Positions 1-32,000 of a stretch of DNA of 32,000 nucleotides are shown in pieces. The translations under genes and the position numbers were made by a program. The notes beneath the pieces are model-generated. The model saw only the letters and a program-made list of their open reading frames with translations, ran no database searches and was not told the DNA's origin. Source of the stretch: Longivirga aurantiaca (lineage in GTDB: Bacteria > Actinomycetota > Actinomycetes > S36-B12 > CAIYMF01); contig NZ_JBHSTI010000008.1 of NCBI RefSeq assembly GCF_042660085.1, positions 2,265,604 through 2,297,603 of the forward strand, in the 5' to 3' direction. The stretch's first letter is position 1; the number at the start of each line of letters is the position of its first letter.

Positions 1-321
1 GCCGCGGCCGCGCTCATGACCGGGCGGCGGCGCCCCACCGGGATCTTCGCGGTGAGCGATGCGCTCGCCCTCGGGGTGCTGGGTGCCGCTGCGGACGCCG
101 ACCTGCACGTGCCGGGCGACGTCTCGGTCGTCGGGTTCGATGGGATCGACGAGGCCGGCTACAGCCGGCCGCCGCTCACGACCGTCGCGCAGGATCTGCG
201 CGCCCAGGGGCGCCTCGCGGGCACCGCCGCGCTCACCCTGCTCGAGGGCAGTCCGGTACAGATTCCGAGGACCGTGCCCGAGCTCGTGGTGCGGGCGAGC
301 ACCGCTCCCCCGCGTCGCTGA
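1..321 (+). CDS. LacI/GalR-family transcriptional regulator, C-terminal fragment (5' end lies outside the window)
   Basis: Frame 1 is open from the window edge to the TGA at 319-321. The segment FAVSDALALGVLGAAADADLHVPGDVSVVGFDGIDEAGYSRPPLTTVAQD is the typical sugar-binding core end of LacI-type repressors. Confidence 0.7.
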   Translation, partial: AAAALMTGRRRPTGIFAVSDALALGVLGAAADADLHVPGDVSVVGFDGIDEAGYSRPPLTTVAQDLRAQGRLAGTAALTLLEGSPVQIPRTVPELVVRASTAPPRR

Positions 322-672
322 TCAGCCCTGCAGCAGCTCGGGGTCGGACAGCCCGTCGTCCTCGCGTGCGGGCTGGGCCCGGAGTGCGGCGGAGCGGTCG
401 AGCACGCCGTCGGCGACGAACGAGGCCACGACTCCCGCGCCGCACAGGATGCACAGCGCGATGGAGATGACCCCCAGCACCGGGGTCCCGGCGAGGAGCA
501 CATCGGTGATCGCGCTGCGCGAGCTCCGGATGATCTCGCCCGTCTCCGGGTCGATGTCCGGGATGTCGGAGATCGCGTTGAAGGTCGTCGCCGAGAGCAC
601 GGCGAAGGCGAGGATCCCGAGGAGGCCGAACACCACGGCTGCGAGGACGAGACGACGACGAAGACCTGACAT
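322..672 (-). CDS. small hypothetical membrane protein (116 aa, two predicted TM helices)
   Basis: ATG at 672. Two hydrophobic stretches are present (LVLAAVVFGLLGILAFAVL and VLGVISIALCILCGAGVVASFV). Composition includes I/F/N/D, unlike the Arg/Pro-rich shadow ORFs that overlap it. No family recognised. Its stop abuts the convergent LacI stop. Confidence 0.5.
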   Translation of the reverse strand: MSGLRRRLVLAAVVFGLLGILAFAVLSATTFNAISDIPDIDPETGEIIRSSRSAITDVLLAGTPVLGVISIALCILCGAGVVASFVADGVLDRSAALRAQPAREDDGLSDPELLQG

Positions 673-753
673 GTGGCACCCCCCGGTGCCGGCGGTCCCT
701 CCGCCGACGCCCCGACCGTAGTGCAGGTGGGGTGCCGGATGCCTCAGCGACGC

Positions 754-1410
754 TCAGCGGCTGGTGGGCACGACCGAGAGGCGCACAGGGCCGGCGCTGT
801 TGCGCACGAAGACCTGCCCCGCGGGGGTCACGAGGCGCTTCCACCCCGTGGTGGTGCCGGTCTCGATGCGGGCACCGGGATGGGTGAGGAAGCCGAGCAG
901 CCGCGCGGCATGCAGAGCGCGCATCGGCACGCCGCCCCAGCCTGCGGCGTCCCACGCGGCCTCGGCCACGAGCTCGGCGTGGAACGAGCCGTTGCTCGGC
1001 ACCGCGGCGCGGAACGCGGCGACCGCGGCGTCCACCTTGGGCGTCACGTCGCCGGCCATGCCGCGCTCGCCCGGGCTCCACGGCGTACGCGGTGGCAGCA
1101 CCGCGAGCGACGCCGATCCGGTGACGGGGTCGGGGATGACGACGTCGGTCTCCGGCGCCAGCCGGGCGACGTCGCCGATCACGTCGCGCAGACGTCCGGC
1201 CGACACCGTGGTGTCGATCGAGTCCTCGACCGGGTGCACCAGGGGCAGCGCGACGAGGACGAGCACGTCCATCGGGCTCGGGCCGTAGACGCCGACGACG
1301 CCCCCGCGCGCCTGCAGCCGGACGGCTGAGCGCTCGTCCCACGAGACGAGACGGCCGAGGTACGCCGCGAGGTACGCGACCTCGTCCTTGGCCAGCCTGA
1401 GCGTCGTCAC
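754..1410 (-). CDS. conserved-looking hypothetical protein (218 aa)
   Basis: It begins 13 nt after the thioesterase stop on the same strand, so it is the last gene of the ettA-thioesterase string. Amino-acid composition is balanced. No motif recognised. Confidence 0.6.
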   Translation of the reverse strand: MTTLRLAKDEVAYLAAYLGRLVSWDERSAVRLQARGGVVGVYGPSPMDVLVLVALPLVHPVEDSIDTTVSAGRLRDVIGDVARLAPETDVVIPDPVTGSASLAVLPPRTPWSPGERGMAGDVTPKVDAAVAAFRAAVPSNGSFHAELVAEAAWDAAGWGGVPMRALHAARLLGFLTHPGARIETGTTTGWKRLVTPAGQVFVRNSAGPVRLSVVPTSR

Positions 1411-1423
1411 GGGGGCAACCCTG

Positions 1424-1840
1424 TCAGGAAGCCGGACCGTCCGCGAACTGTGCGAGGTAGCCGCGCAACGAGTCGTCGAGCGGGGCGGGCCGCATGCTCC
1501 CGTTGTCGACCTGCACGAGCACGGACCGCCCGACGGCGTAGACCGTGTCGCCCTCGGGCTCGCGGATCTCGTGGACGAACGTGTACGACGTCGTGCCGAT
1601 GCGCTCGACCCAGGTGTCGACGGCGATCGGCTCGTCCCGGTGGTTGAGCACCGCGCGGTAGTCGAGCTCGAGCCGGGCCACCACGGTGTCCTGCTGCGGA
1701 TGCCGGAGCCCGCCCCGCCACCGCAGGATGATCTCCATGCGGGCCTCCTGCAGGTACGTCGCGTAGACGACGTTGTTCACATGGCCGAGCCAGTCGAGGT
1801 CGGCCGTGCGGGTCTGCAGCAGGTAGCGGTGGCGGGCCAC
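1424..1840 (-). CDS. hotdog-fold acyl-CoA thioesterase (4HBT/YbgC-like)
   Basis: The motif DLDWLGHVNNVVYATYLQEAR is typical of 4HBT-type thioesterases. I prefer the GTG at 1840, 8 nt downstream of the ettA stop. The ORF-track start at 1879 would overlap ettA by 32 nt. Confidence 0.75.
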   Translation of the reverse strand: MARHRYLLQTRTADLDWLGHVNNVVYATYLQEARMEIILRWRGGLRHPQQDTVVARLELDYRAVLNHRDEPIAVDTWVERIGTTSYTFVHEIREPEGDTVYAVGRSVLVQVDNGSMRPAPLDDSLRGYLAQFADGPAS

Positions 1841-1847
1841 GGGCGCG

Positions 1848-3545
<1,698 letters not shown>

Positions 3546-3644
3546 GGGCCGACAGCCTACGGGAGCGGGAGGCCATGGCCTCGCCAGCCCACCTGGGCCG
3601 GAGGCCCGGTGGAGGCACCTCGTCCCCGCCGGGCCTCCGCCCGG

Positions 3645-4082
3645 TCAGGCGGCGGCGCCTGAGTGCTCGACCACGACGGTCTCGGGCTCGGCTACGCCGG
3701 ACGTACCGGCGACGTCCGCCGTCTGCGGGCCGCGTGGCGCCCGCTCGAACCGGGCTCGCCCCCACGACAGGTCGTGCCCGATGGCATCGGCCTCGACCTC
3801 GACCACGGTGTGGCTCTGCCCGTCCTTCTCGTACTCCCGCTGGCGGAGCCGGCCGACCACGAGCACGGGCTGGCCGAGCGCCAGCGAGTCGGCCACGTGC
3901 TCGGCGAGCCGTCGCCACGCCGAGACCTGGAGGTAGACCGTGCGGCTGCGCCACTGCCCCGACTTCTTGTCGAACCAGTCGTCGTTCACTGCCATCCGGA
4001 AGTTGGCCACGGCGCCGCCCGCGGTCGCCCGCAGGGTGACGTTGCTCGTGAGGTTGCCGGCCAGGGTGAGGGTGGAGCGCAC
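3645..4082 (-). CDS. single-stranded DNA-binding protein paralogue (SSBb-like, no acidic C-terminal tip)
   Basis: An OB-fold SSB pattern is present (LAGNLTSNVTLRATAGGAVANFRMAVNDDWFDKKSGQWRSRTVYLQVSAWRRLAEHV ... GQPVLVVGRLRQREYEKDG). The GTG at 4082 is chosen as start because the upstream part of the 232-aa ORF overlaps the tRNA gene and is Arg/Pro-rich. The C-terminus ends ...VVVEHSGAAA and lacks the D-D-x-P-F tail. Confidence 0.8.
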   Translation of the reverse strand: MRSTLTLAGNLTSNVTLRATAGGAVANFRMAVNDDWFDKKSGQWRSRTVYLQVSAWRRLAEHVADSLALGQPVLVVGRLRQREYEKDGQSHTVVEVEADAIGHDLSWGRARFERAPRGPQTADVAGTSGVAEPETVVVEHSGAAA

Positions 4083-4262
4083 GGTGACCTCCGTGTGCCG
4101 GGGCCGCCCGCTGCGACCCGCCTGCGGCCGACGATGGCCCCGCTCCTCCCCCGCCGCCGGCCGCGGGCGCGAGCGCCTGTGGACGACGCACCGCGCGGCC
4201 GTGCCTGGGGAACGACGACGTGTCCCGGGCACGGCACAATGTGTGCGGGCCGCAGGGCCCAG

Positions 4263-4335
4263 GCGCCCGTAGCTCAATGGATAGAGCAGCCGGTTTCTAC
4301 CCGGCTGGTTGGGGGTTCGAGTCCCTCCGGGCGCG
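4263..4335 (+). tRNA. tRNA-Arg (anticodon TCT)
   Basis: A manual cloverleaf fits. The acceptor stem pairs GCGCCCG with CGGGCGC. The D arm is GCTC-AATGGATA-GAGC. The anticodon arm is GCCGG-TTTCTAC-CCGGC, with TCT at positions 34-36. The T arm is GGGGG-TTCGAGT-CCCTC and the discriminator is G. CCA is not encoded. Confidence 0.9.
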
Positions 4336-4397
4336 CCGGCCACCGGTCAGCTGCCCTCACCGAGTGCTGACCCTCGGCGCTGCGCCCACCGCTCGGC

Positions 4398-5411
4398 CTA
4401 GACGGCGTCCGGGTGGGAGCTGGCCGGGTCCAGCCGCACCGCGCCTGCGCCGTGCCCGAGGCGTTCGCGAAGCACCGCGCGATCGCCGGTGGCCGGCTCG
4501 GTGGTCGCGAGGAAGTCGAGCAGGGCGCGGGCGAAGCGCTCCGGCTCGTCCTGGTGGGGGAAGTGCCCGGACTGCTCGAACAGCTCGAGCCGGCTGCCGG
4601 CGATCCACTCGTGCGCGGCGTACGCGTGCGACACCGGGATGAGGCCGTCCTTCGCGCCCCAGACGATCAGCGTCGGCCGCCCGGTGCTCAGGTAGAGGCG
4701 GTCACTGGCGCTGATCCGCTGGCCGCCCGGGTCGATGACGCTGCGCACGGTGTGGACGAACGCCGTGCGGGCCGGAAGGTCGGCGAGGGACGCGTAGCCG
4801 CGCGCCGCCTCGAGCACGGACGGCGACGGCCGCACGGGGGACCATCGGAGCAGGCGTCCGACCGACGCGGCGGCGACGGCGATCCGATGGTGCGCGATCA
4901 CGGGGAGCACGAGCTCCGCGCCCGGGAGCGACGCCGCGCGCAGCACCCAGCTGACCTCGCGCCCGAGCCCGCCGCTGGCGACGAGGCCGAGGCGCTCGGT
5001 GTACTCGGGGAACTGGTAGGCGAACTGCATCGCCACGCCGCCCCCCAGCGAGTGGCCGACGACCGTCGCACTCGAGTGCCCGAGCTTCTCGAGCAGATCT
5101 CGCAGCCCTGCGGCGAAGGCACCGAGCGAGTAGTCGCCCCGCGGCTTGTCAGACTCCCCGTGCCCCAGGAGATCCGGGGCGATCACGTGCGCCTCGCGCG
5201 ACAGCGCGGACATGACGGGATCCCACGTCGCGCTGCTGCTCGTGAGGCCGTGCACGAGGACCAGCACCGGAAGGTCCGGGTCGCCCGCGACCCTGTAGGC
5301 GGTGCGATGACCGTGCAGCAGGGTCTCGGTGCGCCGCACCTCGGAGCCACCGACGTCAGCCATGCCCCCACCCTGCCACCCCGGGATCGTCGATGAGACC
5401 CGGGCGGTCAC
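4398..5411 (-). CDS. alpha/beta-fold hydrolase
   Basis: Motifs present: HG oxyanion region (VLVLVHGLTSSSATW), nucleophile elbow GHSLGGG, and a C-terminal GHFPHQDEPERF histidine motif. The GTG at 5411 overlaps the upstream gene's TGA as GTGA, indicating translational coupling. The ATG at 5363 is an alternative start. Confidence 0.85.
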   Translation of the reverse strand: MTARVSSTIPGWQGGGMADVGGSEVRRTETLLHGHRTAYRVAGDPDLPVLVLVHGLTSSSATWDPVMSALSREAHVIAPDLLGHGESDKPRGDYSLGAFAAGLRDLLEKLGHSSATVVGHSLGGGVAMQFAYQFPEYTERLGLVASGGLGREVSWVLRAASLPGAELVLPVIAHHRIAVAAASVGRLLRWSPVRPSPSVLEAARGYASLADLPARTAFVHTVRSVIDPGGQRISASDRLYLSTGRPTLIVWGAKDGLIPVSHAYAAHEWIAGSRLELFEQSGHFPHQDEPERFARALLDFLATTEPATGDRAVLRERLGHGAGAVRLDPASSHPDAV

Positions 5412-7468
5412 ACCGCTGCGGGCACTCCCTCACGCGCCCGCAGCGCGCGCTCGCGCACCCGGGCGATGTCGGCGTCGGTGTAGGCGCCGTTCACACCGGA
5501 GATCACGGCGAGCTGCATGCCGTGCTTGAGGCCGAGCTTGTAGATCTCCTTGACCTTCTCCCACTCGATCTCGCGCCCGACGGTGAAGGTCTCGTAGCGG
5601 CCCTCGAGCGCCAGTACGACGGTCTCGGCCAGGCAGGCGTACGCGACCCCCGGGGGCAGTCCGATGCTGCGCATCCGGACGTCGCCGGGCAGCTCGATCT
5701 CGCCGGACTCGATCACGAGCACGTCGGGTCGCTTCGCGACGTCCTCGGCCGACAGGTCGAGCGGGCGTGCGACGTCGGTGATCACGCAGCCGGGCTTGAC
5801 CTTCATGATGTCGAGCACCCGCTTGCCCGCCCCCGAGGTCGCCGTGACCACGAGATCGACATCCGGCAGGTGCCTCTCGGCGGTCGCGGCGATGTGGATG
5901 GTCGCGCGGTGGTCGGAGCGCTCGATGTCGTGCTTGAGCGCCAGGAGCTTGGCCGACTCCGGCGAGACCAGCCACAGCTCATCGCACGACAGCGCGAGCA
6001 GTCGGGCGCAGACCGAGCCGATCGAGCCGGTCGCCCCCACCACCATGGCGTGTGCGAGGAGTCGACCGTCGGCGTCCCGCTCCACGAGGCCGAGCCGCAC
6101 CACTGCGTCGTGCGCGGCCCACAGCGCGCCCGCCGCGCTGTAGCTGTTGCCCGTCGTGACCGGCAGGGGTGCCTGTCGAGCGACGGTGACTCCGGCGTCG
6201 CCCACCACCTTGGTGAACGCGCCGAGACCCATCACCTGCGCCCCGTGCTTGCGGGCGGTCTCGGCGGCTGCGAGCAGCCGCCCGTAGGTGAACTCCGGGC
6301 TGTGGGCCATCAGCTCCCTCGGCGTGCCGCCGACCGAGATGAGCCAGCCCTCCGCCTCAGCCCCCGTGGGTGACTTGATCCCCGTGACGTGGCCGTAGGT
6401 GAACGGTGGGAGGTACGCCACCGCCTTCTCCACCACGTCGAGCACCACCGGCGGCGCATGCCGGACGACGGTCGCCAGCGGCTCGACGTTGCGGAAGAAG
6501 TCCTGGGACAGCGGATGGATCACGAAGGCGAAGCGACTCTTGCGACGAGGGCCGTTGGGTGAGAGAACCCGTGGCGCCAGGCCGGCGGCCACGATCCGGT
6601 CGAGCAGGTCATCCTCGCTCAGGCTGCCCTCCGCCGTCGACGTGGCGATCATCAGCGCCTCGAGGACGGCAGCCGTCACGGTGAACGAGAAGGGCTGCGG
6701 TGTCGAGTCGATGACCATGTCGACGTCGCGGGCCGCGAGGTCGGCCAGCCGGTGGTCGGACACGGCCGAGGTCACGACGGTCTTGCCCGCGAGGTCGGCG
6801 AGGCGGACGGCGGCCAGCTCGTCGAAGGTCGCCACGATGACATCGCAGCTGCGAGCGCTCCGGCGCGCCGCGTCGGTGCTCAAGTACTGCCCCGGCGCGA
6901 GCGCGCGGGACGCCAGGCCCTCGGGAACGGACCCGCCCAGGACGGCGAGCAGCGACGCCGCCGGCGCCAGGAGCGGCGTCGCCCTCAGGCGGCCGTCGAC
7001 GTCGAGCCGGCGCAGCAGGTCGGCGTAGACGATGTTGGACGTGTGCTCGCGCAGGACCTGCACCGCGCGCTCGTGATTCGCCCCGCCGAGCACCACGGTG
7101 CGGGCATTGGTGAAGTACCCGGGCATCTCGGCTTGGACATGACGCACCGCCCAGTCCTGCAGTACGCCGTGCAGCTGCCGGCCGTCCGTCACGGGCACGC
7201 CGCCCGCTGCACCGCGCAGGCGCTCCACGACCTCGGGTGCGCCGTCACGCCGTCCGCCGCCCCGGCCCTCCCAGATGCCGGTCACCGCGATGGCGGCCGC
7301 CTCCGGCGCCCACTTGGCGACCAGCGACTCGGCGGCCGCCTCGTCGCCGTCCGTGCCCAGGCGGACGATCCGGAACGCGCGATCCAGGAAGCGCACGTGC
7401 TGGTCGTAGTCCTCGTCGGACCCGGCGAGGCTCACCACCAGCACCAGCTGGACGGCCGGCTCGGTCAT
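5408..7468 (-). CDS. 686-aa two-domain protein: unrecognised N-terminal domain (about 310 aa) fused to an acyl-ACP reductase (AAR)-like NAD(P)-binding domain
   Basis: Start is the ATG at 7468 (MTEPAVQLVLVV); the upstream 42 codons of the ORF are Arg/Trp-rich. From RFAFVIHPLSQDFF onward the C-terminal half parallels my memory of cyanobacterial AAR. FGLIGHLTSLEQA corresponds to FAFVIHPLSQDFF. VVGATGDIGSAVCRWL corresponds to VVGATGSIGSVCARLL. FACFAEAMLLEFEG...GRNQITIEKMEAIGEASVRHGF corresponds to YACLAETVVLALEG...GREIEWEKVKEIYKLGLKHGM. Confidence 0.8.
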   Translation of the reverse strand: MTEPAVQLVLVVSLAGSDEDYDQHVRFLDRAFRIVRLGTDGDEAAAESLVAKWAPEAAAIAVTGIWEGRGGGRRDGAPEVVERLRGAAGGVPVTDGRQLHGVLQDWAVRHVQAEMPGYFTNARTVVLGGANHERAVQVLREHTSNIVYADLLRRLDVDGRLRATPLLAPAASLLAVLGGSVPEGLASRALAPGQYLSTDAARRSARSCDVIVATFDELAAVRLADLAGKTVVTSAVSDHRLADLAARDVDMVIDSTPQPFSFTVTAAVLEALMIATSTAEGSLSEDDLLDRIVAAGLAPRVLSPNGPRRKSRFAFVIHPLSQDFFRNVEPLATVVRHAPPVVLDVVEKAVAYLPPFTYGHVTGIKSPTGAEAEGWLISVGGTPRELMAHSPEFTYGRLLAAAETARKHGAQVMGLGAFTKVVGDAGVTVARQAPLPVTTGNSYSAAGALWAAHDAVVRLGLVERDADGRLLAHAMVVGATGSIGSVCARLLALSCDELWLVSPESAKLLALKHDIERSDHRATIHIAATAERHLPDVDLVVTATSGAGKRVLDIMKVKPGCVITDVARPLDLSAEDVAKRPDVLVIESGEIELPGDVRMRSIGLPPGVAYACLAETVVLALEGRYETFTVGREIEWEKVKEIYKLGLKHGMQLAVISGVNGAYTDADIARVRERALRAREGVPAAV

Positions 7469-7529
7469 CGTTGCGGCTCCTCGCTGCTCGGGGGTCGGTG
7501 CGGTGGACGGCGACGTCGAGGCTGGGCGC

Positions 7530-8627
7530 TCACACCATCGCCGCCGAGCCCACCTCGGGATGGTCCGCCATGAAGTCCAGGAGCGTGTCCGCATAGTCGG
7601 CGAACGCCGGGCACCGCACGCCCGTCCCCTGGAGGTCGCGCTCCGTGGCTGTGGTGGAGTACGTCGTACTCGAGGCGAAGTAGTCCAGGCCCTCGGCGGG
7701 GATCCCCAGGAGCCGCTCGAGACCGGGAATGCCGCCCAGCAGGGTGCGGGCGAGCCTCAGAGGCAGCGGCACCCAGACCACGCGCTTGCCCAGGTGGTGG
7801 GCGAACGTGTCGACGAGCGTGCGCACCGTGGGTGGGTGTGGGTCGGTCAACGCGTACGTGCGCCCCAGCGAGCAGTCCAGGACCGACAGCTCGTCCATCG
7901 CTCGGATCACGAAGTCGCGCGGCACCAGGGAGATGCGCACCCTGTCGGCGTCGCCGACTGCCGGCACCACAGCGATCGGACCCTGCCGCCGCAGGAAGGA
8001 CGCCAGGAAGTAAGGACCGTCGTACTTCTGGGTCGCGCCCGAGACGGAGTCGCCCACGACGATGCCCGGTCGGTAGATCGTGGCGGGGAGGCCTCCTGCC
8101 ATCGCCTTGCGCACGAGCATCTCGGCGTCGAACTTGGTCGCCTCGTAGTGATTGAGGAACGACTGGCCCTCATCGAGGGAGTCCTCGGCGAACACCCCGT
8201 CGTACCGGCCGCTCACGTAGCACGTGCTGACGTACTGGAGACGTGACAGACCGCGGAGCGCGGCGCAGACCTCGAGCACGCGGGCGGTGCCCTCCACGTT
8301 GACCCTGCGTGCCAGCTGCTCCCCGACGGTCAGGTCGTAGACGGCGGCCAGGTGCCATACCTCGCTGACGTCAGCGAGGCCTGCTCGGTCGTCCGCCCGG
8401 AGCCCGAGCCACGGCTCGGTGATGTCGCCCTCGACGACGACGACCCGGCCGGCCAGGTCCGGCTCGGACGCGACGAGCTCATCCACCCGGTGGCGGGCCG
8501 TGGTCAGATGCTGGGCCTGGACGACGCAGAGGGCGCGAGCGCCGTCGCGTCGCGCGAGCAGCCGCGGGAGCAGGGCGGAGGCCAGGAATCCCGGGAAACC
8601 GGTCACGAGGATGTCGGACATGCTCAT
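7530..8627 (-). CDS. SDR-type thioester reductase / fatty acyl-CoA reductase-like protein (NAD_binding_4 family)
   Basis: The N-terminal Rossmann motif ILVTGFPGFLAS follows directly after the ATG at 8627 (a second ATG lies at 8621). GAGAAGG lies just upstream. A YEATK catalytic Y-x3-K is present, and overall the protein resembles terminal reductase (R) domains. The ORF-track start at 8882 adds 85 Arg-rich codons and is rejected. Confidence 0.85.
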   Translation of the reverse strand: MSMSDILVTGFPGFLASALLPRLLARRDGARALCVVQAQHLTTARHRVDELVASEPDLAGRVVVVEGDITEPWLGLRADDRAGLADVSEVWHLAAVYDLTVGEQLARRVNVEGTARVLEVCAALRGLSRLQYVSTCYVSGRYDGVFAEDSLDEGQSFLNHYEATKFDAEMLVRKAMAGGLPATIYRPGIVVGDSVSGATQKYDGPYFLASFLRRQGPIAVVPAVGDADRVRISLVPRDFVIRAMDELSVLDCSLGRTYALTDPHPPTVRTLVDTFAHHLGKRVVWVPLPLRLARTLLGGIPGLERLLGIPAEGLDYFASSTTYSTTATERDLQGTGVRCPAFADYADTLLDFMADHPEVGSAAMV

Positions 8628-9071
8628 CGCCTTCTCACGGGCGCGGTCCCCCACCGAGAGCGGCAGGCCGGACCGTGGCCCGGCCTTCATTCTCACGCGG
8701 GTTCGACGCGGTGTCGCGCGTCCTGCCGACGGTGAGACCGACGACACCCGGCGATCAGCCATCTGCCTCCCCCCGACGTCGATGGCCCCGCTACGCACGG
8801 CTTCGCCCCGGCACCCGTCCCGTGCGGTTGCGGCGACCGGCCGGCTCTGGATACGGCGGAGAGCCTGCACTCGGCGCGGCACGGTGGCCCTTCCTGCCGA
8901 GGCGGTTCGCCTCGGAGCGCCGGGCCGGGTCGCGTCCCACCCCGTGGTCCGTGATTCCTCCTCGACCGGGGGCCCGCAGCCGCAGGCATCCGGGTGGAAC
9001 CCGGCCCCCGTACGGCCGCACCCAGGTGTCGCGAATCGATCGCGTCGACCCTGACGGAGCGGATCGAGGGG

Positions 9072-10298
9072 TCAGCCGACGACGCGGTCGCGGACGGCGA
9101 CGGCGAGGCCGGGGGCGAGCGGCAGCGGCGGCAGGAGCGCGATCTGCAGGGCGTGGTAGACGTCCGGACGGCCGGTCCAGGTGAGCGCCAGCGGCTCGTT
9201 GGCGGGCGACACCTCGTGCCGCCAGCCCCCGCCGCCCGCGAGGTCGGCGAAGTGCTCGACCGCGAAGTCCCAGACCTCGGCGTACCACTGCTCCCAGCGG
9301 GGGTCGCCGGTGGCGCGGTGCAGCGCCCACGCCGCGCCGATCGCCTCGCAGGCCACCCAGTGGAAGCGCTCGCGCACCACAGGGACACCGTCCTGGTCGG
9401 TCGTGTAGACGAAGCCGCCGCGCTCGACGTCCCAGGCGTCGGCCCGCGCCGTCTCCACCAGACCCACGGCCGCGTCGTCCAGCCAGGCCGGCGCCTCCGG
9501 GTCCGCAGCACGCAGGGCCAGGAGGAGGCGCGCCCACTCGAACGCGTGGCCCGGCGTCGCGCCGTACGGGCGGAAGGGGTGGCGCGGCTGGTCGAGGTTG
9601 TAGTCGGGCAGCGGTTGCCACGCGGTGTCGAAGTGCTCCGGGATGCGCCAGGAGCTCTCCCGCGCTGCCGTCATCATCCGCACGCACACGTCGGTCGCGC
9701 GCCGGCGCCACTGCGGGTCGCCGGTCGCGTCGGACGCGGCGAGGAACACCTCCACCAGGTGCATCGAGGCGTTGCCGCCGCGGTACTCCTCGCGGTCGCC
9801 CCAGGCGACGTCGTACGACTCGTACGGCATGCGCATCTCGTCGTCCCAGAAGTGCTCGAGCACCACTGCGAGCGCCTCGTCGAGCAGCTCGCGCGCTCCG
9901 GGACGGCCCGCGACGAGCGCGCTCGAGGCGGCCAGGACGACGAACGCGTGGCCGTACGCCTCCTTGCGCCCCTGGCCCCGGGCATCCGCGTCGGCGAACC
10001 ATCCGCCGTGCACCTCGTCGCGGTACGTCGTGCGCAGCGCCTCGAGACCGCGGTCGACGGCCTCGGCGCACCCGGCGCGACCCCGAAGCGCGCCGAGGGC
10101 GAGGCAGTGGATCATCCGGCAGCCGATCCACAGCGGTCGCCCCTTTGCGGGGTCGAGGCTGCCGTCGTCGGCACGCCACCCGAACCCGCCGTCGGACCGT
10201 TCGGATCCGAGCGCCCAGTCGAGCAGGCGGTCGGCCTCACGGTCGAGCCAGGCGACGTGCTCGGCACCCTCCGGCGTCGCGACGTCGAACAGGCTCAT
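9072..10298 (-). CDS. AGE-family epimerase/isomerase (N-acylglucosamine 2-epimerase / aldose-ketose isomerase-like, alpha6/alpha6 barrel)
   Basis: 408 aa with repeated W/H-rich helical motifs typical of the AGE fold (GGFGW, KEAYGHAFVVLAASSA, GGNASMHLVEVFLAA, ATPGHAFEWARLLL, RFHWVACEAIGAAWAL). Confidence 0.8.
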   Translation of the reverse strand: MSLFDVATPEGAEHVAWLDREADRLLDWALGSERSDGGFGWRADDGSLDPAKGRPLWIGCRMIHCLALGALRGRAGCAEAVDRGLEALRTTYRDEVHGGWFADADARGQGRKEAYGHAFVVLAASSALVAGRPGARELLDEALAVVLEHFWDDEMRMPYESYDVAWGDREEYRGGNASMHLVEVFLAASDATGDPQWRRRATDVCVRMMTAARESSWRIPEHFDTAWQPLPDYNLDQPRHPFRPYGATPGHAFEWARLLLALRAADPEAPAWLDDAAVGLVETARADAWDVERGGFVYTTDQDGVPVVRERFHWVACEAIGAAWALHRATGDPRWEQWYAEVWDFAVEHFADLAGGGGWRHEVSPANEPLALTWTGRPDVYHALQIALLPPLPLAPGLAVAVRDRVVG

Positions 10299-10722
10299 GC
10301 GGACCTCCGGCGCAGTGCGCCGGCCGGTCCGACGCGATCCGGGCCATCCTGCCCGAGCAGGACCGTCAGGGCGTGGCGCTCATCGTGGTCGGTGGCGGCG
10401 GATCGGGCACCGAGCCCATCGGCTCCAGGAGCAGCGCGACGACGCATGCCGCGAGGATCGGTGGCACGACCACGCGCGCCAGATCACGATCGACATTCAT
10501 GTGAGCAACCCCCGTTGGCGGCCGTGGGAGGATGGCCTCTCACCGTCATCATCGGCAGATGGCGCGCGGCCCTGTTGCCGTGCACGGTCGGTATCTGGTC
10601 CAGAACGCCGGTTCAGGATCTGCTGCGACTCCCGACGTTCATCCCGACGTCAGCCCGGGTACACCTGCGTCGGGCCAGATGGGTCAGCCGGGCGACGCCG
10701 CGTCGCACGTGAGGGAGTGACG

Positions 10723-11883
10723 ATGCAGGCGAGCGCTGCCACCGACCGCCCACGGGTGGTGATCGTCGACGTGCACGCGTCCGACTCGTTCCGCGAGTTC
10801 GCCGCAGCGCTGCGACGCCGTGGCGTCGACGTCATGCACGTCCGCCCCGCCTACCAGGGGCGGGGACGGTCGGTGAAGCGCGCGATCGACCGCCTCGCCG
10901 GGCCGATCGTCCCGCTGCACGGGCCGATCACCGGGGACGACCCGGCGACCGTCGCCCTGCGCCGGGAGATGCTGTCGGCGCCGACCGTGGACCTGCACGC
11001 GATCGAACCCGTCCTCGCAGACCTGGCGACGACTCCCGAGTGGCAGGCCAACCACGCTCTCCGCAGGCTGCGCCCCGGCGTCGAGCTCGGCGACGTCCTC
11101 GACAAGTGGGAGGTCGGACAGCTGGCCGTGGCCGCAGGCGTGCGGATCCCCGAGGCGAGCACCGACCTGACGACCGACCGGTTCCCCGTGGTCGTGAAGG
11201 GCCGCCTGGGCGCCGGCGGGATCTGGGTCCGGGTCGTGAACGACGCGGACGAGCTGCGGGCTGCCGTCGCCGACCTCGGAGGCGACGCGGCCGGCCTCTA
11301 CCTCGAGCGCTACCACCACACCGAGACCGGCCTCGGAACCGCCGGCGTGGCCCGCGACGGCGAGGTGCTGGTCTGCGGGGCGTTCGAGCGGCAGCCCAGC
11401 CCCGACGAGCCGCTCGCGCCCGCGGTCGCGATCAGGGCCTACCGCCACACTGCGGCGATCGAGGCGAGCGAGCGGCTCATTGGCGCTCTCGGCTACACGG
11501 GCATCTTCTGCCTCAACTTCGTCCCCGACGACGACGGCAGCCCGCTGCTGATCGACGTCAACCTGCGGGCGTTCGGGGCCTGGGTGACGCTCGACGAGCT
11601 GGGAGTCCCGATCCTCGACACCTACCTCGAGCTGATCGGTGCCGGCGCCGCTGCGCCCCCGATGAGGCTCGACGAGCAGCGCTGGGCACCCGTCGCGCGG
11701 ATCGGCACCGGGGCGAACGGAACGCTGGGCACGGTGTGGAGGGTGACCCGCGGCACCGGTGCGCTCGTGTGGCGCCGCCGACGCACGCTCGGATGGGGCT
11801 GGATGACCGGTACCGAGGTGCGCGTCGTGCAGACCGGGCTGACGGGCGCCGTCGGCGTCCTGCGAGGTCGGCGCCGTCGCTGA
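10723..11883 (+). CDS. ATP-grasp domain protein (386 aa), substrate unknown
   Basis: The ATG at 10723 is preceded by GAGGGAG with a 5-nt spacer. An ATP-grasp core is present (FPVVVKGRLGAGGIWVRVVNDADELRAAV ... GLYLERYH ... GYTGIFCLNFVPDDDGSPLLIDVNLRAFG). The ORF-track start at 9625 overlaps the AGE gene antisense and is rejected. Confidence 0.8.
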   Translation: MQASAATDRPRVVIVDVHASDSFREFAAALRRRGVDVMHVRPAYQGRGRSVKRAIDRLAGPIVPLHGPITGDDPATVALRREMLSAPTVDLHAIEPVLADLATTPEWQANHALRRLRPGVELGDVLDKWEVGQLAVAAGVRIPEASTDLTTDRFPVVVKGRLGAGGIWVRVVNDADELRAAVADLGGDAAGLYLERYHHTETGLGTAGVARDGEVLVCGAFERQPSPDEPLAPAVAIRAYRHTAAIEASERLIGALGYTGIFCLNFVPDDDGSPLLIDVNLRAFGAWVTLDELGVPILDTYLELIGAGAAAPPMRLDEQRWAPVARIGTGANGTLGTVWRVTRGTGALVWRRRRTLGWGWMTGTEVRVVQTGLTGAVGVLRGRRRR

Positions 11884-11904
11884 CCGCGAACGGGCCGGGA
11901 CGCG

Positions 11905-12672
11905 TCAGCCGACGCGGCGAGCGCCCATCGCGTCGCCCGCGAGGCGGGCGACGAGCAGCCGCAGCGTCTCGGAGTCGACTCCGCGGTCGAGCAGCCAGTG
12001 CGCAGCGCCCCCGCGCGAGCGCAGGTGCGCCAGGAAGATCCGCATCGCCTCCTCGTTCGGCTGCTGCGCGGGCCAGTCGGGAGTCGCGAGGTGGGCGTAC
12101 GCCGGGCGCGATCCGAGCCGCATCAGCACGGGCACGAGCCTCTGCTCGGTCAGGAGGTAGTCCTGCACCACCGCGTCGTCGTCCGCCCCGGCCAGCTTCA
12201 GCAGCAGGGCGCTCACGACGCCGGTGCGGTCCTTGCCCACGGCGCAGTGGACGTAGAGCGCGGAGCGAGACCAGGCGGTGCGGGCCAGGGCGTCCGCGAG
12301 ACGGAAGCCGCCGTTGTCGAGGTAGGCGGCGTAGCGCGCCGCGATCGGCTCCGCGTCGTGCACCCGGCCGATGGGGTCGGCGGCCACCTGCGCCCGCGCC
12401 AGGGGGACGGCCTCGTGCAGGACGTCGCTGCGCTGGTAGGCGCCGGCGAGCAGGCCGTCGCCGTCGAGCTCGCGCTCGTCCGGCTCGCGCAGGTCGAGCA
12501 CGTGCCGAACGCCGAGGGACCGCAGCTGCTCGATGCCGTCCGCCGTCAGGTGCACGACCGTCTCGCCGCGCAGGACCACGCCGAAGGAGGTCGCGCCCCC
12601 GTCCTTGAGCGGCACACCGCCCAGGTCGCGTGCGTTGTGCAGCCCGTCGACGTCCACCCATCGGTTCGTCAT
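11905..12672 (-). CDS. protein-tyrosine phosphatase (Y_phosphatase3-like)
   Basis: A CX5R P-loop is present as VHCAVGKDRTG. The N-terminus VDGLHNARDLGG is typical of this bacterial Tyr/lipid phosphatase family. Confidence 0.85.
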   Translation of the reverse strand: MTNRWVDVDGLHNARDLGGVPLKDGGATSFGVVLRGETVVHLTADGIEQLRSLGVRHVLDLREPDERELDGDGLLAGAYQRSDVLHEAVPLARAQVAADPIGRVHDAEPIAARYAAYLDNGGFRLADALARTAWSRSALYVHCAVGKDRTGVVSALLLKLAGADDDAVVQDYLLTEQRLVPVLMRLGSRPAYAHLATPDWPAQQPNEEAMRIFLAHLRSRGGAAHWLLDRGVDSETLRLLVARLAGDAMGARRVG

Positions 12673-12758
12673 GCCCCCACGGTCGCCCTCGCGCCTCTGC
12701 CGCCGCGGACGTGCGTGCGAACGGGAGGCGAACGTCCGGCGTACTCCTGGGTGACACG

Positions 12759-12800
12759 CCGAGGGCCGGCACCGGGAGCGGATCCGGTGCCGGCCCTCGG
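12759..12800 (-). terminator. perfect 17-bp stem / 8-nt loop hairpin downstream of the S8 peptidase gene
   Basis: CCGAGGGCCGGCACCGG-gagcggat-CCGGTGCCGGCCCTCGG lies 17 nt after the peptidase stop at 12817. There is no clear U-tract, which is common in high-G+C actinobacteria. Confidence 0.6.
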
Positions 12801-12816
12801 GCCGATCAGGTGCTGA

Positions 12817-15045
12817 CTACTTGGTGACCGTGAGGAGCACCGCGTGGGCGACCTCGGTGCCGCCGACCTTGACCCGCAGGAAGCCCTGCTTGAAGCCGGC
12901 CGGCGCCGCCTTCGCGGCGGTCGCCGTGACGGTGAACGTCGCCGACGCGCCTGCAGCCAGGGTGACCGACGAGGCGCTGACCGCGTAGGTGACGCCCGCA
13001 GGCTGGTCCGAGACCGACAGCGCGAAGGTCTTCGACGAACCGGTCGTGTTGGTGATCGTCATCGTCGTGGACCGTGCCTGGCCGCTGCCGGCGGGGATCC
13101 CGCCGAACGCGGCGCTGACCGGCCCGAGGACGGCCGGAGCGTCGACCGCGGCATCGAGGTTCTCGAGGCCCGCGCCCACGACGAGCACGTCGTTGGTGAC
13201 GGTCGCGGTCTTGTAGTCCTTCAGGACGCCCTGCGTCGCCGTGTTCACGATGGCGGAGCGGACCTGCTCGGCCGACCAGGTCGGGTGCTGACCGCGGACG
13301 ACCGCCGCCGAGCCCGCCAGGTGCGGCGACGCCATCGAGGTGCCGCTGAAGAACGCGAAGCAACCCGTGGCGTCCTCGCAGTCGGCCATGGGGATCGACG
13401 ACAGGACGTTGACGCCCGGGGCGACGACGTCGGGCTTGGCGCGCAGGCTCACGTCGACCGGGCCCTGGCTGGAGAAGCCCGCCATGACGTTCGCGTTCGA
13501 CGTCAGCTGGTAGCCCAGCTGGGCACCGATCGTGGCGGCCTTGCCGTCGAGCGCCAGGAGCGCGGCGCCGTACGAGCCGCCCACCATGTACGCCGGGATG
13601 GTCGGCTCCGGCGTCGTGCCGTCCGCGGCCATGGCGGTCGGGTCGCCCGCGACGTTGTTGACGACGATCACCGCGACGGCACCGGCGTTCTGCGCGCTCC
13701 GGACCTTGGTGGTGAAGGTGCATGCACCTCGCGACACGACGGCGATCTTGCCGGTGAGGCTGCCCGCGGGCAGTGCGGCGCAGGCGTCGCTGAAGCCGTT
13801 GGTGGTGCCCGTGACCACACCGAGCGGAGCGCCGAGATCAGCCGCAACCGTCGGGAAGTCGCCTGCAGCGACGAGGAACGGCTGCGCCGCGGTGGCGACC
13901 GTCAGGGTCGCGCCGACGAAGTGCGGGACGGCGCTCGCGCCTGCAGTGAGCGCGCGCTCGGCGGAGCCGGGCGAGCCCAGGGTGAACGGGCCGGGGCCCT
14001 CGTTGCCCGCCGACACCGCGACCACCATGTTCGCGCGGTCGAGGTTGTCGACGGCGATGGTGAGGAGGTCCTGGATGCCGTGGGCGTCGCCGCCGAGGCT
14101 CATGTTCGCGACGTCCATGCCGTCGGCGTAGGCGGCCTCGAGCGCGTTGAGGATGTCCTCCGAGCGCGCGCTCTCGACGTCGCCGGGGAAGACGTTGTAG
14201 TTGCCGAGGAGCGCCGCCGGGGCGACGCCCGACATCTTGTACGGCACCGCGACGCCGTCGACCGTGACCGGCGTCTGGTAGTTGCAGGCAACCGTGCCGG
14301 CGACGTGGGTGCCGTGGTCGCCGACGCCCTGCGCGTCGAAGCCGTTCTGGTTGAGCTTCATGTTGAAGACGCGAGCGACGATGACCTTGTTGTTCGTGTA
14401 CTTCTTGTCGCCGAGCTGGGTCTGGCCCGGGTAGCCGGCGTCGCTGAAGCACGGGTGGGTCTGGTCGATGCCGGAGTCGACGATGGCGACCTTGACGTTG
14501 CGACCCGCCCCGGCCGCCCCGTTGGTGCCCCAGCCCGCCGTCGCGTTGATGAGCGCGAGGTCCGGGTCGGCGATCGACGCCGCGGTCGGGTAGTAGACAC
14601 CCTCGTACTGAGCCTGCGCGACCATCGACGTCGCCGAGATCTGCTTGAGGCTCGCGCCGTTGAGCTTGACGGCCACGGCGTTGAGGGCGATGTCGAACTC
14701 ACCCGTGACCGAGGCGCCGGGGACGTTGGTGCGCAGCCAGGCCTTGTAGTCGTTGCGCGCCTTGGACAGCAGGGCGCGGTACGCCTTCGTCGTCGAGTTG
14801 TTGAAGTCGATCTTCTTGCCCTTGGCCGGCTTGGTCTTGGCCGCCGTGGCCAGCGGGGCCATGGTCAGCTGGACGATCGCGCGGCTGGTGTCCACCGTCG
14901 TCTTCGACGCGGTGGCGTCGTTCAACGGTGTCGCCCCGGCCGGCAGCGTGGCCGCCAGCGGAGCGACAGTCAGCGCGACGACGAGCGCGGACGCTGCGGT
15001 GGCAGCGGCGGCGGCACGTCGTGCGGTGGTGGTCGTACGGAGCAT
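12817..15045 (-). CDS. secreted S8 (subtilisin-family) serine peptidase with I9 propeptide and PA-domain insert
   Basis: Catalytic triad motifs are VAIVDSGID (Asp), HGTHVAGT (His) and GTSMASPHLAG (Ser). The N-terminal signal-like sequence is MLRTTTTARRAAAAATAASALVVALTVAPLAATLPAGA. The ATG at 15045 is preceded by GAGGAG with a 6-7 nt spacer. An inhibitor-I9-like propeptide is present, plus a PA-like insertion between the His and Ser motifs. Confidence 0.9.
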   Translation of the reverse strand: MLRTTTTARRAAAAATAASALVVALTVAPLAATLPAGATPLNDATASKTTVDTSRAIVQLTMAPLATAAKTKPAKGKKIDFNNSTTKAYRALLSKARNDYKAWLRTNVPGASVTGEFDIALNAVAVKLNGASLKQISATSMVAQAQYEGVYYPTAASIADPDLALINATAGWGTNGAAGAGRNVKVAIVDSGIDQTHPCFSDAGYPGQTQLGDKKYTNNKVIVARVFNMKLNQNGFDAQGVGDHGTHVAGTVACNYQTPVTVDGVAVPYKMSGVAPAALLGNYNVFPGDVESARSEDILNALEAAYADGMDVANMSLGGDAHGIQDLLTIAVDNLDRANMVVAVSAGNEGPGPFTLGSPGSAERALTAGASAVPHFVGATLTVATAAQPFLVAAGDFPTVAADLGAPLGVVTGTTNGFSDACAALPAGSLTGKIAVVSRGACTFTTKVRSAQNAGAVAVIVVNNVAGDPTAMAADGTTPEPTIPAYMVGGSYGAALLALDGKAATIGAQLGYQLTSNANVMAGFSSQGPVDVSLRAKPDVVAPGVNVLSSIPMADCEDATGCFAFFSGTSMASPHLAGSAAVVRGQHPTWSAEQVRSAIVNTATQGVLKDYKTATVTNDVLVVGAGLENLDAAVDAPAVLGPVSAAFGGIPAGSGQARSTTMTITNTTGSSKTFALSVSDQPAGVTYAVSASSVTLAAGASATFTVTATAAKAAPAGFKQGFLRVKVGGTEVAHAVLLTVTK

Positions 15046-15289
15046 CGAGATCTCCTCGTCGACAGGTGAGAACGGTGCGGGCCGGGAGGGCATCCGCCTC
15101 GTGGTGACGCGCAGACCATATGTGCAGGAATCGTCGCCACGCGCTTCCGTGACCGGAACTTCTCCTGCGGTAACCCGGTCGAGGGAACGAGGGCACGCAT
15201 CGTGCGACGTCGGTCACTCCTCGTGTCTGGATGCACGCGGTGCGAGGGCGCCTCGCCTCCCATCGCCCGGCCCTCCCAGGTGGAGGGAT

Positions 15290-15301
15290 CCGCATATGCG
15301 G
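15290..15301. promoter_or_regulatory. candidate operator: perfect palindrome CCGCATATGCGG upstream of the form-II Mo-hydroxylase operon
   Basis: This 12-bp perfect palindrome lies in the 426-bp divergent intergenic region, 170 nt upstream of the small-subunit ATG. It has the same CCGCA-N2-TGCGG architecture as the sites at 22376-22387 and 25749-25760. Confidence 0.35.
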
Positions 15302-15471
15302 GGAGAACGTGGGTCGTCTGTCCGCGATTTCGTCCTACGCCTCAGCATCCGGTCAGAGGTGCGGCGAACCCGCCCTACGCCCCCGTTGACGGGGGTACTT
15401 TCCGCGGCACGGGGCGACGGCTGTCCGGGACGTCGCGCGCCCTCGCCACTCCAACCCCAGGGAGATCATCG

Positions 15472-15948
15472 ATGACCCACATCGGAGTCACCGTGGACGG
15501 GATCCTGCGGCACGGTGACGTGGAGCCTCGACGGCTCCTCGTGCACTGGCTGCGCGAGGACCTCGGCCTCGTCGGCACACCGGTCGGATGCGACACCTCG
15601 AACTGCGGTGCCTGCACCGTCCTGATCGACGGACGCAGCGCCAAGTCGTGCAGCGTGCTCGCCGTCCAGGTGGACGGCCAGAGCGTCACCACGATCCAGG
15701 GCCTCGCCGACGGCGACGAGTGGCACCCGGTGCAGAAGGCGTTCAAGGAGTGCCACGCCCTCCAGTGCGGCTTCTGCACCCCCGGCATGGTCCTGGCCTC
15801 GGTCGACCTGCTCTCGGAGAACCCGGACCCGAGCGAGGACGAGATCCGGGCCGGCCTCGAGGGCAACCTCTGCCGCTGCACCGGCTATCACAACATCGTG
15901 AAGGCGGTCGCGACCGCTGCGGCCGAGATGAAGGGGGCGTCGGCATGA
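15472..15948 (+). CDS. (2Fe-2S)-binding small subunit of a form-II CoxSLM-type molybdenum hydroxylase
   Basis: Cysteine motifs are [18 protein letters not shown] and CRCTGY. GGGAGA lies upstream of the ATG at 15472. The stop overlaps the next start as ATGA. Confidence 0.9.
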   Translation: MTHIGVTVDGILRHGDVEPRRLLVHWLREDLGLVGTPVGCDTSNCGACTVLIDGRSAKSCSVLAVQVDGQSVTTIQGLADGDEWHPVQKAFKECHALQCGFCTPGMVLASVDLLSENPDPSEDEIRAGLEGNLCRCTGYHNIVKAVATAAAEMKGASA

Positions 15949-18323
15949 CCGAGACCGTCGAGCGCACGGACGGCCCTGCGATCGGTCGTTCCGACCGGCG
16001 CAAGGAGGACGCCCGGCTCCTGACCGGCCGCACCAACTGGACCGACAACATCCAGCTGCCCGGCACGCTGCACATGGCCACGCTGCGCAGCTCGGTCGCG
16101 CACGCGAGGATCACCCGGATCGACACCAGCGCCGCCACGGCGGCAGAGGGCGTCTTCGCCGTCTACACGGGCGCGGACTTCCCCGACCTCCTCGGCACCA
16201 CCTGCGTGTGGCCGGTCACCGACGACATCAACACCGCGACGATGCCGGCGATCTGCTCGGACACGGTCAACTTCGCGGGCGACGTCGTCGCCGTCGTCCT
16301 CGCCACCGAGCAGTCGCTCGCGGTCGACGCGCTCGACCTCATCGACGTCGACTACGAGCCGCTGCCGGCAGTGGTCGACATGGAGAGCGCCCTCGCGTCC
16401 GGCTCCCCGAACGTCCACGAGGACTTCGGCACGAACCAGTGCTTCACCATGAACGTGCCCTGGGGCGACTACGCCGCGGCGAAGGCCAAGGCCGACGTCG
16501 TCGTCAGCCGCCGGTTCATCAACCAGCGCCTCATCCCGAACCCGATGGAGCCTCGCTCGGTCGTCGCTGCGCCGATGGGGATGAGCGACGAGATCACCAT
16601 CTGGTCCTCGACCCAGATCCCCCACGTGCTTCGGGTCCTGCTGGCGCTGCTGACGGGCATCCCGGAGAACAACATCCGCGTCGTCGCACCCGACGTCGGC
16701 GGCGGCTTCGGCGCCAAGCTGCAGATCAACCGCGAGGAGGTGCTGTCGATCGTCCTGGCCAAGAAGCTGGGTCGCCCGGTCAAGTGGACCGAAGGTCGCA
16801 GCGAGCACTTCGTGTCGACGCACCACGGCCGCGACCAGATCCAGGACATCGAGATCGCCGCGACCAGCGACGGCACCATCCTGGGGCTGAAGGTCGACCT
16901 CAAGGCCGACATGGGCGCCTACCTGCAGATCATCACGCCCGGCACGCCGCTCCTCGGCATGTTCATGTACTCGGGCATCTACAAGATGGACGCGCTCGAC
17001 TTCACCTGCACCGGCGTCTACACCAACAAGACGCCGACCGACGCCTACCGCGGCGCCGGACGCCCGGAGGCGACGTACGCCATCGAGCGCATCGTCGACG
17101 AGCTCGCGAACGAGCTCGGCATGGAGCCGCTCGAGCTGCGCAAGAAGAACTGGATCAAGCACGAGGAGTTCCCCTACACGCAGATCGCGGGCCTCACGTA
17201 CGACACGGGCAACTACGAGGCCGCGACCGCGCGCGCGGTGGAGCTCTTCGGGTACGACGAGCTCCGCGCCGAGCAGGCCGCACGCCGCGCGAGCGGCGAC
17301 AAGGTTCAGCTCGGCATCGGCATCTCGACGTTCACCGAGATGTGCGGCCTCGCGCCGTCCCGCACCCTGGGCGCGCTCAAGTACGCCGCAGGCGGATGGG
17401 AGCACTGCACGATCCGTGTGACGCCGACCGGCAAGGTGGAGCTCGTCACCGGCACGTCGCCGCACGGGCAGGGCCACGAGACTGCGTGGAGCCAGATCGC
17501 CAGCGACATCATCGGCATCCCTGTCGAGGACATCGAGGTCGTGCACGGCGACACCGGCAGGGCGCCGTACGGCATGGACACGTACGGCTCGCGCTCGCTG
17601 GCCGTCGGTGGCCAGGCCATCAAGGCGGCTGGCGAGAGGGTCGTGGAGAAGGCACGGGTCATGGCCGCGCACCAGCTCGAGGTGAGCCCGGACGACATCG
17701 AGTTCAGCAACGGCACGTTCTCGGTGAAGGGCGACCCTGAGAAGAGCACGACCATCCAGGCCGTCGCGTGGGCCGCGTTCGCGGCGCACAACATCCCCGA
17801 CGGCATGGAGCCGATGCTGTCCGGCGAGTCGACCGTCGACCCGCAGGACTTCTCCTACCCCCACGGCACGCACCTCGCGGCCATGGAGGTCGACACGGAG
17901 ACCGGCATGGTCACGCTGCGCAAGTACGTCGCCGTCGACGACTGCGGCGTGCAGATCAACCCGCTCATCGTCGAGGGCCAGGTGCACGGCGGACTCGCCC
18001 AGGGCATCGCCCAGGCGATGTACGAGGGTGCCCTCTACGACGCTGACGGCAACCTGCTGACCGGGTCGATGGGCGACTACCTCCTTCCGAGCGCGGCCGA
18101 CCTGCCGTCGTTCATCACCGATCGGACGATCACTCCGTCCACGACACATCCCTTGGGGACCAAGGGGATCGGCGAGGCCGGCGCGATCGCGTCGACCCCG
18201 GCGATCATCAACGGCGTGGTCGACGCGCTGCGCCCCCTCGGCGTCAACGACGTCTTCATGCCCGCCAGCCCGCAGAACGTGTGGCGCGCCATCCAGGCGG
18301 CGCAGAACGGAGGTGCCGCATGA
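15945..18323 (+). CDS. molybdopterin-binding large subunit, form-II CoxL-like (xanthine dehydrogenase family)
   Basis: 792 aa. The active-site loop reads AYRGAGR (nt 17043-17063), which is the published form-II signature rather than the CODH signature AYXCSFR. ATGA overlaps occur at both ends (15945-15948 and 18320-18323). Confidence 0.9.
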   Translation: MTETVERTDGPAIGRSDRRKEDARLLTGRTNWTDNIQLPGTLHMATLRSSVAHARITRIDTSAATAAEGVFAVYTGADFPDLLGTTCVWPVTDDINTATMPAICSDTVNFAGDVVAVVLATEQSLAVDALDLIDVDYEPLPAVVDMESALASGSPNVHEDFGTNQCFTMNVPWGDYAAAKAKADVVVSRRFINQRLIPNPMEPRSVVAAPMGMSDEITIWSSTQIPHVLRVLLALLTGIPENNIRVVAPDVGGGFGAKLQINREEVLSIVLAKKLGRPVKWTEGRSEHFVSTHHGRDQIQDIEIAATSDGTILGLKVDLKADMGAYLQIITPGTPLLGMFMYSGIYKMDALDFTCTGVYTNKTPTDAYRGAGRPEATYAIERIVDELANELGMEPLELRKKNWIKHEEFPYTQIAGLTYDTGNYEAATARAVELFGYDELRAEQAARRASGDKVQLGIGISTFTEMCGLAPSRTLGALKYAAGGWEHCTIRVTPTGKVELVTGTSPHGQGHETAWSQIASDIIGIPVEDIEVVHGDTGRAPYGMDTYGSRSLAVGGQAIKAAGERVVEKARVMAAHQLEVSPDDIEFSNGTFSVKGDPEKSTTIQAVAWAAFAAHNIPDGMEPMLSGESTVDPQDFSYPHGTHLAAMEVDTETGMVTLRKYVAVDDCGVQINPLIVEGQVHGGLAQGIAQAMYEGALYDADGNLLTGSMGDYLLPSAADLPSFITDRTITPSTTHPLGTKGIGEAGAIASTPAIINGVVDALRPLGVNDVFMPASPQNVWRAIQAAQNGGAA

Positions 18324-19174
18324 TCCCCTCGGCGTTCGACTACGTGAAGGCGTCCACGGTCGACGAGGCCGTCGCGGCTCTCGCCGAGGCAGGCGAGGAC
18401 GCGAAGGTGCTCGGCGGCGGCCAGTCGCTGCTGCCGGTGCTGCGCCTGCGTCTCAACGCACCGACCGTGCTCGTCGATGTCAGCGGCGTCGGCGAGATGC
18501 GGAGCATCTCGGACGAGGGCGGCTCGCTGCTCATCGGTGCGGCGGTCACGACGTACGAGGTCCTGCACGACGCGGCGGTCAACGCCTCGGTGCCCCTGCT
18601 GTCGCAGACCGCGGGGCTCGTGGCCGACCCGGCCATCCGTCACCGCGGGACCTTCGGCGGCTCGTGCACCCACGCCGACCCGGCAGGCGACCTGCCCACG
18701 GTGGCGCGGGCGCTCGACGCCGAGTTCGTGATCGCGGGGCCGGGCGGCCGTCGCACGGTGGCGGCGGCGGACTTCTTCGTCGACTACTTCACCACGGCCG
18801 TGGGACCGGACGAGGTCCTCGTGGCCGTCCGCGTGCCGAAGCTCGACGGGTGGGGCAGCCACTACGAGAAGTTCCACCGCACCGCGCAGGCGTGGGCCAT
18901 CGTCGGTGTCGCAGCGGCGGTGAAGGTCGAGGGCGGCAGCATCACCGGCGCCCGCGTCGCGCTCACCAACGTCGGACCGACGCCGGTGCGCGCTGCCTCG
19001 GTCGAGGCGGCCCTCATCGGAGGCCCTGCCACCGTCGAGGCGATCACTGCCGCCGCGCAGAGCGCGGCCGACGGCACGTCGCCCACCAGCGACACCCACG
19101 CCGCGGCCGACTTCCGCACCCACCTGGCGAAGGTCCTCACGGGCCGAGCCGTCGCCAAGGCCGCGGGCCTCTAG
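18320..19174 (+). CDS. FAD-binding medium subunit (CoxM-like) of the form-II enzyme
   Basis: The start MIPSAFDYVKASTVDEAVAAL is followed by the GGGQSLLPVLRLRL FAD-binding motif and RHRGTFGGS. GGAGG lies upstream of the ATG at 18320. Confidence 0.9.
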   Translation: MIPSAFDYVKASTVDEAVAALAEAGEDAKVLGGGQSLLPVLRLRLNAPTVLVDVSGVGEMRSISDEGGSLLIGAAVTTYEVLHDAAVNASVPLLSQTAGLVADPAIRHRGTFGGSCTHADPAGDLPTVARALDAEFVIAGPGGRRTVAAADFFVDYFTTAVGPDEVLVAVRVPKLDGWGSHYEKFHRTAQAWAIVGVAAAVKVEGGSITGARVALTNVGPTPVRAASVEAALIGGPATVEAITAAAQSAADGTSPTSDTHAAADFRTHLAKVLTGRAVAKAAGL

Positions 19175-19188
19175 CGCTCCACCAGCCC

Positions 19189-19230
19189 CAGCAGAACGGC
19201 CCCCGTCGCACGACGGGGGCCGTTCTGCTG
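19189..19230. terminator. bidirectional hairpin terminator between convergent genes
   Basis: CAGCAGAACGGCCCCCGTCG..CGACGGGGGCCGTTCTGCTG is a near-perfect 19-20 bp stem followed by TT. It sits between the medium-subunit stop (19174) and the modC stop (19246). Confidence 0.7.
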
Positions 19231-19245
19231 TTCCTCGAGGGTCGG

Positions 19246-20307
19246 TCAGGCGGGGTAGACGTCGAGCTCGGTGGCCTTGGCCGAGAGCCACAGCTCGGTG
19301 CCGCGCGTGAGCCGGAGGTCGGCCACCGCCCCCGGTGTGACGTCGACGATGACCGTCGGGGCGCCGCTGACGGTGACGCGGACGCGGTCGCCGATGGGCT
19401 CGACGCCGTCGACGACACCGCGCCACACGTTGCGCGCGCTGCCCTCCGGCTCGGCGGCGTGCAGGCTGATCGCGCTGGGTCGTACGGCGACCAGCACGTG
19501 GCCGTGGTGATCGGCGTCGTCCGCCACGTGCAGCGCGCCGCCGCCGTCCAGGGCGACCTCCCCGCCCGCGGCCGTGCCGGGCAGCAGGTTGATGCCGAGC
19601 AGCCGTGCGACGTAGCGCGTCGCCGGGCGCCTGGCCACCTCCCACGGCTCCCCCTGCTGCGTGACCGAGCCGCCCTCCAGCACCACGATCCGGTCCGCCA
19701 GGACGAGGGCGTCGAGCGGGTCGTGCGTGACCAGCAGCGTGGGACCCCCGACGTCGGTCAGGTGCTCGCGCAACCAGGAGCGGACGTCGAGCCGCGTGCC
19801 GGCGTCGAGCGCCGCGAGCGGTTCGTCGAGCAGCATCGCCACCGGGTCGGCCGCGAGCGCACGACCGAGCGCCACCCGCTGTGCCTGCCCGCCCGACAGC
19901 GTCGCCGGCTTGCGGTGCGCGAGGTCGTCGAGCCCGAGCCTCGTCACCCACACCCCCGCGCGCCGCCGGGATTCGGCCTTGGACACGCCGGACGAGCGCA
20001 GCCCGAAGGCGAGGTTGTCGAGCACCGAGAGGTGAGGGAAGAGCCGATAATCCTGGAACACCAGGCCGATCCGGCGCTCCCCCGGTGCGACGAGCACGTC
20101 GGCCGCGGGATGGTCCACGACCACGGTGCCGAGCGACAGCCGCCCGCCGGTCATCGGCGTGAGCCCGGCGACCGCGCGCAGCAGGGTCGACTTCCCGGCA
20201 CCGTTCGGGCCGAGCACCGCCACCACCTCGCCGGCAGCCACCTCGATCTCGACGTCGAGGCGGAAGGCCCCCTGCTCGACGACGACCTGGCCCGACAGCC
20301 CGCTCAT
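19246..20307 (-). CDS. modC: molybdate ABC transporter ATP-binding protein
   Basis: Walker A is GPNGAGKST, the signature is LSGGQAQRVALGRAL and Walker B is LLDEPLAALD. A C-terminal TOBE/Mop-like domain is present. The ATG at 20307 overlaps the modB stop as ATGA. It lies in an operon with modA and modB. Confidence 0.9.
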   Translation of the reverse strand: MSGLSGQVVVEQGAFRLDVEIEVAAGEVVAVLGPNGAGKSTLLRAVAGLTPMTGGRLSLGTVVVDHPAADVLVAPGERRIGLVFQDYRLFPHLSVLDNLAFGLRSSGVSKAESRRRAGVWVTRLGLDDLAHRKPATLSGGQAQRVALGRALAADPVAMLLDEPLAALDAGTRLDVRSWLREHLTDVGGPTLLVTHDPLDALVLADRIVVLEGGSVTQQGEPWEVARRPATRYVARLLGINLLPGTAAGGEVALDGGGALHVADDADHHGHVLVAVRPSAISLHAAEPEGSARNVWRGVVDGVEPIGDRVRVTVSGAPTVIVDVTPGAVADLRLTRGTELWLSAKATELDVYPA

Positions 20308-21116
20308 GCCGATGCCCCGGTCCCCAGCCACCGGTCGCGGAGCCCCACGAGCACGAGCACCGAGACCGCGAGCAGCACGAGGCTCAGCACGACCGCCTCG
20401 GAAGGGTCGCCCTCGAGACCGGTGTAGACGGCGAGCGGCAGCGTCTGCGTCACGCCCTCGAGGTTGCCGGCGAAGGTGATGGTCGCTCCGAACTCGCCCA
20501 GTGCGCGGGCGAAGGTCAGCACCGCACCCGCGACGAGCGACGGCGCCACGAGCGGCACGGTGACCCGGCGGAACACCTCGACGCGGCTCGCGCCCAGGGT
20601 GACCGCAGCCTCCTCGAGCTTCCCGTCCAGGCCGCGCAGCGCCCCCTCGACCGTGATGACGAGGAACGGCATGGCCACGAACACCTGCGCAACGACCACC
20701 CCCGGCGTGGTGAACGGCAGCGTGATCCCGGTGAGTGCTTCGAGCGGCTGACCGACGATGCCCCGGCGCCCGAACGCCAGGAGCAGTGCGATGCCGCCCA
20801 CGACGGGCGGGAGCACGAGCGGCACCGTGACGAGCGCGCGCAGGAAGCGGCGGCCCGGGACTGTCGAGCGCGCGAGCAGCCAGGCCAGCGGTACGCCGAG
20901 CAGCACGGCCACGACGGTCGAGGCCAGCCCGGTCACGAGCGAGAGCCGCAGCGCCGCCAGCGACGTCGGCGAGGTGAGCACCTCCCAGAACCGGCTCCAG
21001 GGCGCGCGGACGAGCAGCCCGAGCAGGGGCAGCGCGAGGAACAGGATGGCGAGCCCGGCGGGCACGAGGACGGGCCAGGGGGGTGCGGTCGCCGACCGCC
21101 CGCGGCGGGCGGTCAC
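20304..21116 (-). CDS. modB: molybdate ABC transporter permease
   Basis: 270 aa and polytopic. An EAA-like loop is present (EEAAVTLGASRVEVFRRVTVPL). The GTG at 21116 overlaps the modA stop as GTGA. The ORF-track version (510 aa) reads through the modA region in another frame and is rejected. Confidence 0.9.
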   Translation of the reverse strand: MTARRGRSATAPPWPVLVPAGLAILFLALPLLGLLVRAPWSRFWEVLTSPTSLAALRLSLVTGLASTVVAVLLGVPLAWLLARSTVPGRRFLRALVTVPLVLPPVVGGIALLLAFGRRGIVGQPLEALTGITLPFTTPGVVVAQVFVAMPFLVITVEGALRGLDGKLEEAAVTLGASRVEVFRRVTVPLVAPSLVAGAVLTFARALGEFGATITFAGNLEGVTQTLPLAVYTGLEGDPSEAVVLSLVLLAVSVLVLVGLRDRWLGTGASA

Positions 21117-21889
21117 GGGGCGCCGAACCCGGCGTCGGCGAGCACCTTCTGCGCCTCGGGGCCCAGCAGGTATGCCGCGAACGCCTGTGCTGTCACGGGA
21201 TTCGCGCTGCCCGACATCGCGGCGATCGGGTAGCTCGTCGTCACGTTCTGGTCGACGGGGATGTCGATGCCGACGACGGCGCTGCCCGCGGCCTTCACGT
21301 CGGTCACGTAGACGATGCCTGCGTCGACCTCGCCGAGCTGCACCTTGGAGAGCACCGACTTCACGTCGACCTCGCGCGTCACGGGCGTCACCGTGAGGTT
21401 GTTCTGCTCGAAGAGCTTGTCGGCCGCGATGCCGCACGGCACGTCGGCCGCGCACACGGCGACCTTCACCGCGGGGTCGGCGAGGTCCGCCAGCGAGGTG
21501 ACTGTCGTGATCGGGTCGGCCGGGGCAGCGATGGCCATCGTGTTGACGGCGAACACCGTCGAGCCGGGCGCGAGCCCGGCGTCGACCACGGTGTCCATCG
21601 TCTTCTGGCTCGCGCTGGCGAACACGTCGGCAGGCGCCTTCTCGGCGATCTGGGTCGCGAGTCCGCTGCTCGGCCCGAAGCTGAACGTGATCGTCGTTCC
21701 CGGGTTCGCCGCCTCGAACTGCTCGCCGATCGTCACGAACGCCTCCTTCAGCGAGGCTGCGGCGAACACGGTGATCGGTCCTGTCACGCCGGTCGCCGAG
21801 CCGGACGGCGCTTCTCCAGCAGCGGTCGAGCCGCATCCGGCCACAGCGAGCGTCGCGGCTGCGAGGGCTACGAGCAGGCGCGTGCGCAC
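21113..21889 (-). CDS. modA: molybdate ABC transporter substrate-binding lipoprotein
   Basis: A lipobox is present (LAVAGC). The motif ITVFAAASLKEAF...FSFGPSSGLATQI...ADVFASAS is typical of ModA. GTG start at 21889 with GAAGGG upstream. Confidence 0.9.
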   Translation of the reverse strand: MRTRLLVALAAATLAVAGCGSTAAGEAPSGSATGVTGPITVFAAASLKEAFVTIGEQFEAANPGTTITFSFGPSSGLATQIAEKAPADVFASASQKTMDTVVDAGLAPGSTVFAVNTMAIAAPADPITTVTSLADLADPAVKVAVCAADVPCGIAADKLFEQNNLTVTPVTREVDVKSVLSKVQLGEVDAGIVYVTDVKAAGSAVVGIDIPVDQNVTTSYPIAAMSGSANPVTAQAFAAYLLGPEAQKVLADAGFGAP

Positions 21890-21920
21890 GGTGCGCCCTT
21901 CGTCGTCCGCGGGGTGCGCA

Positions 21921-22328
21921 TCAGCGGTGGTCGGGGATCTCGATGCCGACGTTGGTGGACTTCACGGTGGCGACCGCGAGGACTCCGGGCTCGAGACCGA
22001 GCTCGTCGGCGGCCTCGCGGCTCATGAGCGACACCATCCGGTGCGGGCCCACCTGCAGCTCGACCTGCGCCATCACCGTGTCGCGCACGACGCGGGTGAC
22101 GATGCCCGTCAGCCGGTTGCGGGCCGAGGCGCTCACCACCGGGCTCTCGAGCGCGGGATCGTCGACCGCCCGCTCGGCCATGAACCGCGCCACCTCGGTG
22201 CCGTCCACCACGGCACGTCCGACGTCGTCGGTCGCCGTGGCGAGGCGCCCCGAGTCGGCCCAGCGCCGCACCGTGTCGTCGCTGACGTGCAGGAGGCTCG
22301 CCACTTCGCTGATCCGCAGCTTCGTCAT
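21921..22328 (-). CDS. molybdate-responsive regulator candidate: N-terminal excisionase/MerR-type HTH plus C-terminal Mop/TOBE domain
   Basis: Start is the ATG at 22328. The HTH is MTKLRISEVASLLHVSDDTVRRWADSGRL. The C-terminal segment SARNRLTGIVTRVVRDTVMAQVELQVGPHRMVSLMSREAADELGLEPGVLAVATVKSTNVGIE matches the molbindin/TOBE pattern. It ends 31 nt upstream of modA. Confidence 0.8.
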   Translation of the reverse strand: MTKLRISEVASLLHVSDDTVRRWADSGRLATATDDVGRAVVDGTEVARFMAERAVDDPALESPVVSASARNRLTGIVTRVVRDTVMAQVELQVGPHRMVSLMSREAADELGLEPGVLAVATVKSTNVGIEIPDHR

Positions 22329-22374
22329 GCGGGCGAGGGTACGGCTCAGATGCGGATCACGCATCCATTTCTGG

Positions 22375-22388
22375 TCCGCACGTGCGGA
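22375..22388. promoter_or_regulatory. candidate operator: perfect 14-bp palindrome TCCGCACGTGCGGA upstream of the mop-regulator-modABC operon
   Basis: It lies 46 nt upstream of the regulator ATG (22328) in an 85-bp intergenic gap. A further GATCCGCA half-site (minus strand, 22351-22358) lies inside the imperfect palindrome GATGCG-gatca-CGCATC. Confidence 0.4.
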
Positions 22389-22413
22389 TTGTGACCCGTC
22401 ATGCTTCCGCAGG

Positions 22414-22956
22414 TCACGCAGGCCGCTCGTCGAGGTCCTCGCCCGACGCGACGTCGCCCACCTCCACGAGGGCGACGTCGTGCGCCGCGAGGTAGGCCCG
22501 TGCACCGCGGTCGCCGTCGGCCGCGTCGCGCACGCCCGGCCAGTGCCCCCGCCCGAGCAGCACCGGGTGCCCCCGCTCGCCGGCGTACGCCGCCTGGGCG
22601 AGATCGGAGCCGCTGTCGACGAGCCGTCGCACGGCCTCGGGGCTGAGCCCCGGGAGGTCGACGAGGGTGACCACGACCCGATCGGCCTCGGTGCCCACCA
22701 GCGTGTCCAGGCCGAGCCGCAGCGACGAGCCCATGCCGCTCGCCCAGTCGGCGTTCACGACCGTGATGTCGGCGTCGTCCACGCGGCCCACCCAGGCACC
22801 GAGCACGACGACGACGGGCTCGCACTCGGCGTCGCGCAGCAGATGCACCGCACGGTCGACCAGCCGCTCGCCGTCCAGCACGTACGGCGCCTTCGGACCG
22901 CCGAAGCGCCGTCCCTCACCGGCAGCGAGCACGAGCCCCGCGGTGCTCCCGCTCAA
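22414..22956 (-). CDS. mocA: MobA-like nucleotidyltransferase, probable molybdenum cofactor cytidylyltransferase (MocA-type)
   Basis: The N-terminal motif is GLVLAAGEGRRFGGPK, followed by VVVTLVDLPGLSPEAV. The apparent TTG start at 22956 overlaps the xdhC stop as TTGA. The role is inferred from context with xdhC and MCD-dependent enzymes. Confidence 0.75.
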   Translation of the reverse strand: MSGSTAGLVLAAGEGRRFGGPKAPYVLDGERLVDRAVHLLRDAECEPVVVVLGAWVGRVDDADITVVNADWASGMGSSLRLGLDTLVGTEADRVVVTLVDLPGLSPEAVRRLVDSGSDLAQAAYAGERGHPVLLGRGHWPGVRDAADGDRGARAYLAAHDVALVEVGDVASGEDLDERPA

Positions 22957-24059
22957 CGCGGAGCGCCGGCGTGGATCGGCCCGTCGGACTGCGCCAGATT
23001 CTTGCCTGAGCCGCCCCAGCGGTGCTGCACGATCTCGGCGGCGATCGAGATCGCTGTCTCCTCAGGGGTTCTCGCGCCGAGGTCCAGGCCGATCGGCGAC
23101 TGGATCCGGGCGATCTCAGCGTCGGTGAGCCCGGCCTCCTTCAACCGGATCGTGCGGTCCTCGTGGGTGCGGCGCGACCCCATCGCCCCGATGTAGGCGG
23201 CGCGGGTGGCGACGGCCTCCTTCAGCGCCGGCACGTCGAACTTCGGGTCGTGCGTCAGCACGCAGATCACCGCGCGGGAGTCGACCTGCTGCGAGGCCAG
23301 CCAGCGGTGCGGCCAGTCCACGACGACCTCGTCGGCGTCCGGGAACCGCTTCCTGGTCGCGAACACCTCGCGCGCGTCGACGATCGTGACGTGGAAGCCC
23401 AGCAGCTTGCCCGCCCTGCTCAGTGCCGCGGAGAAGTCGACCGCGCCGAAGATCGCCATCCGCGGCGCCGGCGCGAACGACGCCACGAACACCTCCAGGC
23501 CCTCGCCGAGCCGCTCGCCCTCGGGGCCGTACCTCAGGAACCCCGTCGAGCCGGACTCGAGCATCCCGAGCACGTCGGATCCCACGGTGTCGTCCAGGCG
23601 CGAGGTGCCGAGCGATCCTTCGATCCCGTTCTCCCGCACCACGATGTGGCGCCCCACGTGATCGGGACCCTTCACCACCGTGGCGACCGCGACGTGCTCG
23701 CCCGCGTCGATCGACGCCGCGATACCGGGCAGCTCCGGCCAGGTCTGCTCGTCGACCTTCTCGACGAACACCTCCAGGATCCCGCCGCAGGTGAGCCCGA
23801 CCGTGAACGCGTCACCGTCGCTGATGCCATACGTCTCGTAGCGCGCGACGCCGTCCTCGAGCACCTCGGTGCCCAGGGTGTAGAGCGCGCCCTCGACGCA
23901 GCCGCCGCTCACCGAGCCGACCGCCTCGCCTGCGGCGGTCACGAGCATCGACGCACCGGCAGGACGCGGCGCCGAACGCCACGTGCGGACCACGGTGGCC
24001 ATCGCCACCGGCTCGCCGCGATCGACGGCGGCCATCAGTGCGGGCAGGACCTCGCGCAC
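22953..24059 (-). CDS. xdhC: XdhC/CoxI-family molybdenum cofactor insertion chaperone
   Basis: The N-terminal domain reads RGEPVAMATVVRTWRSAPRPAGASMLVTAAGEAVGSVSGGCVEGAL. The XdhC_C Rossmann-like part reads MAIFGAVDFSAAL...VLTHDPKFD...YIGAMGSRRT. The GTG at 24059 is preceded by GAGGAG with a 5-nt spacer. The 81 upstream codons of the ORF-track version are rejected. Confidence 0.85.
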   Translation of the reverse strand: MREVLPALMAAVDRGEPVAMATVVRTWRSAPRPAGASMLVTAAGEAVGSVSGGCVEGALYTLGTEVLEDGVARYETYGISDGDAFTVGLTCGGILEVFVEKVDEQTWPELPGIAASIDAGEHVAVATVVKGPDHVGRHIVVRENGIEGSLGTSRLDDTVGSDVLGMLESGSTGFLRYGPEGERLGEGLEVFVASFAPAPRMAIFGAVDFSAALSRAGKLLGFHVTIVDAREVFATRKRFPDADEVVVDWPHRWLASQQVDSRAVICVLTHDPKFDVPALKEAVATRAAYIGAMGSRRTHEDRTIRLKEAGLTDAEIARIQSPIGLDLGARTPEETAISIAAEIVQHRWGGSGKNLAQSDGPIHAGAPR

Positions 24060-24138
24060 GGCATCTCCTCGGGGTGTCCCACTGGGGTGAGGGCACGACG
24101 GACCCGGCCGGACGCAGCGCGCGTGCCCGTCGTCGTCC

Positions 24139-24573
24139 ATGATGACCCGCATGGCAAGAGTCCTGCTCGCCGACGTCGTGACCGAGCCCATCCACGTGCG
24201 CGACGTGGCCGCCCTCGTGGCCGGGCCCGAGGCCGGCGCCGTCGTCACCTTCTCCGGCGACGTCCGCGACCACGACCACGGCAGGTCGGTCGCGACGCTC
24301 ACCTACGAGGGCCACCCGACCGCCGCCTCGGTGCTCGCCGAGTGCGCCGCCGAGATCGCCGCCAGGCACCCCGTGGTCGCCGTCGCGGCCCTGCACCGCG
24401 TCGGGCCCATCGCCATCGGTGAGGCGGCGCTGGTCGCCGCGGTCAGCAGCGCCCATCGCGCCGAGGCGTTCGCCGCCTGCGCCGAGCTCGTCGACGTCAT
24501 CAAGGAGCGCCTGCCCGTGTGGAAGCACCAGGTCTTCACCGACGGCACCGACGAATGGGTCAACTGCGCCTGA
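24139..24573 (+). CDS. moaE: molybdopterin synthase catalytic subunit
   Basis: 144 aa with typical MoaE motifs: GAVVTFSGDVRDHD, LTYEGHP, HRVGPIAIGEAALVAAVSSAHRAEAF and KERLPVWKHQVF. It is divergent from xdhC. Confidence 0.9.
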   Translation: MMTRMARVLLADVVTEPIHVRDVAALVAGPEAGAVVTFSGDVRDHDHGRSVATLTYEGHPTAASVLAECAAEIAARHPVVAVAALHRVGPIAIGEAALVAAVSSAHRAEAFAACAELVDVIKERLPVWKHQVFTDGTDEWVNCA

Positions 24574-24775
24574 TCCCCCCGACCCGGTCGGGAGGCGGCG
24601 GCCCGCCATCCCCCGCCATGAAGGCCGGCGTCGTTGAGCTCTGAGCAACGAAGCCCCCCATCGTCAACCTGGCGAGGTGACGGTGGGGCTGGTTTCGTCA
24701 GGTTCCGAACGACACTCCCCGGAGTGATGCATCCAGGGCGCCGCACGCCTACCGTCGAGGTGGGAGGTGAGGGCG

Positions 24776-25732
24776 ATGGCGCTCGGACCGTTGGGGTCGC
24801 TCGCTGCCTCGGCGCGCGCCACGCTCGCGCGGCACGACGCGCCGCACCCGACCCCGACCCACCCCCGGACCGTCTTCGTGCTGTCCGGCGGAGCCGCGCT
24901 CGGTGCGGCCCAGGCGGGCATGGCCCGCGTGCTGCTCGACGCCGGCGTGGTGCCGGACGCCATCGTCGGCGTCTCCGCGGGCGCCATCAACGGCGCGCAC
25001 ATCGCGTTCCACCCGCACTCGGACGGCGGGGAGCGCCTGGAAGACCTCTGGCGGGCCCTCTCCACGACCGGTGTCATCGGCGGCCGCCGCAGCTGGGCCT
25101 GGAACGTCGTGCGCGGACGGTCCGGCGCGTTCCCGGCCGAGGGGCTGCGCGCCGCCCTCGAGGAGGCTGTCGGCGACCGCACCGACATCGGGGGCTCCGA
25201 CATCGAGCTCTACATCGGCACCACGCACCTCGCGACGGGCCACCCGGTGTTCCACCGCCGGGGGCCGCTCGTCGACGTCCTGCTCGCGTCGTCCGCGCTG
25301 CCCGGGCTGTTCCCCGCCGTGCACCTCGACGACCCGGACGGCGAGCATGCCGGCCTGCACGTGGACGGCGCGGTCACGGCGATGCTGCCGCTGCAGTACG
25401 CGCTCGAGCTCGATCCGGGGCACGTGTGGGTGCTCGATGTGTCCGGCGCCGTCCGCGCCACCGCGGCATACCACCCGGGCAGTCTCGACCTCGTGTCGAC
25501 CGGCTTCGCCCTCGCCCTCGGCCGGCAGGTGGGCCTCGGCGACTCCGGCCACGACCCGCGCGTGAGCACGATCAGCCTCCGGATGCGCCCCGCGGAGAAG
25601 CTCCGCAGCGTCCTGGACTTCGACCACACCGAGGCCCTCATCGAGGCCGGGCGGCACGAGGCCGAGGAGTCGCTCGCGCACGCGTTCGCCCGGCGTCCCG
25701 ACCTCATCCCGGGCCGACCCGAGTCCGCCTGA
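24776..25732 (+). CDS. patatin-like phospholipase
   Basis: Motifs: Gly-rich oxyanion loop VLSGGAALGAAQAG, nucleophile G-x-S-x-G as GVSAG, and catalytic Asp in VDGAV. The ATG at 24776 has GGGAGG 8 nt upstream and is preferred over the GTG at 24767. Confidence 0.85.
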   Translation: MALGPLGSLAASARATLARHDAPHPTPTHPRTVFVLSGGAALGAAQAGMARVLLDAGVVPDAIVGVSAGAINGAHIAFHPHSDGGERLEDLWRALSTTGVIGGRRSWAWNVVRGRSGAFPAEGLRAALEEAVGDRTDIGGSDIELYIGTTHLATGHPVFHRRGPLVDVLLASSALPGLFPAVHLDDPDGEHAGLHVDGAVTAMLPLQYALELDPGHVWVLDVSGAVRATAAYHPGSLDLVSTGFALALGRQVGLGDSGHDPRVSTISLRMRPAEKLRSVLDFDHTEALIEAGRHEAEESLAHAFARRPDLIPGRPESA

Positions 25733-25748
25733 CGTTCCGCCCGCAGAT

Positions 25749-25760
25749 CCGCACCTGCGG
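25749..25760. promoter_or_regulatory. candidate operator CCGCACCTGCGG upstream of coxG-coxMSL (alternatively part of a terminator hairpin after the patatin gene)
   Basis: The arms CCGCA/TGCGG and the left flank GAT are the same as at 15287-15301. It lies 160 nt upstream of the coxG GTG and 17 nt after the patatin stop. The overlapping sequence CCCGCAG-atccgcac-CTGCGGG can also fold as a 7-bp hairpin. Confidence 0.3.
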
Positions 25761-25920
25761 GTCCTCGTGGGAGATGCAGCCGCTTCTGCCCCAGTCAGGT
25801 CTGGGCAACCTCAGGACCTGCACCGTCAGGGTGCGGGGATGCCGACCCCGTCCTACCCTCAGCCCACCGCGTGACCGCCGTCACAGACCCGTGCTCGTCA
25901 GCGCCTTCCCAGGAGTGTTC

Positions 25921-26586
25921 GTGGAGCTTCAGAACTCGTTCGTCGTACCCGCCGATATGGACACCGCCTGGAAGACGCTGCAGGACGTCGAGTTCCTCGC
26001 CCCCTGCGTCCCCGGCGCGACGCTCACCAAGAGCGACGGCGAGAACTTCGAGGGCAACGTCAAGGTCAAGCTCGGCCCGGTCTCGATGACGTACGGCGGC
26101 ACCGCGCGGTTCGTCAGCCGCGACGAGGCGACCCACACCGCCGTGATCGAGGGCACGGGCAAGGAGACCAAGGGCACCGGCACCGCCAAGGGGCTCGTCA
26201 CCGCCGTGCTCGTCGCCGAGGCGCCGGACCGCACCCGCTGCGACGTCGTCAGCGAGCTGACCATCACCGGCAAGGCCGCGCAGTTCGGCCGCGGCGTCAT
26301 GCAGGACGTCGCCGGCCGCATCATCGACCAGTTCTCGGCCAACCTCGCCGCGCAGATGACCGCTGCCGGCGCCGGTGCCGTCGCGGCGGCTGCCGCTGCG
26401 GACGGCGGCGGCACCGAGGCGGCCGCTGCTGCCCCGCGCGCAACCACTCCTCCCCCGCGTCCTGCCTCGGAGGAGGCCATCGACCTGCTCGGCACTGCGG
26501 GCGCGCCGGTGCTCAAGCGGGCCATCCCCATCGTGATCGGCGCCGTTGTGGTCATCGGCCTGATCATCTGGCTCGTCAAGAAGTAG
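25921..26586 (+). CDS. coxG: CoxG-family SRPBCC protein with Ala/Pro-rich linker and C-terminal TM anchor
   Basis: The GTG at 25921 is preceded by AGGAG with a 5-nt spacer. The CoxG-like core reads VPADMDTAWKTLQDVEFLAPCVPGA...VKVKLGPVSMTYGG...ITGKAAQFGRGVMQDVAGRIIDQF. The protein ends in AIPIVIGAVVVIGLIIWLVKK. Confidence 0.85.
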   Translation: MELQNSFVVPADMDTAWKTLQDVEFLAPCVPGATLTKSDGENFEGNVKVKLGPVSMTYGGTARFVSRDEATHTAVIEGTGKETKGTGTAKGLVTAVLVAEAPDRTRCDVVSELTITGKAAQFGRGVMQDVAGRIIDQFSANLAAQMTAAGAGAVAAAAAADGGGTEAAAAAPRATTPPPRPASEEAIDLLGTAGAPVLKRAIPIVIGAVVVIGLIIWLVKK

Positions 26587-26708
26587 CGTGCGCCGAAGGC
26601 CGGCCTCCCCTTGCCCGAGGCTGCCCTCCCGTACGTGACGAACGGCTCGGCCAACGTCAGGAATCGCAGCACGAACCCATCCGGCACGACCCCCAGTGAG
26701 GTGGCGGA

Positions 26709-27578
26709 ATGCAGACCCCAGCCCCCGTCGACTACGCGAAGGCCACCTCGGTGGCCCATGCGATCGAGCTGCTCGAGCAGTTCGGTGAGGACGCCCGGCC
26801 GGTAGCAGGCGGACACAGCCTGCTGCCGATGATGAAGCTGCGGCTCGCAGCGCCGGAGGCACTCGTCGACCTCAACGACATCCCGGAGCTCACGGGCATC
26901 CGGATCGAGGGTGACGAGATCGTGGTGGGGGCCATGACCCGGCACCGCGACATCCTCGCCTCGGCGATCCTCGCCGAGCACTACCCGATCTTCCGCGAGG
27001 CCGAGCACCTCATCGCCGACCCGGTCGTGCGCAACCGCGGCACCATCGGCGGCTCCGCGTGCCAGGCCGACCCGGCCGCGGACCTGTCGGCCGTCGGCTC
27101 GGCGCTGCGCGGCACCGCCGTCGTGCAGGGCTCCGGCGGCCGGCGCACCGTGCCGCTGCGCGAGTTCCACGAGGGCCCGTACGACACCGTCATCCAGCCT
27201 GGCGAGGTGCTCGTCGAGCTCCGCTACCCGATCCGTCCGGGCGCGGGCAGCGCGTACGAGAAGGTCGAGCGCCGCGCAGGCGACTGGGGCGTCGCCACCG
27301 CGGGCGTGTTCGTCGTCGTACGCGACGGCGTCGTGACCGACTGCGGCATCGGCAACGCGGCCGTGGGCGCCGAGCACTACTGCTCGCCCGCCGCCGAGGC
27401 TGCGCTCATCGGTCAGCCGGCCACGGAGGAGAGCTTCGCCGCCGCCGCCAAGGTCGTCGGCGAGACCTGCGAGCCGTACGCCGACCAGCGGGGACCGGTC
27501 GACTACAAGCGCCACCTCGCCACCGAGCTGACCCTCCGCGCGCTGCGCCGCGCCGCCCGAGCCTCCCAGGGAGCATGA
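26709..27578 (+). CDS. coxM: form-I carbon monoxide dehydrogenase medium (FAD) subunit
   Basis: Motifs are [14 protein letters not shown] and [16 protein letters not shown] lies upstream of the ATG at 26709. It is first in the M-S-L order, and its stop overlaps the coxS start as ATGA. Confidence 0.9.
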
Positions 27579-28062
27579 CCATGCAGGTGACGATCACCGT
27601 CAACGGCGTCGAGCAGACGCGTGACATCGAGCCGCGCATGCTGCTCGTGCACTTCATCCGCGACGAGCTGCAGATGCGCGGCACCCACTGGGGCTGCGAC
27701 ACCTCCAACTGCGGCGCCTGCACCCTGTGGATCGACGACGAGCCCGTCAAGAGCTGCACGCAGCTCGCGGTGATGGCCGACGGCAAGTCGATCACCACGG
27801 TCGAGGGCCTCGCCAAGGGCGGCGAGCTCGACCCGATCCAGAAGGGCTTCATGGAGTGCCACGGCCTCCAGTGCGGCTACTGCACCCCCGGGATGATGAT
27901 GGTCGGGCGCGCGCTGCTCGACGAGAACCCGCACCCGACCGAGGCCGAGATCCGCGAGGGCATCAGCGGCAACATCTGCCGCTGCACCGGCTACAAGAAC
28001 ATCGTCGCGGCGATCCAGTGGGCCGCCGAGAACCCCGCCACGACCGACGCCGAGGTGACCGC

Positions 28063-28066
<4 letters not shown>
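27575..28066 (+). CDS. coxS: form-I carbon monoxide dehydrogenase small (2x[2Fe-2S]) subunit
   Basis: Cysteine motifs are [18 protein letters not shown] and CRCTGY. ATGA overlaps occur with coxM (27575-27578) and coxL (28063-28066). Confidence 0.9.
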
Positions 28067-30462
<2,396 letters not shown>

Positions 30463-30471
30463 GAGCACCAC

Positions 30472-31410
30472 GTGATGACCACGCGGGCACTGGACGAGAG
30501 GGCCGAGTCCCTGCGCGCCCACAGGGTGCCGTTCGTCCATGCCCGCGTGGTCCTCGCCGAACGACCCACCTCGGCGAAGCCCGGCGACGAGGCGGTGATC
30601 ACCCCTGACGGCGTCATCGAGGGTTTCGTCGGCGGTCAGTGCGCCGAAGGGACGGTGCGCACGCAGGCCCTGTCGCTGCTGTCGTCGGGCGACTCCATGC
30701 TGCTGCGCATCACGCCCAACCCCGAGGGCGAGCAGTCGGGCAAGACCGTGGTGCACAACGCCTGCCTGTCGGGAGGCACGCTCGAGATCTTCCTCGAGCC
30801 CGTCCTGCCGCTGCCGCTCGTCGCCGTGCTCGGCGACAGCCCGATCGCCCGTGCGATGACCGGGGTCGCCGAGGCGCTCGGCTACGAGGTCTCGACGTAC
30901 GACGACGCCGACCTCTCGGCCACCGACGCCGTGGTCGTCGCCACCCACGGCAAGCGCGAGGAGAAGACGCTGCAGGACGCCGTGCTCGCGGGCGTTCCGT
31001 ACGTCGGGCTCGTCGCGAGCCCCAAGCGCGGCGCCGCGGTCGTCGAGTCGCTCGAGCTCACCGACGAGCAGCGCGCACGCATCCACTACCCCGCCGGGCT
31101 CGACATCGGCGCGCGCACACCCCAGGAGATCGCGCTCTCGGTCTTCGCCCAGATGGTCTCCGAGCGTCCGCGCGTGCCGCGCACCGCACATGCCGGCACC
31201 CACCCGCCGGTCACGGAGCCGCCCGTGACGCGGCTCGGCGTGATCTCGCTGGAGACCGAGACCGCGATCGACCCGGTCTGCGACATGACGGTGACGATCT
31301 CGCCGGACGCCCTGCACGCCGATCTCCCGGACGGCGAGCGCGTGTGGTTCTGCTGCCCCGGGTGCCGTCGCGAGTTCCTGAAGCACCCCGAGAAGTACCC
31401 TCGATCGTGA
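30472..31410 (+). CDS. XdhC/CoxI-family protein fused to a C-terminal YHS (TRASH-like) metal-binding domain
   Basis: The GTG at 30472 lies 6 nt after TAGGAG. The XdhC_CoxI N-domain reads PFVHARVVLAERPTSAKPGDEAVITPDGVIEGFVGGQCAEG. The XdhC_C part reads LVAVLGDSPIARAM...VVATHGKREE...YVGLVASPKRG. A Pro/Thr linker follows. The YHS pattern is DPVCDMTV...VWFCCPGCRREFLKHPEKY (about nt 31270-31401). Confidence 0.85.
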   Translation: MMTTRALDERAESLRAHRVPFVHARVVLAERPTSAKPGDEAVITPDGVIEGFVGGQCAEGTVRTQALSLLSSGDSMLLRITPNPEGEQSGKTVVHNACLSGGTLEIFLEPVLPLPLVAVLGDSPIARAMTGVAEALGYEVSTYDDADLSATDAVVVATHGKREEKTLQDAVLAGVPYVGLVASPKRGAAVVESLELTDEQRARIHYPAGLDIGARTPQEIALSVFAQMVSERPRVPRTAHAGTHPPVTEPPVTRLGVISLETETAIDPVCDMTVTISPDALHADLPDGERVWFCCPGCRREFLKHPEKYPRS

Positions 31411-32000
31411 CCGTCGACGACCTCGTCCCCGACATCGGGACGCTGACCGCGCGCCTCGCCGACGCGGGCTACCTCTCCGACCCCAGCCTCGCGGCCGCGC
31501 TCTTCTGCGCCGTACGGCTCCCCCAGCCGCTGCTGCTCGAGGGCGAGGCCGGCGTCGGCAAGACCCAGGCTGCGAAGTCGCTCGCCGAGCTGCTCGACAC
31601 CCCGCTGCTGCGGCTGCAGTGCTTCGAGGGCATCGATGCCGCCGAGGCGCTCTACGAGTGGAACTACCCGCGGCAGCTCCTCGGCATCCGCCTCGCGGAG
31701 GCGCAGGGCGCGGACCTCGTCGAGGAGACGCTGTTCGGCGAGAAGTACCTCGTCCGCCGTCCCCTCATGCAGGCGCTCGAGCACCCCGGTCCCCGTCCGG
31801 CCGTCCTGCTGATCGACGAGGTCGACCGCGCCGACGAGGAGTTCGAGGCGTTCCTGTTCGAGCTGCTCGCGGAGTCGACCGTGACGATCCCCGAGCTCGG
31901 CACGATCCGCGCGACCCATCCGCCGATCGTGATCCTCACCTCGAACCGCACCCGCGACCTGCACGACGCCCTCAAGCGCCGCTGCCTGTACCACTGGATC
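31407..32000 (+). CDS. coxD: MoxR-type AAA+ ATPase, CoxD-like (3' end lies outside the window)
   Basis: The GTG at 31407 overlaps the upstream TGA as GTGA. My own translation gives Walker A LLLEGEAGVGKTQ, Walker B VLLIDEVDRADEEF and sensor-like ILTSNRTRDLHDALKRRC. The frame stays open to the window end. It is absent from the ORF track because it has no stop codon in the window. Confidence 0.85.
   Translation, partial: MTVDDLVPDIGTLTARLADAGYLSDPSLAAALFCAVRLPQPLLLEGEAGVGKTQAAKSLAELLDTPLLRLQCFEGIDAAEALYEWNYPRQLLGIRLAEAQGADLVEETLFGEKYLVRRPLMQALEHPGPRPAVLLIDEVDRADEEFEAFLFELLAESTVTIPELGTIRATHPPIVILTSNRTRDLHDALKRRCLYHWI

Follow-up and report, generated by a model that had tools for sequence, protein, structure and literature searches.

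A conserved pair of reductase genes in Longivirga aurantiaca as a candidate fatty alcohol source for ester lipids

Genes and features of the locus

Longivirga aurantiaca is a soil actinobacterium. In the window, the 32,000-nucleotide stretch of its DNA that was analysed, three co-directional genes for an SDR, a fusion protein and an alpha/beta hydrolase occupy positions 4398–8627, all on the minus strand of the ORF map. GC3 values of 0.87–0.92 in the three genes indicate genuine coding frames. The features are as follows:

8628–9071, minus strand: 444-nt non-coding region upstream of the SDR gene (ORF map, Pfam)
7530–8627, minus strand: SDR gene, 365 aa, free-standing NAD_binding_4 extended SDR
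7469–7529, minus strand: 61-nt spacer from SDR stop to fusion start, read from the sequence
5408–7468, minus strand: fusion gene, 686 aa
6539–7468, minus strand: fusion N-terminal domain, residues 1–310, orphan two-lobed alpha/beta domain
5408–6538, minus strand: fusion C-terminal domain, residues 311–686, AAR/PigE-N/TAD superfamily
6157–6149, minus strand: TTG motif of the fusion, residues 438–440
6037–6017, minus strand: GATGSIG of the fusion, residues 478–484
5635–5633, minus strand: codon of fusion Cys612, the putative acyl-accepting Cys
4398–5363, minus strand: alpha/beta hydrolase gene, 321 aa from the ATG at 5363; an alternative GTG at 5411 would give 337 aa and a GTGA overlap
4263–4337, plus strand: tRNA-Arg(TCT), convergent, downstream boundary of the unit (ARAGORN and Rfam RF00005, 68.8 bits)

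The initial annotation of this DNA had described three co-directional genes, a 61-nt gap between the SDR and fusion genes and the absence of a deformylating oxygenase. All three points were borne out, with the strand now specified: no ferritin-like or ADO family was found among the window ORFs scanned, nor was WS/DGAT found among the scanned ORFs of the 32-kb window. A promoter presumably lies within the 444 nt upstream of the SDR gene, beyond which the next gene is an unrelated member of the GlcNAc 2-epimerase family (Pfam). That region contains short hairpins only, with no sigma-70-type consensus and no Rfam match, and scanning the locus for promoters, terminators and Rfam families revealed the tRNA alone.

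The fusion and hydrolase genes had also been described as overlapping at GTGA and hence translationally coupled. A GTG at 5411 does overlap the fusion TGA, but it is probably not the start of the hydrolase. The ATG at 5363 is preceded by an SD-like GGGTGGGGG and matches in position the N-termini of four orthologues, in which the first in-frame Met of the open upstream frame falls ~10–16 residues before the LHGH/IHGH motif; in the hydrolases of loci L168 and L170, the first in-frame Met is the called ATG start too. A start at 5363 yields a 321-aa protein and a 44-nt spacer, leaving translational coupling unsupported. The hydrolase belongs to PF00561 (E = 2.5e-34, 119.5 bits versus a gathering threshold of 25.8) and has a nucleophile elbow, GHSLGG, at residues 103–108 of the 321-aa form (G-x-S-x-G). 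In the PDB, a PHB depolymerase and a lipase come closest to it (E ~1e-20). Its scores stay below every NCBIfam equivalog cut-off, and it is probably a lipid ester hydrolase or acyltransferase.

The two halves of the fusion protein

The C-terminal domain of the fusion resembles two characterised proteins. It matched the PigE model NF053554 with E = 9.2e-53 (180 bits; fusion residues 312–673, model positions 1–355 of 837) and the AAR model TIGR04058 with E = 1.1e-19 (71 bits; residues 354–652). Corresponding PDB matches were 4ppm (PigE, E = 1.1e-28) and 6jzq (AAR, E = 1.8e-15), and the domain profile aligned in hhalign to AAR at 99.6% and to PigE at 99.9%. The protein carries RFAFVIHPLS, VVGATGSIGS and YACLAET, and HMMER aligned Cys612 to Cys294 and GATGSIG to GATGDIG of AAR, an experimentally supported thioester-to-aldehyde reductase (PMC7089970). 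Cys612 is present without exception in 17 orthologues, and 62 of 66 distant fusions retain it; the TTG at residues 438–440 is invariant in fusion orthologues, and identity of the domain across actinobacterial classes is 73–93%. Given this homology, together with the TTG motif and catalytic Cys defined for the superfamily (bioRxiv 10.1101/2024.10.28.620694), we regard membership of the AAR/PigE-N/TAD thioester-reductase superfamily (COG5322-type) as established at the level of sequence.

Within this superfamily, the fusion falls below the equivalog cut-offs of both AAR (71 versus 449.7 bits) and PigE (180 versus 850 bits, with the class III aminotransferase domain absent). Judged by profile score, its closest characterised relative is the N-terminal thioester-reductase domain of PigE (180 bits) rather than AAR (71 bits). 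Thioester-to-aldehyde activity has been shown for whole PigE, and its assignment to the N-terminal domain was made by bioinformatics (PMC8341465). The likeness to AAR that the initial annotation had seen in the C-terminal ~375 aa is therefore genuine in profile, PDB sequence match and motifs, although the PigE domain is the better match and the AAR cut-off is not reached; its placement of the acyl-accepting Cys in an A-C-x-A-E segment agrees with the alignment of Cys612. Glutamyl-tRNA reductase, shikimate dehydrogenase and saccharopine dehydrogenase were rejected as identities of the fusion: they gave local Rossmann matches (E ~1e-3 to 1e-6), and AAR and PigE scored far more strongly (1e-19 to 1e-53).

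The fusion shares with PigE-N the TTG motif, the Rossmann loop and the catalytic Cys (Cys296 in PigE), and PigE reportedly passes an aldehyde derived from a thioester to its fused partner domain (PMC8341465). The arrangement differs, in that the PigE reductase is N-terminal, fused to a class III aminotransferase and encoded in a pigment gene cluster (prodigiosin MAP pathway) rather than a lipid context, whereas the reductase of the window fusion is C-terminal, follows the orphan alpha/beta domain and has a predicted alcohol-forming reductase as its partner. Fold family and catalytic layout are common to AAR and the fusion (PDB 6jzq/6jzu; PMC7089970), for which a ping-pong mechanism would be expected, with acyl transfer to the Cys and then hydride transfer. 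Unlike AAR, which is cyanobacterial, the fusion comes from Actinomycetota and other non-photosynthetic phyla, has no ADO partner and carries an extra 310-aa N-terminal module. Two AAR residues that contact the phosphate of NADPH (PMC7089970) were compared: Arg189 and Arg193 correspond in the alignment to Pro503 and Lys507 of the fusion, whose cofactor and binding mode may therefore differ.

Residues 1–310 had no match in Pfam, NCBIfam or a profile search of the PDB, and a representative search with this domain returned only 343 matches, nearly all of the same ~690-aa architecture or fragments. The full-length AF2 model of the fusion was poor (pLDDT 61.6, weak in the catalytic half); that of the N-terminal domain reached pLDDT 82.5 and pTM 0.80. 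Foldseek matched the latter to PBP type I folds, TAD 9e4u (TMq 0.48) and AAR 6jzy. When the profiles of the two halves were aligned with hhalign, 178 collinear columns were recovered at E = 0.002, a result equalled by 1 of 30 block shuffles. The N-terminal domain, which has neither the catalytic Cys nor GxGxxG, may have arisen by duplication of the reductase module and then degenerated; because its profile did not significantly match single AAR or PigE sequences (E = 0.13–0.35), this idea draws entirely on the alignment of the two halves and on Foldseek.

Gene neighbourhoods and the partner reductase

We surveyed gene neighbourhoods at 83 actinobacterial-type and 83 distant loci, 166 in all, which are not phylogenetically independent. 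The SDR gene lies directly upstream of the fusion gene on the same strand at 64 of the 83 actinobacterial-type loci, with SDR identities of 59–83%. Only five of these loci have a hydrolase orthologue near the pair, three of them on the upstream side and two on the downstream side. What is conserved is the SDR–fusion pair (64/83) rather than the trio (5/83, gene order variable). The initial annotation had named a lack of co-conservation of the three genes as refuting its claim, and such a lack is seen in part, for the hydrolase; of the single three-gene unit originally described, the pairing stands, and the hydrolase is a lineage-specific accessory. The fusion family itself is present in Actinomycetota, Burkholderiales and Desulfobacterales. 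A plasmid search recovered proteobacterial PigE-type proteins only, with no copy of the fusion architecture, and the gene context of four distant members (P0199, P0243, P0248 and P0131) was uninformative.

The SDR is a member of PF07993 (NAD_binding_4; E = 4.6e-47, 160.8 bits versus a gathering threshold of 20.1), with a catalytic Tyr-x3-Lys, YEATK, at residues 161–165, and the partners originally named for the fusion, a NAD_binding_4 reductase and an alpha/beta hydrolase, are thus both correct. Against PRK07201, the AcrB profile (PMC11948995), it scored 248 bits over model positions 3–353 of 657 only, below the AcrB-type equivalog cut-off of 549 bits and short of the full two-domain architecture (NAD_binding_4 plus Acr1-like SDR). 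It is also related to the TIGR01746 thioester reductase domain (126.3 bits, E = 1.6e-36) at a score under the cut-off of 213.35, and among PDB sequences it comes closest to the R domain of MxaA (4u7w, E = 3.4e-27).

NAD_binding_4 and R-domain proteins are able to carry out four-electron thioester reductions themselves, and the initial annotation took the SDR and fusion for two different thioester reductases. This is probably wrong. An Fe-alcohol dehydrogenase (Fe-ADH) lies directly upstream of the fusion at 32 distant loci and often replaces the SDR in lineages that include members of the Burkholderiales and Desulfobacterales; a NAD_binding_4 protein holds that position at 7 distant loci, and a classical SDR adjoins the fusion at 8 actinobacterial loci. 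Since an Fe-ADH does not reduce thioesters, the simplest role for the partner is reduction of aldehyde to alcohol. Because other families replace it elsewhere, and because it matches the N-terminal rather than the Acr1-like half of AcrB, the SDR is predicted to reduce fatty aldehyde to alcohol, which is more likely than a second thioester reductase. We infer the division of labour between SDR and fusion on this basis.

Two known systems help to place the SDR. AcrB, Maqu_2507 and M. tuberculosis FCR1 (Rv3391) are comparable in that the window SDR aligns to the NAD_binding_4 half of PRK07201; the overall chemistry proposed here, conversion of acyl-thioester to an alcohol for use in wax esters, is theirs too, and a genomic link to WS/DGAT, seen for the pair at a minority of loci, would be a further parallel. 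AcrB and FCR1 differ in their acyl-CoA-reducing part, which is an Acr1-like classical SDR forming the C-terminal half, as described for FCR1 (PMC3522743). In the window, that part would be supplied by a protein of its own, from the AAR superfamily, which would make this a two-polypeptide system with a different first-step catalyst bearing a covalent Cys. The R domains of NRPS/PKS enzymes (MxaA, 4u7w) are likewise extended SDRs with a catalytic Tyr-x3-Lys, but they are tethered to carrier proteins in megasynthases, whereas the window SDR is free-standing with no carrier protein or synthetase nearby.

Lipid enzymes recur around the pair. WS/DGAT lies ≤3.5 kb from the fusion at 13 of 83 actinobacterial-type and 10 of 83 distant loci, a minority pattern (~12–16% of loci). 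It forms same-strand triads in the orders Fe-ADH–fusion–WS/DGAT (L135, L136 and L139), NAD_binding_4–fusion–WS/DGAT (L027, L043, L047, L050, L056 and L070) and WS/DGAT–fusion–SDR (L055, L061, L076 and L079). Patatin, aldehyde dehydrogenase and alpha/beta hydrolase genes are recurrent nearby too, and DGAT2/PlsC-like acyltransferases follow Cys-less fusion variants at L081 and L088. No ferritin-like or ADO gene was a recurrent neighbour across the 166 related loci.

A candidate two-step route and its alternatives

For the SDR–fusion pair, we see an even chance that it is a two-gene, two-step fatty acyl reductase feeding ester lipids. In the first step, the C-terminal module of the fusion would transfer the acyl group of an acyl-ACP or acyl-CoA thioester to Cys612, and the acyl-enzyme would be reduced with NAD(P)H to release a fatty aldehyde. 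The NAD_binding_4 SDR encoded upstream would then reduce the aldehyde to a fatty alcohol, destined for ester lipids. These would most probably be wax esters produced by WS/DGAT, whose gene is adjacent in many other genomes and absent from the window. The 310-aa N-terminal domain would be a non-catalytic module, maybe a degenerate reductase copy, that serves as a scaffold or binds a ligand. The alpha/beta hydrolase would be an accessory, recruited to the pair in Longivirga and a few relatives to act on esters or thioesters. What we observe for the pair is homology, motifs, gene order and neighbourhood statistics, and from these we infer substrates, direction, cofactor and products, as well as the roles of the N-terminal domain and the hydrolase.

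The comparative context, with WS/DGAT near the fusion in both samples and in same-strand triads, supports the fatty aldehyde, alcohol or wax-type pathway first guessed for this locus. The literature yielded no publication on a characterised orthologue or on the fusion family and, as the initial annotation had supposed, no described actinobacterial pathway of this kind. FarA, AcrB and FcrA, the recognised enzymes (FcrA recently found) for direct reduction of acyl-CoA to fatty alcohol, are all missing from at least 42% of WS/DGAT-bearing bacteria (PMC11948995), which leaves room for another reductase. FcrA, an HMG-CoA-reductase-like fatty acyl-CoA reductase, is itself a precedent for an unexpected family serving as the alcohol source for WS/DGAT, and was discovered largely from gene context (PMC11948995). 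It does not explain the pair described here, to which it is unrelated in family, fold and mechanism.

The main question about product is whether wax esters are the destination. The fatty aldehyde or alcohol could instead go into alkyl ether lipids, lipids built on long-chain diols or amines, or a component of the cell envelope, a product on which the hydrolase in the window and acyltransferases elsewhere would act. About 85% of loci have no adjacent WS/DGAT, acyltransferases of other types follow the Cys-less variants, and homologues of FarA and FcrA feed ether lipid synthesis in some bacteria (PMC11948995). Conservation across actinobacterial orders is also very high; C-terminal domain identities of 73–93% are unusual for a storage-lipid enzyme, and the pair might have a more central role. 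We nevertheless consider a non-wax product unlikely, as genes for ether lipids (AGPS, PlsA/R), aminotransferases and glycosyltransferases are not recurrent beside the pair and WS/DGAT is the commonest lipid-assembly enzyme among its neighbours.

The direction of the reaction could also be reversed. Thioester–aldehyde redox is near equilibrium, and acylating aldehyde dehydrogenases use both directions. In that case, the partner would oxidise long-chain alcohols (arising, for instance, when wax esters or alkanes are broken down) to aldehydes that the AAR-like module, as an acylating aldehyde dehydrogenase, would convert to acyl-CoA or acyl-ACP, and the hydrolase or patatin would free the alcohol from esters. 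Neighbouring Fe-ADH, aldehyde dehydrogenase, patatin and alpha/beta hydrolase genes suit ester hydrolysis and alcohol oxidation equally well. This catabolic scheme is improbable in our view: both characterised relatives, AAR and PigE-N, act reductively (PMC7089970, PMC8341465), the same-strand triads contain WS/DGAT, a biosynthetic enzyme, and neither alkane hydroxylase nor beta-oxidation genes are recurrent neighbours.

A slim chance remains for the original proposal of a fixed three-gene operon, with two independent thioester reductases, a dedicated hydrolase and translational coupling of the latter to the fusion. In its favour, the three genes run in one direction with little space between them, thioester-reducing terminal R domains of NRPS/PKS enzymes (TIGR01746) are the nearest match to the SDR, and in the closest relatives hydrolase orthologues have stayed close to the pair even though the genes were rearranged. 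Against this stand the rarity and shifting position of the hydrolase, the replacement of the SDR by Fe-ADH or classical SDRs in other lineages, the 44-nt gap left by the likely hydrolase start and the lack of any carrier protein or second acyl-activating enzyme encoded nearby. Least probable of all is that the C-terminal module uses Cys612 for other chemistry (for example, the amidation proposed for TAD domains) or acts on a non-lipid thioester: the superfamily includes TAD domains of unsettled chemistry (bioRxiv 10.1101/2024.10.28.620694), with a weak sequence match to TAD in the PDB (9e4x, E = 0.002) alongside the Foldseek match, and the NADPH-binding arginines of AAR are not conserved, but similarity to PigE-N and AAR is far stronger, NRPS/PKS context is absent and the lipid-enzyme neighbourhood is consistent across phyla.

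Returning to the two-step reductase, we advance a broader proposal more tentatively, and hold it somewhat doubtful as a whole. The fusion family with its interchangeable aldehyde reductase could form an unrecognised, phylogenetically wide, AAR-type and ADO-independent class of fatty acyl reductase, supplying wax-ester alcohols in many WS/DGAT bearers without FarA, AcrB and FcrA, and the N-terminal half could be an ancient inactivated duplicate forming an intramolecular pseudo-dimer.

Fatty alcohols and wax esters are bacterial storage and stress lipids, linked to mycobacterial dormancy, and are industrial targets. A two-step Acr1 route to them is known, for which, to our knowledge, the fatty aldehyde reductase is still unidentified. 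If the proposed pathway is correct, an AAR-superfamily enzyme with a dedicated aldehyde reductase would fill part of the gap in fatty-alcohol sources and name a candidate for the missing aldehyde reductase. It would also extend AAR chemistry beyond cyanobacterial alkane synthesis and give engineers a soluble module for making aldehydes or alcohols. The conserved but unstudied reductase pair would then represent a new route from activated fatty acids to wax-type storage lipids.

Layout of the locus and its surroundings

Because the Longivirga aurantiaca genome is rich in G+C (~72%), genes in the window were called by third-codon-position G+C content. Three co-directional genes fill positions 4398–8627, as the initial annotation had proposed; all lie on the minus strand:

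beyond the non-coding stretch, minus: well-supported, unrelated GlcNAc-2-epimerase-family gene
upstream of the SDR gene: 444 nt of non-coding DNA
8627–7530, minus: SDR, 365 aa
between SDR and fusion: 61-nt spacer
7468–5408, minus: fusion, 686 aa (orphan N-domain plus AAR/PigE-like half)
3' end at 4398, minus: alpha/beta hydrolase
4263–4337, plus: tRNA-Arg(TCT), convergent to the hydrolase, the downstream limit of the unit

The three-gene unit is clearly bounded on both sides. The initial observations were largely borne out; among the exceptions is translational coupling of fusion and hydrolase through a GTGA overlap. A GTG at 5411 does overlap the fusion stop codon in this way, yet the ATG at 5363 is the likelier start: it is preceded by an SD-like GGGTGGGGG and matches the N-termini of four hydrolase orthologues (first in-frame Met, also the called start in loci L168 and L170). 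Both features argue for a hydrolase that is probably 321 aa long, separated from the fusion by a 44-nt gap, and with this the coupling argument falls.

Downstream, a long 'SSB-like' ORF (4343–3645, minus) overlaps the tRNA gene, so the true SSB-family start lies at or below 4262. Encoded at 1424–4262 (minus) are this SSB-family protein, a thioesterase of the 4HBT fold and an ABC-F ATPase with two ABC domains and an ABC_tran_Xtn; the thioesterase could in principle act on acyl-thioesters but was never recurrent beside the fusion in other loci. On the far side, coding assignment within 10380–11900 is unclear: a plus-strand frame (9625–11883) that overlaps the minus-strand epimerase gene has weak ATP-grasp matches only (E ~3e-4), and a minus-strand ORF (10684–11448) has no family match. 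The region 15588–31410 holds two paralogous xanthine-dehydrogenase/aldehyde-oxidase-family molybdoenzyme sets, with MoCoBD large subunits at 15588–18323 and 27727–30462, each with an FAD_binding_5 subunit. Interleaved with them are genes for MoaE, XdhC (in two copies), a MobA-like protein and the parts of a molybdate-type ABC transporter (SBP_bac_11, permease and TOBE-bearing ATPase). At 24767–25732 (plus), ~16 kb from the SDR–fusion pair, is a gene for a patatin-like phospholipase.

Domain composition of the fusion and the SDR

An NCBI entry bearing the sole name 'dehydrogenase' shares 100% identity with the fusion. Residues ~312–673 best matched the PigE N-terminal domain (PigE-N; NF053554, E 9.2e-53; PDB 4ppm, 1.1e-28), followed by cyanobacterial acyl-ACP reductase (AAR; TIGR04058, E 1.1e-19; PDB 6jzq, 1.8e-15). 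With models of glutamyl-tRNA reductase and shikimate dehydrogenase, E values reached about 1e-3 at best, and both identities were rejected. The initial call of an AAR-like C-terminal half holds. In HMMER alignments, Cys612 pairs with AAR Cys294 and GATGSIG (478–484) with AAR GATGDIG; a TTG motif occupies residues 438–440. Such catalytic elements define AAR (PMC7089970), PigE-N (PMC8341465) and TAD domains (bioRxiv 10.1101/2024.10.28.620694), and by sequence the fusion is a member of this superfamily. Because it scores far below the curated cut-offs for both AAR and PigE, it is an equivalog of neither. AAR Arg189 and Arg193 correspond to Pro503 and Lys507, and the cofactor may therefore differ.

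The N-terminal 310 aa matched nothing in Pfam, NCBIfam or PDB sequences. When 1.84 billion cluster representatives were searched exhaustively, just 343 relatives came up, and almost all of them share the ~690-aa architecture (to 24% identity) or are fragments thereof. An AF2 model built from a diverse alignment was confident (pLDDT 82.5, pTM 0.80) and predicts two alpha/beta lobes; Foldseek matched it to type I folds of periplasmic binding proteins (E 6e-7, TM about 0.35), to the TAD domain of carmabin (TMq 0.48) and to AAR (TMq 0.39). In profile–profile alignment this domain was collinear with the fusion's own C-domain over 178 columns (E 0.002), pairing PVTDG with PVTTGNSY and ARTVVLGG with AMVVGATG and placing Ala opposite the catalytic Cys. 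One of 30 block shuffles scored as high, column shuffles never did, and comparisons with single AAR or PigE sequences gave no significance. It is plausible but unproven that the N-domain is a degenerate internal duplicate of the C-domain.

The SDR is an NAD_binding_4 extended SDR (PF07993, E 4.6e-47; YEATK at 161–165), with the MxaA terminal reductase domain as its nearest solved relative. Its match to PRK07201, the AcrB profile (PMC11948995), is confined to the N-terminal half (positions 3–353 of 657). In FCR1 the Acr1-like, acyl-CoA-reducing part sits C-terminally (PMC3522743), and the window SDR resembles the non-Acr1 half of AcrB/FCR1.

Relatives and neighbours of the fusion

Scanning one genome per species turned up over 568 relatives. 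Among the best 80 are Nocardioides, Phycicoccus, Gordonia, Mycobacterium MAGs, Nitriliruptoraceae, Jiangellales, Nanopelagicales and Ilumatobacteraceae; across these 80, identity was 73–93% in the C-domain and 41–79% in the N-domain. Seeding a second scan with distant members gave 80 metagenomic loci of 27–75% G+C; named distant relatives include Burkholderiales (Inhella, Rubrivivax) and Desulfobacterales. The catalytic Cys is kept in 62 of 66 distant fusions.

Neighbours were counted by systematic tblastn with families confirmed by Pfam.

Neighbours of the fusion in actinobacterial-type loci (n = 83) and distant loci (n = 83, of which 56 extend 1.3 kb or more upstream), in that order
NAD_binding_4 SDR immediately upstream and on the fusion's strand: 64; 7
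Classical SDR within 3.5 kb: 8; 1
Fe-alcohol dehydrogenase (Fe-ADH) immediately upstream: 0; 32
Wax ester synthase (WS/DGAT) within 3.5 kb: 13 (10 of them next to the fusion and on its strand); 10
DGAT2-like acyltransferase: 0; 2
Aldehyde dehydrogenase: 8; 1
Patatin: 8; 0

The fusion is consistently paired with a second oxidoreductase of varying family (NAD_binding_4, Fe-ADH or classical SDR). Complete same-strand triads were Fe-ADH–fusion–WS/DGAT (L135, L136, L139), NAD_binding_4–fusion–WS/DGAT (L027, L043, L047, L050, L056, L070) and WS/DGAT–fusion–SDR (L055, L061, L076, L079).

Several loci showed further variation. In L019, L020, L023, L029 and L041, patatin is the next gene downstream of the fusion and shares its strand. 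Three low-GC metagenomic loci (L090, 2911–7058; L098, 1–3881; L100, 3256–7406) carry two ~690-aa fusions in tandem, the first copy with Cys (YACLAET) and the second with Gly (YAGLAET). Single Cys-less fusions occur in L089 and L101, and also in L081 and L088, where a DGAT2/PlsC-like acyltransferase comes immediately after the fusion. Fusions of L128, L129, L135, L136, L139, L144 and L151, a clade whose named members are Burkholderiales, have long Ala/Lys/Pro-rich, histone H1-like C-terminal tails, as does the adjoining WS/DGAT of L135 (7421–9079); the Longivirga fusion has none. Such tails resemble those of PHB-granule and lipid-droplet proteins.

A putative split fatty acyl reductase

The simplest role for the partner is aldehyde-to-alcohol reduction, because Fe-ADH cannot reduce thioesters; this role also fits the SDR's likeness to the non-Acr1 half of AcrB/FCR1. 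SDR and fusion would then form a split, two-step fatty acyl reductase, in which the acyl group would pass from a thioester onto Cys612 and be released as aldehyde, which the partner would reduce to alcohol. What the pair acts on (ACP or CoA), its cofactor, the direction in which it works and its product are all inferred. Since WS/DGAT recurs among the neighbours, the data point to wax esters as a main destination of the alcohol. The strongest alternative, an unlikely one, is that the pair serves another product, for instance ether lipids or some further class of alkyl lipid. That the same enzymes run catabolically, from alcohol through aldehyde to acyl-thioester, appears less likely again.

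Slightly less probable still is the initial interpretation of a fixed trio, two thioester reductases plus a hydrolase, which was supported in part and has since been sharpened to the pair. As a conserved unit the trio did not stand: a hydrolase orthologue lies near the fusion in only 5 of 83 actinobacterial-type and 0 of 83 distant loci, and gene order varies (the hydrolase follows the fusion in the window and L078, and lies upstream of the SDR in L039 and in the window's closest relatives, L168 and L170). The hydrolase is a generic member of the alpha/beta fold, has a GHSLGG elbow and, among solved structures, is closest to a PHB depolymerase and a lipase. In Longivirga it fills the slot taken elsewhere by WS/DGAT, patatin or SDR and is best regarded as an accessory ester-handling enzyme specific to the lineage. 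Non-reductive chemistry of the fusion, as proposed for TAD domains, is very improbable.

In L168, a 420-aa PF12902 'Ferritin-like' protein (1677–2939, minus) lies on the opposite strand, ~1.8 kb upstream of the hydrolase–SDR–fusion block and ~2.9 kb from the SDR gene; it does not belong to the ADO (aldehyde-deformylating oxygenase) family, and the window lacks a counterpart. In L170, a relative with 79% identity, the SDR gene (5802–6966) is seemingly frameshift-split (tblastn pieces 5865–6761 and 6766–6963), either a pseudogene or an assembly error.

Our literature search found no description of the fusion architecture, and the annotations seen among the homologues go no further than 'dehydrogenase', 'predicted amino acid dehydrogenase' or 'hypothetical protein'. 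Fatty acyl reductases feeding wax synthesis are an already known kind of system; what would be new is an AAR-superfamily catalyst that combines with an orphan N-module and works with an aldehyde reductase partner of interchangeable family. FarA, AcrB and FcrA are all missing from at least 42% of the bacteria that carry WS/DGAT (PMC11948995), which leaves room for a system of the SDR–fusion type.

Follow-up and report, generated by a model that had tools for sequence, protein, structure and literature searches.

ModE represses modABC at the promoter and activates moa and molybdenum-enzyme operons from upstream sites (PMC11672702, PMC11980592). In ModE of Escherichia coli, as in MopA and MopB of Rhodobacter and ModE of Methanosarcina, molybdate is sensed through a Mop/TOBE domain bearing a SARN motif, and the same kind of domain is found in a 135-aa protein (Pfam HTH_17 plus TOBE; 21921-22328, minus strand) encoded in the 32,000-nt stretch of Longivirga aurantiaca DNA analysed here, which we call the window. 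The molybdate residues of the ModE-family Mop domain (SARN, S/T and K-S/A-T) are present, and in the structural model its Mop domain superposes on the ModE di-Mop domain. ModE is, however, a 262-aa di-Mop protein with a ModE/LysR-type winged helix (HTH_1 or ModE_N), whereas the window protein has a single Mop domain and a BldC/MerR-like HTH_17 domain; its N-terminal Pfam matches are to HTH_17 and MerR only, with no ModE-type winged helix. Its gene differs too, in heading the mod operon and in being, by prediction, leaderless. The E. coli ModE box, as generally known, is a long, AT-rich operator, whereas the promoters described here carry a GC-rich 12-bp palindrome, CCGCA-N2-TGCGG, in 31-bp arrays, which bears out the distinction drawn in a preliminary description of this DNA.

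The TaoR family (Rajeev et al. 2019, Environ Microbiol 21:784), in the account given by PMC11980592, joins an HTH_17-type domain to an oxyanion-binding sensor and regulates tungsten and molybdenum enzymes and tungstate/molybdate transport. As far as that account goes, the shared element is the HTH_17 domain (PF12728, matched by the window protein with 36 bits, above the cut-off), and the sensors differ, being PBP-like (TupA-like) in TaoR and TOBE in the window protein, which has no solute-binding-protein domain. The closest solved fold for its N-domain is that of BldC of Streptomyces (6amk/6ama; rmsd 1.5-1.6 A over 50 residues, 31-34% identity), and the fold of RacA of Bacillus subtilis (5i44) is also near. 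BldC lacks a sensor domain and assembles head-to-tail on direct repeats, whereas here we find inverted repeats and a Mop domain. RacA, in contrast to a metal-responsive regulator, is an architectural protein; it forms a symmetric dimer on a GC-rich site, and its Arg equivalent to BldC Arg30 makes YpG contacts (PMC5859096). An invariant R22-W23 stands at the matching place in the window protein, and the TGCGG half-site holds TpG and CpG steps. A winged HTH of the MerR type, with a BldC/RacA-like fold, is shared with classical MerR proteins, whereas their long antiparallel coiled-coil helix between the HTH and effector domains is absent from the window-protein model. A further trait of classical MerR proteins is an operator placed in an overlong promoter spacer of 19-20 bp, from which they activate by distorting the DNA. 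The molbindins MopII, ModG and Tub, storage proteins with oxyanion sites at subunit interfaces, have the fold and binding motif of the C-domain (36-40% identity) and no DNA-binding domain.

The AlphaFold model of the regulator (pLDDT 85) consists of a BldC/MerR-like winged HTH closed by a helix at residues 43-56, a disordered linker (57-64) and one beta-rich Mop domain, with the single TOBE match at residues 66-133. The N-domain lies within 1.5 A rmsd of BldC and also matches RacA, while the SARN-bearing C-domain lies 1.8-2.3 A from MopII and also matches the ModG and ModE folds; NCBIfam matches are to Mop/BldC/excise, and those to Pfam MerR and MerR_1 fall below or near their cut-offs. In 34 homologues, Mop residues S68-A-R70-N71, S100/S103 and K123-S-T125 are invariant. 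S16, D18, R21, R22 and W23 in the recognition-helix region are likewise invariant among the regulator orthologues whose promoters are compared below, which fits an invariant operator. Judged by comparative genomics, the palindrome is very probably where this small, unstudied, presumed molybdate sensor docks on DNA; the literature that we searched contained no published description of this operator or regulator.

An exact search of the window for CCGCA-N2-TGCGG (CCGCANNTGCGG) returned three copies against 0.15 expected, a number that 0 of 100 shuffles reached. All three are intergenic and stand where they were first reported: at 15290-15301 (CCGCATATGCGG), 170 nt before the coxS start (15472) of an S-L-M operon; at 22376-22387 (CCGCACGTGCGG), 47 nt upstream of the start codon of the regulator gene (ATG, 22328); and at 25749-25760 (CCGCACCTGCGG), 160 nt before the coxG GTG (25921). 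Their occurrence within 10.5 kb has a Poisson P-value of 2.6e-5, a post-hoc figure. The perfect 14-bp palindrome at 22375-22388 (TCCGCACGTGCGGA) was also confirmed, as was every reported position of the octamer GATCCGCA (11141, 12037, 15287, 22351 and 25746), to which we add a copy at 22311.

Across actinomycetes, the promoter of the regulator gene itself has this palindrome as its dominant conserved element. When inverted repeats of the form 5-N(0-8)-5 were tallied without bias over the 120 nt preceding 80 orthologous regulator genes (including those of Frankia, Kineosporia, Jatrophihabitans, Nocardioides, Marmoricola, Cellulomonas and Phycicoccus), CCGCA-N2-TGCGG ranked first, occurring in 26 of the 80 loci versus 0 of 288 control windows. 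A site scoring at least 8 was found in 69 of the 80 loci, and site density was 6.25 per kb in the upstream 170 nt versus 0.06 per kb elsewhere in the loci. The palindrome usually abuts the -10 box of a predicted leaderless promoter and often recurs with a period of 31-32 bp. Neighbouring sites are spaced by 31 bp (26 cases), 32 bp (7), 33 bp (2) or 62-63 bp (9), and in 53 of the 69 wide-set loci the end of the proximal site and the start codon are 12-16 nt apart; the matrix that detected this set had been trained on a portion of these data, and the spacing and position statistics are independent of that overlap.

In the window, the regulator gene is followed on the minus strand (19246-21889) by modA (21113-21889), modB (20304-21116) and modC with a TOBE tail (19246-20331), a molybdate ABC importer operon. 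modA-modB lie downstream of the regulator in 67-69 of the 80 loci, and regulator and modA co-occur, genomes that lack the former mostly lacking the latter. The predicted -10 of the leaderless regulator-modABC promoter (TACCCT, 22336-22341, minus strand) is situated 7 nt before the ATG, with a TAnnnT box at the same place in the orthologues. Inside the promoter spacer, ending 2 nt before the -10, is a proximal imperfect candidate operator (22344-22355, minus strand CCGCATCTGAGC, score 9.2), of which the extra half-site previously noted at 22351 proves to be a part; its position is the same in orthologues, and a clear -35 could not be placed at this promoter, where the site adjoins the -10. The distal candidate operator at 22376-22387, the core of the 14-bp palindrome, lies 32 bp from the proximal one with its centre ~40 bp upstream of the -10, and is kept in orthologues L001-4, 7 and 16. 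A possible third site (22314-22325, score 12.7, with GATCCGCA at 22311-22318) falls within the opening codons of the regulator's reading frame, at a distance of 30 bp from the proximal site, and is uncertain because coding constraint could account for it.

The other two copies precede plus-strand operons for molybdenum enzymes. By Pfam matches, the form I CO dehydrogenase cluster (25921-31410) comprises coxG (25921-26586), coxM (26709-27578), coxS (27575-28066), coxL (28063-30462) and an XdhC/CoxI-YHS gene (30472-31410); the 1343 bits of CoxL on TIGR02416, versus a cut-off of 991, and the M-S-L gene order assign it to form I. A coxD-like AAA gene lies downstream of this cluster. The form II-like Mo hydroxylase (15472-19174, Pfam) has small (15472-15948), large (15945-18323) and medium (18320-19174) subunits, and its large subunit reaches 734 bits on TIGR02416, below the cut-off, and is not form I.

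At the form II operon, the main candidate operator (15290-15301) is a conserved island in the promoter alignment, and its centre is 100.5 bp before the predicted -10 (TACTTT, 15396-15401, within a conserved GGGGTACnTTCCGC block), downstream of which a 5′ UTR of ~75 nt is conserved. The same spacing is found in L062 and L064, and L063 uses a slot at 68.5 bp. Downstream of the main operator, at an offset of 32 bp, is a weak partner site (15322-15333, CCGCGATTTCGT, score 6.5), with counterparts in L062-64 (CCGCGTCCGCGG, CCGCAGCCGCGG and CCGCGCCCGCGG). At coxG, the main candidate operator (25749-25760) is centred 99.5 bp before the predicted -10 (TACCCT, 25854-25859), where a TAnnnT is conserved across the genus, and a degenerate partner (25780-25791, CCGCTTCTGCCC, score 2.8) lies 31 bp downstream of it, with similar sites at the same offset in L032, L034 and L043. 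The spacing is 99.5-100.5 bp in 8 of the 10 site-bearing coxG orthologues, with either patatin or moaA upstream. The coxG and form II promoter regions thus share their main-site spacing although they are not homologous, and relatives keep it despite diverged flanking sequence.

These cox sites are confined to part of the genus. A match of at least 11 is present upstream of 10 of 23 coxG orthologues, compared with 1.3% of all gene upstreams, and the site is missing or degenerate in the other 13; a good form II site occurs in 6 of 25 genus members and is missing or degenerate in 16-19 of the 25. None of 12 coxG loci in other genera of the order has a site. Membership of the cox operons in the regulon is therefore lineage-specific, rather than a general property of the family. 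Conservation in orthologous promoters, which the preliminary description had made a test of its proposal, thus holds across many genera at the regulator promoter and, as fixed positions at coxG and form II, in part of the genus only.

Across the 3.67-Mb genome, the 12-mer occurs 19 times versus ~20 expected from base composition, so the word itself is not over-represented. Thirteen copies are coding, as chance predicts, and six are intergenic in a genome that is ~12% non-coding (P = 0.018); four of the six have Mo genes downstream, and the genes beside the other two exact copies (C51:29770 and C54:131) have no Mo link. When scanned with a PWM trained on other genera only, the genome ranks the window sites at 15290, 22376 and 25749 1st, 3rd and 4th (scores of 19.3, 17.1 and 16.6), and 8 of the 13 matches scoring at least 15 are intergenic (P = 2.7e-5), in agreement with the intergenic enrichment that had been proposed as a check. 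Binomial P-values make the case look stronger than it is, as close relatives are not independent. The best three site pairs in the genome, spaced by 31-32 bp, are those that precede moaA, the form II cox operon and regulator-modABC, and the only two xanthine-dehydrogenase-family enzymes both have a site. No good site was found at moeA-moaC, narG or three further molybdopterin oxidoreductases of this genome.

It is conceivable, and in our judgement unlikely, that the palindrome is an operator at the mod promoter only, and that the cox copies are recent, under weak selection or none, and contribute little regulation. The chance-level frequency of the 12-mer, the weakness of the cox partner sites (2.8-6.5) and the absence of coxG sites from the 12 other-genus loci and over half of the genus would all agree with this; yet the cox sites are the first and fourth best matches in 3.67 Mb, their distance to the -10 is also fixed in 3 of the 4 close form II orthologues while flanks have diverged, the same geometry recurs at two non-homologous promoters, and the 25749-type site stays when the upstream gene changes.

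We consider it likely that CCGCA-N2-TGCGG is instead the operator of the 21921-22328 regulator, which would repress its own mod promoter and probably stimulate moaA and both cox operons. At its own promoter, one copy abuts the -10 and the second is displaced upstream by three helical turns (31-32 bp), and protein bound there should block RNA polymerase; the regulator would thereby act as a repressor of both its own production and the import of molybdate. In this genome and close relatives, similar site pairs lie farther upstream of three other predicted promoters; at coxG-coxMSL and form II coxSLM, the site centres precede the -10 by ~68 and ~100 bp. The third is moaA, a fourth target outside the window that emerged from a search for paired sites; its two sites are centred ~58 and ~89 bp ahead of the predicted -10, and the pair is conserved in L175-179. 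From these upstream positions the protein would most likely stimulate transcription. When molybdate (or perhaps tungstate) is plentiful, it would promote DNA binding, so that uptake would fall while both Mo enzymes and the synthesis of their cofactor would rise. The Mo-responsive regulon of the preliminary description is thus supported by comparative genomics and extended to moaA, while its cox branch reaches only about half of the genus. In this soil actinobacterium, the regulator appears to link molybdate uptake, cofactor synthesis and two Mo enzymes, including a carbon-monoxide oxidiser, in one circuit.

The same sites could be bound by another protein, either a paralogous HTH-Mop regulator (52% identical; C8:395212-395622), which could in principle share or own them, or an unrelated regulator encoded elsewhere, with the own-promoter site serving cross-regulation. 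We regard this as improbable. The paralogue is present in about half of the genus and the binder is identified by position alone, but the motif accompanies the promoters of this group of orthologues in many families and is absent upstream of the paralogue, the recognition helix does not vary where the motif does not, and neither the cluster nor the rest of the window encodes another regulator or a second DNA-binding protein. The HTH-Mop protein, originally named as the obvious candidate, remains the presumed binder.

Least probable is that the palindromes act as RNA hairpins (terminators or attenuators), as when the 25749 copy, 16 nt past the patatin stop and able to form a 7-bp stem with a 4-nt loop, is taken for the patatin terminator: actinobacterial terminators may lack a U tract, as this site does, but the folds are unremarkable (z = -1.4 at 25749, and -1.0 and -0.1), 0 of 3 sites are called terminator-like, arm sequence is conserved beyond mere pairing, the mod and moaA sites lie upstream of predicted leaderless starts and so would not be transcribed from those promoters, the 31-bp periodic array suits protein binding, and the 25749 site is kept where moaA replaces patatin.

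We mapped the genes of the window (G000:C8:2265604–2297603, in a 3.67-Mb assembly with 72% GC, to which metagenome-assembled actinomycetes under the label Candidatus Nanopelagicales are the nearest public records) using a codon-usage likelihood caller, by which 88% of the genome is coding, together with Pfam. This map bears out the annotation of the preliminary description: form II-like coxS-L-M (15472–19174, + strand), modC, modB and modA (19246–21889, −), the HTH_17 + TOBE regulator (21921–22328, −), mocA-like and xdhC genes (22414–24302, −), moaE (24139–24573, +), a patatin gene (24767–25732, +), and coxG-coxM-S-L with an XdhC-YHS gene (25921–31410, +), after which comes a coxD-like AAA gene. 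Exact matches to the CCGCANNTGCGG pattern begin at 15290, 22376 and 25749, against an expectation of 0.15 in the window, and 0 of 100 shuffles reach three copies. All three are intergenic, at the distances from genes originally reported. An Rfam search of the whole window matched only a tRNA (4263–4335), and a riboswitch therefore does not explain the site regions.

Regulator orthologues are present in 24 of 24 sampled genus genomes, and the comparison was widened to 80 further loci from Frankia, Kineosporia, Jatrophihabitans, Nocardioides, Marmoricola, Cellulomonas, Phycicoccus and many uncultured actinomycetes. When every 5-N(0–8)-5 inverted repeat was counted in the 120 nt upstream of the regulator genes, CCGCA-N2-TGCGG ranked first (26 of 80 loci versus 0 of 288 control windows). 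With degenerate copies allowed, 69 of the 80 loci contain a site and 41 contain two or more, and site density in the 170-nt upstream stretch is about 100-fold above the rest of the same loci. The gaps between neighbouring sites are 31 bp (26 cases), 32 bp (7), 33 bp (2) and 62–63 bp (9). The proximal site ends 12–16 nt before the start codon in 53 of the 69 loci, which places it directly against the TAnnnT −10 box of a predicted leaderless promoter. The window's mod promoter contains the perfect distal palindrome (22376–22387), an imperfect proximal copy (22344–22355; the extra half-site of the preliminary description) and a predicted −10 box, TACCCT (22336–22341), with the ATG 7 nt further. 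Downstream of the regulator, modA-modB is found in 67–69 of the 80 loci. Genomes without the regulator mostly lack modA as well, and are consequently uninformative as a negative control for the motif. In lower-GC genus members (L011, L013, L014 and L019), the two operator copies upstream of the regulator flank an extra, CACACCATATATATAGGTGTA-like palindrome that is AT-rich and 20 bp long.

Across the whole genome, the exact word occurs 19 times versus 20 predicted from base composition, so that the bare word shows no over-representation; 13 copies are in genes, as chance predicts, and 6 are intergenic. Using a matrix trained solely on sites of other genera, the window sites at 15290, 22376 and 25749 ranked first (score 19.3), third (17.1) and fourth (16.6) in the genome, and 8 of the 13 hits scoring at least 15 were intergenic (p = 2.7e-5). 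The matrix hits thus show the intergenic enrichment for which the preliminary description had proposed a test. A genome-wide search for two sites 20–44 bp apart gave three best pairs, all with a spacing of 31–32 bp: those of the mod and form II cox promoters and one at C8:1548411–1548453. The only two xanthine-dehydrogenase-family enzymes in the genome are both encoded in the window, both with a site; no good site was found in this genome at moeA-moaC, narG or three other molybdopterin oxidoreductases.

Second place in the genome-wide matrix ranking goes to CCGCAGGTGCGG (score 17.2; C54:131–142, locus L173), at one edge of a 1.6-kb contig and just preceding a gene for a 505-aa protein without a Pfam match; another exact intergenic copy, at C51:29770, is 340 nt upstream of a gene for a sugar-type binding protein. 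We treated both copies as chance or unexplained occurrences. A weaker site (C8:2192089–2192122, score 13.9) lies between a SulP-type anion transporter gene and a divergently oriented sulfatase-maturase/sulfatase pair, and another (C18:16550, score 8.3) is 29 nt upstream of a moeA paralogue on contig C18. In G029, a genome of another family, there are 21 exact copies, and the clear promoter sites are the regulator's own two only; one further copy abuts a molybdopterin oxidoreductase gene and is ambiguous.

The pair at C8:1548411–1548453 (CCTCATCCGCGG, a 19-nt gap and CCGCAGGTGCGG) is 65 nt upstream of a predicted leaderless moaA, an independent Mo gene 0.7 Mb away from the window that was identified by its Radical_SAM and Mob_synth_C domains, and is kept in the four closest relatives. 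Its centres are 58.5 and 89.5 bp before the predicted −10, one helical turn closer than at the cox promoters. Genome-wide, only 1.3% of the regions upstream of genes score at least 11; such hits are found at 10 of 23 coxG and 6 of 25 form II coxS orthologues in the genus, with 9 of 25 of the latter reaching 9.8. More telling than these counts is the fixed spacing to the −10. Among the coxG orthologues with a site, its centre is 99.5–100.5 bp before the conserved predicted −10 in 8 of 10, and 68.5 bp before it, in the partner slot, in one more; at the form II promoter, three close relatives show a distance of 100.5 bp and a fourth one of 68.5 bp. The two cox promoter regions are not homologous. 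Since the upstream regions of form II cox, coxG and moaA cannot be aligned, promoter duplication was rejected as the origin of the shared geometry.

The preliminary description had allowed that the 25749 site might function only as a terminator hairpin of the patatin gene. This is unlikely, because the site has no U tract, its fold is unremarkable (z-score −1.4), and sequence and position are what is conserved: the palindrome is one of few conserved islands amid diverged spacers in the alignments, and the coxG site is kept whether the upstream gene is patatin or moaA. The hairpin reading in general was rejected for want of a U tract and because the folding energies do not stand out. Conservation before orthologous operons, also anticipated there, holds in part, with cox sites at fixed positions in part of the genus but at 0 of 12 coxG-coxMSL loci outside it (best score 6.2). 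Consequently, the cox operons would be an addition to the proposed regulon that is specific to this lineage.

In most genus members, moaE-moaA is directly upstream of coxG (24139–25921 here; relatives' loci L036–L050 and L180–L200), while in the subclade of this genome a patatin gene stands in the place of moaA, which has relocated, and operator pairs are present at both locations. A CRP-like palindrome, GTGA-N6-TCAC (25871–25884), lies 12 nt after the predicted coxG −10; it is conserved throughout the genus, and several further genera of the order have it too. Its 51 genomic copies, 27 of them intergenic, suggest a global cAMP/CRP-type regulon that includes form I CO dehydrogenase.

In the AlphaFold model of the regulator, a disordered linker connects two confidently modelled domains (pLDDT 85). 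The N-terminal one matches the fold of BldC (rmsd 1.5 Å, 31–34% identity) and of RacA, both of them MerR-like winged helices that lack the coiled coil of MerR. The C-terminal one superposes on MopII, ModG, Tub and the di-Mop domain of ModE, to which sequence matches were also found. In 34 homologues, neither the SARN motif nor residues R21, R22 and W23 of the recognition helix vary. RacA sits on a GC-rich site as a symmetric dimer, and the arginine matching BldC Arg30 makes YpG contacts (PMC5859096), which makes a compact GC-rich palindrome a plausible target for the regulator's fold. That another protein binds the motif, such as the 52% identical HTH-Mop paralogue in the same genome (C8:395212–395622, with a glpX-like neighbour and not next to Mo genes), is improbable, since the paralogue's own upstream region has no CCGCA-N2-TGCGG and no other regulator was found encoded in the window.

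ModE is the sole molybdate-sensing transcription factor listed in a 2024 review (PMC11672702). In most actinomycetes, the single-Mop regulator, a different and much smaller protein, appears to take its place. More than 8000 homologues were scored, under generic database names only ('TOBE domain-containing' or 'molybdopterin-binding protein'), and no description of the regulator type or operator motif was found in the literature searched. TaoR is the nearest known HTH_17 Mo/W regulator.

The most likely mechanism takes its logic from ModE of E. coli (PMC11672702, PMC11980592). The molybdate-loaded regulator would occupy the promoter-spacer operator and repress its own gene and modABC, and at the upstream pairs it would stimulate moaA and both Mo-enzyme operons. 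In Mop domains, oxyanion sites form between subunits. Since each chain here has one Mop domain, molybdate could drive dimers to assemble across operators three helical turns apart, which would account attractively for the 31-bp rule; such assembly, the transcription starts and the sign of regulation are all inferred. A bolder synthesis, possible but doubtful as a whole, would make the single-Mop winged-HTH proteins a second, widespread class of molybdate sensor, in which molybdate at Mop–Mop interfaces would build dimers into higher oligomers that bridge operators three helical turns apart, with a switch-like response, the same protein repressing uptake and activating Mo-dependent genes; form I CO dehydrogenase would have been recruited in this soil lineage, its trace-gas CO oxidation gated jointly by Mo supply and a CRP-type starvation signal.

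The defined operator, the 31-bp array rule and the fixed place at a predicted leaderless promoter make the proposal directly testable and allow regulon prediction over thousands of genomes. If true, tying form I CO dehydrogenase to Mo supply would place a nutrient control on atmospheric CO oxidation by soil actinobacteria, and the lineage-specific cox link illustrates how a metal regulon gains members.

Separately, the predicted 5′ UTR of the form II operon (15408–15471, about 75 nt), which has no Rfam match, contains a conserved GC-rich hairpin-like block, GGCGACGGCnGTCCGGGAnGTCGCC.

Follow-up and report, generated by a model that had tools for sequence, protein, structure and literature searches.

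The window analysed here, a 32,000-nucleotide stretch of Longivirga aurantiaca DNA with a G+C content of 72%, carries a cox operon on its forward strand that runs off the downstream end. The first gene is coxG (SRPBCC/CoxG family; 25795..26586; Pfam COXG, 65.4 bits), followed by coxM for the FAD-binding medium subunit (26709..27578; FAD_binding_5 and CO_deh_flav_C), coxS for the 2×[2Fe-2S] small subunit (27575..28066; Fer2_2 and Fer2) and coxL for the large subunit (28063..30462; MoCoBD_1/2 and Ald_Xan_dh_C). The motif AYACSFR at residue 374 of CoxL is the signature of a form-I (Mo-Cu) CO dehydrogenase (CODH). Next come the gene under study, a coxF-type maturation factor of 312 residues (30472..31410), and coxD, encoding a MoxR-type AAA+ ATPase (31407..32000, continuing past the window end; AAA_5). 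Since the contig goes on with the rest of coxD, then coxE for a VWA protein and then a convergent gene, the operon order is coxG-M-S-L-F-D-E, with no further coxF candidate downstream in the contig read through to the convergent gene.

The remainder of the window is a molybdenum island, with a form-II cluster in the order S-L-M (motif AYRGAGR), modCBA, mocA/xdhC and moaE. The second xdhC of this island (22953..24059, reverse strand), which had been described as devoid of a YHS domain, is a real gene and indeed carries only XdhC_CoxI (two matches) and XdhC_C; it overlaps the downstream mocA-like gene for a MobA-family nucleotidyltransferase (22414..22956, reverse strand; NTP_transf_3, 110.7 bits). 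In the genome overall (3.67 Mb, 96% complete), there are only two genes of the XdhC family and one YHS-like domain, and no second CoxF was found.

The coxF-type frame on the forward strand starts with GTG, 9 nt past coxL, and ends with TGA. A ribosome-binding site, AGGAG (30461..30465, forward strand), lies 6 nt 5′ of the start codon and overlaps the coxL stop codon TAG (30460-30462). At the other end, the stop codon (31408-31410) shares bases with the coxD start GTG at 31407 to form GTGA, so that the GTGA coupling to the MoxR/CoxD-like ATPase described in the first-pass annotation is borne out by the sequence, and the gene is coupled to both coxL and coxD. Codon-position GC fits coding along the full length of the frame, with GC3 values of 0.94 for the core, 0.87 for the linker and 0.90 for the YHS segment.

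The domain organization of the product largely follows the earlier description. Pfam and the coordinates confirm an XdhC_CoxI plus XdhC_C protein directly after coxL, and both domains exceed their Pfam cut-offs: XdhC_CoxI spans residues 15-80 (30514..30711; 53.8 bits) and contains C57, invariant in both CoxF alignments checked, the six-phylum one included, while the Rossmann-like XdhC_C spans residues 118-228 (30823..31155; 80.8 bits) and is matched by Foldseek to 2WE8 and 3ON5. The Pro/Thr-rich linker (residues 233-262; 31168..31257), reading RPRVPRTAHAGTHPPVTEPPVTRLGVISLETET, is likewise confirmed, and the AlphaFold2 model assigns pLDDT values below 50 to residues 239-261, consistent with disorder. 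The Pfam check proposed at that stage gave a split outcome, as the two XdhC domains pass and the C-terminal YHS/TRASH domain (residues 263-310; 31258..31401; D267, C270, C294, C295 and C298) falls below the gathering score.

The identity of the protein is apparent from comparison with Afipia (Oligotropha) carboxidovorans OM5. In a plasmid search, the window protein retrieves the gene after coxE on pHCG3, which is CoxF, named only "XdhC family protein" by NCBI, with 92 bits (E 2e-26) over residues 12-232, compared with 32 bits for CoxI; the second XdhC of the window scores about evenly against the two (69 bits to CoxF and 70 bits to CoxI). CoxF and CoxI are both XdhC homologues, and CoxF groups with the XdhC homologues of other CODH operons (PMC2997495). 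The gene context agrees, as the window cluster pairs the gene with a form-I coxL (AYXCSFR), coxD (MoxR) and coxE (VWA), and a YHS-tailed gene occupies the CoxF position after coxE in Paraburkholderia and Caballeronia. These similarities identify the window protein as CoxF-type and not CoxI-type. The first-pass annotation had set a Moco-delivering XdhC protein apart from a copper step attributed to CoxD/E/F; this separation does not hold, since CoxF of Oligotropha also belongs to the XdhC family and corresponds to the window protein.

The two proteins share the XdhC_CoxI plus XdhC_C core (33% identity over the core), a form-I cluster with coxD and coxE, the same clade and both conserved cysteines. 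In contrast to the window CoxF, the Oligotropha protein (280 residues) has neither the linker nor the YHS domain, and the gene order there is L-D-E-F instead of L-F-D-E. It also contains RGD and the phytase-like RHGXRXP, both used in the published model and both absent from the window protein. In that model, CoxF was proposed as a Cu escort from three motifs, M107CPSHGTM, RGD and R266HGQRQS (PMC4240915). The first of these reads ACLSGGTL in the window CoxF, where only the Cys (C98, which aligns with the suspected site), Ser and Gly are kept. RGD and RHGXRXP are missing from the other CoxF sequences aligned, apart from Oligotropha and a close relative, and because of this absence these two motifs do not define the CoxF family.

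A maximum-likelihood tree built from the XdhC core only, with tails removed, supports the same assignment. The CoxF clade (77 rows, SH-aLRT 99) includes the window protein, which is placed among other actinomycete copies and is split from the generic XdhC/CoxI/PaoD-type proteins by a branch with an SH-aLRT of 99. The generic Moco chaperones resemble the window CoxF in their two-domain fold and in retaining the pair of conserved cysteines; they differ in forming a separate clade and in being often paired with mocA. The second xdhC of the window is not part of the CoxF clade and groups with CoxI/XdhC-like proteins; given this grouping and its overlap with mocA, the division of labour between the two genes suggested earlier appears plausible.

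Regarding the C-terminal tail, the evidence differs between the single protein and the family. In the whole window protein, the YHS match (PF04945) covers residues 266-309 with 22.6 bits (E 1.1e-4), and the tail scanned by itself reaches 28.2 bits (E 2e-6), both short of the 30.3 bits that Pfam sets as its gathering score; TRASH is matched as well, more weakly. Judged by the Pfam threshold alone, the window copy does not qualify as a YHS domain. Homologous tails, counted with loose motifs and then with an HMM, give a clearer picture: PF04945 is matched by all 63 sampled (E ≤ 0.01; best E 2.9e-19), the TRASH model by 48 of them and zf-FCS, a MYM-type zinc finger, by 16. Furthermore, D267, C270, M272, F293, C294, C298 and P306 show no substitution in 76 relatives with 60-95% identity. 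Because all 63 tails match the model and these residues do not vary in the relatives, the YHS assignment can be regarded as secure at the family level, and the earlier reading of the C-terminal module as YHS/TRASH is supported by the family evidence even though the window copy lies below the cut-off.

The spacing C-x22-C-x3-C occurs in 215 of 226 homologous tails. The window tail has D267 and C270-x23-C294-x3-C298, one residue more than is usual in the family, and it otherwise follows the ligand pattern of an Asp followed by Cys-x(19-22)-Cys-x3-Cys, for which x22 is the family mode. C295, the second Cys of the FCC triplet, is typical of close relatives only and is replaced by Gly, Ser or Ala in distant members; the family-wide conserved set consists of the Asp and three Cys, with four Cys in the window lineage. 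It is rather probable, from this conservation, that the Asp and the three (here four) cysteines form a thiolate metal site. The insertion and the Pfam score under the cut-off could also indicate a decaying, functionless remnant in this genome, which we consider highly improbable: all proposed ligand residues are intact, GC3 of the tail is as high as stated above, and the same residues show no variation in relatives with identities as low as 60%. Elsewhere in the family, the CoxF tail of Deinococcus sp. AJ005 lacks two of the Cys, and some CoxF relatives carry tandem YHS copies, an arrangement reminiscent of copper pumps, in which metal-binding domains are repeated.

The AlphaFold2 model of the window CoxF, computed from 76 sequences, has a mean pLDDT of 84.8. 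The core (residues 1-238) lies mostly at 87-95, and beyond the disordered linker the tail (residues 262-310) recovers to 75-87 and is predicted to form four short strands and a helix, in a fold that resembles zinc-ribbon or TRASH folds. With a pTM of 0.66, the placement of the domains relative to each other is uninformative. Foldseek with the whole model returned only XdhC-fold structures (3ON5 and 2WE7/2WE8, the latter the M. smegmatis homologue of Rv0376c) and is silent on the tail. The solved sequences nearest to the tail profile are the Cys region of the phenol hydroxylase subunit PhN (2INP, 2INN and 3U52; best E 2.4e-7), which covers the FC-x3-C half, and ribosomal L24e. The PhN region, located towards the C-terminus, is built into a subunit of a di-iron monooxygenase and has no link to copper delivery. 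We take both the YHS-like region of PhN and L24e to be structural Zn sites.

These relationships introduce the main rival to Cu(I) capture, in which the YHS tail would act as a structural Zn ribbon, free of copper, and dock CoxF on CoxL, CoxE or CoxD. The similarity to PhN and to the L24e zinc ribbons is consistent with it, as are the zf-FCS matches in 16 of the 63 tails, the four Cys of the window lineage, which suit tetrahedral Zn, and the fact that the YHS domain is dispensable in several lineages. However, only the Asp and three Cys are conserved family-wide, the fourth Cys being often Gly, Ser or Ala, and tandem duplication together with repeated loss without loss of the gene is more like the behavior of accessory metal-binding domains than of an essential docking element. 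In the form-I loci compared, the tail is also confined to the paralogue that is genetically tied to Cu insertion (PMC4240915). Taking both sides into account, the Zn ribbon is unlikely, although it deserves more weight than any other alternative.

The motif itself is known from a different setting. The signature DPVCGM...FC-x3-C, with the Asp and three Cys, is shared with the PF04945/TRASH domains found in copper ATPases, in archaeal regulators of copper and in the M. phlei adenylyl cyclase. Unlike those proteins, the window domain sits on an enzyme-maturation factor, and its near relatives have the extra Cys (FCCxxC). In the M. phlei cyclase, the YHS domain confers Cu2+-specific activation, and the Asp and three Cys are the proposed ligands (PMC4626032).

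The distribution of the tail was followed at several levels. Close homologues of the window protein are numerous (375 representative clusters at 50% clustering, E ≤ 1e-30); most carry PF04945 in the precomputed annotation, under no other name than "XdhC family protein" or "xanthine dehydrogenase accessory factor". The window protein is one of thousands with this architecture visible in precomputed Pfam annotation. Full-length matches were obtained in six plasmid records, belonging to Thermomicrobium roseum, Deinococcus sp. AJ005, Paraburkholderia aromaticivorans, two Caballeronia and Natronorubrum bangense, and in each of them the matching gene belongs to a form-I cluster.

Among 401 Actinomycetota species genomes, a form-I coxL was called at ≥57% identity to that of the window in 86, which the addition of two further genomes (G170 and G287) brings to 88. 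A CoxF with a YHS domain, recognised by a CoxF-like match extending into the tail, is present in 79 of these 88, a descriptive count and not a test, which overstates the number of independent events because related genomes are not independent; the same applies to the locus counts given below. A CoxF-like match follows coxL downstream in the same orientation in 79 genomes, the two alignments being separated by a median of 43 nt. CoxF copies that clearly lack the YHS domain occur in G243 and G256, and in the three genomes without a CoxF-like match the coxL match stops at or near a contig end. The XdhC-YHS fusion was found in none of the eight form-II-only genomes (large subunit at ≤47% identity), nor in any Actinomycetota genome of the sample lacking a form-I coxL, where only weak, partial matches to the XdhC_C region appear. 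Several apparent exceptions were discarded on inspection. G170, seemingly a CoxF-YHS genome without form-I coxL, is explained by a contig break, with the 3′ end of coxL at C47:1-273, and in G287 both coxL and coxF are frameshifted and decaying. G269, seemingly YHS-less, has the tail in the same frame past a longer linker. The tblastn match of Rhizobium jaguaris CoxF reaching query residue 300 is spurious, as that ORF has 278 residues and no YHS domain.

A cross-phylum set of 80 form-I coxL loci, obtained from a CoxL-alignment scan and covering about 20 phyla, extends this pattern. The set includes Chloroflexota, Acidobacteriota, Bacteroidota, Gemmatimonadota, Myxococcota, Verrucomicrobiota, Dormiibacterota, Eremiobacterota, Bacillota, Pseudomonadota, Actinomycetota, Halobacteria, Thermoplasmatota and Nitrososphaerota, and AY[RA]CSFR is present in 76 of the loci. 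An in-frame YHS domain on a CoxF-like ORF was found in 64 loci and a CoxF-like ORF without it in five, one of which is cut by a contig end; the remaining 11 have no CoxF-like ORF, mostly with a contig end near coxL. The controls for generic XdhC were the 24 CoxI/XdhC-like ORFs of these 80 form-I loci, all of them without a YHS domain, together with the Actinomycetota sample. Collectively, over many phyla the YHS tail is associated almost exclusively with the CoxF genes of form-I clusters.

These counts bear on the first-pass annotation. The link between the fusion and the Cu-containing form-I CODH holds in the Actinomycetota genomes and in the loci across phyla, and the fusion does not occur equally beside non-Cu Mo enzymes in the samples searched. 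The architecture is no oddity, since the YHS-tailed form prevails among CoxF proteins.

The core tree offers an indication of how this distribution arose. All 69 YHS-bearing rows fall in one 75-row clade (support 99), and the presence of the domain requires six changes on the tree, which one gain and about five losses would explain. The tail is missing in Alphaproteobacteria including O. carboxidovorans, in some mycobacterium-like genomes, in Nonomuraea and in Phytohabitans; judging from these copies, the YHS domain is dispensable in some lineages. Oligotropha CoxF and the copy of an alphaproteobacterial MAG sit within a proteobacterial subclade (support 96) whose YHS-bearing members are Saccharospirillum, Dyella, Actimicrobium and Paraburkholderia. 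Because it is nested inside a YHS-bearing clade, Oligotropha CoxF appears to have lost the domain. The tail is best read as ancestral to CoxF and lost where CoxF was studied.

Genetic work in O. carboxidovorans defines the step in which CoxF takes part. Mutants in coxE and coxF yield a CODH without Cu, and the Mo-Cu cluster matures inside the already folded enzyme (PMC4240915). Most CoxF relatives have the tail and the studied species is without it, which makes CoxF a likely copper carrier. Taken together, the window protein is the CoxF-type factor of the form-I CODH, and it is probable that its tethered YHS domain captures Cu(I) and passes it to CoxL. According to this proposal, the tethered domain would take up cytoplasmic Cu(I), and the metal would then pass, either directly or by way of C57 and C98, to the sulfurated Mo site in CoxL, which is folded by that stage. 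With the help of CoxD and CoxE, this would yield Mo-S-Cu-S(Cys) on the AYACSFR loop. [quoted passage not shown] We infer the identity of the metal as copper, and its transfer to CoxL, from the CoxF genetics in Oligotropha, from the Cu specificity of the tested YHS domain and from the tandem tails in relatives.

Two other functions of a copper-binding tail are less likely. The tail could be a copper sensor that switches on the CoxF core or the CoxD/E machinery instead of donating the metal; the sole biochemically tested YHS domain found is indeed a Cu2+-specific activator of the enzyme to which it is fused (PMC4626032). A sensor of this type is quite unlikely here, as CoxF has no known catalytic activity to regulate, and the linkers of the CoxF family are disordered, 11-49 residues long (median 23), unconserved and rich in Ala, Pro and Glu, compared with 8 residues in the cyclase. 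Because of this long, variable and disordered linker, a swinging arm fits better than allosteric coupling.

The second possibility is the one favored at first, in which a Moco-binding XdhC chaperone with a Cu domain delivers both cofactor and copper from a single polypeptide. Its basis is the XdhC fold of the core, with both family-wide cysteines kept. Against it, the CoxF clade is distinct from generic XdhC/CoxI, and a separate xdhC-mocA pair is available in the window. Moreover, a dual handover is unlikely because the Oligotropha site is completed in the folded enzyme and coxF mutants make a CODH lacking Cu (PMC4240915); such a chaperone is considered very unlikely. Among the functions weighed, capture of Cu(I) for the Mo-S-Cu site is thus the most likely one for the tail, as judged from the comparisons above.

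CoxF itself is known, and what is new is a domain not discussed in the CoxF literature searched. In that non-subscription literature, no paper linking YHS or TRASH with CoxF, XdhC or CODH was found, and no experimental work on this architecture turned up, in line with what the first-pass annotation had supposed.

Aerobic CO dehydrogenase drives the oxidation of atmospheric CO by soil and aquatic microbes. The sole existing model of Cu insertion rests on short, unconserved motifs of a single alphaproteobacterial CoxF, whereas a predicted Cys metal-binding domain on most CoxF proteins, bacterial and archaeal, would provide a concrete site for mutagenesis. The distribution of the tail suggests better model organisms than Oligotropha; besides Thermomicrobium roseum and Paraburkholderia aromaticivorans, YHS-type CoxF proteins were encountered in Thermogemmatispora carboxidivorans, Streptomyces and Arthrobacter, among others. 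An "XdhC family protein" encoded beside a form-I coxL can be annotated as CoxF. The broader proposal, that Cu(I) for the Mo-S-Cu site is donated physiologically by the tethered YHS domain, which is ancestral in CoxF and was lost in the only organism studied, has in our estimation about an even chance of being correct. If it is true, the published Oligotropha model, with its phytate and RGD-integrin contacts, would describe a special, derived case. In that event, a YHS-type CoxF could be used to rebuild the general pathway, which may permit the heterologous production of active Mo-Cu CODH.

The stretch at window positions 15202-24573 is a molybdenum island, and the form-I cox operon lies a short way downstream of it. 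The island comprises a CODH-like form-II cluster arranged as S-L-M, whose large subunit carries the motif AYRGAGR, followed by modC-modB-modA on the minus strand, then by mocA with an overlapping generic xdhC, and finally by moaE. Elsewhere in the window, a 728-aa ORF with good coding statistics (5408-7594, minus strand) is flanked by an alpha/beta hydrolase on one side and a "male sterility"-type reductase on the other; Pfam returns only weak NAD-binding matches for it, close to the C-terminus.

Among the sampled loci with relatives, the megaplasmid of Thermomicrobium roseum (L006) carries coxM-S-L-F(YHS), followed by acnA. No coxD or coxE was found within 9 kb of this cluster, which indicates that the AAA+/VWA pair is either located elsewhere or unneeded in this organism. 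In one actinobacterial genome the form-I cluster is in decay (G287:C5:286072-289355), where coxL is fragmented into three overlapping pieces and contains an internal TGA, and coxF-YHS is broken into two.

Adjacent CoxF-like genes, one with and one without YHS, occur in a Verrucomicrobiae MAG (locus L066, 15143-17041) and in Saccharospirillum impatiens (locus L102, 15225-17741). In the maximum-likelihood tree of the XdhC core, the YHS-less copies of both pairs form a small clade that is sister to all other CoxF. Two YHS domains in tandem are observed in CoxF of one Chloroflexia MAG and two actinobacterial genomes (L047 12478-13635, and the CoxF ORF tails of L029 and L031); in the two actinobacterial proteins, a "C.EACKTEY" remnant precedes the last tail.

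The CoxF tail of Deinococcus sp. AJ005, encoded on plasmid p380k (L007 7983-9041), lacks two of the conserved Cys residues: it reads SPVDGE where DPVCGM is expected and YFTCANC where YFCCxGC is expected, so that a C-x2-C pair is all that remains. Outside the Alphaproteobacteria, CoxF without YHS is found at L083 (13780-14613), L028 (genome G256), L026 (genome G243), L042 (Nonomuraea) and L096 (Phytohabitans). Two of these proteins terminate in short thiol- or His-rich ends (…KSCCDTK in one, …EACHGHR in the other); such ends may be minimal stand-ins for the YHS domain.
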